Positions 1 to 46,022 of a stretch of DNA of 46,022 bases are shown here, piece by piece (position 1 is the first letter of the stretch; each line of letters starts with the position of its first letter). The stretch lies in IMG/VR virus record IMGVR_UViG_3300045988_121238, one strand, 5' to 3'. Under the pieces are notes generated by a model. The model was not told the DNA's origin. It was given only the letters and a program-made list of their open reading frames with translations, and ran no database searches. Source of the stretch: a virus. The translations under genes were made by a program, and so were the position numbers.

Positions 1-145
1 GAGGTTCACGACATGAAGGAGGGTCATGAGGTGAAGGAGGTTCACGACATGAAGGGGGGTGGTTCATCTCATGAAGGAGGGGTGGTTCATCTCGTGAAGG
101 GGGGTGGTTCATCTCATGAAGGAGGGGTGGTTCACGTGGTGAACC
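1..145. repeat. Iteron array (candidate ori), right-hand part
   Basis: 18-nt units GTTCACGACATGAAGGAG / GGTCATGAGGTGAAGGAG at 4-57. Three ~22-nt units GGTGGTTCATCTC(A/G)TGAAGG(A/G)GG at 59-126. Palindrome GGTTCAC-GTG-GTGAACC at about 128-144. Confidence 0.75.
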
Positions 146-570
146 CTAACAAGGAAGTAGAACAGGGAAAGGAACAGATAACTGGAACAGGGAAGGAAAC
201 AGGGAATAGCTTGCCCGCGCAAGCGCCGTGGGAAACCGATCATTTTGACAACACCGTCAAAAAGATCGAAAAGCCGAAGGCAACAAGAGCCAAGCCTAAA
301 ACTTCCTGTCCTTTCTCTCCTGACGATCCCATTCCGACTGAATACCTCGAGTACGCACAGGCAAAGCATCCAAGCATCAACGCTCAGACGGAGTTCACCA
401 AGTTCGTCAACTTCCACCTTTCCAAAGACAACCGGTTCAGCAACTGGCTGGCCGCCTGGAGAACGTGGGCGACGAAAGCAGAAGAGTTCGCAAAGAAAAC
501 CCCAACCTACACATCCAACCGCTTCGTAGAGAAAAAGCAATCTGAACGCAATTACTCACTTGACTGGTGA
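1..570 (+). CDS. Replication initiator (lambda-O-like role), C-terminal part. Continues from 45621..46022 across the circular junction.
   Basis: This frame is open from nt 1 (the 13..570 track ORF is the same frame). It carries the same EVHDMKEGHEVK repeat as the ORF running off the right window end. The tail ...FTKFVNFHLSKDNRFSNWLAAWRTWATKAEEF is followed directly by a DnaC-like loader gene. Confidence 0.7.
   Translation, partial: EVHDMKEGHEVKEVHDMKGGGSSHEGGVVHLVKGGGSSHEGGVVHVVNPNKEVEQGKEQITGTGKETGNSLPAQAPWETDHFDNTVKKIEKPKATRAKPKTSCPFSPDDPIPTEYLEYAQAKHPSINAQTEFTKFVNFHLSKDNRFSNWLAAWRTWATKAEEFAKKTPTYTSNRFVEKKQSERNYSLDW
160..205. repeat. Four purine-rich rAACAGrrA repeats next to the iterons
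   Basis: GAACAGGGA (160), GAACAGATA (172), GAACAGGGA (185) and AAACAGGGA (197), spaced 12-13 nt apart. Confidence 0.6.
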
Positions 571-574
571 ATCA

Positions 575-1432
575 ATGACCAAGACTCTTACTCAGCTTTC
601 CATCGGCATTACGGTGCCGACCTCTAAGGAGGTCTCGTTTGACTGTCCTATCCACGGCCTCCAGACGTACACCACCTATCAGCGTCCTGACGGCTCGTGG
701 GCTGATCCGTACTGTCCTGAATGCAAGCGCATTGTCTCCGAACGTGAAAGCCTTCTGGAGATCCTTCAGGCCGACGCCAAGCAGCGTGCTGTTGAACTCG
801 CCCATCATCTTCACTACGAGCGTCCTTTGGACTTCGACACTCCGACCTTTGAGAACTACATCCCAGAAACCACGGAGGAGGAAAAAAACCTCGCAATCTG
901 CCGCCGGTTTGCCGAGCGTTTTACTGAACGAGAACTTGAGCGTGAGAGGGCGCATAACGCTCAAGATCAGTTCTGGCGAAAGAAGAACTCAACAGGCCTT
1001 CTTCTCTTTGGCAACTATGGCACGGGCAAAACGCACCTTGTTTACTCGATCCTGAAAGAACTCGATCGACAGGGATTGCCTGGCTTTTACATCACGATTC
1101 CCGACCTCTTTGACCGTCTCAGCGATCGAACGAATCAAGTTGACAATGCCGCTGTACTGGCAAAGCTGTGCATGGTTTCCTGTCTTGTACTGGACGAGAT
1201 TGGTGTGCAGTCCGGTTCGGAATACGAAAAGAAGCGCCTTTATCAAATCATCGATGGCCGGATCAAAAACGGTCGTCCAACCATTCTTTTAACAAACCTC
1301 GATCACATCGAGCTGGGAAGACTGTTGACCGAACGCGTCCTGACTCGCGTCACTCAGTCGACTTACAAGCTTCTGTTTACTGGACGCTGCCGACGCGAAC
1401 CTGTCCGCTGTTCTGCTGAGGAGGTGTTCTGA
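575..1432 (+). CDS. DnaC/IstB-like helicase loader ATPase with an N-terminal Cys4 zinc-finger-like motif
   Basis: Walker A GNYGTGKTH and Walker B CLVLDEIG, then RPTILLTN. N-terminal CPIHG...CPECK. ATG at 575 lies in the 560..1432 ORF. Confidence 0.8.
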   Translation: MTKTLTQLSIGITVPTSKEVSFDCPIHGLQTYTTYQRPDGSWADPYCPECKRIVSERESLLEILQADAKQRAVELAHHLHYERPLDFDTPTFENYIPETTEEEKNLAICRRFAERFTERELERERAHNAQDQFWRKKNSTGLLLFGNYGTGKTHLVYSILKELDRQGLPGFYITIPDLFDRLSDRTNQVDNAAVLAKLCMVSCLVLDEIGVQSGSEYEKKRLYQIIDGRIKNGRPTILLTNLDHIELGRLLTERVLTRVTQSTYKLLFTGRCRREPVRCSAEEVF

Positions 1433-1516
1433 TGATCCTCGACGAATTTATAGGACGCAACTGCACGTTTTCGGCTCAATCGCGGCCATTTGTTACCTGC
1501 TTAAGGACGTTTTCCA

Positions 1517-1762
1517 ATGAAATATTTTGAGATTCAGGGCTTTAAAAGCTACTTCGTTCGAGAGGATGGACAGGTCTTCTCTCGCGGTCAGTCGTGGACC
1601 TTCGGCAATTCTCGAACGTCCTGCAAACCCGTGCCACTCAAGCTCTCCAAGTACGGCAAATACTCTCTTCGACGCTGTGCGCAGCCGATTGCTCTGTCGC
1701 CTGAAGAGGTGTGGGAGAGAAAGGGCCAAGAGTTAACGGACGTAACGGAGGGGGCGAAATGA
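1517..1762 (+). pseudogene. N-terminal fragment of a NUMOD4-type (HNH-associated) homing endonuclease
   Basis: FEIQGFKSYFVREDGQVFSRG...KPVPLKLSKYGKYSL matches the NUMOD4 pattern (Y.VS..G.V.S ... GY..v.L). No HNH catalytic region follows, and the ORF is only 81 aa. Confidence 0.45.
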
Positions 1763-2259
1763 GGCGGAAGCATCTGCGCGTATCGGTCCCGTGGCCGTCA
1801 ATTGTCCTTTCTCCCAATGCTCGCGTTCATTGGGCTAAAAAAAGGACAGAGGTCCAGAAAGCAAGGAACTACGCCTACTGGGAGACTTGCTCCCGCGCCC
1901 ACGGTGAGCGCGCCGTTCAGGACACCTACTCGAACGAATCCGGAACGACCGAAGCCAAGATCACCGCCGACCTGTCCCGCATCGACATCTTGTGTCTCGA
2001 CGACGTTGCCGCCGACCCGACAACGTTCGAGTCGAAGCTCCTGACGCGAATCCTCGACGCGCGCTATCGCAACGACCGTCCGACCCTGATCGTCACGAAC
2101 CTGTCCATTCGCGAGAAGTGTGGGAAGCACTCTGAGTTCGACGCCTTCGTCGGGAATCTGGTTGCTTCGCGCGTCCACGAATGCGCGACGTTTGTGGACT
2201 GCACGACGACAGACTTCCGCCGCGGGCTGAAGCAGAGAAAGGTCGATCAAAACAACTGA
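1759..2259 (+). CDS. Chimeric ORF: RusA-like N-terminal segment fused to a DnaC-like C-terminal segment
   Basis: The N-terminus VPWPSIVLSPNARVHWAKKRTEVQKARNYAYWE is RusA-like. The C-terminus ILCLDDV...LLTRILDARYRNDRPTLIVTNLS parallels LVLDEIG...LYQIIDGRIKNGRPTILLTNL of the 575..1432 product. There is no Walker A and no RusA catalytic DxD region. GGAGGGGG precedes the ATG at 1759. Confidence 0.5.
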   Translation: MRRKHLRVSVPWPSIVLSPNARVHWAKKRTEVQKARNYAYWETCSRAHGERAVQDTYSNESGTTEAKITADLSRIDILCLDDVAADPTTFESKLLTRILDARYRNDRPTLIVTNLSIREKCGKHSEFDAFVGNLVASRVHECATFVDCTTTDFRRGLKQRKVDQNN

Positions 2260-2495
2260 AAGGAGACGTCATGACTAAAGTTGGCTTCAACAACCTCCCC
2301 GTTGACGGTTTCAGAGCAGATGCTGGCTTGAGTTAAGATGTAACTACAGGCGCAGCGCAGAGCTCTGGACGCTGTTCCAACTCGGCTACCTCGATACCGT
2401 CCGCGATATGCGGCGCGCTCAGGCGCAAAAGCTCATCGAACGAAAGGCGCTGCCGGAGATGCAGACGTTTTCGGATAAATGCAAGAGGAAAGTAA

Positions 2496-2933
2496 ATGGC
2501 AGAAGCGACTACCGAACCGATTGTCATGTTTTTTGTTCGCGGGATCCCAAAAGGCAAGGCTCGCCCTCGAGTGACAAGGACAGGGCACGCCTACACGCCC
2601 GCGGCGACTGTCGCATGGGAAAACCAGATCAGGCTGGCCGCCGTCCACGCAATGCGAAACGCTCCTATGCCTGACGGACACTTGGTCGTGCGGATGACGT
2701 TCTGTTTTAATCCGCCAAAGTCATACGCGAAAAAGCGCCGTGAATCACTCATGAGCGAGGGCAGGCCGATGCCACATAAGCCAGACATTGACAACCTCGT
2801 CAAAGCCGTGCTCGACGCTTGCAACGGAATCACATATCACGACGACGCAGCCGTTGTTGAGGTCAATGCGAAAAAGCGGTATGGTGCTGAAGATGGCGTC
2901 ATGGTCGCAATTGAAAAACTTATCTTTGAATAG
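2496..2933 (+). CDS. rusA: RusA-family Holliday junction resolvase
   Basis: GKARPRVT...TP..T..WE...; KPDIDNLVKAVLDACNGITYHDDAAVVEV is the RusA acidic catalytic motif. GAGGAAA precedes the ATG. Confidence 0.85.
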   Translation: MAEATTEPIVMFFVRGIPKGKARPRVTRTGHAYTPAATVAWENQIRLAAVHAMRNAPMPDGHLVVRMTFCFNPPKSYAKKRRESLMSEGRPMPHKPDIDNLVKAVLDACNGITYHDDAAVVEVNAKKRYGAEDGVMVAIEKLIFE

Positions 2934-2941
2934 GGAAAAAA

Positions 2942-3124
2942 ATGGAAAAATTGAAGGTCGAATATCGGAATACCTCTGACCTGATTCCTTACGCCAGAAA
3001 TGCGCTAACGCACTCCGAAGAGCAGGTGACGAGACTCGCGTCCAGCATCAAAGAGTTCGGATGGACGAACCCGATCCTAGTGGACGGTGAAGCTCGTTTG
3101 GTCTTTTACGCGATCAAGAATTAA
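2942..3124 (+). pseudogene. ParB-like nuclease-domain N-terminal fragment, probably the remnant of a ParB-domain DNA methyltransferase
   Basis: LIPYARNALTHSEEQVTRLASSIKEFGWTNPILVDGE matches the ParB-N start of phage ParB-methylase fusions. The ORF stops after 60 aa and no methylase motifs follow. Confidence 0.5.
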
Positions 3125-3221
3125 AACAACAAGTTGGCCGAAAACGTTCGTGAGAAACTCATTCGAGCTTCATATGGAAACTTTTTAAAGCGTCAACATG
3201 CTGAATTTAAGAGGAAAGACA

Positions 3222-3611
3222 ATGGGAAGAAAGGAAATACCGATTGATCTGAAAAAGGTCGAAGAGTACGCACAGGTTTGCGACTCAGAGGAGGAAATTG
3301 CGCTTGCTCTTGGCGTTTCATACGCAACCTTGAAGCGTCGAAAAAGGGATTTGGATCTTTTTGCTCAGGCTTTAAAAAGGGGGAGGAGCAAAGCCAACAT
3401 TTTCGTTGGCGGCAAGCTCATGCAAAAGATCAAGGACGGGGACATCGCTGCTACGATCTTTTACTTGAAATCCAGATGCGGATGGAAGGAGGCTCGCGCC
3501 GTAGAGCTGACTGGCAAAAACGGCGGCGCGATTGAGACGAGGTCAGAGGTTGTAGATCTGACGAACGCTCAAAAGGCGCTTCTTGACAAAGTGCTTGACG
3601 AAGAGTTTTAA
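3222..3611 (+). CDS. terS: Terminase small subunit (HTH type)
   Basis: Sits directly upstream of terL. HTH EEIALALGVSYATLKRRKR. ...GDIAATIFYLKSRCGWKE is typical of small-terminase C-regions. GAGGAAA precedes the ATG at 3222. Confidence 0.7.
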   Translation: MGRKEIPIDLKKVEEYAQVCDSEEEIALALGVSYATLKRRKRDLDLFAQALKRGRSKANIFVGGKLMQKIKDGDIAATIFYLKSRCGWKEARAVELTGKNGGAIETRSEVVDLTNAQKALLDKVLDEEF

Positions 3612-3645
3612 TTATTTTGGGCGTGCATGACACGCCCTCATTATT

Positions 3646-5082
3646 ATGTCGATAAGCGAACAACAGTTTTTGGATCACGTGCGCAAGCGGTGCGAGGACG
3701 ATTTCGAGTTCTTTGTGCGGTACTTTTTCAAGACATCAACTGGGCAAAAATTCAGAATCGCGGATTTTCACCGTCAAATTTTTTCGATTCTGACAGACGT
3801 TTGGAACGGCAAGAAAACGCACATCATTATCAACATCCCTCCGCGTCACGGGAAAACCCTGATTGCCGTCAAGATGTTTTCGGCGTGGTGCTTTGCGAAG
3901 AATCCGACTTGCGAATTTATTCATCTTTCGTACTCGGACGAACTTGCGCTTGACAACTCAAATTCAATCAAAGAGCTTGTTTCGTCAAAGGAGTTTCAGC
4001 AACTTTGGCCGACAGAGTTGAAAAAAGAATCGGATCGGGCATGGAAAACAGCGGCAGGCGGAGCGTTCTTTGCGCGTTCAGCAGGCGGCCAGGTGACTGG
4101 TTACGGTGCGGGTAAGGTAAATGACTTCACAGACGGGCACGGATTTGGTGGTGGAATTTTGCTTGACGATTTGCTCAAGCCAGATGATGCCAATTCGGAC
4201 GTGAGGCGAGAGGCTATCAATCGTCGCTGGGACGAAACGATTAAGAGTCGTTTCAACTCGACAAGGACTCCGTGCATCCTCATTATGCAAAGAATCCATG
4301 AGGATGATTTTTGCGCGATGCTGATGCGCGATAAGGAATATCATTTCGAGCGCATCATTTTGCCCGCGTTGCTCAATGAGGGAACGGATCACGAGGAATC
4401 TCTTTGGCCTGACAAGTACACGGTCGAGCAATTGCACGCCATGCGCGACAAAAATGGATACATGTTCGCTGCCCAGATGCAACAAAACCCGAGGCCGCTG
4501 GGCGGCGGAATCATAAAGAGCGCGTGGTTTGGCTACTACGACGTTCTTCCGAAGATCAAGTACCGAGCAATCTTCGTTGATACGGCTCAGAAGGAAAAGG
4601 AGTCGAACGACTACCAAGTTGCAAGCCTGTGGGGGCTTGGAGAAGACGGAGATCTGTACCTCATCGACATGATGCGCGATAAGTTCCAAGCGTATGAGTT
4701 GGAGGTGCGCATCCCTGCGTTTTGGAACAAGGCCAAGGCCGATCGCACATCACAGCTACGTTTCATGGGCGTCGAAGACAAGGCATCCGGAACGCAACTG
4801 ATACAGAACATCAGGCACAAGATCAGACCGGCAATTCCGTTGAAGGAAATAGAACGATCGCGCTCGAAACTAGAGCGCGTCATGGACGTGCAGGGCTACA
4901 TCGAGTCTGGGTACGTGAAACTTCCGCGCAGCGCCTCGTTCTTGAGTGACTTCATTTCCGAATGCGAGGCGTTCACGGCAAACGACAGTCATCCGCACGA
5001 CGACCAGATCGACACTATGTGTGATGCAATTACAATGATGCTGGCAAAGAAACACACGCTTTACGGCGATGTTGAATGGTGA
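3646..5082 (+). CDS. terL: Terminase large subunit
   Basis: Walker A IPPRHGKT and Walker B-like ILLDDLLKPDDA. C-terminal nuclease-type acidic motifs (FVDTA..., HDDQIDTMCDAI). 478 aa. Confidence 0.9.
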   Translation: MSISEQQFLDHVRKRCEDDFEFFVRYFFKTSTGQKFRIADFHRQIFSILTDVWNGKKTHIIINIPPRHGKTLIAVKMFSAWCFAKNPTCEFIHLSYSDELALDNSNSIKELVSSKEFQQLWPTELKKESDRAWKTAAGGAFFARSAGGQVTGYGAGKVNDFTDGHGFGGGILLDDLLKPDDANSDVRREAINRRWDETIKSRFNSTRTPCILIMQRIHEDDFCAMLMRDKEYHFERIILPALLNEGTDHEESLWPDKYTVEQLHAMRDKNGYMFAAQMQQNPRPLGGGIIKSAWFGYYDVLPKIKYRAIFVDTAQKEKESNDYQVASLWGLGEDGDLYLIDMMRDKFQAYELEVRIPAFWNKAKADRTSQLRFMGVEDKASGTQLIQNIRHKIRPAIPLKEIERSRSKLERVMDVQGYIESGYVKLPRSASFLSDFISECEAFTANDSHPHDDQIDTMCDAITMMLAKKHTLYGDVEW

Positions 5083-6506
5083 TGAAAATGACGAATAAGA
5101 GAACAACGCCCATGTCCGACGGCTTGATTAACAAGATGACGGGGCAGGGCACGGACAGGTCGAAGCGATCCCACTTCATTTGGGGCTACGAAAACATCAA
5201 CAACTATCAGGCGTATGAAGCCGCCTATCAGACGTCGTGGATTGCTCGCCGAATTTGCGACGTTGTGGCCGCAGACATGACCAAAATGTGGCGCGAAATC
5301 AAAAGCAACAAGGCTGATGAAATTCGATCCGAAGAAGATCGTCTAATGTTGCCTGCAAAGTTCAATGAGGCCGTGCGCTACGCTCGCCTGTATGGCGGAG
5401 CGGCAATCATCCCGATCACAAATCAAGATTTGCGGCAGCCGCTAGACGCCCGAAAGATCAAAAAGGGCGACCTGAAGCGCCTTTTGGTGCTTGATCGTTG
5501 GTACGTGACCGGTGCAAACATCAACGTTATGGACGTTTTGGACGAGGATTTCAATCTGCCGTCTGAATACTATGTGAACAACTCCAAATCAGTTACCATT
5601 CACAAGTCGCACGTCATCCGAGTCATCGGCGAGCCTTTGCCGATTCGCCTGGCTTTCCAAGCGCAGGGGTGGGGCGATTCGTCGTTGCGCCAGGCAATGG
5701 AAACCGTGGAGGACTTTTTGGCGTCAATCGGGGGCGTTGCAGAGTCCTTGCAGGAATTTAACGTCGACACGATCCGCAAAGACGGCCTGATGGACGAAAT
5801 CGGCACGGATCAGGAAGATCGAATCCTTGCGCGATTCCGTGCTTGGGGCATGATGAAATCGGTCTTCCGCGTTTCGTTGCTCGATGGCGATGAACAGTTC
5901 GAACGCAATCAGCTAACCTACTCGGGCGTTGCTGACATGATCGAGCTGATGATGAAGATGGTTTCGGGCGCGTCGAACATTCCTATGACGAAACTCTTTG
6001 GCGATTCTGCCAAGGGTTTAAACGCAACGGGCGAAGGCGACGAAAAGAACTACTTCGACTACATTTCGTCGCAACAGGCAGCGAAAATTGATCCGGCGCT
6101 TCGCAAGCTGGACGAGATTCTTGTGCGTTCTGCGATTGGCGACTTCCCGCAAGATTTCAACTACGCTTGGAATCCTCTTGCAACGCCGAGCGAAAACGAG
6201 GTTGCAACGGCCAATAAGACGCAGGCCGATGCCGACATTGCGTACCTTGAGGCAAACGTCATCACGGTGTCGCAGATTCAGCGAAACTTGCAAGCCAAGG
6301 AGAAATACCAATTCGACCCGAAGCGCATTGATGAGCTTGAACGCTTTGAAAACGAAATTCCGATGGAGGAAATGCTGAATGAGGGAAATTCGGGCGACGC
6401 GGGCGCAGGCGAAGGCGTTGACGAGCCTCCGCAAAAGAATGCTGACAAGGGCGTTCCCGCAAAGAGTGGAAGTGCAGTACAGGAAAAGCCTGTATCAGGT
6501 TCTTGA
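5076..6506 (+). CDS. Portal protein (DUF1073-like)
   Basis: 476 aa directly after terL. N-region ...YEAAYQTSWIARRICDVVAADMTK resembles the DUF1073 portal family. Low-complexity acidic and Gly-rich tail. Confidence 0.8.
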   Translation: MVMKMTNKRTTPMSDGLINKMTGQGTDRSKRSHFIWGYENINNYQAYEAAYQTSWIARRICDVVAADMTKMWREIKSNKADEIRSEEDRLMLPAKFNEAVRYARLYGGAAIIPITNQDLRQPLDARKIKKGDLKRLLVLDRWYVTGANINVMDVLDEDFNLPSEYYVNNSKSVTIHKSHVIRVIGEPLPIRLAFQAQGWGDSSLRQAMETVEDFLASIGGVAESLQEFNVDTIRKDGLMDEIGTDQEDRILARFRAWGMMKSVFRVSLLDGDEQFERNQLTYSGVADMIELMMKMVSGASNIPMTKLFGDSAKGLNATGEGDEKNYFDYISSQQAAKIDPALRKLDEILVRSAIGDFPQDFNYAWNPLATPSENEVATANKTQADADIAYLEANVITVSQIQRNLQAKEKYQFDPKRIDELERFENEIPMEEMLNEGNSGDAGAGEGVDEPPQKNADKGVPAKSGSAVQEKPVSGS

Positions 6507-8202
6507 CGGAATCACGAAGGCCACGCTTGACGCGATCAGCAACCCGCTGAAAACCGACTACGTGGCCGACGCATTCGGCGAGTACCTTGGGCGCATTCTT
6601 TCCGAACTGCTTGAACGCTTTACGGGAATCCGATTCCAGCGCATTGCCGACACAATTGCCCGTGCATTTGTTGATGACTCTCTCAAGTTCTCCGACGGTG
6701 TGTTTTCGCACGATTCGGCAAGGTCAGTCGGAATCAACATCTACAATACGCCTGAACTGAGAAAAGTCATCAGTCTTGCTACGGAGCAGAATGCGCAGTT
6801 GATTCGAAGCATTGCGTCTCAGCACCTTAACGCTATTGCGGGAATCGTCTATGAAAACGTGATGGCTGGCAACAGACCGAGCGCTATTGAAGCCGCAATT
6901 CGATCTTATGGCGTGACCAAAAGCCGTGCGCGATTGATTGCTCGTGACCAGACTTCCAAGGTTCTCAGCTCGATCAGCAAAGCACGGCAGCGGGATGCAG
7001 GTTTTGAGTTCTTCAAGTGGGATACCTCTCACGATGAGCGCGTAAGACCGTCTCACCGAGAGGCGCAAGACAGGGTGACGAAGTACGGCGTCGGCGTTTA
7101 CCGTTGGGATGAACTGCCAACGGTTGACGGAGAAAGGACGAGTCCCGGCATGGCTATAAATTGCTTCCCCGGATCAGTCAAGGTAAATATCTTGTACGGT
7201 GCGGAAAAGCTGTTTAGGCGCGTCTACTCTGGCAAATTGGTTGAGATCGTTACGGACGATGGCGTAGTTTTGCAATCTACACCCAATCACCCGATACTTA
7301 CTCGCAAAGGATTCGTCCCCGCAAATGCTTTGAATGTCGGCGATGAGGTTATCAATGTCCCACATCAGGGATTCCTCGTCGGCGAAGTAAACGGCAATAG
7401 TGCGGATGTTGCTTTCGAGGAGCTTTTTGGAACGCTTTTTGAACTTTTCGGTTCTGAATCGGTATGCACTACAGCAGGAGATTTCTACGGCGACGCATCC
7501 GTTAACGAGGATGTCAATGTTGTATCGATCGACTGGGTGCTGTGTGGAAACGCTGAATCCAAAAGAACGCAATTGCTCTGCAAGGACTTCCTCACCCGGG
7601 CCGAAAAATTTTTTGGTCTGCTTGACGAACCTTGTGATGGCAGATTTGTGGATGCTTGCGGATTTTTTGGGCTTCCCCCTGACGGCATCGTGAGCCTTGC
7701 GGGTAAGTTCTTGTCTTTCTTCGGTCGTTGTGTTTCGCATTCTGATGAACATAGCCTCGCTTCGGTTGGGCTGTTGTATTCCTCCTTCGTTAAGAATGCG
7801 GGTGATAACGTTACGAGAGACTTTGTATTGCTCGGCAATGCGTTTGATGCTAATGCCACTAAGAACAAGCGACTTGAGTTCCTCAAAAGGTATCTCTATT
7901 CGGTTGTGTGCCTTGACTTTATTTCGGGGAATTTTGTAACCCCACGAGCGAAGGCGTTCACTGACAGTGTCGGGGTGTATTCCTATGCAACGACTAGCAT
8001 CAGTGAGGGTCTTCCCATCAAGCATCATTTGGTAAGCATCAAGGAAAAGAGACTTTTCGATTTTTCGGGACATGTTTATGACCTCCAAATGAAAAACGGA
8101 CTGTTTGTTGCTAACAGTATAGCAGTCAGCAACTGCCGTTGTGTTGCGTTACCGATTTTAGAAAGCGAGGTCGAAGAGTTTCAGAGGAGAAAACGAAAAT
8201 GA
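6379..8202 (+). CDS. MuF / SPP1-gp7-like head morphogenesis protein precursor containing an intein
   Basis: MuF-type motifs ...WDTSHDERVRPSHREAQDRV... PGMAIN|[intein]|CRCVALP. GGAGGA lies 9 nt before the ATG at 6379. Overlaps the portal 3' end by 128 nt. Confidence 0.85.
   Translation: MREIRATRAQAKALTSLRKRMLTRAFPQRVEVQYRKSLYQVLDGITKATLDAISNPLKTDYVADAFGEYLGRILSELLERFTGIRFQRIADTIARAFVDDSLKFSDGVFSHDSARSVGINIYNTPELRKVISLATEQNAQLIRSIASQHLNAIAGIVYENVMAGNRPSAIEAAIRSYGVTKSRARLIARDQTSKVLSSISKARQRDAGFEFFKWDTSHDERVRPSHREAQDRVTKYGVGVYRWDELPTVDGERTSPGMAINCFPGSVKVNILYGAEKLFRRVYSGKLVEIVTDDGVVLQSTPNHPILTRKGFVPANALNVGDEVINVPHQGFLVGEVNGNSADVAFEELFGTLFELFGSESVCTTAGDFYGDASVNEDVNVVSIDWVLCGNAESKRTQLLCKDFLTRAEKFFGLLDEPCDGRFVDACGFFGLPPDGIVSLAGKFLSFFGRCVSHSDEHSLASVGLLYSSFVKNAGDNVTRDFVLLGNAFDANATKNKRLEFLKRYLYSVVCLDFISGNFVTPRAKAFTDSVGVYSYATTSISEGLPIKHHLVSIKEKRLFDFSGHVYDLQMKNGLFVANSIAVSNCRCVALPILESEVEEFQRRKRK
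7162..8133 (+). mobile_element. Intein (324 codons) inserted between N and C of the MuF 'NCRC' motif
   Basis: Block A CFPGSVKV, block B LQSTPNHPILT plus GFVPANALNVGDEV, blocks F/G HVYDLQMKNGLFVANSIAVSN followed by +1 Cys (CRC). Removing it restores ...PGMAIN-CRCVALP. Confidence 0.8.
7174..8073 (-). CDS. Antisense-encoded putative homing endonuclease inside the intein: two HTH segments plus a DUF559/Vsr-like PD-(D/E)XK core
   Basis: ATG at 8073 with GGAGG at 8082-8086. HTH-like LTDASRCIGIHPDTVSERL and SIKRIAEQYKVSRNVITRIL. Core EEVLAEQLRSFGF...VDRYNIDILVNGCVAVEISC...KKLLESNIRTIAVYF resembles the DUF559 pattern (E..L..L...Q..v..y.vD....vavEvdG...R...L...G..v.rf). Normal protein-like composition, unlike the sense frame here. 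Confidence 0.6.
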   Translation of the reverse strand: MSRKIEKSLFLDAYQMMLDGKTLTDASRCIGIHPDTVSERLRSWGYKIPRNKVKAHNRIEIPFEELKSLVLSGISIKRIAEQYKVSRNVITRILNEGGIQQPNRSEAMFIRMRNTTTEERQELTRKAHDAVRGKPKKSASIHKSAITRFVKQTKKFFGPGEEVLAEQLRSFGFSVSTQHPVDRYNIDILVNGCVAVEISCCSAYRFRTEKFKKRSKKLLESNIRTIAVYFADEESLMWDIDNLIADIQSICGDESFASKYRVIGCRLQNYAIVRNDLNQFARVDAPKQLFRTVQDIYLD

Positions 8203-9320
8203 ATGAAGTTCAAATAACGGATAGGGCGAGTGATTTTCTTGGAAACTCGACTCGCCAGACGTTGGAAAATGGTTTTTTGAAAGTGAAGGGGCGCGTTGCG
8301 CGTTCTGGCATTCAAAGCTACTACCGGTGCGAATTGGGATTGAAGGACGAGCCGTTTAAGCGCATTCGCCTTTACCGCCCGCCTGAAGTGGTTTTGTCGG
8401 ACGAGGTTTGCAAAATGTTCGACGGTGTTGACGTGACGAATGAGCACCCGAAAGAGTTCATTGACAAGATGAATTATCGAAAACTGACTGCGGGGGTCGT
8501 CCTTGGAAATGCGCAAAAGGACGAAGAGAACCCGAATTTCATTGTCTGCGACATGCTGATCAAGGACGCTGATACAATTAAGTCAATTGAGGCGGGTAAA
8601 ATCCAGTTGTCAGTGGGATACAGAAACACCATTGATTTCACGGATGGTGTTACGCCTGAAGGTGAAAAGTATGACGCAAGAGTGGATAAAATCACTCTCG
8701 TTAATCACGTCGCACTTGTGCCTCGCGCGAGAGCTGGCATTGAGGCGCGTCTTTTCGATTCGTTCGGAGGAAAAATGAAGAATCTCAAAATCGGCGATGC
8801 TGAGTTCGAGTTGAACGACGATGTGGCCTCGGCCATTGAATCGCGCATCAACGAACTGGAGGCGCGCGCCAAGACCGCCGAAGAAGCTGTCGGAATGAAG
8901 GACAGCGAAATCGGCGAACTCACCGCTAAGGTTTCTGATCTCGAAAAGAGTTTGGAAGATGCCAAGGCAATGATCTTGACTGACGAAGATATTAAGGAAG
9001 TTGTCAAGAAGACCGCGACCTTGATGGACGATGCCCGCAAGATTGCGGGCGAAACTTTTGTGTGCGACTCTTTCGATCCGCTCGAAATCAAGAAGGCTGC
9101 GATCAAGGCTGCCTATCCTGACGTTGCGCTCGACGACAAGGCCGACGACTTCGTTAGCGGCTTCTTTGCTCACGCTGTCAGCACCGCTGGCGTTGGTATG
9201 AACGACTCGCTGAAGAAGCTCGGCCAAGCTATGACGGACGTGGACGACGATAAGAAGGAAGACCAAGACGCTTACAAGAAGCATATGCAGAAGATTGCTG
9301 ACGCTTGGAAGTGCAAGTAA
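8199..9320 (+). CDS. Scaffolding/prohead core protein (DUF2213-like N-domain plus coiled-coil C-region)
   Basis: GFLKVKGRVARSGIQSYY...IRLYRPPEVV...FDGVDVTNEHP resembles DUF2213. Acidic coiled-coil tail. ATG overlaps the upstream stop (ATGA) and GAGGAG lies upstream. Confidence 0.65.
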   Translation: MNEVQITDRASDFLGNSTRQTLENGFLKVKGRVARSGIQSYYRCELGLKDEPFKRIRLYRPPEVVLSDEVCKMFDGVDVTNEHPKEFIDKMNYRKLTAGVVLGNAQKDEENPNFIVCDMLIKDADTIKSIEAGKIQLSVGYRNTIDFTDGVTPEGEKYDARVDKITLVNHVALVPRARAGIEARLFDSFGGKMKNLKIGDAEFELNDDVASAIESRINELEARAKTAEEAVGMKDSEIGELTAKVSDLEKSLEDAKAMILTDEDIKEVVKKTATLMDDARKIAGETFVCDSFDPLEIKKAAIKAAYPDVALDDKADDFVSGFFAHAVSTAGVGMNDSLKKLGQAMTDVDDDKKEDQDAYKKHMQKIADAWKCK

Positions 9321-9341
9321 TTTTTTTAAAGAGGTAACTAA

Positions 9342-9824
9342 ATGGCAATTACCAAGACTGTGGCTCTTGTCCACGACAAGGCTTACGCGGGTATGGTGGC
9401 TGACCTTCAGCTTGCTAACCGCGTTTCTCGCTTTAATGCGACTTCCGCTGTGATTCCGTTCGGCACGGCAGTGCAGGCTGACACCGATGCGGGCTCTATG
9501 AAGCCCATCGCATCTGGCGGCACCGCAATCGGCGTTCTCGTGCGCGAACTCGTCGACGTGACGAACCCCGGCAGCGAACAGGGTGTGAACGTTGGCAAGA
9601 CCGGCACTGTCCTGACCGATGGTGTGATTTGGGTCAAGGCTTATGAAGCTGTCACTGTGGGCGGTAATGTCTTCGCTGGCGTTGGCGCGACTGTGAAGGG
9701 CTATTTCTGCGCGGCCGCCGGCTCGGAAGGCACTGAAGCTGTTCAGATCACTGGAGCTAAGTACCTTGACGCGGCTTCTGCGAAGGGTGATCTGGTTCGC
9801 ATCAAGATTACGATTGGGGGTTGA
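9342..9824 (+). CDS. Putative head decoration/cement protein (DUF2190-like)
   Basis: 160-aa Gly/Ala/Val-rich beta protein between scaffold and capsid genes. GAGGT precedes the ATG. Confidence 0.5.
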   Translation: MAITKTVALVHDKAYAGMVADLQLANRVSRFNATSAVIPFGTAVQADTDAGSMKPIASGGTAIGVLVRELVDVTNPGSEQGVNVGKTGTVLTDGVIWVKAYEAVTVGGNVFAGVGATVKGYFCAAAGSEGTEAVQITGAKYLDAASAKGDLVRIKITIGG

Positions 9825-9829
9825 TTGAA

Positions 9830-10876
9830 ATGAAGAAGAATATTGTTTCCGTCGCTGTGTCGGACGCCATGGCTGAACGCTTTGGCCTTGCCAGCGCAAA
9901 TGTGAGCTATAACGCCGCCATGAACGACGGCGATAGCGGCGTGGCTTTTATGATTTCTCAGCTGGCTTACATCGAGCCGAAGCTGTATGAAACGCCTTAC
10001 GCTGACATCTTCTTTGAAAATCTCGTCCCGATCGACACCGCTATTCCTGAATGGACGGAAACTGTCAACTACCGTTCTTACGATGGCGTCACGATGGGCA
10101 AGTTCATCGGCGCTTCCGCTGACGATCTGCCGTCCGTCGCCATGTCGGCTGAAATCCACGCGGTTCAGCTCGGCTATGCTGGCATGAGTGTGCAGTACAG
10201 TCTTGACGAGCTGCGCAAGTCGACCGCCATGAACATGCCGATCGACCAGACGCAGATGCGTTTTGCATACCGTGGCGCCAAGGAACACCAGCAGAAGATC
10301 GTTTTCTTCGGTGATGCCAAGCGCAAGATGTTCGGTCTTTTCAACCACCCGAACGTCACCAAGACGAACTCGAACGTTGACTGGAACACGGCCAGCGCTC
10401 AGGAAATTCTGGACGACATCAACAAGTTCCTTGGCGACATTTGGGAAGACACGAATCAGCGATTCATGCCGAACACCCTGCTGCTCGACACCAAGCGCTA
10501 TCGCCTGATCGCGAACAAGCCCTACGGCGTTTCTGCCGACGGCACGCAGGTCGGATTTACGACGGTTCTTGACTTCCTGAAGCAGAAGAATCTCGCAACG
10601 ATCGAACGCGGCATTCAGCTCGACATTCGCCCGATCCCGTTCCTGCTTGCATCCCAGCTGACGGCCAATGGCGTGACGGGCAATAAGGATCGCATGGTGG
10701 CTTATGAGAAGTCTCCTGACAACCTTGTGGCCTACATGCCTATCGCTCCGCGATTCATTGCTCCCCAGTACCATAACCTGATGATCAAGGTGCCGATGGA
10801 GTACAAGATTTCCGGTACTGAATTCCGCTATCCGCAGTGCGCGGCCTACTGCGAATTCGATACGGCTATCTCGTAA
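9830..10876 (+). CDS. Major capsid protein (DUF2184-like)
   Basis: Position after scaffold and decoration genes. ...QLAYIEPKLYETPYADIFFENLVPID... resembles the DUF2184 coat family. GGGGG lies 9 nt before the ATG at 9830. Confidence 0.75.
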   Translation: MKKNIVSVAVSDAMAERFGLASANVSYNAAMNDGDSGVAFMISQLAYIEPKLYETPYADIFFENLVPIDTAIPEWTETVNYRSYDGVTMGKFIGASADDLPSVAMSAEIHAVQLGYAGMSVQYSLDELRKSTAMNMPIDQTQMRFAYRGAKEHQQKIVFFGDAKRKMFGLFNHPNVTKTNSNVDWNTASAQEILDDINKFLGDIWEDTNQRFMPNTLLLDTKRYRLIANKPYGVSADGTQVGFTTVLDFLKQKNLATIERGIQLDIRPIPFLLASQLTANGVTGNKDRMVAYEKSPDNLVAYMPIAPRFIAPQYHNLMIKVPMEYKISGTEFRYPQCAAYCEFDTAIS

Positions 10877-10885
10877 GGAGGCGTC

Positions 10886-11167
10886 ATGATCGCTGTTCGC
10901 AATGTCGGTCTTTGCAATGTTCGGATCAACCTCGATGAAAATCGCCGCTTTCTGATTCCTGTAGGCGGTGCTGAAAGTGTCGAGTTGCCCGACGATGTGA
11001 AGAACTTGTCTTTCTTTAAGGATCGACTGGATGATGGCTCTTTGGTCATCGAGCGCGATGAGCCGGATCAAAAGGAGCCTGAAAAGAAGCGCGGCCGACC
11101 TGCAAAGGAAAAGCCTGCCGACCCCGATGTGGACGACAAGTCCGAAGCGGATGAGGCAAAAGCGTAA
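10886..11167 (+). CDS. Hypothetical head-module protein with a basic/acidic tail containing an AT-hook-like KKRGRPAKEKP
   Basis: AAGGAGG precedes the ATG. 93 aa. Followed by an intrinsic terminator. Confidence 0.5.
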   Translation: MIAVRNVGLCNVRINLDENRRFLIPVGGAESVELPDDVKNLSFFKDRLDDGSLVIERDEPDQKEPEKKRGRPAKEKPADPDVDDKSEADEAKA

Positions 11168-11180
11168 GGCATAGCCCGAA

Positions 11181-11209
11181 GCCCTCCGAATTTTCGGGGG
11201 GCTTTTTTT
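11181..11209 (+). terminator. Rho-independent terminator after the capsid block
   Basis: GCCCTCCG-AATTTT-CGGGGGGC followed by TTTTTTT. Confidence 0.7.
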
Positions 11210-11222
11210 AATGGAGAAAAAC

Positions 11223-11567
11223 ATGGATGAAACTCAGACCTTACCTGTCAGACACGATTTGTCTGCGGCAGTTGGTGAAAAGTGCGAGTTCTGTGTCGAT
11301 GTTGATGGAGACATTAACCTTGATTTCGCTGTTGCGAATTACACTGTCAAGGAAGATTCTTCGGATGGCGACGTTGTGAAATCGGGTTGCCTCAACTTCG
11401 TTGATGGAAAGGCCTTTTTCGAATTGTCGAGCGCAGAAACGAAGACGATGGGCCAAGGGCTTTTCTACTATGATTTGTGGCTGAAAGATGGCGACGACAT
11501 GATTCGGCCTATCGTTTACGGTCAAATCCATTTGGTGAAACTTCCGACGGAAGGGGGTTGCGCATGA
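11223..11567 (+). CDS. Small beta-rich protein, paralogue of 29843..30187
   Basis: Both share ...F.L.....T......G.F.YDL.L.......I..G...L... and both precede a fibre gene. GGAGA lies 5 nt before the ATG at 11223. Confidence 0.5.
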   Translation: MDETQTLPVRHDLSAAVGEKCEFCVDVDGDINLDFAVANYTVKEDSSDGDVVKSGCLNFVDGKAFFELSSAETKTMGQGLFYYDLWLKDGDDMIRPIVYGQIHLVKLPTEGGCA

Positions 11568-12862
11568 GCTGCACAACGATCAAAGTGACGGTCATCGGCA
11601 GTCCGTCTGGCGTTCTTTCGATCCTGGACGCCGCAAATAAAGCCGTAAAGGACGCAGAGAGCGCGCGTGATGAGTCTTTCTTGTCGCGAGACGCGGCAAA
11701 AACGAGCGCCAGCGAGTCCTCAGACAGTGCGAGAAAAGCGCAGGCCTCGGCGAGCGACTCTGCACAATCCGCTTTGAAGGCCAAAGAGTCCGAGGGCACC
11801 GCGCAAGGCTTTGCCGATGACGCGCAGACGTCGATGGTTGGCGCGAAAGGCGCGATGGCGCAGGCAAAGGTGTACCGAGATCAAGCCAAGCAGTTCGCAG
11901 GTCAGCGTCTGCCCGTAGACGTGAAGCATGACGGGAAGACGGTTGGCGTCGGCTTGCTGGCTATCGATTTTGTCGGCTCTGGCGTGGACGTGGTTTCCAC
12001 GGGTGAACAGCAATACAAAGTCACCATCACCGACACGGGTTCTCTGGTCACGTGGTCAAACCTGTCAGGCAAGCCGTCGACTTTTCCGCCCGCGGCGCAC
12101 AAGCATGCAATTTCTGATGTGACGGGTTTGCAATCCGCCTTAGACGGAAAGCAGGCCGCTGGAAGCTACGCGACGGCAGCGCAACTCGGTCAAAAGCTGG
12201 ATGCATCAACGTTCAATAGCGAAAAGGCAAACTTTGCGAAGGTGAACGAAGCAAACACGTTCGCAAAGATGATTAAGCTTGATGTTGACGGTGTTGCAGA
12301 CACGGATGTTGCGAACGTTCGGACTGTAAAAGACCTCATTGCAAGTCAGGCTGTTGTGCAAGCGAATTCTGATGGTCTTTTGACGGCGAGAGTTCGCACG
12401 CTAGAACAAGAGGAGCCGGCATCACTGAACATCACAGCCAACGACGCCGACAAGACCATCACGATCAAACTTCTCGCAAAAGGAAAAACAGTTGCAAGCG
12501 GTACCGTGGACATTAGTGGAATGTTTACGACGCCGAGCCAACCCGCGCCTGTCAACCACCCTGTTTATTTTGGTTTCTCGGTTTCTGGCACGCCTGATGA
12601 ATCGGAAATCAAGGCCGCGACCACAAAGAGTGTCACGAAGATCGATGGTCAGGCGCTTGATTTTGTACGCACCGGGAAGGCTCCTGCCTATCTTTTCGCG
12701 TGGATTCCTGACGCTCTGGGAAGCGTGAGCGGCTTTTCTTCGGGCGGCTTCCTAGACGTCTGGAAGTCGTCCGCTGTGACTGTTGACGGTGTAGCGGGAA
12801 AGCTGTTCGTTTCCGATAACCCGACTGCCACTGAAAACATTGTTTTGGAGGTCAAGGCATGA
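11564..12862 (+). CDS. Fibre-like structural protein
   Basis: N-terminal Ala/Ser/Lys coiled region (AKDAESARDES...SASESSDSARKAQASASDSAQSA). Motif VTWSNLSGKPSTFPPAAHKHAISDVTGLQSALDGKQAAGSYA is shared with the 30180..32420 fibre. ATGA overlap with the upstream gene. Confidence 0.6.
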   Translation: MSCTTIKVTVIGSPSGVLSILDAANKAVKDAESARDESFLSRDAAKTSASESSDSARKAQASASDSAQSALKAKESEGTAQGFADDAQTSMVGAKGAMAQAKVYRDQAKQFAGQRLPVDVKHDGKTVGVGLLAIDFVGSGVDVVSTGEQQYKVTITDTGSLVTWSNLSGKPSTFPPAAHKHAISDVTGLQSALDGKQAAGSYATAAQLGQKLDASTFNSEKANFAKVNEANTFAKMIKLDVDGVADTDVANVRTVKDLIASQAVVQANSDGLLTARVRTLEQEEPASLNITANDADKTITIKLLAKGKTVASGTVDISGMFTTPSQPAPVNHPVYFGFSVSGTPDESEIKAATTKSVTKIDGQALDFVRTGKAPAYLFAWIPDALGSVSGFSSGGFLDVWKSSAVTVDGVAGKLFVSDNPTATENIVLEVKA

Positions 12863-15318
12863 CAATCAGAATCACATCTCAGATCGTAAAAGCGGATCCG
12901 CTGGACACTTATTCGATCGTGGATTTGGACGACGTCAAAGGTGCTGACGCCTTAAAGCAGGACGTGAAGGCCGCAGCGAAAACCGCTGCGGATGCCGCAA
13001 CTGAAGCAGGGAACGCCTCAAAAGCGCTTGCTCAGGTGAACGAAGGGTTGCGCGTGGTGCAAAGTAACCTCAATCTCAAGCCTGATGGCGTGCACATTGA
13101 AGACAGGCACGGAAACGCATATGACGATGTTACAGCTTTGAATTTCGGATCTGAAAACGTCACAATCACGGACGTTCAGCGGGACAATGCGAACATCGTC
13201 ATTGACACTCTTTTGACCGTTTCGAATGGTCAAGAGCCTGACTCCGTTTCGATGACGGGAAAGGTTTTGGAGTTTCCTGATGCCACGCTGACGATGCGTG
13301 ACCCGCAGGGGGCGAAGGTAATTGTCATATCCCAAAAGACGCAAGACGACCAAAAAACGCCGATCATCATCGACAACCAAGCAGCTGATTTCTCTATCGC
13401 GGGCGTGAAAAAGATCGAACTGCCAACAACGGAAATTTTGGCAAAAGGCGGCGGCGTGTATGCGCTCACGCCATACATCACAGTAGGCCAACAGGAAGGC
13501 GGCACGGGCGACGTGTTGGCTAGAAGAATTACAGCGCAATATCCGTTGCAAGTTCAAAAGCAATCTGGCGGCACGGCAGTCGTCGGCATTGATCCTGCTT
13601 TTTTGGAAAAGGAGCATGTCAGCTATTACGCATATTTAGATCAGGAAGAAGGAATCTCACCAAAGCGAAAATCAATCGGTGATGCTTCTTTGTGGTTCGA
13701 CGATAGTGCGGTTCAGGCGGGGGCATTCGTTGAAATTGATCGAGATCAGAAACTTATCGGCATTCAGGAAACCGATAACAAAGACCCGAACATAACCGGC
13801 GGTTCGTCTTTTCTTGTCATTTTCCGCGTCGCAATGCGCGGCACGGCACCAGAAGACGGTGCGGTAAAAATCTACCTCGAAGAGTTTGACCAATTGCGCC
13901 GCCCGGTAGGGATATTGGAGGACGAAAACGGGAAGCCGTGCGGTGTTGAGCGTGTATACAAGTCAGGCGAGGAATTGGGCGTTTTGGAAGTCGTCCGAGT
14001 CGTGAAGGCGAAGGCCATAACGTACATCGGCTTCCGCGTCTCGAATCCTTTTGCGGACCCGATTTTTATCGGCGATCGCACAGAGGGCAATTCTTGCATT
14101 GTCGTTCAGGAAATCAGCTCTCAGCAACGGACGGGGTTGGGATTTTTGCAGTTCGAAAACGACACTGCGCAGAATATCCCGTTTACGAGGCATTATCTCG
14201 GTGCCGCTCATGCAACGATTGCCGCGCTTGTCTCCAAAGATATTCCAACCCAAGAAGGAAATGCTGGAGAGTCTTATACGCTGGCGGACGGATGGGGTGC
14301 GAGCAACAGAACGAAGCTAAAGATTGGCGTTTCTGGCGGCGCAATCGTGGTGTCTTCCGTTAGCTCTGAAATGGCAGACTTCACGATCCACAAAATCTTC
14401 AGTGCAGAAGATTCCGTCCTCATGCGCGGCAAGCAGGAGCGCGTCACGGTCACGACCGAAAACAGGGACGGCGCGTTTATCCTTTTGGGGATGGTGTGGA
14501 CAGGCAGGCCTGACGAAGCAACGACTGAAATTCTTGTGAATCGAAACAACGACTCGCCGATTTTTGCTCCGAATTGGGCGGAATTTGATCGAGCGTTCAT
14601 TGGCGAAAACGCTCTTACAGATTCGACGGTATCGCACGTTTTCACGGTTCCCGCAAACGCAAATCAGTATGCCTACGTTCTGATCCCGAATTCAGAGCAC
14701 AGCCCGATAAATCTGAAAGTGAAACAGTTTGTCTGCGATGTTGTGAATCCTTTTGAATCGCATATCGTGCATCGTCCGAAGCTGATCGAAACCATGATGC
14801 GAAAGGAGGATGAGTTTTGGGAATTCGCTCAAGATAATCAGGGGTATTTTTCTTTAAGATACACCGTCAACGCGGATTGGATTCCCTGCCCCATTGGATT
14901 GCTGAAAAAGGGATCAAGCTTGCTAAAGCTGGATGCATCTAAAATGATCATCGCTGGCTCCGCTGCAAAGGGTGGAGAGGGTGCGATCATTTTCCCTAAT
15001 GCCGGCAAAGTTACGATGTCCGTATCTTTCTTAGTTTTGAACGAGCAGCGCACCGACTCGGAATTTAGCGCGCGTCTTGTCAAGGTTGCCGACAACGGAG
15101 CGGTGACCCCGATCGCAGGCGGTGATTTGCGTGTGAAGATTGCGGCAGGTTCTAAGGGCTCGATCGTGAACCTTAAGGCGGACACGTTCGACGTTTCGGA
15201 TGGTGACTGCGTTGGCATTCAAATCAAGAGCGACAAGGTAGACGGGTGCTTCATTGAAAGCACGACACCGTCACAACCGCTGGCTTTGACGACAATCGAA
15301 TATGTGAGAATTGTGTAA
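12859..15318 (+). CDS. Large (819 aa) virion-associated protein of unknown function
   Basis: ATGA-coupled to the fibre gene. The N-terminus has a fibre-like Ala/Lys coiled segment. No catalytic motif recognised. Confidence 0.5.
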   Translation: MTIRITSQIVKADPLDTYSIVDLDDVKGADALKQDVKAAAKTAADAATEAGNASKALAQVNEGLRVVQSNLNLKPDGVHIEDRHGNAYDDVTALNFGSENVTITDVQRDNANIVIDTLLTVSNGQEPDSVSMTGKVLEFPDATLTMRDPQGAKVIVISQKTQDDQKTPIIIDNQAADFSIAGVKKIELPTTEILAKGGGVYALTPYITVGQQEGGTGDVLARRITAQYPLQVQKQSGGTAVVGIDPAFLEKEHVSYYAYLDQEEGISPKRKSIGDASLWFDDSAVQAGAFVEIDRDQKLIGIQETDNKDPNITGGSSFLVIFRVAMRGTAPEDGAVKIYLEEFDQLRRPVGILEDENGKPCGVERVYKSGEELGVLEVVRVVKAKAITYIGFRVSNPFADPIFIGDRTEGNSCIVVQEISSQQRTGLGFLQFENDTAQNIPFTRHYLGAAHATIAALVSKDIPTQEGNAGESYTLADGWGASNRTKLKIGVSGGAIVVSSVSSEMADFTIHKIFSAEDSVLMRGKQERVTVTTENRDGAFILLGMVWTGRPDEATTEILVNRNNDSPIFAPNWAEFDRAFIGENALTDSTVSHVFTVPANANQYAYVLIPNSEHSPINLKVKQFVCDVVNPFESHIVHRPKLIETMMRKEDEFWEFAQDNQGYFSLRYTVNADWIPCPIGLLKKGSSLLKLDASKMIIAGSAAKGGEGAIIFPNAGKVTMSVSFLVLNEQRTDSEFSARLVKVADNGAVTPIAGGDLRVKIAAGSKGSIVNLKADTFDVSDGDCVGIQIKSDKVDGCFIESTTPSQPLALTTIEYVRIV

Positions 15319-15328
15319 AGGGGGTTTT

Positions 15329-15751
15329 ATGAAAATCACGGAGGAAGTGATTACGGATTTTCGACGCTTCCTCCCCGCTTTTTCGGATTCATCGAAGTGG
15401 GGAGCGGACGCCATCATTCTTCAGCTCGTTGAAGCGGACGCAATGACCGGCGGGAGCTGCTGGGGAGCTTTTGATATTGATGAGGATCGAAATCTGAAAA
15501 AGCGGGGAATGTACTACCTGGCCGCGCATTATCTGGTTTCATTCTGGGGAGACTTTGGCACGTCTGACCCGTCTAAGATCAAGCCTGATGCTCGTTTGAA
15601 TGTTTCAAGCAAACAGGTCGGCGACATGAGCGTGACGTATCGAATTTCGGAGATGGAGCCGACAGTGACCGATTTTCTTTCGACTACTTTGTACGGCACC
15701 AAATACCTCGAACTTCGAAAGATTGCATGTTGCAATATCGTGGCGGTATGA
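15329..15751 (+). CDS. Head-tail adaptor (DUF4054-like)
   Basis: ...FRRFLPAFSD....ADAIILQLVEADA...YYLAAHYLV pattern and position before the neck genes. Confidence 0.55.
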   Translation: MKITEEVITDFRRFLPAFSDSSKWGADAIILQLVEADAMTGGSCWGAFDIDEDRNLKKRGMYYLAAHYLVSFWGDFGTSDPSKIKPDARLNVSSKQVGDMSVTYRISEMEPTVTDFLSTTLYGTKYLELRKIACCNIVAV

Positions 15752-15752
15752 C

Positions 15753-16217
15753 ATGGGCGTGACTCTGAAAGTGACCGGCATTGAGCGTGCGGTCAGAGAC
15801 ATCAAGAAGGCATTGGACGCCTACAAGGGAGGCAGGATTTATGCCACCATTGGCGTGCACAGTGATGCAAAGCCTGAAGAAAACGGAGAAAGCACAGCCG
15901 TTGTTGCGGCGGCAAACCATTACGGTACAGGCAAGATTCCTGCTCGTCCGTTTTTGGACAAGGGGGTTGAGCGGGAGCGCGAGGCTATTGCGACAGACGT
16001 TGCAAAAGCGCTAGCGGCCGGCAAGCGTCCGGAAGAGGCTATCGCACGAGCGGCATTACTGGCTGTTCGCGGCGTGCAGAAACAAATTGATGAAACGCTT
16101 TCCCCTCCGAATTCTCCAAGAACGATAGCAATAAAGGGTTCTTCACACCCCTTGATCGACACCGGAAACATGCGACGGTCAATTGCCTACAAACTTTATG
16201 ACAAGAGGCAAAAATAA
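15753..16217 (+). CDS. HK97-gp10-like head-tail joining / tail completion protein
   Basis: ...AAANHYGTGKIPARPFL... and ...HPLIDTGNMRRSIAYKL are typical of the gp10 family. Confidence 0.6.
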   Translation: MGVTLKVTGIERAVRDIKKALDAYKGGRIYATIGVHSDAKPEENGESTAVVAAANHYGTGKIPARPFLDKGVEREREAIATDVAKALAAGKRPEEAIARAALLAVRGVQKQIDETLSPPNSPRTIAIKGSSHPLIDTGNMRRSIAYKLYDKRQK

Positions 16218-16567
16218 TGAGCGTTTTTGAAATGAACGGCGAAATCGACAATGATTTCACCACAACGCAAGTTGTTCACATCAAAGAAGGCGGCGAGTAT
16301 GTCGACGGGGTTTTTGTTTCTCGTGAAGCAGGCAGGGAAACGTTTTCGGCATGTATTCAACCTTTGAGCAACCGTGAACTTGCATTTCTCGAAAACGGTG
16401 GTGAGAGAATTTCGGATGCTCGAAAGCTGTACATAACGCAGCCAATCATCGGAATCGACTTGCGTAGCAGATTCGAGTTTTTCGGACAGGTGTGGAAGGT
16501 TTTCGAGTTTGACTCTCGGCCGGAAAACACCTATTACAAGATCATTGTTGCGAGGGTGGACGACTGA
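16217..16567 (+). CDS. Hypothetical neck protein
   Basis: Translationally coupled (TAATG). Sits between the adaptor genes and the sheath. Confidence 0.4.
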   Translation: MSVFEMNGEIDNDFTTTQVVHIKEGGEYVDGVFVSREAGRETFSACIQPLSNRELAFLENGGERISDARKLYITQPIIGIDLRSRFEFFGQVWKVFEFDSRPENTYYKIIVARVDD

Positions 16568-17094
16568 TGAGCACTGAAATTTTCGGAGCAGTCAAGAAAG
16601 TCATTGAGCGGATTGTCGGGGTTCCTGCTTTCTCGGCAAACCAAAACGACATCGCTCCGCGCGGCGCTTATGCAACGATTTTGGTGATGCAAAGTGCCGT
16701 TGCGACTTCGCGCGGAGCGGTGCGTCAAAAGATTATCAACGACGGAAACGACGCGATTGTCACGGCTCGATATCCAGTGACATGGACGGTCACAATCAAC
16801 TTCTGGCGCGGGAAGGCGATTGAGAATGCAGCGCGGATGCTCAACATCTTTTATCTTCCCGCGACTTCGGATGAGCTTTTTGCAAAAGGCATCGGCCTTG
16901 TGAATTGCTCAAACGTACAAAACCTCACGACGTTGCAGTCAAAGAGTTTCGAAGAGCGCGCCGTCATCACTTTGACGCTGACGACGTTCGAGGAAATTTC
17001 GGAACAGGTCGGCGTGATTCGCAAATTTAGCATTTCTGTTGGAAACGAAGACGGTAAAGAGCTTGCCAAAGACCCGACAGACGAAACGGTTTAA
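16567..17094 (+). CDS. Hypothetical neck / tail-terminator-position protein
   Basis: ATGA-coupled. Immediately upstream of the sheath gene. Confidence 0.4.
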   Translation: MSTEIFGAVKKVIERIVGVPAFSANQNDIAPRGAYATILVMQSAVATSRGAVRQKIINDGNDAIVTARYPVTWTVTINFWRGKAIENAARMLNIFYLPATSDELFAKGIGLVNCSNVQNLTTLQSKSFEERAVITLTLTTFEEISEQVGVIRKFSISVGNEDGKELAKDPTDETV

Positions 17095-17129
17095 AATTCG
17101 AATAGCCATTTTTAAGGAGCTTCAAAAAA

Positions 17130-18269
17130 ATGTCTTATCCTGCATCGAAAGTCATTCGGGTCAACACTCGAATCTCTCCGCAGGGACTGAGCACGGCGAA
17201 CTTCGGTTCTGCAGTGCTGATTGTCCCGAAAACCGACGCGACCAGCCTCTCGAAAGATACCTTCAAGACGTATTCCGACGTTCAGGGTGTGGCGGCCGAC
17301 TTTGCTGAAACCACCGAGTCTTACAAGGTCGCGAGCGCTTGGCTTGGTGGAACCCCTGCCATTTCCAGCCTCATGATCTGGGTGCGCGATTCTGATGACG
17401 CATCTTGGGCTGACACGCTCAACAAGATTCGCAACAAGGTTTGGTGGTACTGGACGTTTGTCACGTCTGCAACTTATGAGCAGGCAGAAGACGTCAAGCA
17501 GATTGCCGCATGGTGCGAAACCAACGCGTCGATGTTCGTCAACTGTCAGACTGGTGCCGCCGCTACGTCGATTCGTGACGAGCTGGAAGATTCGGATATC
17601 GCTTCCGCCTTGACGAAGTTGGGCTATCGCCATTGCTTCACTGCGGCGCACGCAACGGACTCCTATTCGGGCATCTATCTCGCAAAGCATTTCGCACGAG
17701 TCAATTACTCGGCAGACAAATCGACGATTACGGGCGAATACAAAAAGTCGCCCGGCCTTGCCGCTGAAACGCTCGAAGCGACTGCATACGCGGCGATGGC
17801 AAAGGACACCAAGAAGGTGACCTTCTACAGCGTCGTTGATTTGCAAGGCTCGAACGACACGGGGCGCTGGCTGAATACGTGGACGCACTCGACTTACGGC
17901 GAGTGGATCGACGACGTGGTAAACCTCGACGCCTTCATCAACGCGATTCAGGTAGGCATTTACAACATGATCGCCAACCAACCGACGAAGCTGTTGCAGA
18001 CGACGACGGGGCAAGCGATGGTGATTGCTGCTGCCCGCGCTGTTTGCGAGCAGTACATTTCGAACGGGTTCCTCGGTGAACGCAATTACACCGACCCGGA
18101 CGATGCACAGGAAAAGTACACTCGCGGCTTTGAAATCTTGACGCGTCCTGAAGACATTTTGAACCTGAGCACGTCCGACCGAGCTAATCGCAAGTGCGCT
18201 CCCGTTCGCATTCGTGTTTTCCGCGCGGGCGCAATCCACACTGCCGACATCGACATCGATGTTTACTGA
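17130..18269 (+). CDS. Tail sheath protein (DUF3383-like)
   Basis: 379 aa. N-terminus MSYPASKVIRVNTRISPQGLSTANFGSAVLI resembles DUF3383 sheath proteins. Followed by tube and chaperone genes. Confidence 0.7.
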   Translation: MSYPASKVIRVNTRISPQGLSTANFGSAVLIVPKTDATSLSKDTFKTYSDVQGVAADFAETTESYKVASAWLGGTPAISSLMIWVRDSDDASWADTLNKIRNKVWWYWTFVTSATYEQAEDVKQIAAWCETNASMFVNCQTGAAATSIRDELEDSDIASALTKLGYRHCFTAAHATDSYSGIYLAKHFARVNYSADKSTITGEYKKSPGLAAETLEATAYAAMAKDTKKVTFYSVVDLQGSNDTGRWLNTWTHSTYGEWIDDVVNLDAFINAIQVGIYNMIANQPTKLLQTTTGQAMVIAAARAVCEQYISNGFLGERNYTDPDDAQEKYTRGFEILTRPEDILNLSTSDRANRKCAPVRIRVFRAGAIHTADIDIDVY

Positions 18270-18281
18270 TAGAGGTTAAAG

Positions 18282-18704
18282 ATGGCTGTTACAAAGGCTT
18301 TTACTGTTTCCAACACGGTCGTCACGGTTAACGGTCGGCAAATCACTGACTGGGGTGCTGACGGCTCTGGGATTTCTGAGGAAGCGATCAATCCGAAGCG
18401 TCGGTTGCTTCAGGGTCAGGGCGGTAATGCTTTGATCCTTGAACGAATCGCCCCCGGTCGTCGCGTGACGATCAAGGTGCGCTCTGGTTCTGCCGACTCC
18501 GCTTTCCTGCATGGTTTGTATGCGTCTGGTGCAATCATCACCTATACGCGATCTCAGGTTGGTGCGCTTGAAACCGCAGTCGGCACCGAAGGCATCATTT
18601 TGAGTGAAGAAGCTGTTTCTCGCGTCAATGTCGACAGCATTTCGGACGACACTTTCGTGATGGAATTCAATCTGTGGGATTCCATCAAGGGAGGTGAGTC
18701 GTAA
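18282..18704 (+). CDS. Tail tube protein (DUF3277-like)
   Basis: 140 aa directly after the sheath gene. AGAGGT precedes the ATG. Confidence 0.6.
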   Translation: MAVTKAFTVSNTVVTVNGRQITDWGADGSGISEEAINPKRRLLQGQGGNALILERIAPGRRVTIKVRSGSADSAFLHGLYASGAIITYTRSQVGALETAVGTEGIILSEEAVSRVNVDSISDDTFVMEFNLWDSIKGGES

Positions 18705-19096
18705 TGCAGACTCGCGTTTTTGAAATCGGAGAAAAGCGCTACGATGTGGCGATGGCGTCTGCCGTCAAGCAGGATGAGCTTTTAAGCATTCTTTCTCGCC
18801 ATATGGTGATTGCTTCGAGCGTCGCCAAGCAGCAGGGAACTGAGTTGAATGAAAACTCTGTTCTTATCGCTGTTATGGCGTTTCCGGTCGACATCAAGAA
18901 AAAGATTGTCGACATTGTGACGGAAATGGCAATCGAGGTCGGAACCACGAATCGGGTGAGCGTGAAGGATTTCGCGGGCAAGATGGTCGAGTGGAATCTT
19001 TTTATCGCAAGACTCATCATGTGGAACCTTGCCGATTTTTTCGAGCTGTTAGCTTCCGCCGCCCTAGAAAAGTCGTTGCGCGAGAAGCAGGGCTAA
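18704..19096 (+). CDS. Tail assembly chaperone (G-like, 0-frame product)
   Basis: Located between the tube and tape-measure genes. A -1-frame ORF overlaps its 3' end. Confidence 0.65.
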   Translation: MQTRVFEIGEKRYDVAMASAVKQDELLSILSRHMVIASSVAKQQGTELNENSVLIAVMAFPVDIKKKIVDIVTEMAIEVGTTNRVSVKDFAGKMVEWNLFIARLIMWNLADFFELLASAALEKSLREKQG

Positions 19097-19266
19097 AAAG
19101 TGCGGTCAATTGGTATTTGATGCAACCTTGCATCGGATTGCCAAGGTTTGGCGTTCCGCCTTTTTGCACATGGAAGGAGCTAAACGACGGCACGTATTCG
19201 CTTGCTGATGTTGAACTTTTTCATCAGACAATGATGGAAATCGAAGACATTGCTAATGCGAAATGA
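19036..19266 (+). other. Programmed -1 frameshift site (T TTT TTC at 19036-19042) and GT-like extension to 19266
   Basis: In the zero frame the codons read gaT TTT TTC. The -1 frame is open from 18991 to 19266 and encodes ...TWKELNDGTYSLADVELFHQTMMEIEDIANAK. This matches the canonical G/GT position. Confidence 0.55.
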
Positions 19267-19314
19267 ATAAATGCCCATGCCTAGCGGTGTGGGCATTTTC
19301 TTTGATGGTGAAAG

Positions 19315-20610
19315 ATGAACATTGCTGATTTTGTTGTCGGCCTTGGGTTTGATACGTCTGACTTTGAAAAGGGCTCTCGCAAGGTTTCGACAGATTTGAC
19401 AGGCTTGCGCTCGGACATTTTGCAGGTCGGCGCAACGCTTGCCGGGGCGTTTGGGGGTAAGGCGCTCACAATCGACTTTGCGAATACTAACGACAAGTTG
19501 CGGCAGGTCGCAGAAGGTCTAGGGATCACGACGAGCGCGCTTTACGGTATGAATGAAGCGGCCAAGTCGTTCGGTGCGCGTGAAGGCGAAATGGCCTCTC
19601 TTTTGAGCACGCTCACGAGCATGAAGACTAGATTTAATGAACTTGGCGAGCTTGGCGCGTTCGAAGAACTCGCGAAACTTGGGGTAGACATCGACCGACT
19701 GACTGGTGCAAAAGACAGTGTTAGCGCAATGCTCGCGTTGTCCGACGAGTTGGCTAAGTTGTCAACGTCGAGGAGATTTGAAGCTGCATCGGTTCTCGGC
19801 ATCAGTATGCAGACGCTTGACCTGCTTTCGAACGGTAGCAAGTCTGTGAGAGATCTGTCTAAAGCCTACCAAGATGCCAGGCCGCACACAGAGGCAATGG
19901 CGGACGTTTCTCGCCTCCTGATTGCCCAGTGGAATGAGCTGACCGAGCGAGTCGGCGGTCGTGCAGATCGTTTGTCCACGCCGTTGGTCGCGGCACTGGC
20001 AGACATCACAGGCGGGATGAACGACTGGCTTGAAGCCAATCAAGCGCTGATCGATCAAAATATTGACGCGGTCATCAAGGCGATTTCCGATAACTTCAAC
20101 ATCCTCGCTCCTGTCGCTGTTGCGGTGGCAGGCAGCGGACTTGCATCGACGTTCGCAGGTCTGGCAAAGAGCGTGCCGATTGTCGGCGGTGCAATGGCCA
20201 CCGTGGCCGCGTCGCTTGGCAAGGTCGCTGGTTTGGCAGGGGCTATCGGCCTGGCCGCCGAACTGTGGGACTGGGATGCTAAAAAGCTCGAAGAAAAAAC
20301 AGGAATCAAGTTGCCAGACTGGGTTTTCAAGCCTATCGGAGAGTTGATCGACGACATGGGGACTACTGTCGATGAGCGCGGGAACAACGCTTACGAACCT
20401 ATCGATGAGCGCAGGAACAACGCTTACGAACAAATGAGGAATACTGGCATTTCAAGCAAGGGCACGACGGTTGTTCAAAGGGAGGTCAACGGACGAATCG
20501 AGAACAACATCTATATCGACGGTAAACTTGTGACGAAACAGGTTGTCGACAATCTGAACTTCGCACTTGAAGAAAGCGAATCAAACGCAACATCAACGGA
20601 GGAAAGGTGA
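19315..20610 (+). CDS. Tape measure protein
   Basis: 431 aa, Ala/Gly/Leu-rich with hydrophobic segments (AVAVAGSGLASTFAGLAKSVPIVGGAMATVAASLGKVAGLAGAIGLAA). Follows the chaperone pair. Confidence 0.8.
   Translation: MNIADFVVGLGFDTSDFEKGSRKVSTDLTGLRSDILQVGATLAGAFGGKALTIDFANTNDKLRQVAEGLGITTSALYGMNEAAKSFGAREGEMASLLSTLTSMKTRFNELGELGAFEELAKLGVDIDRLTGAKDSVSAMLALSDELAKLSTSRRFEAASVLGISMQTLDLLSNGSKSVRDLSKAYQDARPHTEAMADVSRLLIAQWNELTERVGGRADRLSTPLVAALADITGGMNDWLEANQALIDQNIDAVIKAISDNFNILAPVAVAVAGSGLASTFAGLAKSVPIVGGAMATVAASLGKVAGLAGAIGLAAELWDWDAKKLEEKTGIKLPDWVFKPIGELIDDMGTTVDERGNNAYEPIDERRNNAYEQMRNTGISSKGTTVVQREVNGRIENNIYIDGKLVTKQVVDNLNFALEESESNATSTEER
20368..20433. repeat. 33-bp tandem duplication inside the tape measure gene
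   Basis: GTCGATGAGCGCGGGAACAACGCTTACGAACCT / ATCGATGAGCGCAGGAACAACGCTTACGAACAA (VDERGNNAYEP / IDERRNNAYEQ). Confidence 0.85.
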
Positions 20611-20611
20611 G

Positions 20612-21268
20612 ATGAGTCTATTGACGCTTTTGACGCGCGAGCCTCCGCAAATTTGCGGATATACGTTTGACGCCGTGCTCGAAGACGAGCTTGAATTTGG
20701 GGTCGAGATTCCGACATATCCCGTTGAAAACGGAGCGGAGATTTCCGATCATCGAATCATCTTGCCTGCCAAGTATCGCATCATCATCATGATGACGAAC
20801 ACGCCGCTTTCGCAAAGCCTGCTTGGATTTGCTGGGTCGATGGCGGGCGGCTTGGTGTCGAATTTGACGGACAATCCTGTCATCGCAGCAGTTGCCGGTA
20901 TGAGTGCAGGCTTTCTTGCGTCGTCCAGTGGCACACGTTCGTCAACCGCACTGGAGCAACTTATCGGCATCATGGAGTACGGCAAGCCTTTTGACGTGCA
21001 GTGCGGCGACATCACGCTAAAGAACATGGTCATAACCAAGATCACGCGCCGCAAGACTCCTGAAAATGAACGCGGGCTTGAGGCTGTGCTTGATTTGCAG
21101 GAGTATGTGTCTTTGGATCGAATCACGCAGGAAGGCGCGCCGAAGCACACGCAGATGCGTCCTGATAGCGTCGAGGCAGCTTCGTGCTCTTCGGTTGTGA
21201 GCAAAGGCGTTGCAAGCGTGAAAGAATTGGGCGCAAGTGCGGTTGACAAAGTGAAGGGGCTTTTCTGA
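20612..21268 (+). CDS. Tail/baseplate assembly protein (function unclear)
   Basis: Located directly after the tape measure gene. ...YTFDAVLEDELEFGVEIPTYPVENGAEISDH... Confidence 0.4.
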   Translation: MSLLTLLTREPPQICGYTFDAVLEDELEFGVEIPTYPVENGAEISDHRIILPAKYRIIIMMTNTPLSQSLLGFAGSMAGGLVSNLTDNPVIAAVAGMSAGFLASSSGTRSSTALEQLIGIMEYGKPFDVQCGDITLKNMVITKITRRKTPENERGLEAVLDLQEYVSLDRITQEGAPKHTQMRPDSVEAASCSSVVSKGVASVKELGASAVDKVKGLF

Positions 21269-21588
21269 TGGTTGAAATTCCTTTGGTCGGTGGTGCGGGA
21301 AATACGCATCAGACTTTTTCTGCAATTCTCGGCGGCGTAGAGTTGTCTTTTAAATTGGATTATCTTGCATACCTTGAAAGTCCGGCTTGGAATATGACTT
21401 TGGGCAAGGGAAATGAGGTTCTTGTCGAAGGGCTTTTGCTCAAGTGTGGGTGCGACATGCTTGCACCATATCAGTTCGGATTGGGCGCGTTGGTTTTGGC
21501 TGGAAACGATCCAACGATGAATAATTTGGGCGTGGAAAACACGCTTTACTGGTTGAGCGAAGATGAGAAAGTTCAGCTTAAGGATTGA
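21268..21588 (+). CDS. Hypothetical baseplate-module protein
   Basis: ATGA-coupled, 106 aa. Confidence 0.4.
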   Translation: MVEIPLVGGAGNTHQTFSAILGGVELSFKLDYLAYLESPAWNMTLGKGNEVLVEGLLLKCGCDMLAPYQFGLGALVLAGNDPTMNNLGVENTLYWLSEDEKVQLKD

Positions 21589-22408
21589 CGGAAAGGACTT
21601 TATCGTCCACAACGAATATCGGCAATTTCGTGTGACGTTCTTCTCAAGAATGCGCTATACGGATCGTTTGTCGTTTCTTGATCTTGCGATTTACAACTTA
21701 TCCAGAGACACCGCAATCGACCAAGGAGCAGAGATTGAATTTTCGGCTGGATATGAAGAGGAGTTCGATCGAATTTTCAAGGGAAAAATTGTCACGGTTT
21801 TGAAGGAACGCGACGGCGCAAACATCGTTACTCGACTACTTTGCCGTTCAGGGGCTTCGGATGCAAGACCGTCCATCGATGTGTCGCTTGGCGCAGGCGC
21901 GACGGCTGTGCAGGCTTTGCAGGCTTGCGCTACTGCATGGGGGCTTGCGCTGAGCATAGATGAGCAGCAATTCAAAGATGCGCCAGTTTTTACGCGAGGA
22001 TACTCGCTAAACGGAGACATTCCAAAGGTCTTAAATGCCTTGGCTTCGCAAATCGGTTTTCAGTGGTTGTCTACATCAGACACGCTGTACGTCGACAGGA
22101 ACGACAAGCCAACCGCAGGCGATCCGCGAGAAGTGTCGTTGTTTACTGGCATGATCGGTGTTCCCGAGGCCGAGGGCGATGTTAAGGGTATTTTCGTTCG
22201 AGTCACGATGCGGCTTTCTCCTCGCATGCGCATCCGAACAAACATTGAGCTGAAAAGCGAGTATGCCTCTTACTCGACTGGAAACTTCTACATCGTTCCT
22301 CCCGAAAACGGTGGGAAAATGTCAGGCGTCTACAAGGTTGTTGAGGTTTTGCATCGTGGCGATTCGCTTGGAGACAAGTGGGAAACTGAAATCAGAGGTC
22401 AAAAGTAA
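21563..22408 (+). CDS. Putative baseplate hub protein (gpD-like position)
   Basis: 281 aa upstream of the spike gene. ...EEEFDRIFKGKIVTV... hub-like segment. Assigned mostly by position. Confidence 0.4.
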   Translation: MRKFSLRIDGKDFIVHNEYRQFRVTFFSRMRYTDRLSFLDLAIYNLSRDTAIDQGAEIEFSAGYEEEFDRIFKGKIVTVLKERDGANIVTRLLCRSGASDARPSIDVSLGAGATAVQALQACATAWGLALSIDEQQFKDAPVFTRGYSLNGDIPKVLNALASQIGFQWLSTSDTLYVDRNDKPTAGDPREVSLFTGMIGVPEAEGDVKGIFVRVTMRLSPRMRIRTNIELKSEYASYSTGNFYIVPPENGGKMSGVYKVVEVLHRGDSLGDKWETEIRGQK

Positions 22409-22410
22409 TC

Positions 22411-23103
22411 ATGGCAAGCAACTCTCAATCGACAGAGGTTAGATTTCAGGCTTTCTTTGACGCTATGTTTCATCAGGCGATGAAGAAGGTCTATACCGCA
22501 ATCCCTGCGCACGTCATTGCTTTTGATGCAGCGCGGCAGGTTGCGCAAATTCAAATCGGCATCTTGCGTGTTGACGTGAACGGCGAAAGCCACGCGCCGC
22601 CGCCTATCATTGAGTGCCCTGTGCTTTTTCTGGGCGACGGATTCACGGTCGAGTTTCAGATCGACGCAGGGTGCGAGGGGCTTGCAGTCTTCTCGCAACG
22701 CTGCCTTGACGGATGGTTTCAAACGGGTGGCGTGGCCGCAAATCCTCTCGCTCGGTTTCACGATATGAGTGACTGCCTTTTCATCCCTGGCTTCCGCCCG
22801 ATGCCGAAAGTCATCACTGACTTTCAAAACAACGGGATTAGGATCCGAAGCAGGAGCGGGAATCAATTTGCATGGCTGAAAAACGACGGATCAATCGCCA
22901 TTGAAAACGGATCAGGTCACATTCGAATGAGCGCAGATGGCACAGTCACGATCAACGGCGTGACGATTGACACTAGCGGAAATGTGAGCACGTCTGCGAC
23001 TGTGACAGCATCCACTGACGTCAATGGCGGCGGCATCAGTCTCAAGAGTCACGTTCACGGAAATGTAGAAAATGGGGGTGGGCAAACAGGCACACCCACG
23101 TAG
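22411..23103 (+). CDS. Baseplate central spike (Gp138-N-like, with a C-terminal beta-helix and HxH tip)
   Basis: ...IPAHVIAFDAARQVAQIQ....PPPIIECPVLFLGDGF...GCEGLAVFSQRCLDGW..., then GSGHIRMSADGTVTINGVTIDTSGNV...SHVHGNV. Confidence 0.7.
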   Translation: MASNSQSTEVRFQAFFDAMFHQAMKKVYTAIPAHVIAFDAARQVAQIQIGILRVDVNGESHAPPPIIECPVLFLGDGFTVEFQIDAGCEGLAVFSQRCLDGWFQTGGVAANPLARFHDMSDCLFIPGFRPMPKVITDFQNNGIRIRSRSGNQFAWLKNDGSIAIENGSGHIRMSADGTVTINGVTIDTSGNVSTSATVTASTDVNGGGISLKSHVHGNVENGGGQTGTPT

Positions 23104-23137
23104 GCACTATAATTAAGTGGTGTTACGCGAGGTGCAT

Positions 23138-23944
23138 ATGTACAAATTGAAAAACGATTTGACCGGACAAAGGTTCGGTCGCTTACTTGTTATCAAAAGA
23201 GCTGTCAACAAAAACGGTCGAGTTCAATACTCGTGTATATGTGATTGTGGAACTAAGTTTGAAACGTTAGCTCAACATCTTGTATCCGGGGCAACAAAAT
23301 CTTGCGGGTGTCTCAATCGAAAACTTGCGTCCGAAAGAATGAAGGCTATGAATCACGTCCCGTACAACACTCAAACACGCCTGTATGAAACGTGGTCAAA
23401 CATGAAAAATAGGGTGCGTCCGTCCAACAGTAATCACAAAAGGTATTTCGACCGTGGAATTACCGTTTGCGACGAATGGCAGAAGTTTGAACCTTTTATG
23501 AATTGGGCATTAAAAAACGGGCACTCAGATGATTTAACTATAGATCGAATCGATAACGATAAGGGGTATTGCCCAGAAAACTGTCGTTTTGTGGACAGGG
23601 TCGTTCAGTGCAACAACAAGGGAAATAATCACATTGTTGATTTTAGAGGTGAGAAACTAACAATCGCCGAATTGTCAAGAAGATACGACCTTAGCTATGG
23701 ATTGATAAAACACAGAATTTATCGAGGAATCAGTGGCGAGGATCTAATTAAGCGACCTAGGAAAAATGAGCGTTTTGTAACGGTTTTCGGAAAAAGGGTT
23801 AGGCTTTTTGAAGCATCAAGGATAACGGGGCTATCCATAGGCGCAATAATCAACAGGGACAAAAAGGGAATCCCGTTAGAGCTTCCTGCAGATGAAAAAG
23901 CAAGGCAAAGACGAACGAGTAAAAATAAACCGACAAAATCATGA
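23138..23944 (+). CDS. Free-standing HNH-type homing endonuclease
   Basis: LTGQRFGRLLVI...YSCICDCGTKF...SGATKSCGC zinc module, then DLTIDRIDNDKGYCPENCRFV...QCNN (HNH-like). C-terminal HTH-like repeats. Visibly AT-richer than its neighbours. Wedged between the spike and wedge genes. Confidence 0.7.
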   Translation: MYKLKNDLTGQRFGRLLVIKRAVNKNGRVQYSCICDCGTKFETLAQHLVSGATKSCGCLNRKLASERMKAMNHVPYNTQTRLYETWSNMKNRVRPSNSNHKRYFDRGITVCDEWQKFEPFMNWALKNGHSDDLTIDRIDNDKGYCPENCRFVDRVVQCNNKGNNHIVDFRGEKLTIAELSRRYDLSYGLIKHRIYRGISGEDLIKRPRKNERFVTVFGKRVRLFEASRITGLSIGAIINRDKKGIPLELPADEKARQRRTSKNKPTKS

Positions 23945-24318
23945 GGCTAAAAATGATGGTCAGAAAACTGGATGAAAACGGTGACATTGTGACGCGAGGT
24001 GAGCAATGGAAGTACGACAAGGAGGCCATTGCGCAGAACGTTTCAACGCGACTCAAACTCTTTTTGGGCGAATATTTCCGAGACAATACCGAAGGCGTCC
24101 CTTGGTTCAACAAGGAGGACGGATCAGAAGGAATTCTCGGCAAGGGCTACAGTCTTGCCCAAGTGGAGGCGATTTTGCGTAACAGGATCATGAGAACGGA
24201 TGGGGTTTTAAAATTGCTATCGTTCAAGATTGATTTTGACGAAACAACGAGAAAAATCAGCATCAGCTCGTTTGTTTTCACAACATACGGAACGGAGGAA
24301 CTTCTGTGGGTCAGCTAA
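23941..24318 (+). CDS. Baseplate wedge protein (gp25/W- or DUF2634-like)
   Basis: 125 aa upstream of Baseplate_J. ...EAIAQNVSTRLKLFLGEYF.D...G.... Confidence 0.5.
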   Translation: MRLKMMVRKLDENGDIVTRGEQWKYDKEAIAQNVSTRLKLFLGEYFRDNTEGVPWFNKEDGSEGILGKGYSLAQVEAILRNRIMRTDGVLKLLSFKIDFDETTRKISISSFVFTTYGTEELLWVS

Positions 24319-25532
24319 CCGAAAAGGGTTTTCAAATCAAAACCCAAAACGAATACTTTGAGGAAGAAAAGGCGCTGTACAAGGGGATCGATCCGCTGTG
24401 GAATCTCGACCCTTCAACGCCTGACGGCCTGAAAATTGCGCACGACGCAGAGGTTTTCACCGCGCTGGATGAGCAGTTGAAGCAGGCTTATGATGCGCGC
24501 GACCCGAACAAGGCCAGCGGCACTGATTTGGACGTGCTGCGAGCCTTGACGGGTGCCAAGCGCTCACTCGGCACGCCCTCAACGGTCGAGCTGAAGTTGA
24601 CAGGTGTTGCAGGTACGCGCATTCGCCAAGGCGCAAAGGTGCGGGACGGTCTGGGCAACGTATTTTTGATTGATGAAGACGTTACGATTGGTCTTGACGG
24701 AACCGCAACCGTCAACGCCCACAACTCGGTCAACGGCGCTGTCGTTGTGTCGGCCAACACCTTGACGAACATTGTCGAAACGGTCGGCGGGTGGCAAACG
24801 GTTACGAATCCGCTGCCGTCGGTCGCTGGCACTGATCGAGATTCAGACGCCGTTTTCCGCATCAAGTCTGCGAAGGCAGTCGGCCGGGCTGGTCAAAATC
24901 AGAAAGATTCTCTGTACGGAGAGCTGTTTGAAACGACAGGCGTCCGCAAAGTTGCAATCTACGAGAACAAAACGGGATCGGCGAGTGTTGATCCCGTAAA
25001 AAACCCTCACGCTTTACCTGCGCATTCTTTGGCTATTATTGTGGAGGGCGGCACGGATCAAGATGTTGCCGAGGCAATTTATCGCAAAATTTCTGTTGGC
25101 GTGAATCTCTATGCAAAAGCGAACGAAGTTCAAAAAACAGTCTATTCGAAACTGTTCCCTGCGTCCTATGATGTGATTGTCTTCGCGCGACCCGTTGATG
25201 TAGCAGTCAAAATTGAAGTCAAGATCGCTGATCCGCAGCGTGTCTTGCCCGTCGACTTCGACGTTGAAAATTTAGTGAAAAATGCATTCATTGACTACTA
25301 TGAAGGCGATCTTTTGCCGAGCGGAATTGGGTTTTTGACGACCGGCTTTTCGATCGGCGAGAGCGTCCCGTATTCGCGCCTTTTCACGCCTGTCAACAAA
25401 GTGCTTGGAGACTACCCTGGCACCTACGTCAAAGAGTTGAAGGTTAACGACGGCGTGGAAAATGTGGCGGTTGCTTTCAATGAACTCGCGCGTTTCACTA
25501 AAAATCAAATCACTGTGACGGTGGGAAAATGA
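24306..25532 (+). CDS. Baseplate J-like protein
   Basis: ...LDPSTPDGLKIAHDAEVFTALDEQLKQAYDARDPNKASGTDLDVLRALTG... is typical of the Baseplate_J family. GTG start at 24306. Confidence 0.8.
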   Translation: MGQLTEKGFQIKTQNEYFEEEKALYKGIDPLWNLDPSTPDGLKIAHDAEVFTALDEQLKQAYDARDPNKASGTDLDVLRALTGAKRSLGTPSTVELKLTGVAGTRIRQGAKVRDGLGNVFLIDEDVTIGLDGTATVNAHNSVNGAVVVSANTLTNIVETVGGWQTVTNPLPSVAGTDRDSDAVFRIKSAKAVGRAGQNQKDSLYGELFETTGVRKVAIYENKTGSASVDPVKNPHALPAHSLAIIVEGGTDQDVAEAIYRKISVGVNLYAKANEVQKTVYSKLFPASYDVIVFARPVDVAVKIEVKIADPQRVLPVDFDVENLVKNAFIDYYEGDLLPSGIGFLTTGFSIGESVPYSRLFTPVNKVLGDYPGTYVKELKVNDGVENVAVAFNELARFTKNQITVTVGK

Positions 25533-26173
25533 GTGAGCTTCTGAATCTGCCCAACAGAATTTATGCCCAGTACGCCGACAAGCCGAAATTCGTTGAGTGG
25601 ATGAACATCACTCGCAAGATCGGCCTTGAGCTGAAAGAAGGCGCGGAACAGGTCAGGAAGTGCTTTGACATCGACACGGCAAAGGGCGACGCGCTTGAGG
25701 TGATTGGGCGCATCGTTGTCGTCGATCGAATCAAAGAAGAGCGCTTGATGAATTCGGGCGTTTTTTCCGATCCGGACGGGACAAACTTCAACAATCTGGT
25801 CAAGACGTTTGCTGAGTGGTCAACATTCACAAACGCAGACCTGTCCGATGAAATGTTGCGGTTTGCGATCAAAGCCAAGATCATCAAGAATACGGCAAAC
25901 CCGACGTCGGACGAATTGCTTTCTGCGTTATCGTCGCTGTTTCCGAGTGCGAATGTGTTCAGGCTACTCAATCATCACGACATGAGTTTTTCCATTGAGT
26001 ACGCTGGAAAACTCACCGATCTTGAACAGTGGCTGATTGATTTGCATGAATTTCTCCCAACCCCCCAAGGGGTAGAATTGAGGGGGTTCATTCGATCTTT
26101 TGGAATCATTGAATTTTTGTCGAATGATGAAAACTCAACTTTTGGCGACGAAGAACTGGAGTTCTTGGAATGA
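25529..26173 (+). CDS. Baseplate wedge protein (DUF2612-like, gpI position)
   Basis: ...IYAQYADKPKFVEWMNI... start and position between the J-like gene and the fibres. Confidence 0.5.
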   Translation: MSELLNLPNRIYAQYADKPKFVEWMNITRKIGLELKEGAEQVRKCFDIDTAKGDALEVIGRIVVVDRIKEERLMNSGVFSDPDGTNFNNLVKTFAEWSTFTNADLSDEMLRFAIKAKIIKNTANPTSDELLSALSSLFPSANVFRLLNHHDMSFSIEYAGKLTDLEQWLIDLHEFLPTPQGVELRGFIRSFGIIEFLSNDENSTFGDEELEFLE

Positions 26174-27195
26174 CTTTTAAACTCAACGAGCGCTATCCAA
26201 ACAGGGTCAACGCTCCATCAGACGATTACCCAAGAGGTTCGTTTAAAAACAGGTCCTCTCCGAACTCGGACGACGGAACGTACTTGGAGGAGGACTGGAA
26301 GAACGACGAGCGCGCCTTCCCCGAGGCGATTCTAAAAAATGCGGGCGTCGTACCAAATGGCAACGTCGACACTGCCAATAATTCTCAGGTGTATGACGCG
26401 CTAATCAGCATTGTCAGCAAGATGATTGCCACGGGCGCGACCTCGCTTTACGGAAAGGCAACGGGGAGTTCTGATGCTTTGGCGGTGACGCTGAATCGCT
26501 CGATCACGTTGACTGATGGCGCGATTATCTATGTTCGCGCTCTGTATGCGAACGCGACATCATCTCCCACGATCAATGTCAACGGTCTTGGCGATCGGGC
26601 AATTGTCAAAGGCAATAATCTGCCACTTTCGATAAATGATATTGCTGGTTCGGGATTCATCATGCACCTCGCTTTTGACGTGAATTTCAGCCGCTGGGTT
26701 TTGCTTAATCCCGCGACGGGCGTCATCGTCCCCGAGTCGATCCCCGTGGGCACTTTGGCCTACATGGCGCGTACGGGCGATATCGCAGGCTGGCTTTTTG
26801 TGGATGGCCGCGAGCATCAGCGCGCGCAGTATCAGCGCTTCGTCCAAGCGTGCCCCCAGTTCATCATGAGCGGAAGCACTGCCGAGACCTTCAAGCTGAT
26901 CGACCTGCGCGGCTACTTCTTGCGCACGCTCGACAGCGGCAAGGGTATTGACGCTGGCCGTGCGTTTGGATCGCTTCAGGGAGATGCGATGCGAAGGATC
27001 ACAGGCAAGGTTGGGTCAGACGACCGCATGAGAAATCTGATTGAGGGGTGCTTCTACGATGCGGGCGGCGCAGATACTGGCTCCCAAGGGAAGGAGTATG
27101 GCTGGGCGCTGGGCTTCGACAATAGCAGGGTGACGCCGACAGCTAGTGAAAACCGCCCGAAAAACTACGCATTTCCTCTTTACGTGAAGGTATAA
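26170..27195 (+). CDS. Tail fibre protein 1 with a phage tail-collar domain
   Basis: The collar pattern VGTLAYMARTGDIAGWLFVDGREHQRAQYQRFV...FKLIDLRGYFLR. N-terminus homologous to the next gene. Confidence 0.75.
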   Translation: MTFKLNERYPNRVNAPSDDYPRGSFKNRSSPNSDDGTYLEEDWKNDERAFPEAILKNAGVVPNGNVDTANNSQVYDALISIVSKMIATGATSLYGKATGSSDALAVTLNRSITLTDGAIIYVRALYANATSSPTINVNGLGDRAIVKGNNLPLSINDIAGSGFIMHLAFDVNFSRWVLLNPATGVIVPESIPVGTLAYMARTGDIAGWLFVDGREHQRAQYQRFVQACPQFIMSGSTAETFKLIDLRGYFLRTLDSGKGIDAGRAFGSLQGDAMRRITGKVGSDDRMRNLIEGCFYDAGGADTGSQGKEYGWALGFDNSRVTPTASENRPKNYAFPLYVKV

Positions 27196-27199
27196 AAAA

Positions 27200-28849
27200 A
27201 TGGCAGTTAAGCTCAACGAACTCGAAGCGACAGGAACCCGGTGGAATGCTCCATCGGAGGATTATCCGCAAGGCTCGTTCATCAACGGCACGGGTCAAGG
27301 AAAACGAGACGGCTCATACGCTAAGGCAGAATGGGCGAACGATCTTTTTGGTGCTCATGCAGCAATCCTCAAAAACGGCGGAGAGACGCCGAACGGAAAA
27401 GTTGAAACTGCGAACAATTCGCAGGTTTTCAATGCGCTCAAAAAGATCATCAAGACCGACATTGACACGCTTGGTGGCGATCCGTCGGCAGTTGCGTCCG
27501 GAACTGTCAACGCGATCACCGCGACATTCACCAAGCCCGTTTCGCTTGAGGGTGGAAAGCAGGTAAAGGTTCGCGCGCTCGGTGCAAACACTTCGGCAAC
27601 CGTGACCTTTAACCCGAACAACCTCGGCGCGAAGCCTATTGTCAAAGGTGACGGCAGTGCCTTGTCGGTGGGTGACATTGCCTCTGCTGGCTTTTGGATG
27701 ACGCTTATCTACGATGCAACCTTGCGGAAGTGGATTCTTCAGAATCCCGCTACAGGGGTGACGCTCGTTTTGCCAAAAGCATCGACCTCCACTAAAGGCA
27801 TCATTCAAATCGCATCGTCGGCAGAGATCAAAAATGGAACTGACGTTCCAAAGGCCATTACTCCGAAGCAGCTCAAAGATGCGACGAAAGACCTTGGTGG
27901 TGGTCTTCCGCTTGGGCATTTGTTTGCTTGGCCTTTCCAAACTCCGCCCGATGGTTGCATCCAATGCAACGGATCGACATATAGCCGAGTTCTGTATAAG
28001 GACTTTTGGAACTACATCAGCTCTAAGGGCTGGGTGAAGACTGAAGGCGAATGGAATAGTATTGCATCTGCCAACGGCGGCTATTGCTCGTACTACTCGA
28101 CGGGTGACGGTTCGACCACTTTCCGAACGCCGAAGTTCGCTCCTTTCACGCAGGTGGCTATTGCTAGCGGGGATGTTGGTAAGTACCACAAGGCGGGTTT
28201 GCCGAATATCACGGGTAGAAGTGACCTTGGAGGTATTTATTCACACGCCGCTTTTAGCGGGGCTATTGCTACTGAAAAGGACGCGGGTAATGCTACTGGT
28301 GCGACGCATGTCGCCGCTGGTGGCGATCAAAGAGTCAAGTTAACGTTCGACGCAAGCAATTCTAATTCCATCTACGGCCGCTCCAGCACGGTTCAACCCG
28401 AGTCCCCCGAGTGGATGATTTGCGTTGTGGTTATGGGTATGGCAACAAACATCGGTAGTGCAGATGTTGCAGATGTGATGCAGGCTGTTGCTCAGGTGCA
28501 GAGTCAGGTTAATACGACTGTAAAAACCATCAACAACCAAAAGCCCAACTCGTCGGGAAATATATCAATTAGCACAGCTATAGGATTTCCTAGTTATACG
28601 TCTTATGTAACTATTGCTCCGGGGGATTACACCCCATCAGATAACGGGTGGATTCGCATGGACTTAGCAACGAGTGGTGACTATCAATCTATTTCATGTA
28701 TCCATAAAGCTAGCGGTCAGCGGATTCTTTATTATCTACAAGCGCGATACCCTGGAGATGGCGTTTTTATGTGCCCTGTTTGCAAAAACGAAACATACAC
28801 ACTTTCAGGTCCCCAAGGGAGAATTTGGTTTCATAGATGTAGAGGATAA
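27200..28849 (+). CDS. Tail fibre protein 2 with a collar domain and a distinct C-terminal (receptor-binding?) region
   Basis: N-terminal ~85 aa paralogous to fibre 1 (..APS.DYP.GSF.N......DG.Y....W.ND......AILKN.G..PNG.V.TANNSQV..AL). The collar segment LPLGHLFAWPFQTPPDGCIQCNGSTYSRVLY...TTFRTPKF. The last ~350 nt look AT-richer. Confidence 0.75.
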   Translation: MAVKLNELEATGTRWNAPSEDYPQGSFINGTGQGKRDGSYAKAEWANDLFGAHAAILKNGGETPNGKVETANNSQVFNALKKIIKTDIDTLGGDPSAVASGTVNAITATFTKPVSLEGGKQVKVRALGANTSATVTFNPNNLGAKPIVKGDGSALSVGDIASAGFWMTLIYDATLRKWILQNPATGVTLVLPKASTSTKGIIQIASSAEIKNGTDVPKAITPKQLKDATKDLGGGLPLGHLFAWPFQTPPDGCIQCNGSTYSRVLYKDFWNYISSKGWVKTEGEWNSIASANGGYCSYYSTGDGSTTFRTPKFAPFTQVAIASGDVGKYHKAGLPNITGRSDLGGIYSHAAFSGAIATEKDAGNATGATHVAAGGDQRVKLTFDASNSNSIYGRSSTVQPESPEWMICVVVMGMATNIGSADVADVMQAVAQVQSQVNTTVKTINNQKPNSSGNISISTAIGFPSYTSYVTIAPGDYTPSDNGWIRMDLATSGDYQSISCIHKASGQRILYYLQARYPGDGVFMCPVCKNETYTLSGPQGRIWFHRCRG

Positions 28850-28851
28850 AA

Positions 28852-29310
28852 ATGGAAGAAAAATTATATTATAAAGTTATCGATGACCAGACGAAAGAAG
28901 TGCTCGTTGCCTTTGGTACTGACGTTGAGTGGTTTAAATCATTAGGCTATGTAGATCAAGGTAACGTAGAGCAAAGCGCAGATGGGCGGTATTACGTCGC
29001 GGGCTATGCGCCAGAGATTCCGGCAGAAGAGTTGGAGGCGCGGCGTCTCGCAGAAGCAAAGCGAATTCGAGCAGAGCAAGTCAGCACAATCATCGTCGAG
29101 GTCGACGGAATGATTTTCGACGGCGACGAGAAAGCACAGAGTCGGATGGCTCGTGCAATCCAAGCCGCAGAGATCACGGGCGCGGAATCGACGGATTGGG
29201 TACTTGCTGACAATTCTGTGGCGACGGTAACCGTCGCGCAGATGAAGCAGGCGCTCGCCAAGGCGATGACCGTGATGGGCGAACTGTGGACGAAGCCATA
29301 CGCGGCTTGA
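28852..29310 (+). CDS. Tail fibre assembly/chaperone-like protein (DUF4376-like C-region)
   Basis: Directly after the fibre genes. ...VEVDGMIFDGDEKAQSRMARAI...WVLADNSVATVTVAQMKQA... Confidence 0.5.
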   Translation: MEEKLYYKVIDDQTKEVLVAFGTDVEWFKSLGYVDQGNVEQSADGRYYVAGYAPEIPAEELEARRLAEAKRIRAEQVSTIIVEVDGMIFDGDEKAQSRMARAIQAAEITGAESTDWVLADNSVATVTVAQMKQALAKAMTVMGELWTKPYAA

Positions 29311-29391
29311 CAGAACCCGTGCGCCGCAAGCCTCTCATTTCAATGGGAGGTAAGGCGCACAAAGTTTTCGAACGTGAAGTAACATTGCCTT

Positions 29392-29751
29392 ATGCATACC
29401 ACCACCCCTTCCTACATTGTCGAACTTCCGCTTCGTGTGAACGATCAGCAGAATCGTTTTCTCGAAAAGGCGTTTGAGTTCGGACGCACGCTCTACAATG
29501 CGACGGGGACGCGGCGCACATGGAGCGGTGGCCGCGCAGGCGTGAGCGGCCTTTGCAAGTGGCGCGTCATGCGTGACGGCAAGGCGGTCTCTTTTCAGAT
29601 CTACTACGTCAAGCACTACCGCATCTTCTGGACTTGGAAGTGCATCAGAGCGGGTGCGGGGTACAAGATTTGGGGCACCCCGACAGGGCAGGTTTTTGGA
29701 CAGCATCGGCCGTATTTCCACCCGCTCAATGGATCAGGCCGACTAGGATAG
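29392..29751 (+). pseudogene. Chimeric remnant: TnpB/OrfB-like N-terminal ~35 aa fused to a fragment paralogous to the C-terminus of the 33292..33828 product
   Basis: SYIVELPLRVNDQQNRFLEKAFEFGRTLYNA resembles TnpB N-termini (..y.l.l......q..L.k.f...r..yN). GVSGLCKWRVMRDGKAVSFQIYYVKHYRIFWTWKCIRAGAGYKIWG aligns with GVSGTCIRHCHRDGKHIAWHLYVVRHYRLFGRPCCVRISLGWKLWG. Confidence 0.4.
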
Positions 29752-29775
29752 TCAGATTTAGCATTTGATCAAGAG

Positions 29776-29808
29776 GGGGTTGCAATGACAGTTGCAACCC
29801 CTTTTTTT
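29776..29808 (+). terminator. Rho-independent terminator
   Basis: GGGGTTGCAA-TGACAG-TTGCAACCCC followed by TTTTTTT. Confidence 0.75.
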
Positions 29809-29842
29809 ACAATTGCAGAAAGTTTTTCTTTTGAGGGGTTTT

Positions 29843-30187
29843 ATGAAAAAGTTCGACTTCCAAATTCAGGCAGGGGACGACATGAAGGTGAAAGTCTCCA
29901 TCGTGGACAAGAAAGCACAGCCGGTTGACGTGAGCGCATACCGTGCAGCGATGCAGATTCGAGCGTGCGTCAATTCCCCTGATGCAATCGACACGCTTAC
30001 AACTGAAAACGGGCGAATCGAAATGAACAACGGGTTTCTTGTTCTGAATTTCACAAACAAGGTAACCGAGACATTCAAAGCAGGGGCGTTTGTCTACGAT
30101 CTTGAGCTCATCAGTCCTACGGACTTCATCACAAAAATTCTTGGCGGGACGGTTAAGGTGCTTGCGGAGGTGACGAAAATTGACTGA
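29843..30187 (+). CDS. Small beta-rich protein, paralogue of 11223..11567
   Basis: GAGGGG precedes the ATG. ...[25 protein letters not shown] parallels ...FYYDLWLKDGDDMIRPIVYGQIHLV. Confidence 0.5.
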
Positions 30188-32420
30188 CAAAGACATTTTT
30201 GCGGGCGAGGACGTTAAAGCGCTTGAAGTGACAACCGTTTTTGGCGAAAACGACGTTCAAAGCGTAACAGTCGAAACGGGCGGAGAAGTTGCTCAGGAGG
30301 TTGAAGCGCCTTACTACGCAGGCGGTGGTGGCTCCGTACCTGTCATCAGCGTTGAGGCTACAAGTCTGCCTGCGGGATCGGATGCAACGGCGACGATTAC
30401 GGGCAACCCTGCAACGCCGTTGATTACGTTCGGAATCCCTCGCGGCAGCAAAGGCGACAAGGGAGACCAAGGAGAGCCCGGCAAGGACGGCACAAACGGA
30501 AAGGACGGCGCGGATGGTGTCACTCCGAACGTGAACGCAACGGCGACCGTTGATGGCTCCATAGGTACGCCTTCCGTCACCGTCACAAAGTCAGGCACAG
30601 ATGACGCCCCTGTTTTCAAGTTTGCATTCAGCAACCTCAAAGGCGCACGAGGCGAACAGGGTGTTCCGGGAAAGGATGGCGCAGACGGCCAAGACGGTGC
30701 ACAAGGCGCAGACGGCAGGCCGGGCGTTGATGGTGTCACTCCTTCGATCAAGGTTGCGGCCACGACTCTCGCCCCCGGCAGTGCGGCAACCGTCTCGCGC
30801 TCGGGCGACGACGCAGCTCCCACGTTCACTTTTGGAATCCCGAGAGGTGACACGGGTGCGAAGGGTGAAATCGGGAAAACGCCTGTTATATCCGTGACTG
30901 CAAAAACGCTTCCATCGGATCAAAGCGCAACTGTCGAAATTGCAGGCGCACCTGAAACACCGAACCTTACTTTCGGCATCCCGCAAGGCAAGAAGGGCGC
31001 AGGCATTACGATTCTTGGCTCCTACGCCACGATTGAGGAATTGACGCAGGCGCATCCGACGGGAAATGTTGGCGACGTCTATGTCGTCGGACTGAATCTC
31101 TACACTTGGTCGGAAACCGAACAGGGATGGAAAGATTTAGGACAGTTCAGAGGCGAGAAAGGCGAAGCAGGTGTCACGCCGAGCATTTCCGTTGAGTCCA
31201 AGACGCTCGACGCAGGGCAGCAGGCAACGGTCAGCCGAAGCGGATCGGATGCCGCTCCGACTTTCACCTTTGGCATCCCTTGCGGTACCGACGGCGCTGA
31301 TGGCGCAGACGGTGCAAACGGTGCCCCCGGTAAGGATGGCATCACGCCGAACGTTTCAATCACCGTGTCGGGTCTTCCAGCGGGCCAATCGCCGACGGTG
31401 ACGAAAGGCGGCACGATTGCAGAGCCGACTTTCGCAATTGGCATTCCTGCTGGCGAAAAAGGCGACCAAGGCACACGAGGATTTCACTTCACCCCTGCCG
31501 TCGATGCGGCTGGCAATTTGTCGTGGACGAATGACGGTGGCTTGCCGAATCCCGCAACGGTCAATCTCAAAGGTGAAAAGGGCGACACTGGCGCAAATGG
31601 GGCGGACGGTCAGGATGGATCGGACGGGAAAAACGCCACGATCACGGGGGCTACGGCCACAGTTGACAATAGCGTCGGCGTTCCGTCGGTAACCGTCACG
31701 CAGGGCGGGACTGAGTTCGCGCGCTCTTTCGCTTTCGCCTTCAAGAGCCTGAAGGGTGACACGGGCGCCAAGGGTGAGACGGGCGCAGCGGGCGCCAACG
31801 CCGCAATCACGGGCGCTACGGCGACGGTCGACGCAACGACGGGAACGCCGAAGGTGACGGTGACGGCGGGCGGCACTGCTCAGGCTAGGACGTTCGCCTT
31901 CGCCTTCACGGGTCTCAAAGGCGAGCGTGGCGCGCAGGGCGTCCAAGGTGTTCAGGGTCCGCAGGGTCCCACGGGCGCTACTGGCCCGAAGGGCGATACG
32001 GGTCCTGCAGGCACGACGACTTGGGCTGGCATCACGGACAAGCCTGATGCGTTCCCCCCCGAAGCGCATACGCACACGATTGCGAACATCGATGAGTTGC
32101 AAGACGCACTGGACGGGAAGCAGGCAACGGGCGACTATGCTTTGAAATCTGATCTTGGTACGTATGCGACGAAAAAGGAACTCTCGGATGGACTTTCTCC
32201 GAAGGCCGATACGACGTATGTCGACGAAGAGCTTGCGAAGAAGCAAGTGGCTGGAGACTACGCGACGAACGCCGCTTTGACAAGTGGTCTTGCGGGAAAA
32301 GTTGATGTTTCAGTCTACGAAGCGAAAATAAAGGCCTTAGAGGTTAGAATTGCGGCATTGGAAAAGGCTGGATTCATCACGTCGGCAGACCTTCCGACCA
32401 CAGCAGACTTTGTCGAGTGA
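30180..32420 (+). CDS. Collagen-like-repeat fibre protein
   Basis: Many G-X-Y runs ([25 protein letters not shown]; [28 protein letters not shown]) alternate with about eight ~30-aa beta modules (..TP.I.V.A..L..G..ATV...G....P.FTFGIP.G). C-terminal [45 protein letters not shown] start after GAGGTG. Confidence 0.8.
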
Positions 32421-32441
32421 CTTTGATGCCGGCATTAATGT

Positions 32442-32472
32442 GAGGTTGTGGATTTCACAGCCTCCTTTTTTT
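32442..32472 (+). terminator. Rho-independent terminator after the collagen-like fibre gene
   Basis: GAGGTTGTG-GATTT-CACAGCCTC (one G-U pair) followed by CTTTTTTT. Confidence 0.6.
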
Positions 32473-32486
32473 AGAATTGAGTGTGG

Positions 32487-32846
32487 ATGGAGTTTTTCAT
32501 GGAAAAGTACAGAGAACTCGTTTCAGGATCGACATGCGTCATTGCTATGATTGCCGCTTTAGGGGGGTGCGTCGTGAACTACCTTTCAGAGTACAAGCAA
32601 ACAGGCAGAATGAATTTCAGATGGATGATTCCAGACTTGGCCATCAGTGGCTTTGTCGGATTCTTTGTCTTTTGGTTTTTCATCGAGCACGGATTTTCCG
32701 CGTCTGAAAGCGCGGTTGCGACGTGCATTGCAGGCAACTTAGGGTCAAGAATCTTCGACATTTTCCGATTCTTAATTGAAAACAAAATCGGCTTACCGAA
32801 GAGCTTTTTGGCGAGCAAAAATTCCGACAAGGAGCAACCGAAATGA
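32487..32846 (+). CDS. Holin (2-3 TM segments), with possible dual start
   Basis: Hydrophobic segments CVIAMIAALGGCVVNYL, LAISGFVGFFVFWFFI and AVATCIAGNLG. Immediately upstream of the endolysin. In-frame starts at 32481 (GTG), 32487 and 32499 (M-EFF-M). Confidence 0.6.
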   Translation: MEFFMEKYRELVSGSTCVIAMIAALGGCVVNYLSEYKQTGRMNFRWMIPDLAISGFVGFFVFWFFIEHGFSASESAVATCIAGNLGSRIFDIFRFLIENKIGLPKSFLASKNSDKEQPK

Positions 32847-33295
32847 AACGAGACTTTTTGGACTGCGATTTGCAGTCTGCGTGTGATTTCATCAAGCAGT
32901 ATGAGGGGGTGTCGTTGTCGGCATACACCTGTCCCGCAGGGGTCTTGACGATCGGCTACGGTCACACCGGAGACGTCCGCGAAGGCCAGTACATCTCAGA
33001 AGAGGAAGCGCTTGATCTCCTCGTCGAGGACCTTCGCGCGCACGCCGAAAGGCTCGCTCCGAAGGTCAAGGTGCAGGTCACTGACGGCCAGTACATCGCC
33101 CTGCTGTCTCTTGCCTTCAACGTCGGCGTCGAAGCTGTCGCGAAGAGCACGCTCCTGCGCCTGCTCAATGCGGGCGACATCGAGGCGGCCGGCGATGAGT
33201 TTCTGAAGTGGACCTACGCGGATGGGCGTGAGCTCCCGGGCCTCGTCCGTCGTCGGCGCGATGAGCGCAAGCTTTTCTTGGAGGGTACGCGATGA
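32843..33295 (+). CDS. Endolysin, GH24 (T4/lambda-type) lysozyme
   Basis: FIKQYEGVSLSAYTCPAGVLTIGYGHT...QYIALLSLAFNVG...LPGLVRRRRDERKLF. AAGGAG precedes the ATG. Confidence 0.85.
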   Translation: MKRDFLDCDLQSACDFIKQYEGVSLSAYTCPAGVLTIGYGHTGDVREGQYISEEEALDLLVEDLRAHAERLAPKVKVQVTDGQYIALLSLAFNVGVEAVAKSTLLRLLNAGDIEAAGDEFLKWTYADGRELPGLVRRRRDERKLFLEGTR

Positions 33296-33828
33296 TCTAT
33301 CTCAAGTGGGTTGCCTTGATCATCCCGTCTGTGATCATGGCAGTTGTGGGCAGGCTCGTCGCGCCGATCCTGCCTTTTTTCTGCGACGAGCAGGGCTACT
33401 TGCCGAGGTGGCTCTCCTGGTTCGCGACTGACGACAACCCTATGGACGGTGACGCGGGCCACTGGGAAAGGTGGCCGGGTACTGATGCCTGGTCGACGTA
33501 CAAGCGCCGCGTCGCATGGCTTCTGCGGAACGTCTGCTACGGCTTCGATATCCAAGTTTTAGGCGTTCGCGTCTATCCGACGGATGTTTGGGAGGTTCGT
33601 GGAAACGAGGACGCCTCCGACACGAATGGCGTCTCGGGCACTTGCATCCGCCACTGCCATCGCGACGGCAAGCACATCGCCTGGCACCTCTACGTCGTGA
33701 GGCACTACCGCCTCTTTGGTCGCCCCTGTTGCGTTCGCATCAGTCTCGGGTGGAAGCTCTGGGGCTCACGCGACAAGACGGCGCAGTACACCGTGTACGT
33801 CAACCCCGTCAAAGGGTGGGAGCTATGA
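33292..33828 (+). CDS. Membrane-anchored protein of unknown function within the lysis cassette
   Basis: N-terminal TM segment LKWVALIIPSVIMAVVGRLVAPILPFF. ATGA-coupled on both sides. Trp/Arg/Cys-rich body. Confidence 0.5.
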   Translation: MIYLKWVALIIPSVIMAVVGRLVAPILPFFCDEQGYLPRWLSWFATDDNPMDGDAGHWERWPGTDAWSTYKRRVAWLLRNVCYGFDIQVLGVRVYPTDVWEVRGNEDASDTNGVSGTCIRHCHRDGKHIAWHLYVVRHYRLFGRPCCVRISLGWKLWGSRDKTAQYTVYVNPVKGWEL

Positions 33829-34271
33829 GTGCTTGGCTCAAGCCAGCGGCGGCGGCGCTCGCTGCGCTCATCGCCTTTGGAGCGGGATGTCGGTACTCGG
33901 CCGCGCTCTACGGCGAGGACATCGCCGCCTTGCGCGAGGACTACGCTACTCGGGCGCAGTCTCTTGAGATTAAGTACAGAGAGAAGGAGAGGGGCTATGC
34001 ACAGAGCTTGGTGGATGCATTGGATGCAAGGGACAAGGCTCTTGCTCGCGTCGATGATCTTGGCGCCGATCTTGAGCGGGTGCGCAAGCAAGCAGCCGAC
34101 GCTCGCCGTCGACTGTCCGCAGCTGCCGGCGGTACCTGCGACGCTGAAAGAGAGCAGCTTGCCCGATGCGCAGACCTTGTCGAACGAGGCGCGGAGTTGG
34201 TTCGACGAGGTGTCGAGCTTTCTGAGCGGACTGCGATAGATAAGGACTCGGTTGTTCAACTTGTAAGATAA
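33825..34271 (+). CDS. i-spanin (Rz-like)
   Basis: N-terminal TM segment AAAALAALIAFGAG, then a charged coiled-coil. Follows the lysis genes. ATG at 33825 lies in the 33516..34271 frame. Confidence 0.7.
   Translation: MSAWLKPAAAALAALIAFGAGCRYSAALYGEDIAALREDYATRAQSLEIKYREKERGYAQSLVDALDARDKALARVDDLGADLERVRKQAADARRRLSAAAGGTCDAEREQLARCADLVERGAELVRRGVELSERTAIDKDSVVQLVR
34024..34239 (+). CDS. o-spanin (Rz1-like lipoprotein) embedded in the +1 frame of the i-spanin gene
   Basis: MQGTRLLLASMILAPILSGC has a lipobox (LSGC). The mature part is Pro-rich (QPTLAVDCPQLPAVPATL). Alternative in-frame ATGs at 33997 and 34015. Confidence 0.7.
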   Translation: MQGTRLLLASMILAPILSGCASKQPTLAVDCPQLPAVPATLKESSLPDAQTLSNEARSWFDEVSSFLSGLR

Positions 34272-34301
34272 AATGGGAGCGTCTTGATCAAGGAGCAATC
34301 A

Positions 34302-35306
34302 ATGCCCGATTATGAAATCAATACATTTGCCGAGCTGTGCCAGAGAATCATTGACTCTGACGGCAAGGGGGTCGAAAACCTTGTTGCTGTGACAAGTCCG
34401 GGCGCGTTTGCATGTACTATCAAGATAGAAGGGGACGGATACTGCGGAGAGATCCCTGGTTTTCTTCTCCAAAGCCTTTCGGAGTTCCAGACACAGGTGT
34501 TCCGAGCCTATGCTATGGCGGTATACGGGAAGGACGATCTCCGAGGTTTGGATAAAAGCAAGCTTTGGTGTTCTGTCCAGAGTCGCCAAGGTTCTTTGGA
34601 TCTGGTGTTTTGTCTGGCTGTTCTCGGCGTGGGCATAGGAACTGCGATGATAAAAGATATGTCCGCAACACAAAAGACGATCTTGGGCCTAGGGGTGTTC
34701 GCTGTTTTTGCCGGGTACATTGGGGCAGATATCTACAAGACCTATTCTGCCGAGAGCATTGAGGTGGAGAAACAGGAAACTGAGCGGCAAAAAATCGAGG
34801 CCGATACGGCGAACGGGCTAGCCGAGCAGGATACAATTCGCACCGCCATGATACTTTTGAGCAAACAAGCTTCTGAGAAGGATCTGGATACCCTCGTGGC
34901 AGCTGGTGCTCATGGTCGGGTTGGGGTTGATGCCTTGATCCGAGACGCGAGGGGTGCTGTTCGCGTTACCTATGGCAAGACCGTGGTCGAGCAGGACGAG
35001 ATCAAGCGGATACAATCTCCCGAGTCGGTTCCTGTGAAGCGTTACCCGAGGGAGGGGATTTTCAAGATTGTTCAAGTGAATACGGAAAATCCCGAGTTAT
35101 GGAAAGTTTTGCTAAAGGACACTGTGTCGTCAGAAAAGATTCTCTCTTCCGTCACCCCGAGCACGTTGTTCTTGAGTGCGGAGAGAGCAAAAGAGCTTTT
35201 GGACTATCAGAGGGATGAGACTCCTCTGAAAGTAACTATGTCTTGCGCAGAGAAGGGCGATTCCAAGACATATACAATTGACCAAATGGAGCTCTACGTA
35301 GAGTAA
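34302..35306 (+). CDS. Unknown two-TM protein at the end of the late operon (moron position)
   Basis: AAGGAG lies 7 nt before the ATG at 34302. Central TM pair LDLVFCLAVLGVGIGTAMI / ILGLGVFAVFAGYIGADI. Followed by a strong terminator and then the integrase remnant. Confidence 0.55.
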   Translation: MPDYEINTFAELCQRIIDSDGKGVENLVAVTSPGAFACTIKIEGDGYCGEIPGFLLQSLSEFQTQVFRAYAMAVYGKDDLRGLDKSKLWCSVQSRQGSLDLVFCLAVLGVGIGTAMIKDMSATQKTILGLGVFAVFAGYIGADIYKTYSAESIEVEKQETERQKIEADTANGLAEQDTIRTAMILLSKQASEKDLDTLVAAGAHGRVGVDALIRDARGAVRVTYGKTVVEQDEIKRIQSPESVPVKRYPREGIFKIVQVNTENPELWKVLLKDTVSSEKILSSVTPSTLFLSAERAKELLDYQRDETPLKVTMSCAEKGDSKTYTIDQMELYVE

Positions 35307-35376
35307 CAACACCATACGGGCTACGATAGTACCTGCGCTCGATCATATGGAGCGTCGAGAAATCCTGCCCCTGAAA

Positions 35377-35417
35377 ACGCCCCACTTACCTTCGCTGGTA
35401 GGTGGGGCGTTTTTTTG
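35377..35417 (+). terminator. Rho-independent terminator (A-run upstream, so possibly bidirectional)
   Basis: ACGCCCCACTTACC-TTCGCT-GGTAGGTGGGGCGT followed by TTTTTTT. Confidence 0.75.
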
Positions 35418-35432
35418 TGCCTTTGGAAAACG

Positions 35433-35978
35433 TCACTTCTTCTTCGGCATGATCGTGTCGGCCCACGACTGCATGACGGGACGACGTAGTTCACATAGGT
35501 CGTCACGCTGATATGTTTGCTCAACGGCGTTGCCGGTTGCGTGCATCAAGCATTTCTCTGCGACGACTCTGTCCACACTGTTTCTGGCCGCCCAGTCTCG
35601 GAAGGTCGAACGGAATCCGTGCATTGTTACTTTGCCGTCTGTGAGCCTGCTGACCGTGTGATACGGGTTGTCGATGCGGATTGGTCTGTGCGCCCAGTAA
35701 GGCGACGGAAAGAGAGGTCCCTTTTGGCTCGGGTTAGCGGCAAGCAGCACTTCAATGGCTTGATCGCTCAGAGGGACACGGTGCGGGAAAGGCTTGCGGT
35801 CCTTTCTGCGAGCAGGCGGGATGTACCAGATGCGCTCTTCGAGATTGATTTCATCCCAAAACGCGAGCGTAAATTCCTTTCGGCGCGTGGCGGTAGTAAT
35901 CCATTCCTCTTCCGAGGCCCGGCATAAGAAAACGCAGCTGGTCGAGCAGTACGAGAACGTCCGCGAGTTCTTCTGCAA
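35433..35978 (-). pseudogene. int: Tyrosine integrase (P4-like), catalytic C-terminal domain only; N-terminal ~half is missing
   Basis: [24 protein letters not shown].....HRVPLSDQAIEVL...HGFRSTFRDWA...LMHATGNAVEQTYQRDDL..RRPVMQSWADTI carries the R...HxxR...Y signature. No arm-binding or core-binding region is present. The first ~25 codons overlap the upstream gene's tail. Confidence 0.75.
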
Positions 35979-36135
35979 GTTCTCCTAGGTGCCTCAAGGA
36001 TCGATCTGCCGTAAAGCGTGACAGGGCAGTCACGCTTTCACCGAGCTCTTCCTGCAGTTTGTTGAGTTGATGGCTTTCGCCATACCAGAGGGCGATGGTT
36101 TTGACGTTATCGAAATACTCGTCATTGTCAAGCAT
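35851..36135 (-). CDS. MazG-like NTP pyrophosphohydrolase, 3' end replaced by out-of-frame integrase-derived sequence
   Basis: ...[13 protein letters not shown]....[18 protein letters not shown] is the MazG EExxE/ExxD pattern. The following [27 protein letters not shown] is read from int DNA in another frame. Confidence 0.5.
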
Positions 36136-36394
36136 GAGCCAGCTCCCATTTCTTGAGTTCGTCGCAAAGGGTGCGTGCGCTGAGCTGTACTCTGTTGAAA
36201 GCCTGCTTGCTGGCGCAGTTCTTGGCGATGGAAAGGTATGACGTGTAGGCCTTGATCGATCGAACGATGTCTGCCGTGTCCTTGTGGTCGATGAGTCGGC
36301 TTGCGAGTGCGCGGAGATTTGAGGTCGACTGATCGCGATACGACCATCGAAGCTCGCGGCGGATGTCTTGAACAACGATTTCGGTTTCGGTCAT
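36128..36394 (-). CDS. Hypothetical early protein
   Basis: ATGA-coupled to the upstream gene. 88 aa. Confidence 0.4.
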
Positions 36395-36672
36395 TCCTTG
36401 TCCTCCTTTCTGACCCACCACGACGGAATGTCGAGGTAAGCCCATGCAACGTCGTCATAGCCGGCAACCTTGTGCGCGACGCGCTTGGCGACGGTGTTGC
36501 CCCTGACGGTTTTGGCTTCGTAGAAGTGGTCGTCGCCTAGGCCGAAGTAGGCGTGCGGTATGAAGACGGGTTTGCCGTTCTTCAGGGCCATGATGAGCAG
36601 TTCTTGGCCGGGGCGCGGGTGCGTCGCTTCATCATTTTCATCGTACCGTTGCCAGTCGATATTTCCGGTCAT
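36391..36672 (-). CDS. Hypothetical early protein (possibly DUF551-like)
   Basis: 93 aa, translationally coupled. Confidence 0.4.
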   Translation of the reverse strand: MTGNIDWQRYDENDEATHPRPGQELLIMALKNGKPVFIPHAYFGLGDDHFYEAKTVRGNTVAKRVAHKVAGYDDVAWAYLDIPSWWVRKEDKE

Positions 36673-36887
36673 TCCTCGTCCTCCTCAACCTTTTCGACCA
36701 TGTCGGGCGTTATCACTAACGCGTGGAGCGGGCCCTCCTTTTTGCAGAACCAAAGAGTGATCTGCATCAGAAACTCGAGGTCGGAACAGATGCGCTTGTA
36801 GTTAAGCGCAAGCTGCTTTGAGAAGTCTCCGTCGCTAAGCTCGTCGAGCTTTTTCTGAAGCCCACGGTCTTTGAGTCTGAATCTCAT
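36669..36887 (-). CDS. Hypothetical early protein
   Basis: GAGGAG precedes the ATG at 36887. 72 aa. Confidence 0.4.
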   Translation of the reverse strand: MRFRLKDRGLQKKLDELSDGDFSKQLALNYKRICSDLEFLMQITLWFCKKEGPLHALVITPDMVEKVEEDEE

Positions 36888-36898
36888 GCTTTTACTCC

Positions 36899-37324
36899 TC
36901 AGCGTCCAGTACTGCCGTAGCCACCCGCGCCGCGCTCGGTCTCGCTCAGCTCGTCAGCCCACTCGAACTCAGTGTCAACGAGCTTTTCGATGCGCATCTG
37001 GGCAATGCGGTCGCCGTTATGAACGATGTACGGCCTGCCCGATGCATTCTTCACCGTGATGTAGACGGGCCCGCGGTAGTCGGCATCCACAAGCAAAGGC
37101 GTGATGATGAGGCCCTTGAGGGCGGTGCTGGAGCGGCTGTACACCACGCCAACGTATCCTTCAGGGATTTCAAATGCGAGCCCCGTCTTGATGCGAATCG
37201 TCTGCTCTTCAAAAATTGGCGCGTCGAACTCTTCCGCCGCATACAGGTCGAAGCCTGCGGCGTATTTCGTCCCACGTGTTGGCATCTTGGCGTTAGGGTC
37301 TAGCTTCTTAAGCTTGATCTTCAT
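36899..37324 (-). CDS. dut: dUTPase (trimeric type)
   Basis: AAGFDLYA, GVVYSRSS, ...DADYRG, GDRIAQM and the C-terminal RGAGGYGSTG motif. Confidence 0.9.
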   Translation of the reverse strand: MKIKLKKLDPNAKMPTRGTKYAAGFDLYAAEEFDAPIFEEQTIRIKTGLAFEIPEGYVGVVYSRSSTALKGLIITPLLVDADYRGPVYITVKNASGRPYIVHNGDRIAQMRIEKLVDTEFEWADELSETERGAGGYGSTGR

Positions 37325-37698
37325 GCTTTTACTCCTTGTTCTGCCATGCCAAAGGCGATGTCCTCGATCATCGATCGCTTAACCGGAGGAATTATCACGG
37401 CCTTGGTCTCGGTCTTCTTCTCGGCTTTCTTCTCTGAGTTGTATGCACGGTACTCGTCAAATGCGACTGCGGGGTCTGCGTACTTCTGGTCAGTCAGACT
37501 CACAAGCGTGTCATGATCGTCCGTGACGGACATAATCCCCGCGTTGACGAGCTTTTGCACCGTAGCCTTGAACGACGCTGCGACTTTCGTCCTTATCCCG
37601 AGCGCCTCGAGCAGCGAAGACATACGCAGCGGGCCTTTTGCGCCGATGATCGCGAGGGCCTTGTCGGCCCTCACGCCGATATATCCGTTGTGGCTCAT
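37321..37698 (-). CDS. Hypothetical protein (winged-helix-like N-region)
   Basis: 125 aa, ATGA-coupled on both sides. Confidence 0.4.
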   Translation of the reverse strand: MSHNGYIGVRADKALAIIGAKGPLRMSSLLEALGIRTKVAASFKATVQKLVNAGIMSVTDDHDTLVSLTDQKYADPAVAFDEYRAYNSEKKAEKKTETKAVIIPPVKRSMIEDIAFGMAEQGVKA

Positions 37699-38177
37699 CG
37701 GATGCTCACGCTTTCGCGCGCCTCCAGGCTGCAGCCGGGGACCTCGACGCCGTCGAGCAGTGCCTGCTTGATGGCGACCTTGTTCGGGCTTACGGTCGTC
37801 TTGACGGTCGTGTAGGCCTCGGGCAGGTCTGCGCCTTCGGAGACTTCGACGGCCTGCGTCGTGCGGATCGAGACGGTCACGCGTGCGGTCTTGACCTTCC
37901 CGGTCGCGTGCAGGGCATCGAGGAGCATGGACTTGATGTAGTCGGAGCGCTTCTGCATCGACTTGACGCGGGCGAGCATTCGGTCGGCTTCGTCCTTTGC
38001 GGCCTTGGCCTCGGCATCGAGCTCGCGAAGGTAGAGCGCGGTGGCCTCGATCTTTTCGGAGGCTTCGGCTTCGACGGCGTGGAGGTTGTCCGCATTGAGG
38101 ATTTCGCCAGTCTCCTCGTCGACGACGATGTCATCCAGCGCAAAGCGAAGCGCCGGAGCGATTTCGTAGAGTTTCAT
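37695..38177 (-). CDS. Siphovirus Gp157-like protein
   Basis: MKLYEIAPAL.....D......GEI....L..LE.E..EKIE....Y.REL..E..A.K.E..R.... coiled-coil pattern typical of Gp157. Confidence 0.5.
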   Translation of the reverse strand: MKLYEIAPALRFALDDIVVDEETGEILNADNLHAVEAEASEKIEATALYLRELDAEAKAAKDEADRMLARVKSMQKRSDYIKSMLLDALHATGKVKTARVTVSIRTTQAVEVSEGADLPEAYTTVKTTVSPNKVAIKQALLDGVEVPGCSLEARESVSIR

Positions 38178-38191
38178 TTTACGTACCTATG

Positions 38192-38218
38192 AAAAAGCCC
38201 TGCCGGTTAGGGCAGGGC
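38192..38218 (-). terminator. Rho-independent terminator downstream of the Rha gene (minus strand)
   Basis: On the minus strand: GCCCTGCC-CTAACC-GGCAGGGC followed by TTTTT. Confidence 0.65.
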
Positions 38219-38242
38219 CGATGTGAAAATTGGGTGTGGCTG

Positions 38243-39091
38243 TTACTGAGCAGTCAGGGCACGGTAGCAGGACAGTTGCCTCACGCTATAGCCGTGGCGA
38301 TCGAGCATGTCCTCGATGGAACCGAGGTTCATGCTTGTCACGGCTTCGTAGAAGCGGGGCGCGAGAGGCGACTGGAGGAGCCGCATCAGGTTGAGGACGG
38401 TCTCGAGGTCTTCGCGGAAGAGATATCTCCAGTAGTAGACGAAGGTCCTCAGGTTCTCGGCCTCACGCGCGGAGAGGACGATCGAGCCCGCGGGGATAGG
38501 ATGCAGGCCACAGTGCGGGCAGCCGCCATCATCGGGGCGCGTGGTGTGTGGCACCTCTGGGACATCGAGCTCAACCTCTCTGATGAATTCGAGGCAGTCG
38601 GCAAGCTTGGTGCGCGGCAGTTGGTCGTATCGTGCGATCTGGTAGTGTGCCTTGATGGCGCGGTAGATCGTCTGGTAGTTGGCCGCGGTCTTCTTAGCGC
38701 GGGCGGCAACGGCGACTTGGATGGCTCGCTGCTCTGCGGGCGTGATCGTGGTTGGTGCCTCGAGCTCGTTCTTCATGCGTTCGAACTCATCGTAGAACGC
38801 GCACTTGAATTCGAGAGCCTTCGCGCCGGTGAATCCCATGGCGAGGATGCAGAAGCCTTTCTGATCCATCCAGTAGCCAGTTACAGTGCGCTTTGCTCCG
38901 GAGCCGATTTCGACCTCTTCGGACCATTGCGCAAAATTGCGCGATGCTAGAAGTTCAGGCTTTTTAGCGATGATGGAGTCAATTGCGCGGACTGCGTCAC
39001 TATGCTTTTTCGAGAAGTATTCGGCGACGATGCGACTGGACGTGACTGGGCGGCCTTCGATAACTTTGAAGGCGTTAGAGCTGATGGACAT
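38243..39091 (-). CDS. Rha-family phage regulatory protein
   Basis: N-terminus FKVIEGRPVTSSRIVAEYFSKKHSDAVRAIDSII...GYWMDQKGFCILAMGFTGAKALEFK matches the Phage_pRha pattern. AGGAGG precedes the ATG. Confidence 0.75.
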   Translation of the reverse strand: MSISSNAFKVIEGRPVTSSRIVAEYFSKKHSDAVRAIDSIIAKKPELLASRNFAQWSEEVEIGSGAKRTVTGYWMDQKGFCILAMGFTGAKALEFKCAFYDEFERMKNELEAPTTITPAEQRAIQVAVAARAKKTAANYQTIYRAIKAHYQIARYDQLPRTKLADCLEFIREVELDVPEVPHTTRPDDGGCPHCGLHPIPAGSIVLSAREAENLRTFVYYWRYLFREDLETVLNLMRLLQSPLAPRFYEAVTSMNLGSIEDMLDRHGYSVRQLSCYRALTAQ

Positions 39092-39392
39092 TGCGTCCTC
39101 CTGTGTAATTTTTCACCAATCGCCAAAATTGGCGGATGGTTAATCACCTATTTTCAGTAGGTGGCCGGGTGCTGAAAACCGTACACAGTCGGCGGGCTTA
39201 TTCCCTTTGCAGGTGTTTTATTGGCCGCACGCCCGGCCATAGCTTGCACTATGTCCGTGGCTATCTATCTAACCGCCTCACATTTGAGGGCGTTGAGTAG
39301 ATACAAAAATACCGCTTGTCTGTCGGGTGCGGTGTCCGCTGTGTAGGTGTTTTCAGCACCTGAGCGAAGCATACTCGACTTGTCGGCGATCG

Positions 39393-39941
39393 TCAAGATT
39401 CATTCAGCCAGTCAATGGCCTCTCTCGCGTTTTTAACGACGTATTCATTCTGTGAGCGATCGAACTCAACCTTGAGAAAGAATACATTTTTTGGTAGCTG
39501 AACATTTAGAACGCGAGCGGCCGCAATTCCTCTGGTTGACCCGGCAGCTCTCATATACCGGGTAAGTTGTTTCAATGCGGACCGGTTGAAGGCTATTGGT
39601 TTGGCCTCTACAGGAATATTACGGACAAGACAATCTGGTTGGCTTGCGCCTCCTAAGACTTTCCCTCCAAGCGCTTTAGCAATTGGCCCATACATACAAC
39701 CTTCTCGTTGAGCGTGGAGTCTCGTAAGGGTAGCCAAGGTTATAAGGTGGTTGAATGCGTTCTCTGGCATTATTCCCGTCGCATCTAAGATACGATTCTT
39801 GGCGTTGATTACATCTTCAATAGTCAACGTCTTTTCTTGTCTTAGCAATTCGATCAACGAACGGTTTTCGCGGCACCATTCCCAAAACTCAAGTTCGTCC
39901 CTGTCATCGAAATGCCAAAGAAACTCAAATGAGTCGTTCAT
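39393..39941 (-). CDS. PD-(D/E)XK-type nuclease-like protein; second gene of an AT-richer cassette
   Basis: GGASQPDCLVRNIPVEAKPIAFNRSALKQLTRYMRAAG fits D-x(n)-E-x-K plus QLxxY, as in NucS/RecB-like nuclease cores. ATG at 39941 follows GAGGG. The TTG at 40004 is a less likely start. Confidence 0.5.
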   Translation of the reverse strand: MNDSFEFLWHFDDRDELEFWEWCRENRSLIELLRQEKTLTIEDVINAKNRILDATGIMPENAFNHLITLATLTRLHAQREGCMYGPIAKALGGKVLGGASQPDCLVRNIPVEAKPIAFNRSALKQLTRYMRAAGSTRGIAAARVLNVQLPKNVFFLKVEFDRSQNEYVVKNAREAIDWLNES

Positions 39942-40000
39942 TTTCTTACCCTCATGGCCGTTGATGATTGAGTATGCATACCCGAAACACAGGCGCGTTG

Positions 40001-40900
40001 TCAAAGTTCCTGACCCCTGAAAAGGCCTTGATCCCTCGTGGTCGAGTAGACCTTGGCAATTTCATACTCTATCGAAGGCTTCCCGTTCCTCATGACCATA
40101 GTCTGGTTCAAGTCGATGTCTATGTGGTCGCCTGCGGAAAACGAAACTTCGCGGTTTTGCACTCGGGCATGGAAGTCCATGTCTGTCAGCTTCGCTGCGT
40201 ATTCTGTTCCGTTCGACTTGATCGTCCACTTCTTTTCGTCGAATCGAACACCAAGGATGACGGCGTCGACATGCTTCATAGGCGGCAAGGCCTGAGGTGC
40301 GGCTGATTGTGCTGGTGTGATCATTAGTTCGTATCCCTGTCTGTCGATGTCGAGGACTTTGGCGTTGTTCGCGTCTAGCAATTCGCAGCGCTCTGCATGG
40401 TTGCCCAGTCCAAGAGGAGAGAAAGCTTCTTTGAGAGGCTTAGCAAGCACTCCTCCGTTGTGAATCTTTTGCGATAGTTGCTTGACGTTGCCGTTGAAGT
40501 TGTTAATGGTGCAGTTGATGTATTGGGTTTGATTGGCGACAGTATCAACTTGAGCCGAAGTAACCTCTTGGTCTCCAAACGTTTTGCGCAAGTTGATCAG
40601 CAAGATGAAGCATTCGAATGTTTCTTTTGCCAGAGAAACCGTTTCCGAGAACAAGGCAGGGTTACTGGCGACTGCTTCGAAAACGAATTTCAAAAGTGCA
40701 ATTACGCTTCCTTTCTCGATGCTAGCTTGAATTTGAAGCGATGTCTGCTTTTGGCGAGCTCCAGGCATTTGCTTTGCAATGATGTCGAGAGAGTCGTTGA
40801 TGCCTATCAGCGCAACGCCGAGCTCCTTCGCGTCTATGGTGTGTCCTTCGAGCGCCTTCCCCTGAAGGTGTAGTTTGAATTCGAAATAGTCCTGATCCAT
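40001..40900 (-). CDS. Unknown 299-aa protein; first gene of the cassette
   Basis: AGGAGA precedes the ATG at 40900. Helical N-half and beta-rich C-half (KKWTIKSNGTEYAAKLTDMDFHARVQNREVSFSAGDHIDIDL...). No motif recognised. Confidence 0.5.
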   Translation of the reverse strand: MDQDYFEFKLHLQGKALEGHTIDAKELGVALIGINDSLDIIAKQMPGARQKQTSLQIQASIEKGSVIALLKFVFEAVASNPALFSETVSLAKETFECFILLINLRKTFGDQEVTSAQVDTVANQTQYINCTINNFNGNVKQLSQKIHNGGVLAKPLKEAFSPLGLGNHAERCELLDANNAKVLDIDRQGYELMITPAQSAAPQALPPMKHVDAVILGVRFDEKKWTIKSNGTEYAAKLTDMDFHARVQNREVSFSAGDHIDIDLNQTMVMRNGKPSIEYEIAKVYSTTRDQGLFRGQEL

Positions 40901-40959
40901 CGCGTTCTCCTAACGATACTCGTAGAGTTATCCTACAACGATCTTCTGGGGAGCTTGTC

Positions 40960-40988
40960 AAAAAAAGCCCCCGGCTTTCGCCGAGGGC
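40960..40988 (-). terminator. Rho-independent terminator after the SSB-like gene (minus strand)
   Basis: On the minus strand: GCCCTCGGC-GAAA-GCCGGGGGC followed by TTTTTTT. Confidence 0.7.
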
Positions 40989-41020
40989 TAGAGATCATTT
41001 TCGTGGCGTCACGAAAATGG

Positions 41021-41665
41021 TCAGAACGGGTTGTCGTCAAGCGGAGCGTCGTCGTAGGGATGCGCAACCGGAGCCGACGGCGTGACGGGCTTGGCTTCCT
41101 TGTCCTTCAGGTTCTTGAACTTAGCCTCGACCGCCTTGGCCTCGAGGTTGTTCAGGACTTCCTTCGCGTTCTGCCCGGTAACCTGATGGAACGGCGTGAT
41201 GATGTTCATCTGGTAGGTCGTCTTGATTTGCCCCTCGTGCTCATACTCGCGGTTCTCGCGCTGGAGGAGCAGGCCGATGGTCTGGCCCTCGAGTGCGCCG
41301 ATGCGATAGCCCGGGCGCTTCGTGCCGTCGCGGTTAAAGACCTGCGCTTGCGTAGCCTCAACCTTATCGAGCTTGAGCACGGCAAGCAGCGCGTCCATGA
41401 TGTCGGCCCCGAAGGTGCGATCGCCGTTGCGAGAGGAGACGAAGAGGCGGATAAAGGCCATCTTCTCGCCGCGTTCTTCAACGGTCTCGCCGCATTCCGT
41501 CCAACGGAGCGCCTTGAAGGCGAACTCGACGTAAGTCGCGCCCGCCTTGCTTTCGGCGACTTCAACCTGTGTGAGGGTGCCGACGTACTTGCCGGACTTG
41601 TCGATGCCGTTGAAGCCGGCAACCTTTTCCGCGGACTTGCGGTTCATGGTGAAGGTAGTGATCAT
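41021..41665 (-). CDS. ssDNA-binding-like protein (DUF669-type) with an SSB-like acidic C-terminal tip
   Basis: Coupled to the Sak4-like gene, a common DUF669 partner. The C-terminus YDDAPLDDNPF resembles the SSB tip (DDDIPF). Confidence 0.55.
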   Translation of the reverse strand: MITTFTMNRKSAEKVAGFNGIDKSGKYVGTLTQVEVAESKAGATYVEFAFKALRWTECGETVEERGEKMAFIRLFVSSRNGDRTFGADIMDALLAVLKLDKVEATQAQVFNRDGTKRPGYRIGALEGQTIGLLLQRENREYEHEGQIKTTYQMNIITPFHQVTGQNAKEVLNNLEAKAVEAKFKNLKDKEAKPVTPSAPVAHPYDDAPLDDNPF

Positions 41666-42324
41666 TCTTCAGTTTCCTTTTCGTTAGTAATGCCGTAGTA
41701 GTCGCAGATGACGCGGTCGATTGCCGCGAGGTCGTTCTCTATGTACTGCTCCGAGAACATTCCCATCGGCGATTTGACTGTGTCAGAGCCTGAGTTCTGA
41801 GTTGAGAAGAGATAGCGTCCGTTCTCGACGTGCGTCCGAAGGACTGTGGTGAACATGCCCTCGACAACGATCTTGTCGTCTAATAATTTCCCCAATGTCT
41901 TGATACGGGTGTTGCCGAACTCATCAGAGGTCGTGTGAGCGAGGACGTAGACGCGCTTGTTTTCACCGAGCTCGGAGGCGGCCTTGGCAATGTCGAATCC
42001 GGCCCCGCCGATCTCTGTGAACTTGCCGAACCCCTTCACGTTGCGTGCAGCCATGTACATCGATGCGAGGATGTACTGCCAGTCGTCCACGACGATCACG
42101 TCGAACGGGCTCGCGTGCATGTAATTGATGATTGCCTGCGGGTTCGAGCAGACGAGGATGTTGTTCCCATCGCCCTTCTGCTTGATCTCCTTCCACCCAG
42201 TGGAGCGGAAGGGGAGCGGCTTGCGCACCGGCTGGATCAAAAGTGTGTTTTTTGGGTCGAGGTTTCGAAGTGAACAGGTCTTGCCTGTTCCGCTCTCGCC
42301 CAAGATGAGGCATGCGTAGCTCAT
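41662..42324 (-). CDS. Sak4-like RecA-fold ATPase (AAA_24 family)
   Basis: MSYACLILGESGTGKT (Walker A), FDVIVVDD (Walker B), ...YVLAHT.... ATG at 42324 follows GAGGACG. The longer track ORF has a Ser/Thr/Arg-rich implausible extension. Confidence 0.75.
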   Translation of the reverse strand: MSYACLILGESGTGKTCSLRNLDPKNTLLIQPVRKPLPFRSTGWKEIKQKGDGNNILVCSNPQAIINYMHASPFDVIVVDDWQYILASMYMAARNVKGFGKFTEIGGAGFDIAKAASELGENKRVYVLAHTTSDEFGNTRIKTLGKLLDDKIVVEGMFTTVLRTHVENGRYLFSTQNSGSDTVKSPMGMFSEQYIENDLAAIDRVICDYYGITNEKETEE

Positions 42325-42334
42325 GGTGTCGTCC

Positions 42335-42541
42335 TCAGAAAGGGATTTCGTCGTCGCCGATGGCGTAGAAGTCTTCAAGCGACTTGTCGTAGATCGGCTC
42401 GGGACGCTTTGCACGTTCGCCGAACCACTGGGCTCGCTCGAACTCGTCGCGGCTGGCGAACTCTGGGTACGGGTCGAAGTCGACCTCGTCCTCTGGCTCG
42501 GGCATCGGTAGCTCGAGCGGCTCAAGTGAAGTGATCGTCAT
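42335..42541 (-). CDS. Small acidic protein ending in an SSB-tip-like GDDEIPF
   Basis: 68 aa from the ATG at 42541 (GAGGAG upstream). Highly acidic. The last residues are DDEIPF. Confidence 0.5.
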   Translation of the reverse strand: MTITSLEPLELPMPEPEDEVDFDPYPEFASRDEFERAQWFGERAKRPEPIYDKSLEDFYAIGDDEIPF

Positions 42542-42543
42542 GC

Positions 42544-42873
42544 TTACTCCTCTGGGCATTCGAAGCCCGGCTCAGGGGCGAGGATGCAGTCGACGCGATA
42601 CAAAATCATTTCCGTCGCCTCGAAGAGCGCAACTTCGAGCTCGTCGTTGATGGCGTCGATGATCTTGGTGACCTCTCTTGCCGAGCTTGCGTCCTTAAGG
42701 CTCGTGATCGCTGCAATGAGATCGGTAGAGGAATTGGGATTTACGAGATACGCCACAAGCACTTCTTCTTGCCTGTTCGTGACGTAGTTCTCGCAGAGCT
42801 CGTCGATGTCCGCGTTCGGCGTATGCTCTGCCTGTTGCGCGATGCTTCGCGCGATGTCAGTCAAAGTCTTCAT
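42544..42873 (-). CDS. Hypothetical early protein
   Basis: 109 aa, acidic, coupled within the operon. Confidence 0.4.
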   Translation of the reverse strand: MKTLTDIARSIAQQAEHTPNADIDELCENYVTNRQEEVLVAYLVNPNSSTDLIAAITSLKDASSAREVTKIIDAINDELEVALFEATEMILYRVDCILAPEPGFECPEE

Positions 42874-43103
42874 TCGTTACTCCATGCTCCAGTGATGAGC
42901 GCGCCAGCGATGATGGCCAGCGCTCCGATGAAAGTGATGAGCGTCCGGACGCGTCCAGGGCGCTCGCATGAAAAAGGCTCGACGTTCTGCCGAGCCTGCT
43001 TTGCTGCGCGCCGCTGCTCGAGCGGTCGCTTTCGAGTAATTCGTTTCATGTCGAAGTCCCTTGGAATGTGGTCAATGATGTGGGCCGGGTCGGAGAAGCT
43101 CAT
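42870..43103 (-). CDS. Small protein with a C-terminal TM segment
   Basis: ...LITFIGALAIIAGALITGAW. ATGA-type coupling on both sides. Confidence 0.4.
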   Translation of the reverse strand: MSFSDPAHIIDHIPRDFDMKRITRKRPLEQRRAAKQARQNVEPFSCERPGRVRTLITFIGALAIIAGALITGAWSNE

Positions 43104-43351
43104 GCTGCTTCCTCCTCCTCGCGCTCCTGCCAGAGCACGCGAAGCTCCTCGAGGCAGTCCGCGATAACGTCCTTGTCGAGATTGACGTCGTTGGCGGCCT
43201 CGATGAAGTCCTCGGCGGTGACGAGGGTGCCGCCGGCGCGCATGGTGTCGAGGTCGAGCGGGTCGCCGTCGATGAGGATCGGCTGTTCGTCCGGATACTC
43301 GTCGTACACCGACGGGACGCCGCCCATGCCGAAGTAAAAACCGTTGCTCAT
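43100..43351 (-). CDS. Hypothetical acidic early protein
   Basis: ATG at 43351 (MSNGFYFGMGG...). The upstream part of the 43100..43699 track ORF is Arg/His-rich and implausible. Confidence 0.4.
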   Translation of the reverse strand: MSNGFYFGMGGVPSVYDEYPDEQPILIDGDPLDLDTMRAGGTLVTAEDFIEAANDVNLDKDVIADCLEELRVLWQEREEEEAA

Positions 43352-43506
43352 GCGAAGTACCTCAAGGCGAGAATGGTGATGGCGATGGCTGCGAGGCCGC
43401 CGACCGTGAACAGGCGAAGTCCGAACGTGATGGTGTCTTCGGACGTAGGCTCGTACTGGACGAGCTCGTCGGCGCTGCGCCCGGTGAAGAAATCGAGAAG
43501 AGACAT
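43348..43506 (-). CDS. Small membrane protein (52 aa)
   Basis: MSLLDFF...TFGLRLFTVGGLAAIAITILALRYFA. ATGA-coupled to the next gene. Confidence 0.35.
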   Translation of the reverse strand: MSLLDFFTGRSADELVQYEPTSEDTITFGLRLFTVGGLAAIAITILALRYFA

Positions 43507-43731
43507 AGCTTTCTCTCCGGTTGGGAAAATGAAAAAAGGCATTCAGATGCCGCCCTAGGAGATGCCACGCGAGGTGGCCGGCGGCACGTGAATGCCTTCT
43601 GATGAAAGTGGGGTGAGGGAGCCGGGGTGAACGCAAAAGCCTCTCGTCTGCAGATGCCCCGGCTTTGGGATCTGGCCTAGTGAGCCGCCAGATCGGCACA
43701 TATCTGCGTCATGCCGTTGCCCTCAAAATCG

Positions 43732-43959
43732 TTAAGGTAGTTCGTCCATGACGCACTGTACGTTGCAGGCGACCTGCTCGTACTTCTCAGCGAGAGGACA
43801 GTGGATCACCGTCGGCTCGGTCTTCATGTAGAAAGCGAGCGCTGCTGCGTTCACGATGCTCATGAGTGCAAACGCATGCACGTCGTTCTCGCCGCAGGTC
43901 TCGCGGCCGACCGAACGTAGGTAATGCGCAAGCCTGACGTCGAAGTCACTTTTTGTCAT
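43732..43959 (-). CDS. Hypothetical protein, first gene of the leftward operon
   Basis: AGGAGA precedes the ATG at 43959. 75 aa. Confidence 0.4.
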   Translation of the reverse strand: MTKSDFDVRLAHYLRSVGRETCGENDVHAFALMSIVNAAALAFYMKTEPTVIHCPLAEKYEQVACNVQCVMDELP

Positions 43960-44556
43960 CGTTGTTCTCCTAGTAGCCGTCCCGCGTGTCGCTCTTTGCG
44001 GGTGCCCGCGAGACGGTCTTGTGAAAGCCCATCCAAGCGTCCTCACCAGTCGAGGACTCGGTATTCGTTGAAAAAAGAGGCAAGGGCGCTTGAATCGGCT
44101 TTCGATCAGGTCGCGGCTGCGCTCGTTCAGCGCTCAGGCCGCTCGGGGCTAACATGCCCTCTGTCCGAAGACTGATCCTGATCTAGCTCGTGGGGCGAGC
44201 TTGCGTCGTTTTCAGGTGGTCCCCAACCCAACCGCACTGGAAGATACCCTCCAGCCGTCCGCTCACTTTTCATGCGCGACCTTTGCGACTACCGTTCCGT
44301 CGCGTGATGCGCTTCTGACAGACCCTTCTGTCCAGAATCGCGTCCGTTTGGCGGGCGGTCCCCGACACAGCTAAGTGCCGAGATTCGATGCCCTTCCCAT
44401 CGACGCCAAGCCTTGCGGCTCGGGTAGCAAGCGCTAAAGGTTGTTTAGCTAACCTGTTAAAGAGATATTAACACAGTTGAGCGTAGAGTGCTAGTTTTTG
44501 TTTAGCGCGCGTTTTGCGGCTAGTTCAAGTTTTGTTAACAGAGATCAAACAGACGC

Positions 44557-44596
44557 AAAAAAAGGCGCAAAAAAAGGCCGAGCGTGCAGCTCGACC
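44557..44596 (-). terminator. Terminator downstream of the cI-like gene (minus strand)
   Basis: On the minus strand: GGTCGAGC-TGCAC-GCTCGGCC (one G-U pair) followed by TTTTTTTGCGCCTTTTTTT. Confidence 0.6.
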
Positions 44597-44619
44597 TTTT
44601 GTGTGGGAGGGATGGGGTA

Positions 44620-45267
44620 TTACAACCGCTTGATGCAAAGACCGACGTAAGCGCGGCCGATTACTTCAATGCTTTCTGGTGTTGTGTTGATGGGCTCGTA
44701 AAACTTGTTGTCGGAAAGAAGGCGCAAGCCCTCTGGGGTTGCTTGTACGCGCTTGACGAACAAGCCTTCGCCGATACGGACGACATACATGCCATCTCTA
44801 ACGATCTTCTTTTCTGAGATGTCAACAATGACAGCGTCTCCTTCGTGGAGAGTTGGCTCCATTGAATCCCCGAACGCCGCCATTATCTGAAGAGAACGAA
44901 CGTTGGCAGATGGGCAGTACCTGCGGATGAATCCCTGAGAGACTCGCACAAAACGGATGAGTTCCAGTTCATCGGTATTCAGAAAGCCGTGGCCACAGGA
45001 AACCTCAGCATTGACGTGCGGGATAGAAACAATGCCGTCCTCAACCAGGGTTTGGACGGGTGAGTTGGCATCGCCAAACATAACATAGGCGGGTGTCACT
45101 CCAAATATCTCGCAAAGCGCTTCCAGCCCTTCTCGGTTTGGTTCGCTGTGGCCGATAGCCCAGTTGCGGACGGTGACGTTTGAAACGCCTACTTTCTTTG
45201 CGAGGCTTCGATACGAAAGCCCCGACTGCTCGATTAGAGCTTTGATGCGTTCGCTTACAGCTGACAT
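44620..45267 (-). CDS. cI-like repressor (HTH plus S24 LexA-type autopeptidase domain)
   Basis: HTH SYRSLAKKVGVSNVTVRNW. S24 motifs AFGDSMEPTL and ...GLFVKRV. AAGGAGG precedes the ATG. Divergent from the cro-like gene. Confidence 0.85.
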   Translation of the reverse strand: MSAVSERIKALIEQSGLSYRSLAKKVGVSNVTVRNWAIGHSEPNREGLEALCEIFGVTPAYVMFGDANSPVQTLVEDGIVSIPHVNAEVSCGHGFLNTDELELIRFVRVSQGFIRRYCPSANVRSLQIMAAFGDSMEPTLHEGDAVIVDISEKKIVRDGMYVVRIGEGLFVKRVQATPEGLRLLSDNKFYEPINTTPESIEVIGRAYVGLCIKRL

Positions 45268-45319
45268 AACAGCCTCCTTTGTCTACCTCGCATAGTAAAT
45301 GAGAATTTAACACCTTGCG

Positions 45320-45337
45320 TTTAGCACTAATGCTAAA
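45320..45337. promoter_or_regulatory. Candidate operator palindrome TTTAGCA-N4-TGCTAAA
   Basis: Perfect 7-bp inverted repeat in the cI-cro intergenic region, overlapping the -35 of the rightward promoter. TTTAGC/GTTAAC-type half sites recur at 44443-44451, 44499-44506, 44533-44538 and 45353-45358. Confidence 0.5.
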
Positions 45338-45350
45338 TCTGCTTTATAAT
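45321..45350 (+). promoter_or_regulatory. Candidate rightward early promoter (pR-like)
   Basis: TTAGCA (45321-26), 18-nt spacer, TATAAT (45345-50), 34 nt upstream of the cro-like ATG. Confidence 0.5.
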
Positions 45351-45384
45351 GTGTTAACGGTAATTTAACTACCTAGGAGGATAC

Positions 45385-45618
45385 ATGAAGCAAGCTACGA
45401 CGGTGTCGCTCGCGCTCGAACGATACGGCCAAAAGCGCGGCATCACCTACGGTGTTCATAGCCAGTTGGCTAGGGAGCTTGGCGTTTGCCGCCAAACCGT
45501 GTGGGGATGGTGCAAGCGCAACAGCGTGACGCCGAAGTATTTGGAACAGTTTGCTCAGCTTACTGGCGTTAAAGCGTCCGAGCTGAACAAGCTGACTCGG
45601 CGCGTCTGTGAGGACTGA
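45385..45618 (+). CDS. Cro/YdaS-like HTH regulator
   Basis: HSQLARELGVCRQTVWGWCKRNSVTPKY. AGGAGG precedes the ATG. Divergent from cI. Confidence 0.7.
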   Translation: MKQATTVSLALERYGQKRGITYGVHSQLARELGVCRQTVWGWCKRNSVTPKYLEQFAQLTGVKASELNKLTRRVCED

Positions 45619-45620
45619 CT

Positions 45621-46022
45621 ATGAGTTACGCCGCGATCGATTGGGCAATGCCAAAAGTCATTAAAGACGTGAACGCAAAATCTTGTCTTGTTGTGCTGGC
45701 TTATCACCACAACAAGGAAACGGGTTTGTGTTGCCCGAGCATTTCTACGATTGCGGATGAGATGGGCGTTCGGTCTTTGAACACCGTCCGAAAGGCCATC
45801 GGAGTTCTCGTAGAAATGAATCTACTCGCGATATCTCGTGAATTTGGTGATCGTGGAGAAATCCTGAGCACGAGATACACGCTCAATCTCCAGTCTGAAG
45901 CGTTCAAACCAGTGAAGAAAAAGAAAGGGGTGGTTCACGACATGAAGGAGGGTCATGAGGTGAAGGAGGTTCACGACATGAAGGAGGGTCATGAGGTGAA
46001 GGAGGTTCACGACATGAAGGAG
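45621..46022 (+). CDS. Replication initiator, N-terminal (winged-HTH) part; runs off the window end and continues at nt 1
   Basis: MSYAAIDWAM...AKSCLVVLAYHHNKETGLCCPSISTIADEMGVRSLNTVRKAIGVLVEMNLL is typical of phage HTH replication proteins. There is no stop before 46022. Confidence 0.75.
   Translation, partial: MSYAAIDWAMPKVIKDVNAKSCLVVLAYHHNKETGLCCPSISTIADEMGVRSLNTVRKAIGVLVEMNLLAISREFGDRGEILSTRYTLNLQSEAFKPVKKKKGVVHDMKEGHEVKEVHDMKEGHEVKEVHDMKE
45933..46022. repeat. Iteron array (candidate ori), left-hand part
   Basis: Five contiguous 18-nt units alternate GTTCACGACATGAAGGAG and GGTCATGAGGTGAAGGAG. Confidence 0.8.

What the first reader, a model, noticed from the sequence alone, without database searches (positions are those of the whole stretch)
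7162..8133. Intein splitting the conserved N|CRC motif of the MuF/SPP1-gp7-like head morphogenesis protein
The 6379..8202 ORF is MuF-like up to ...RVRPSHREAQDRV...TSPGMAIN and again from CRCVALP. Between these lie 324 codons. They start with CFPGSVKV (Hint block A), contain LQSTPNHPILT (block B, TxxH) and end with HVYDLQMKNGLFVANSIAVSN followed by Cys (blocks F/G plus the +1 nucleophile). Excision would recreate the family's '..NCRC..' signature exactly. The penultimate residue is Ser rather than the usual His. The recognisable N-terminal Hint part is short, about 66 aa.
Basis: partly seen in the sequence, partly recalled or inferred. Interest (0 to 1): 0.7.

Follow-up and report, generated by a model that had tools for sequence, protein, structure and literature searches.

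The report
MuF intein with opposite-strand homing endonuclease
A phage head-assembly gene is interrupted by a self-splicing protein element (intein) whose mobility enzyme is encoded backwards on the opposite DNA strand of the same codons. This rare layout was recently described in other phages, so this is a new example rather than a new kind of element.

Summary
ORF 6379..8202 (+) is a MuF/SPP1-gp7-type head morphogenesis gene carrying a 324-codon class-1 intein (7162..8133) between Asn261 and the Cys of the family's CRC motif. Removing it restores an uninterrupted MuF match.

It is the mirror image of a real 299-aa gene on the minus strand (8073..7174), in exact codon register, encoding two HTH modules and a Vsr/I-Bth0305I-like nuclease.

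- Homology: it has a free-standing homolog and 2,357 database relatives.
- Selection: purifying selection switches strands, antisense in the middle and sense at both Hint ends.
- Structure: the sense-frame middle is predicted disordered, while the antisense protein folds confidently.
- Stop avoidance: ten nested copies avoid all TTA/CTA/TCA codons (60 expected, joint P about 1e-30), which keeps the host frame open.
- Expression signals: an SD, the ATG and an extended -10 lie inside the Hint-C coding region.

The same architecture ("VSR -1 ORF" in MuF-like minor capsid inteins) was reported for actinobacteriophages in a 2025 bioRxiv preprint, and its Gordonia members are homologs of this one. 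Verdict: real and correctly interpreted as an intein, a new member of a known kind from a non-actinobacterial phage. Splicing and homing are inferred, not shown.

The parts
6379..7161 (+). MuF / SPP1-gp7-like head morphogenesis protein, N-extein (aa 1-261, ends ...SPGMAIN)
   Evidence: Pfam Phage_Mu_F and phrog_324/phrog_15127 hits. Normal codon-position pattern against a 66%-identical relative: differences 0.31/0.22/0.62 at positions 1/2/3.
7162..8133 (+). Class-1 intein, 324 codons: Cys1 ... Ser-Asn, followed by Cys+1
   Evidence: Boundaries read directly from the sequence.
7162..7368 (+). Hint N-terminal splicing region (intein residues 1-69), including block A CFPG and block B TPNHPILT (7279..7302)
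   Evidence: 10-residue pLDDT block means about 62-91 across aa 261-330. T301, N303, H304 and P305 are invariant in 40 homologs. The sense frame is the more conserved one here.
7369..8019 (+). Sense-frame 'linker' of the intein (aa 331-547). It is kept open but is not an independently conserved or folded domain; it is the mirror of the endonuclease gene.
   Evidence: pLDDT is mostly below 50 despite a 40-sequence alignment; 10-residue block means are 28-55 apart from a short helix at about 341-360 (means 77 and 65). No family hits. The sense frame is less conserved than the antisense frame. AT skew is -0.205 against about +0.09 to +0.11 in the terminase, portal, N-extein and next-gene regions.
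8020..8133 (+). Hint C-terminal splicing region (blocks F and G: GHVYDLQMKNGLFVANSIAVSN)
   Evidence: 10-residue pLDDT block means of 91, 82 and 73 across aa 551-580, with the long strand pair E550-571. TIGR01443 reaches its cut-off. The sense frame is the more conserved one.
8134..8202 (+). MuF C-extein (CRCVALPILESEVEEFQRRKRK plus stop)
   Evidence: The alignment to intein-free MuF continues through ...N|CRC...
7174..8073 (-). Homing-endonuclease gene on the opposite strand: 299 aa plus stop, in exact codon register with the intein (covers intein codons 5-304). The stop TGA is the mirror of the Ser5 TCA codon. The ATG is the mirror of the block-F His CAT codon.
7786..8055 (-). Two helix-turn-helix DNA-binding modules of the endonuclease (aa 7-43 and 63-96)
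   Evidence: Pfam HTH_Tnp_ISL3 scores 28.0 bits (GA 27.4) and HTH_23 scores 26.8 (GA 24.6). Three-helix units appear in the AlphaFold model.
7303..7593 (-). Vsr / PD-(D/E)XK-type nuclease core (aa 161-257), with invariant E161 (7591-7593), D187 (7513-7515) and E197 (7483-7485)
   Evidence: 3R3P (I-Bth0305I catalytic domain) is the top hit by sequence profile (E 0.006) and the only compact fold match (TM 0.66-0.67, rmsd 3.4 A). Weak MTES_1575 hit. Residue conservation across 127 representatives.
7183..7299 (-). C-terminal beta-hairpin tail of the endonuclease (aa 259-297), encoded by the mirror of Hint-N including block B (YRVIGC mirrors TPNHPI)
   Evidence: 10-residue pLDDT block means of 84-91. 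The tail is not homologous to the tail of the free-standing relative. The tail ORF is open in 10 of 10 elements against about 15 expected mirror stops.
8082..8086 (-). Shine-Dalgarno GGAGG, 8 nt upstream of the endonuclease ATG; it is the mirror of the block-F Asp-Leu-Gln codons
   Evidence: Read from the sequence. GGAG or GAGG is present in most relatives.
8116..8124 (-). Candidate extended -10 promoter TGCTATACT for the endonuclease gene, inside the block-G coding region (prediction only)
   Evidence: The identical element occurs in the 66% relative. TGTTATAAT is found in Aaphi23, TGCTATAAT in two Salmonella phages and TGATAAAAT upstream of the free-standing copy, all 37-54 nt from the ATG.

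Best explanation
The segment 7162..8133 is a class-1 intein inserted in the MuF head-morphogenesis gene, immediately before the Cys of the conserved (N)CRC motif.

How the host gene is served: the whole 607-codon precursor is translated from the plus strand. The two Hint halves (about 69 N-terminal and about 38 C-terminal residues) associate. Cys1, block-B Thr/His, the terminal Asn and Cys+1 then carry out standard protein splicing, which releases a 283-aa MuF protein.

How the element moves: the intein's mobility function is not an in-frame domain. It is a separate 299-aa protein (two HTH modules plus a Vsr/I-Bth0305I-like nuclease) translated from the minus strand of the same codons (8073..7174). 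It is expressed from its own SD/ATG and probably its own extended -10 promoter, both embedded in the Hint-C coding region. By analogy with its family, it should cut intein-free MuF alleles near the ...AAT|TGCCGTTGT... site during co-infection. Repair from the intein-bearing genome then copies the intein and endonuclease together (homing).

The dual constraint: the host protein must be read through, so the endonuclease gene never uses TTA, CTA or TCA, whose complements are stop codons. The central roughly 215 residues of the intein polypeptide are therefore just a selected-open, probably disordered linker.

Shown here: the anatomy, homology, strand-switching selection, stop avoidance, extein continuity and sporadic distribution. 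Inferred: splicing, expression, cleavage and homing.
For: INTEIN
- Extein continuity.
- Invariant Cys1, T-x-N-H-P, Asn and Cys+1 in 40 homologs.
- TIGR01443 reaches its cut-off, and there are local hits to intein-bearing models.
- The Foldseek top hits are all intein splicing domains.
- Within Jedunavirus, intein-bearing phages (KpTDp1, several RCIP) sit beside many intein-free relatives.

ANTISENSE GENE IS REAL
- tblastn finds it in 116-119 phage records down to about 24-26% identity, and nested in MuF on the opposite strand in 8 other phage genomes examined, where it is unannotated.
- An annotated free-standing homolog in Acinetobacter phage IME285 has an opposite strand that is closed, with 12 forbidden codons.
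- 2,357 HMMER relatives, mostly about 299 aa.
- HTH Pfam hits above GA.
- 3R3P is the best hit by sequence and by fold.
- AlphaFold mean pLDDT is 77 from only 5 sequences, whereas the sense middle is mostly below 50 with 40 sequences.

SELECTION
- In nine diverged phages the middle ~240 codons have antisense identity of 0.25-0.50 against sense identity of 0.17-0.42, antisense higher in every 30-column bin. Antisense-synonymous changes number 81-286 against 27-88, and variation peaks at antisense position 3. At both Hint ends this reverses.
- Against a 66% relative, the extein pattern is 0.31/0.22/0.62 and the intein middle is 0.35/0.08/0.30.
- AT skew flips.

OPEN-FRAME CONSTRAINT
- 0 forbidden codons observed against 60.4 expected in ten nested genes, joint P about 1e-30.

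INTERNAL CONTROL
- Six other long mirror ORFs in this window have no family hits, while their partner strand does.

EXPRESSION SIGNALS
-.

LITERATURE
- The same architecture and homologous Gordonia members (Vivi2, Malisha, Fosterous, Angelicage) are listed as 'minor capsid, MuF-like, class 1, VSR -1 ORF' (bioRxiv 10.1101/2025.01.02.630785).
Against: - No experiment of any kind: splicing, minus-strand transcription, translation of the 299-aa protein and DNA cleavage are all inferred.
- The window's own sequence is below the curated thresholds of PF14890 (23-27 bits against 35.8) and TIGR01445 (17-20 against 24.5).
- The penultimate intein residue is Ser, not His.
- The link to I-Bth0305I is weak (E 0.006; Foldseek E 5e-3). 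The His and the last Asp of the EDxHD motif are not conserved in this family; the window has Tyr204 and Arg214 at the aligned positions. The catalytic mechanism, and even activity, is therefore uncertain.
- In this genome open antisense frames are common. For the window alone, stop avoidance is only P = 0.03; the strength comes from the relatives.
- The lineages used for joint probabilities are not fully independent.
- The promoter is a consensus match only. The generic sigma-70 scan found nothing above chance.
Confidence: 0.85

Rival explanations
1. The intein is real, but the opposite-strand endonuclease is a decaying or domesticated relic. It is no longer expressed or no longer cuts, and the element is now inherited only vertically.
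For: The window's protein lacks a His at the position of the I-Bth0305I/Vsr general base and has Arg at the D222-equivalent. The promoter is only a consensus match. The 2025 preprint notes that several VSR-like groups show vertical-looking inheritance.
Against: The ORF is intact at 250-301 aa in 10 of 10 elements. E161, D187 and E197 are 99-100% invariant in 127 representatives. The antisense frame is under stronger purifying selection than the sense frame in the middle. The SD, ATG and extended -10 recur. Distribution within Jedunavirus is sporadic. The missing His is a property of the whole family, not a lesion specific to this copy.
Confidence: 0.12
2. This is a conventional intein whose central region is an in-frame, novel or degenerate endonuclease or linker domain. 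The opposite-strand ORF is a meaningless by-product of codon usage.
For: Long open antisense frames in codon register are common in this genome; the longest runs found in genes are 380, 361 and 308 codons. P for the window alone is only 0.03.
Against: The antisense ORF has a free-standing annotated homolog whose mirror strand is closed, thousands of relatives, Pfam HTH hits above GA, a nuclease fold and a confident structure model. The sense-frame middle has no hits and is mostly below pLDDT 50. Conservation and synonymous-change counts favour the antisense frame. None of the six control mirror ORFs has any hit.
Confidence: 0.02
3. The 324-residue segment is a native, non-splicing insertion domain of this MuF lineage and stays in the mature protein.
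For: Curated intein profile scores are below threshold for this sequence. The penultimate residue is Ser.
Against: All splicing nucleophiles and block B are invariant. 691 phage records cover at least 80% of the spliced extein in one place, and the listed hits run uninterrupted through the junction. The Phage_Mu_F match becomes contiguous only after conceptual excision. Structural neighbours are inteins.
Confidence: 0.01

Closest known systems
'Anti-sense VSR-like HEN' ('VSR -1 ORF') class-1 inteins in MuF-like minor capsid proteins of actinobacteriophages (Gosselin, Arsenault & Gogarten, bioRxiv 10.1101/2025.01.02.630785; e.g. Gordonia phages Vivi2 gp14, Malisha gp5, Fosterous gp12, Angelicage gp15)
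   Same: Same host protein family and the same insertion site (N|C(R/K)C). Same intein class. Same -1 codon register of the opposite-strand ORF. The endonucleases are homologous, at about 24-35% identity with E from 1e-3 to 1e-24.
   Different: This copy is in a roughly 51-52% GC myovirus-like phage, related at the protein level to Edwardsiella phage MSW-3 and Klebsiella Jedunavirus, not in an actinophage. [quoted passage not shown] Here the ORF covers intein codons 5-304, so it overlaps block B and block F. The start codon, SD and putative promoter sit inside Hint-C.
I-Bth0305I / 'EDxHD' Vsr-like homing endonucleases (Dassa et al. 2009, PMC2677866; Taylor et al. 2011, PMC3239194; PDB 3R3P)
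   Same: Bipartite design with N-terminal DNA-binding modules and a C-terminal Vsr-fold nuclease. Found in phages and associated with self-splicing elements. E170, D196 and E206 of I-Bth0305I align with the invariant E161, D187 and E197 here.
   Different: The His (H213) and Asp (D222) of the EDxHD motif are not conserved; an invariant R/K214 takes that place. The DNA-binding modules are HTH_23/ISL3-type rather than NUMOD. Known family members are intron-encoded, free-standing or sit between split-intein halves on the same strand, not on the antisense strand of a contiguous intein.
Anti-sense LAGLIDADG endonuclease in the Synechocystis DnaX intein (Gorbalenya 1998, as cited; see also bioRxiv 10.64898/2026.09.14.751524)
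   Same: A contiguous intein whose homing endonuclease is read from a frame other than the intein's own, so the host frame must be kept open across it.
   Different: A different nuclease family (LAGLIDADG), a different host gene and a cellular rather than phage genome.
Fractured genes: split inteins separated by a free-standing Vsr-like or other endonuclease gene (Dassa et al. 2009)
   Same: An endonuclease gene with its own expression signals lies between the N- and C-terminal splicing halves. This fits the model of a free-standing endonuclease invading an intein.
   Different: Here the host reading frame is not broken. The intein is contiguous (607 codons open) and would splice in cis.

Membership tests
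Intein (class 1, Hint fold) | In-frame insertion at a conserved host-protein site; the exteins join into a contiguous homolog | tested here: met
   Phage_Mu_F rises from 43.4 to 56.6 bits and then spans the junction, reaching 4-111 of 112. Contiguous intein-free MuF genes occur in phage records. BLASTP to IME285 MuF runs through N|CRC.
Intein (class 1, Hint fold) | Nucleophile at residue 1 (Cys/Ser), block B T-x-x-H, C-terminal Asn, and +1 Cys/Ser/Thr | tested here: met
   Cys262, Thr301..His304, Asn585 and Cys586 are all invariant in 40 aligned homologs.
Intein (class 1, Hint fold) | Penultimate His in block G | tested here: not met
   The window, MSW-3, KpTDp1, PvVp04 and Aaphi23 have Ser; Vivi2 has Arg; Malisha and the Salmonella phages have His. 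From general knowledge (not tested here), inteins lacking this His can still splice, so it is not strictly defining.
Intein (class 1, Hint fold) | Curated intein profile models reach their thresholds | tested here: inconclusive
   TIGR01443 intein_Cterm scores 15.8 against a cut-off of 15.6 (met). TIGR01445 scores 17.2-20.1 against 24.5, and PF14890 scores 23-27.5 against 35.8 (not met). Many homologs carry a precomputed PF14890 hit.
Intein (class 1, Hint fold) | Hint (horseshoe beta) fold | tested here: inconclusive
   The Foldseek top hits are intein splicing domains (2IMZ, 6FRG, 2LQM, 4O1R, 6RIZ) with probability 0.96-1.0, but E is at least 0.013 and TM is low because the domain is split within a 607-aa model.
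Intein (class 1, Hint fold) | Autocatalytic protein splicing | not testable with these tools
   Needs expression of the precursor and detection of ligated exteins.
Anti-sense VSR-like HEN inteins of MuF-like minor capsid proteins (Gosselin et al. 2025) | Host is a MuF-like minor capsid protein; contiguous class-1 intein | tested here: met
Anti-sense VSR-like HEN inteins of MuF-like minor capsid proteins (Gosselin et al. 2025) | Endonuclease ORF on the antisense strand in the -1 frame, inside the intein | tested here: met
   ORF 8073..7174 is in exact codon register. The same holds in 9 relatives.
Anti-sense VSR-like HEN inteins of MuF-like minor capsid proteins (Gosselin et al. 2025) | Sequence homology to listed members (Vivi2, Fosterous, Angelicage, Malisha) | tested here: met
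   tblastn E 1e-24 to 2e-10 at 26-35% identity, with the same insertion site.
EDxHD / Vsr-like homing endonucleases (I-Bth0305I) | Vsr-type nuclease fold in the C-terminal half | tested here: met
   3R3P is the only compact Foldseek match (TM 0.66-0.67 on the target, rmsd 3.4 A over 96 columns) and the top profile hit (E 0.006). The evidence is consistent but weak.
EDxHD / Vsr-like homing endonucleases (I-Bth0305I) | Composite catalytic motif E...D...x...H...D conserved | tested here: not met
   E161 and D187 (and E197) are 99-100% conserved. There is no conserved His at the H213-equivalent (window Tyr204), and R/K replaces Asp at the D222-equivalent, across 127 representatives.
EDxHD / Vsr-like homing endonucleases (I-Bth0305I) | Site-specific double-strand cleavage of the element-free allele | not testable with these tools
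   Needs a biochemical assay.
Fractured gene / naturally split intein (Dassa et al. 2009) | Host ORF broken into two genes, each carrying half an intein | tested here: not met
   The plus-strand frame is open for all 607 codons here and in all nested relatives.

The most novel reading that the evidence does not exclude
Almost the whole intein (300 of 324 codons) may be a bidirectionally coding segment in which both strands carry functional information.

- The endonuclease's C-terminal beta-hairpin (aa 259-297) is encoded by the mirror of the Hint-N strands, including catalytic block B.
- Its promoter, SD and start codon are written into Hint blocks F and G.
- This tail is absent from the free-standing relative, so it would have arisen by antisense overprinting after the endonuclease gene entered the intein.

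If so, these MuF inteins would be a widespread model of long antisense dual coding, with a built-in sense/antisense transcription conflict between a late structural gene and its parasite. Thousands of database relatives exist, and most of the closest ones carry the block-B mirror motif. Earlier descriptions place the secondary ORF mostly outside the splicing domain.
Probability: 0.4. Interest if true: 0.6.

Novelty: new member of a known kind. Interest (0 to 1): 0.45.

Why it matters
**For annotation.** In all eight deposited phage genomes I examined with this arrangement, the 299-aa gene is unannotated. On metagenome contigs, gene callers sometimes call it instead of MuF and so truncate the head gene (L010). 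The element is far more widespread than the actinophage survey suggests. It occurs in Salmonella Jerseyvirus, Klebsiella Jedunavirus, Edwardsiella, Vibrio, Aggregatibacter and Idiomarinaceae phages, and there are 2,357 representative clusters.

**For biology.**
- It is a clean natural case of about 900 bp read in both directions under measurable dual constraint.
- It supports the idea that free-standing endonuclease genes invade pre-existing mini-inteins. An Acinetobacter phage keeps a homolog free-standing, convergent to MuF and only about 55 nt from the equivalent insertion site.
- It offers a compact Hint domain of about 107 residues with a long tolerated insert, and a new Vsr-fold nuclease variant (E-D-E-R/K), for protein-engineering and gene-targeting work.

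Tried and rejected
1. blastn of the MuF gene against phages found only a 147-nt stretch in Edwardsiella phage MSW-3. DNA-level comparison was useless, so I switched to tblastn.
2. The word-indexed protein search with the antisense protein returned only 4 hits, because nested genes are rarely called. The exhaustive HMMER search was needed.
3. I tested whether the free-standing Acinetobacter gene is an escaped nested copy carrying an intein fossil. The mirror of its tail shows no Hint similarity (score 20 against 20.9 +/- 4 for shuffles) and contains stops. Its tail is also not similar to the nested tails (14 against 19.4 +/- 3.9). The 'HVHSLM*' mirror reading upstream of its ATG is explainable by its SD and start codon alone. 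Rejected as evidence of a fossil.
4. The generic sigma-70 scan gave one weak site at 8184-8155, not above the shuffle expectation. Discarded in favour of the recurring extended -10, which is itself only a prediction.
5. The first codon-usage calculation used some out-of-frame reference segments. I redid it with clean frames.
6. Foldseek SurE hits to the antisense model (rmsd 10-13 A) were dismissed as spurious.
7. Literature searches for 'intein + MupF', 'intein + MuF' and 'opposite strand' gave nothing relevant. My recollection that InBase lists an Aaphi23 'MupF' intein could not be verified here.
8. Class-3 intein was considered and rejected: Cys1 is present and invariant.
9. Split intein or fractured gene was rejected: there is no stop in the sense frame.
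Full report
**1. Observation**

ORF 6379..8202 (+) is open for 607 codons. Its N-terminal 261 residues match Phage_Mu_F (PF04233, E 6e-11) and head-morphogenesis PHROGs. phrog_15127, a 602-position 'head protein' profile, matches end to end including the insert, so relatives with the same insert were already in phage databases.

- AAT (Asn261) at 7159-7161, then TGC (Cys, intein residue 1) at 7162-7164.
- AGC-AAC (Ser-Asn) at 8128-8133, then TGC-CGT-TGT (Cys-Arg-Cys) from 8134.

**2. It is an intein**

- Conceptual excision raises the Phage_Mu_F score from 43.4 to 56.6 bits. The match then crosses the junction to profile position 111 of 112.
- tblastn with the spliced 283-aa product finds 916 phage records. 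In 691 of them one place covers at least 80% of the query. The listed top hits are single pieces running through the junction, including many Klebsiella Jedunavirus genomes. A minority of the same genus (KpTDp1, several RCIP phages) carry the insert. That is the sporadic distribution expected of a mobile element.
- In an alignment of 40 insert-bearing homologs the invariant residues are Cys1, Thr/Asn/His/Pro of block B, the C-terminal Asn, Cys+1 and the second Cys of CRC.
- TIGR01443 (intein C-terminal) reaches its curated cut-off. TIGR01445 and PF14890 hit the right places but below threshold. The N-terminal part also matches the intein portions of IF-2, RtcB and Tes intein-containing models at E 1e-7 to 1e-10.
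- The AlphaFold model of the precursor is mostly confident for MuF, for aa 262-330 and for aa 548-585. Its nearest PDB neighbours are intein splicing domains: Mtu RecA, Ssp and Npu DnaB, Pho RadA and gp41-1.
- The intein is class 1, because Cys1 is present. The penultimate Ser is shared with several relatives, while others have His or Arg.

**3.

The ORF listing shows a 304-codon ORF at 7174..8088 (-), wholly inside the intein. It is in exact codon register with the sense frame.

It hits HTH_Tnp_ISL3 and HTH_23 above their gathering scores and, weakly, a Vsr-type REase family. The sense-frame middle hits nothing.

tblastn finds this protein in 116-119 phage records down to about 24-26% identity. 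In Edwardsiella MSW-3, Klebsiella KpTDp1, Vibrio PvVp04, Aaphi23, Gordonia Vivi2 and Malisha, and Salmonella STM-ZS and SGPC, it lies inside the MuF/head gene on the opposite strand. It is unannotated there, and both strands are open.

In Acinetobacter phage IME285 a homolog is an annotated free-standing gene, and there the opposite strand is closed. It sits convergent to, and 7 nt overlapping, an intein-free MuF gene. That gene's M|CKC site is about 55 nt from its stop codon.

An exhaustive HMMER search finds 2,357 cluster representatives (203 at E <= 1e-30), mostly 295-300 aa and matching end to end. This supports ATG 8073 as the true start, giving a 299-aa product. So do the four closest hits, all exactly 299 aa.

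**4. Which strand is selected where**

Using the codon register, I scored the same codon columns in both frames across nine diverged elements.

| Region | Antisense identity | Sense identity | Changes synonymous in antisense | Changes synonymous in sense | Position varying most |
|---|---|---|---|---|---|
| Central ~240 codons | 0.25-0.50 | 0.17-0.42 (lower in every bin) | 81-286 | 27-88 | antisense position 3 |
| First ~75 and last ~30 intein codons | 0.21-0.30 | 0.33-0.46 | 29-75 | 93-232 | sense position 3 |

Against a 66%-identical metagenomic relative (L011), the exteins show the ordinary pattern of 0.31/0.22/0.62 differences at positions 1/2/3. The intein middle shows 0.35/0.08/0.30, with antisense identity 70% against sense 65%. 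Loss of the third-position excess in either orientation, together with a very low shared second position, is what dual constraint predicts.

The AT skew of the plus strand flips from about +0.09 to +0.11 in the terminase, portal, N-extein and next-gene regions to -0.205 in 7387-8016.

Structure prediction agrees. The antisense protein has mean pLDDT 77 from only five sequences. It shows two three-helix units, an alpha/beta nuclease core (aa 161-257, block means 81-92) and a C-terminal hairpin. Sense residues 331-547 are mostly below pLDDT 50 with 40 sequences; block means are 28-55 except for a short helix at about 341-360.

**5. Keeping the host frame open**

In this register, a sense-frame stop would be the complement of a TTA, CTA or TCA codon in the endonuclease gene. 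Given each protein's Leu and Ser content and the codon usage of neighbouring genes, 60.4 such codons are expected in ten nested genes. None is observed, for a joint P of about 1e-30. For the window alone P is 0.031. The free-standing copy has 12 in 297 codons.

As a caution, open antisense frames are common in this genome because these three codons are rare. Six other mirror ORFs of 247-493 aa exist in the window. None has a PHROG hit, while the partner strand is tail sheath, Rha-like regulator, SSB or tail fibre, or the known structural genes at 8-11 kb. Openness alone is therefore no evidence here. Homology and selection are.

**6. The nuclease**

The best solved-structure match by sequence profile is 3R3P, the catalytic domain of I-Bth0305I (E 0.006, aa 161-250). 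It is also the only compact Foldseek match (TM 0.66-0.67 on the target, rmsd 3.4 A).

That family is defined by the composite EDxHD motif: E170, D196, H213 and D222, plus N208 (PMC3239194). In 127 representatives of the present family, E161, Q178, Y184, D187 and E197 are 98-100% conserved and position 214 is R/K in 99%. There is no conserved His or Asp at the H213 and D222 equivalents.

So it works like, and is related to, the Vsr-like homing endonucleases, but it is not a strict EDxHD member. The active site looks like E-D-E-(R/K). The DNA-binding part is HTH-type rather than NUMOD.

**7. Overlap with the splicing domain, and expression signals**

The minus-strand ORF covers intein codons 5-304.
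- Its stop is the mirror of the Ser5 TCA codon (7174-7176).
- Its ATG (8073-8071) is the mirror of the His codon of block F (GHVYDL reads as EVINM in reverse). This holds in all nine nested phage copies checked.
- GGAGG (8086-8082) lies 8 nt upstream and mirrors the Asp-Leu-Gln codons. GGAG or GAGG recurs in most relatives.
- TGCTATACT (8124-8116) is an extended -10-like element. The same element, or TGTTATAAT or TGCTATAAT, lies 37-54 nt upstream of the ATG in the 66% relative, Aaphi23 and both Salmonella phages. TGATAAAAT precedes the free-standing copy. This is a prediction; the generic promoter scan was uninformative.

The last ~50 residues of the endonuclease are a confident beta-hairpin encoded by the mirror of Hint-N. 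YRVIGC mirrors TPNHPI, and the motif is present in most of the 127 representatives. This tail is not homologous to the tail of the free-standing protein, whose mirror strand shows no Hint fossil. Yet the tail ORF is open in 10 of 10 elements against about 15 expected mirror stops. The joint P is about 1e-7, or about 1e-5 with one member of each close pair. The stop always falls within intein codons 2-16. This suggests, but does not prove, that the overlap with Hint-N is functional on both strands.

**8. Mechanism (inferred)**

- Late transcription of the plus strand yields the precursor.
- The Hint halves (about 69 plus about 38 residues) fold around a disordered linker of about 215 residues and splice in cis, restoring ...AIN-CRC...
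- The minus-strand gene is expressed separately.
- Its product recognises the conserved MuF DNA around the insertion site in intein-free phages and cuts it.
- Recombinational repair then copies the whole element.
- The convergent, adjacent free-standing copy in Acinetobacter phages fits the invasion model of Dassa et al. 2009 and Gosselin et al. 2025. It would also explain why the nested gene is antisense.

**9. Comparison with what is known, and novelty**

Antisense LAGLIDADG endonucleases in inteins have been known since 1998, as cited. A 2026 preprint revisits the dnaX case.

The exact architecture found here is described for actinobacteriophages in bioRxiv 10.1101/2025.01.02.630785: a contiguous class-1 intein in a MuF-like minor capsid protein with a Vsr-like endonuclease in the -1 frame. 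Its supplementary table lists Vivi2, Malisha, Fosterous, Angelicage and Affeca as 'VSR -1 ORF'. I recovered these same phages independently as homologs.

The window is therefore a new member of a known kind.
- the class is widespread outside actinophages;
- quantitative evidence for strand-switching selection and stop avoidance;
- the non-EDxHD active-site pattern;
- the extent of overlap with the splicing blocks, including the embedded start signals.

**10. Caveats**

- All functional statements are inferences.
- The alignment for the antisense structure model is shallow.
- The 3R3P similarity is weak.
- The lineages in the joint probabilities are only approximately independent.
- The window's own statistics are modest without its relatives.

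Noticed in passing
window 17112..18239 (-), 8610..9899 (-), 9743..11224 (-), 31356..32246 (-), 38189..38950 (+), 40955..41698 (+): Six long ORFs (247-493 aa) lie mirror-image to real genes: tail sheath 17130..18269, the protease/scaffold-capsid region, tail fibre 30180..32420, Rha-like regulator 38243..39091 and SSB 41021..41665. None has any PHROG hit. They are artefacts of the genome's low use of TTA/CTA/TCA, and naive ORF calling would pick some of them over the true gene.
   Followed up: yes
L007 (Acinetobacter phage vB_AbaM_IME285) 455..1348 (+) and 1342..2055 (-): A free-standing homolog of the endonuclease lies convergent to an intein-free MuF gene, with a 7-nt 3' overlap. That puts it about 55 nt from the position equivalent to the intein insertion site (M|CKC). 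This is a plausible precursor state for the nested, antisense arrangement. The same hit occurs in Acinetobacter phages P1068 and BUCT629, which I did not inspect.
   Followed up: partly
window 5076..6506 (+) versus 6379..8202 (+): The portal-like ORF and the MuF ORF overlap by 128 nt if MuF starts at ATG 6379. In the 66% relative the overlap is 44 nt. An internal Met21 (6439) would shorten it, and PHROG matches to MuF begin only around aa 18-29. The true MuF start is uncertain.
   Followed up: no
window 8184..8202: The MuF stop TGA (8200-8202) overlaps an ATG at 8199-8201 (ATGA), which is preceded by GAGGAG. The downstream gene, homologous to Pa193_gp24-type genes in related contigs, therefore probably starts at 8199, not at the TTG 8139 listed mechanically. 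It is likely translationally coupled to MuF.
   Followed up: no
L010 (ENA metagenome scaffold) 1936..2835 (+) and 2939..3559 (-): On this contig the gene caller called the antisense endonuclease and truncated MuF to a 206-aa N-terminal fragment. In all eight deposited phage genomes inspected the reverse happens: MuF is called and the endonuclease is missed. This is a systematic annotation problem for the element class.
   Followed up: partly
whole window 1..46022: The window looks like most of a myovirus-type phage genome. Terminase, portal, MuF, protease/scaffold, capsid, tail sheath and tail fibre are on the plus strand; the Rha-like regulator and SSB are on the minus strand from about 35 kb. 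GC is about 51-52% and there are no tRNAs. It has no close DNA relative in the phage collection. The nearest protein-level relatives are Edwardsiella phage MSW-3 (Yokohamavirus), Klebsiella Jedunavirus and Logan metagenome contigs (SRR13307567 and SRR13307586) at 66% MuF identity.
   Followed up: partly
window 8017..8133: GC content falls to 0.385 in the Hint-C coding region, against about 0.50-0.54 for neighbouring genes. This is the stretch that also carries the putative promoter, SD and start codon of the antisense gene.
   Followed up: no

Follow-up and report, generated by a model that had tools for sequence, protein, structure and literature searches.

In the 46,022-nucleotide viral sequence that we analyzed (IMG/VR record IMGVR_UViG_3300045988_121238; hereafter, the window), we find what is most likely a composite mobile element, a reading to which we assign a probability of roughly 85%. 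This element consists of a class-1 intein in a MuF gene, together with a homing endonuclease that is encoded as a separate gene on the opposite strand. The plus strand would be read through the whole 972-nt insert as a MuF precursor, and protein splicing would then excise all 324 amino acids, junk linker included, to restore MuF. The endonuclease would be made from its own signals, namely a GGAGG at 8086-8082 and possibly an extended -10 element at 8124-8116, and it would be expressed independently of the late head operon and probably before it. It would cut MuF alleles that lack the intein, close to the conserved ...PIN|CRC... codons, and recombinational repair would copy intein and endonuclease into the cut allele.

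The sense ORF occupies 6379-8202 on the plus strand (607 aa) without any internal stop. Its first part, 6379-7161, encodes the N-extein of an SPP1 gp7-like MuF head-morphogenesis protein, which matches Pfam PF04233 on residues 154-262 and also phrog_15127 and phrog_324; its most variable position is sense codon position 3. The ORF overlaps the end of the portal gene at 6506, so that MuF translation may in fact begin downstream of 6379. The 324-aa intein (7162-8133) splits the gene 23 codons ahead of the stop, and is delimited by Cys at 7162-7164 (AIN|CFPGS) and Asn at 8131-8133 (AVSN|CRC). It is followed on the same strand by the C-extein CRCVALPILESEVEEFQRRKRK and the stop codon (8134-8202), and intein-less relatives are uninterrupted at ...PIN|CRCVARP.... 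The end of MuF and the start of the protease gene overlap in an ATGA at 8199.

The endonuclease gene lies on the minus strand at 7174-8073, with an ATG at 8073-8071 and 299 codons ahead of a TGA stop (7176-7174), and is supported by the ORF itself, homology, selection and an AlphaFold2 (AF2) model. The stop ends 12 nt past the N-junction, the ATG is 60 nt short of the C-junction, and both frames share triplet boundaries (starts congruent to 1 mod 3). All of these coordinates, distances and the shared register had been given exactly in a preliminary description of the locus made from the sequence. That description also stated that the ORF fits almost exactly inside the intein. This is true of the margins, but the ORF overlaps functional Hint blocks, with its last 64 codons on Hint-N and its first 22 on Hint-C. 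The two expression signals that it listed are present at the expected positions. The Shine-Dalgarno sequence GGAGG (8082-8086, minus strand) is 8 nt upstream of the ATG, within the coding sequence of block F; GGAG or GAGG occurs at the same place in most embedded homologues, and 10/13 loci use CTC for the Leu of block F. The candidate extended -10 TGcTATACT (8116-8124, minus strand), i.e., TGCTATACT at 8124-8116, falls within the coding sequence of block G and may act as a promoter. Similar TGnTATAAT elements are found in loci L012, L014 and L015; the candidate promoter is not uniformly conserved. A sigma-70 consensus scan, which requires a -35 element, did not detect the extended -10, and its site count did not exceed that of shuffled sequences.

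The AF2 model of the endonuclease has an overall pLDDT of 89.6. In it, a helical linker connects two HTH modules to a Vsr-like nuclease core, which is followed by a C-terminal beta-hairpin. The HTH modules (residues 7-43 and 63-96; 7786-8055, minus strand), previously noted as two HTH-like segments, match Pfam HTH_Tnp_ISL3 and HTH_23 above the cut-offs, and also match paired/Tc3-like bipartite HTH domains by profile search and Foldseek. For the nuclease core (residues 161-257; 7303-7593, minus strand), the match is to I-Bth0305I: the profile search gives E=2.5e-6 against 3r3p_A over profile positions 161-249, and Foldseek gives a probability of 1.00 against 3r3p_B, with a TM-score of 0.65 and an rmsd of 3.5 Å over 96 columns. 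The profile match needed a 15-sequence profile, and phmmer with the single antisense protein against PDB returned nothing useful. Thus, of the DUF559/Vsr-like core proposed in the preliminary description, the Vsr-like part is upheld, while DUF559 membership is rejected, as there is no PF04480 match at the curated threshold. Pfam PF18741 (MTES_1575) is likewise sub-threshold on this protein, at 21.6 bits versus a cut-off of 38.2. A lack of similarity to any nuclease or DNA-binding fold had been named as an argument against a gene, and the opposite was found, in that both profile and Foldseek matches to 3R3P and HTH domains exist. Judged by profiles and the model, the closest family of the predicted nuclease is the EDxHD/I-Bth0305I lineage.

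I-Bth0305I, of the EDxHD family (Taylor et al. 2011, PMC3239194; PDB 3R3P), is intron-encoded in the sense orientation, and like the window protein has its DNA-binding region at the N-terminus and a Vsr-like nuclease fold at the C-terminus. Its E170, D196 and E206 correspond to E161, D187 and E197 of the window protein and are conserved. Residues E161, Y184, D187, E197 and R214 are invariant, where E161, D187, E197 and R214 were checked across 19 sequences. However, His213 of I-Bth0305I is replaced by Tyr in the window protein and by Y, N, S or H among members, and the equivalent of Asp222 is not conserved, with an invariant Arg214 (with Lys216) in the window family instead. The window family therefore departs from the composite EDxHD motif (E170, D196, H213 and D222 in I-Bth0305I). 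Because the His and the second Asp are not conserved in the window's clade, the catalytic chemistry may differ from that of EDxHD enzymes, or activity may have been lost in some members. The window family also has an extra C-terminal beta-hairpin that 3R3P does not have. The endonuclease belongs to a barely explored meganuclease lineage and probably targets a conserved phage head gene.

Endonuclease homologues were found by tblastn in 112 phage records, at 29-47% aa identity. Direct homologues lie antisense within the MuF genes of Gordonia phages Vivi2, Fosterous, Affeca and Angelicage (31-35% aa identity; E-values from 1e-24 to 3e-21). A word-indexed protein search, by comparison, detected just 4 close relatives, since gene-calling programs usually miss the antisense ORF. 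Indeed, the endonuclease is unannotated in the GenBank records that we inspected, i.e., those of MSW-3, Aaphi23, Vivi2, KpTDp1, a Vibrio phage and two Salmonella Jersey-like phages. This represents an annotation gap, and such loci can mislead gene callers.

It is possible to imagine that the endonuclease has been kept for a purpose other than homing, e.g., as a domesticated DNA-binding or regulatory protein or as a nuclease with another target, and that the intein is vertically inherited here. We consider this improbable, though it is the strongest of the alternatives. That neither the general-base His nor the second Asp of EDxHD is conserved would be compatible with it, and according to a 2025 preprint (bioRxiv 10.1101/2025.01.02.630785), several of the VSR-like antisense inteins seem to have been inherited vertically. 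The window phage, which is temperate and whose closest relatives infect Proteobacteria, also lacks near relatives with which recent transfer could be tested: blastn and megablast searches of phages with the locus or the window returned at most a 147-nt match to Edwardsiella phage MSW-3, and since the phage collection contains no close relatives, recent mobility of this copy is not demonstrable. However, E161, D187 and E197, which form the acidic triad, and R214 do not vary even between very divergent hosts, and the element occurs in unrelated phage groups, with both Proteobacteria and Actinobacteria as hosts. Moreover, close Klebsiella phages are polymorphic for its presence at exactly the same site. 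Compared to RCIP0108, KpTDp1 has an exact 975-nt in-frame insertion at QPIN|CRC, with flanks that are 89.5% and 96% identical, and many other Jedunavirus phages are intein-less.

Evidence for a splicing domain comes from both ends of the insert. The Hint-N half (residues 1-69; 7162-7368, plus strand) is recognizable by profile, model and substitution pattern, and contains Cys1, block A (CFPGSVKV) and block B (TPNHPILT). The nucleophile, Cys1 at 7162, and the TxxH of block B, TPNH at intein residues 40-43, are thus both present. Its profile matches the Mtu RecA intein in PDB (2imz, E=9.3e-8), as well as KlbA, RadA and NrdJ-1. The Hint-C half (residues 283-324; 8008-8133, plus strand) is recognizable from the model and motifs, with block F (FSGHVYDLQ) and block G (AVSN) followed by the +1 Cys; it has a motif-level resemblance to the KlbA intein. 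AF2 pLDDT values are 76-94 for Hint-N and 82-96 for Hint-C, and the best Foldseek matches of the intein model are intein splicing domains, with probabilities up to 1.0. Across 16 homologues, C1, T40, P41, N42, H43, P44, F301, G303, H304, V305 and the terminal N324 are invariant, as is the +1 Cys. On this evidence, the assignment of 7162-8133 as a bona fide intein holds, with splicing itself being predicted.

Two features are less typical of inteins. The Pfam Intein_splicing model (PF14890) scores 23.2, under its curated cut-off of 35.8, and the penultimate residue in the window's clade is Ser (AVSN|C) rather than the usual His, while Salmonella-phage relatives have HN|C. Inteins that lack the penultimate His are known to splice. 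These two features could suggest that the insert is not protein-spliced, and is instead a tolerated loop of MuF, as has been suggested for the ShiLan out-of-frame HNH insertion, or is removed at the RNA level. There is also a precedent for insertions of this kind: phage methylase genes can harbor endonucleases hidden out of frame in inserts that have no splicing domain (PMC11855218). The ShiLan HNH insertions in that study resemble our locus in that an endonuclease occupies an alternative frame of an insert that is open in the host frame, but they use the same strand in a different frame, encode an HNH nuclease and have no splicing domain. The invariance of Cys1, TxxH, GHVY in block F, the terminal Asn and the +1 Cys, the homology to RecA and KlbA inteins and the Hint fold in the model are all hard to reconcile with an unspliced insert. 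In addition, the insertion immediately precedes a Cys that is conserved in the host protein, and the N|C.C site is kept in intein-less MuF proteins. We thus regard the absence of protein splicing as very unlikely, and prefer a splicing intein.

Between the Hint halves, at the canonical endonuclease insertion site, the sense frame reads through a linker of about 213 residues (intein residues 70-282; 7369-8007, plus strand). The preliminary description found no endonuclease motif here, and our results agree: the linker matches no Pfam family, and AF2 assigns a pLDDT below 50 to intein residues 127-285 and intermediate values of about 56-83 to residues 80-126. Going by sequence and model, the linker appears to have no fold of its own, and its sole requirement would be to be stop-free. 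We considered whether the moderately confident strands at intein residues 99-122, which lie over the nuclease's catalytic strands, are extra Hint blocks. This was rejected, because comparison with the RecA and KlbA inteins ends Hint-N at about residue 69. The sense-frame invariants FHGD merely mirror the antisense VAVE motif. An intein that tolerates a 213-residue unstructured insert is a practical lead.

We then compared how selection acts on the two frames. In the central insert, the most variable position is sense codon position 1, which is antisense position 3; the bootstrap interval for the variability of position 1 minus that of position 3 is +0.07 to +0.17, and 0/2000 resamples were at or below 0. 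The exteins and Hint-N exhibit a pattern of the opposite sign, i.e., of the sense-frame type. The aa identity in the insert is 0.53 for the antisense frame versus 0.40 for the sense frame, and antisense conservation peaks at 7690-7869 (0.71-0.79 versus 0.36-0.59). These patterns show that the antisense frame of the insert is under purifying selection.

Because sense stops correspond to antisense TTA, CTA or TCA codons, these codons can reveal constraint on the sense frame. The preliminary description's hand count was exact: the antisense ORF has 21 Leu and 24 Ser codons, and none of the three forbidden ones. Its expectation of roughly 11 is correct under uniform synonymous usage, but falls to about 5 with the window's own usage (27 genes, 8672 codons), where the probability of zero is 0.005; other backgrounds give 0.003-0.013. 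Three ordinary window genes, 160-379 codons long, also have zero such codons, and for this reason the statistic at the window locus alone is only suggestive. The comparison of homologues, however, is decisive for selection that keeps the sense frame stop-free, as had been proposed, and codon bias alone does not account for the zero. All 14 embedded homologues whose codons were counted have zero forbidden codons, versus 1.6-14 expected (per-locus probabilities from 0.2 down to 7e-9), whereas five free-standing homologues have 9-19, versus 10-17 expected. All 17 embedded relatives tested for it also have an uninterrupted sense frame. Related inteins with a broken antisense frame, which would have spoken against a gene, were not found, as 18/18 embedded homologues are open in both frames; 17 of these loci are from Klebsiella, Edwardsiella, Vibrio, Aggregatibacter, Salmonella and Gordonia phages and metagenomes, and the remaining one is L027. 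Each frame avoids TTA, CTA and TCA, which give stops in the other. In this in-register antisense phase, stop avoidance costs only synonymous choices of Leu and Ser codons. The locus is a clean natural case of two proteins encoded in register on opposite strands, in which the two-way purging of stop-making synonymous codons is measurable and free-standing homologues act as a built-in control.

The idea that the minus-strand ORF is an ordinary in-register shadow produced by codon bias is already refuted and retains a negligible probability. Opposite ordinary genes, the window does contain non-coding shadows in the same register that span 375-493 codons, and some of its real genes have no TTA, CTA or TCA. 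Those shadows, however, have no family matches, whereas this ORF matches HTH and nuclease families and yields a model (pLDDT 89.6) whose fold matches 3R3P. Its free-standing homologues have been annotated or predicted as genes in their own right, and its antisense-frame substitution pattern in the insert speaks for a gene.

The endonuclease's C-terminal beta-hairpin (residues about 240-297) is encoded antisense to Hint-N. Its tail (residues 259-297; 7183-7299, minus strand), which has a pLDDT of about 94, lies opposite blocks A and B and is a true dual-coding stretch. The endonuclease frame is open over this stretch in 13 lineages, for which the product of chance probabilities is about 1e-10. 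Since Hint-N is homologous to other inteins, it would have to be the older coding sequence, and the hairpin would have arisen by overprinting it. Free-standing endonuclease genes that are arranged tail-to-tail with intein-less MuF genes carry a homologous hairpin (embedded and free-standing tails align with z = 5-16). In some of them, the opposite strand still reads as a decayed block B. The homologous hairpin and the decayed block B suggest that the free-standing genes are descendants of an intein-embedded form. In tblastn searches, Hint-N and Hint-C give weak but correctly placed matches to free-standing loci (E-values from 0.007 to 1), and the first 24 endonuclease residues, taken alone, show no significant homology between the embedded and the free-standing forms. 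A positionally homologous promoter was dropped from consideration, since the alignment of upstream DNA between embedded and free-standing forms is ambiguous. We propose the joint reading, i.e., antisense overprinting of Hint-N to form the hairpin and descent of the MuF-adjacent free-standing genes from the embedded form, tentatively and at a little under even odds. An endonuclease ORF that truly overlaps splicing blocks may be new, as may MuF-adjacent free-standing relatives that seem descended from an embedded form. If the joint reading is true, the usual model of a free-standing endonuclease invading an intein would be reversed, and a protein segment born antisense to a splicing domain would be documented in a family of over 1300 sequence clusters. 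Overprinting and descent together would change the view of how free-standing and intein-borne homing endonucleases are related.

The preliminary description knew of no intein with this arrangement, but the arrangement has already been described. According to the 2025 preprint by Gosselin, Arsenault & Gogarten (bioRxiv 10.1101/2025.01.02.630785), actinobacteriophage inteins can contain VSR-like or LAGLIDADG endonucleases in anti-sense orientation, and minor capsid (MuF) genes are among the listed hosts of non-canonical inteins. As portrayed there, these cases share with ours a full, unsplit intein with an opposite-strand endonuclease ORF between the splicing blocks and a Vsr-like nuclease whose best structural relative is 3R3P. 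The homologues in Gordonia phages are probably the preprint's minor-capsid clusters, although its main text does not give the phage names. Our ORF also differs from the preprint's cases in its overlap with 64 codons of Hint-N and 22 of Hint-C. The preprint's abstract, two of its sections and term searches of it yielded no codon-register or forbidden-codon analysis. Relative to the actinobacteriophage set reported there, the family extends to phages of Klebsiella, Edwardsiella, Vibrio, Aggregatibacter, Salmonella and others, and the arrangement is thus far more widespread. The preprint cites anti-sense LAGLIDADG inteins from 1998-2002, in Synechocystis DnaX and a Chloroflexus SpoVR-like gene (Gorbalenya 1998, Gogarten 2002). 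As described there, these share the opposite-strand endonuclease with our locus, but their nuclease family and host genes differ, and they are not homologous to it. Fractured genes (Dassa et al. 2009, PMC2677866) have a free-standing Vsr-like endonuclease gene between the halves of a split intein. They resemble our locus in having a Vsr-like gene with its own expression signals, which are putative here, at the endonuclease insertion point of a phage intein. However, in fractured genes the host gene and intein form two ORFs whose products are joined by trans-splicing, whereas the window has a single uninterrupted sense ORF from 6379 to 8202.

We assign a probability of roughly 85% to the reading that the window carries a homing intein whose Vsr-like endonuclease is encoded antisense and expressed separately, and that stop codons are avoided in both directions. 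The preliminary description had proposed an inverted endonuclease within an intein; its coordinates and counts were all correct on recomputation, its observation is confirmed and its interpretation is supported, while its chance estimate and its claim of novelty do not hold.

The window represents a temperate tailed phage, either as a phage genome or as a prophage, and encodes a terminase (3646-5082), portal (5076-6506), head protease (8199-9320), major head protein (9821-10876), Sak4-like annealing protein (41662-42522), CI-like repressor (44620-45264) and tail fibres. No tRNA genes were found in it, and a megablast search of 50,697 phage records gave no match; two IMG/VR contigs (L006 and L007) are its nearest MuF-intein relatives. 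The host gene encodes a MuF / SPP1 gp7-type head-morphogenesis protein (6379-8202, plus strand, 607 aa; Pfam PF04233, and phrog_15127 across residues 29-604). Because the ORF as listed (start 6379) shares 128 nt with the portal gene, the real start is probably further downstream; its stop codon overlaps the protease start as ATGA (8199-8202). After ...PGMAIN, the protein is interrupted by 324 residues (7162-8133) that start with CFPGSVKV and end with SIAVSN, followed by CRCVALP..., with 23 codons remaining.

A profile of 16 MuF-intein sequences matches the Mtu RecA intein (E=9.3e-8, across block B), as well as the KlbA, RadA and NrdJ-1 inteins, and C1, T40-P-N-H43, F301, G303-H-V305 and N324 are invariant among these 16 homologues. 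In an AlphaFold model, which among PDB structures resembles intein splicing domains most closely, the splicing halves Hint-N (residues 1-69) and Hint-C (289-324) have pLDDT values of 76-96, and residues 127-285 are below 50. Comparison with mini-inteins places residues 70-282 (7369-8007; the insert) at the canonical endonuclease insertion site, and the sense reading of this insert matches no Pfam family. The penultimate intein residue (8128-8133) is Ser (AVSN|C) in the window's clade, Arg (ARN|C) in Gordonia Vivi2, Lys (AKN|C) in one homologous locus (L021) and the usual His (AHN|C) in Salmonella-phage relatives.

The antisense ORF (minus strand, ATG 8073, TGA 7176-7174) encodes 299 aa and has the same triplet boundaries as the sense frame, such that endonuclease residue r pairs with residue s of the intein on the other strand (r + s = 305). 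Its two HTH modules exceed Pfam cut-offs, and a 15-sequence profile matches the nuclease domain of I-Bth0305I (PDB 3R3P; E=2.5e-6). The AlphaFold model (pLDDT 89.6) gives a structural match to 3R3P at probability 1.0 (TM 0.65), while its N-terminal part is similar to bipartite HTH domains of the paired/Tc3 type. Residues E161, Y184, D187, E197 and R214 are invariant. Neither the His nor the second Asp in the motif of the EDxHD homing endonucleases (Taylor 2011, PMC3239194) is conserved, and the family is therefore a sister lineage of EDxHD rather than a strict member.

Each TTA, CTA or TCA codon in the antisense ORF would put a stop in the sense frame. The preliminary description took uniform synonymous usage and expected about 11 such codons, but the window's own codon usage predicts about 5, with a probability of about 0.005 of finding none. 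The evidence at this locus alone for selection keeping the sense frame open is modest. Several ordinary window genes likewise lack these codons (0 in the major head gene, the DUF3383 gene and the gene at 9342-9824), the protease gene has 2, and non-coding shadow ORFs of 375-493 codons are consequently present. Three of these, in register on the minus strand, have no Pfam match: 8610-9899 facing the protease/decoration genes, 9743-11224 facing the major head gene and 17112-18239 facing the DUF3383 gene. The low codon counts show that an antisense in-register frame can open through codon bias alone in this genome.

Homologous loci argue strongly for selection that keeps the sense frame open. In all 18 loci examined where the endonuclease is embedded in a MuF intein, neither frame is interrupted and the two share one register; the set covers Klebsiella Jedunavirus, Edwardsiella MSW-3, a Vibrio phage, Aaphi23, Salmonella Jersey-like phages, Gordonia Vivi2 and metagenomic contigs, the last with sense identity down to 24%. 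The three codons are absent from 14 embedded genes, where 1.6-14 are expected, with per-locus P down to 7e-9 in AT-rich hosts. Free-standing homologues, in contrast, which have no opposite-strand frame to protect, contain 9-19, matching the expectation from their own codon usage.

The codon position that varies most indicates which frame is selected. Five non-redundant homologues (42-48% antisense amino acid identity) were aligned codon by codon. Sense position 3 varies most in both the MuF extein and Hint-N (bootstrap range for position 1 minus position 3: -0.29 to -0.18 and -0.25 to -0.08, respectively). Within the insert the sign is reversed (+0.07 to +0.17; no value of zero or less in 2000 resamples), and amino acid identity is 0.53 antisense versus 0.40 sense, and 0.71-0.79 versus 0.36-0.59 in the second HTH region. 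Sense-frame invariants such as FHGD are only apparent: in MuF-intein alignments, FHGD and a VD.V..D pattern (7456-7537) mirror VAVE and YNIDIL, which are catalytic strands of the antisense protein. The moderate AlphaFold confidence for this sense segment probably stems from covariation inherited from the antisense protein.

The preliminary description knew of no such intein. However, a preprint (Gosselin, Arsenault, Gogarten, bioRxiv 10.1101/2025.01.02.630785) describes 63 actinobacteriophage inteins with non-canonical endonucleases, including anti-sense LAGLIDADG and anti-sense VSR-like types; it lists minor capsid proteins among the hosts, gives 3R3P as the best structural relative and cites anti-sense LAGLIDADG inteins of 1998-2002. 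Given tblastn matches on the antisense strand of Gordonia MuF genes, the window element is homologous to the group the preprint describes. Dassa et al. 2009 (PMC2677866) found the same nuclease family between the halves of a split intein, whereas the sense frame is never split in the present kind. The element therefore belongs to a known, rare kind of intein, whose range now extends to many Proteobacteria phages.

The endonuclease was matched in 112 phage records by tblastn. Within one genus, Klebsiella phage KpTDp1 carries exactly 975 nt inserted in frame at QPIN|CRC that RCIP0108 lacks, with flanks 89.5% and 96% identical, and in most other Jedunavirus records the junction is spanned with no intein. 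Such sporadic occurrence at a conserved Cys is the classic signature of a homing intein, and splicing, cleavage and homing are predicted activities of the window element. Public annotation over the embedded region consists of the head/MuF CDS only, with the endonuclease unannotated, in seven loci (L001, L002, L003, L011, L012, L014 and L015; GenBank PP847084, NC_020082, KU963250, OM837731, NC_004827, NC_069150 and NC_073215). Gene calling at one metagenome locus (L027) gave the opposite outcome, with the endonuclease reported and MuF truncated.

The endonuclease ORF extends past the insert. Its stop is 3-48 nt after the intein N-junction (10 embedded loci with junctions placed) and its ATG 60-63 nt before the C-junction (7 loci measured), so that it shares 64 codons with Hint-N and 22 with Hint-C. 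The frame is open across Hint-N in 13 lineages (chance product about 1e-10 if these are treated as independent), and in the model the overlapping tail forms, with high confidence, a C-terminal beta-hairpin (7183-7368, minus strand), the in-register antisense of blocks A and B. All six free-standing relatives with known context (L013:455-1348, L016:4001-4894, L017:3587-4528, L018:2444-3346, L019:2501-3391 and L025:1284-2120) are convergent, tail-to-tail with an intein-less MuF, -7 to +4 nt from its stop codon, and the MuF C-terminus beside them retains the N|C.C intein target. Their tails are homologous to the embedded tail in 3 of 5 tested (z = 5-16), and the opposite strand (L016:4718-4894) is a decayed block B, STANNPIF versus STPNHPIL, with stop codons. 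Because Hint-N is homologous to other inteins, it must be the older reading of this DNA, which would favour an origin of the tail by overprinting and descent of the MuF-adjacent free-standing genes from the embedded form; we advance this scenario tentatively, at slightly less than even odds. The overlap and the free-standing descent may go beyond the literature. At E<=1e-30 the endonuclease family is large, numbering 1358 clusters, the majority full length.

An element resembling an extended -10 (TGcTATACT, 8124-8116, minus strand) has similar counterparts in some relatives, though not universally, and a consensus promoter scan was uninformative for it. GGAGG is 8 nt upstream of the endonuclease ATG, and most embedded loci have GGAG or GAGG at the same place. 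For the block F Leu codon, which as CTC supplies the GAG of this Shine-Dalgarno sequence on the other strand, 10 of the 13 embedded loci (window 8074-8090 and 12 related) use CTC, versus about 17% CTC usage in the window. This preference may reflect a third kind of constraint acting on these bases.
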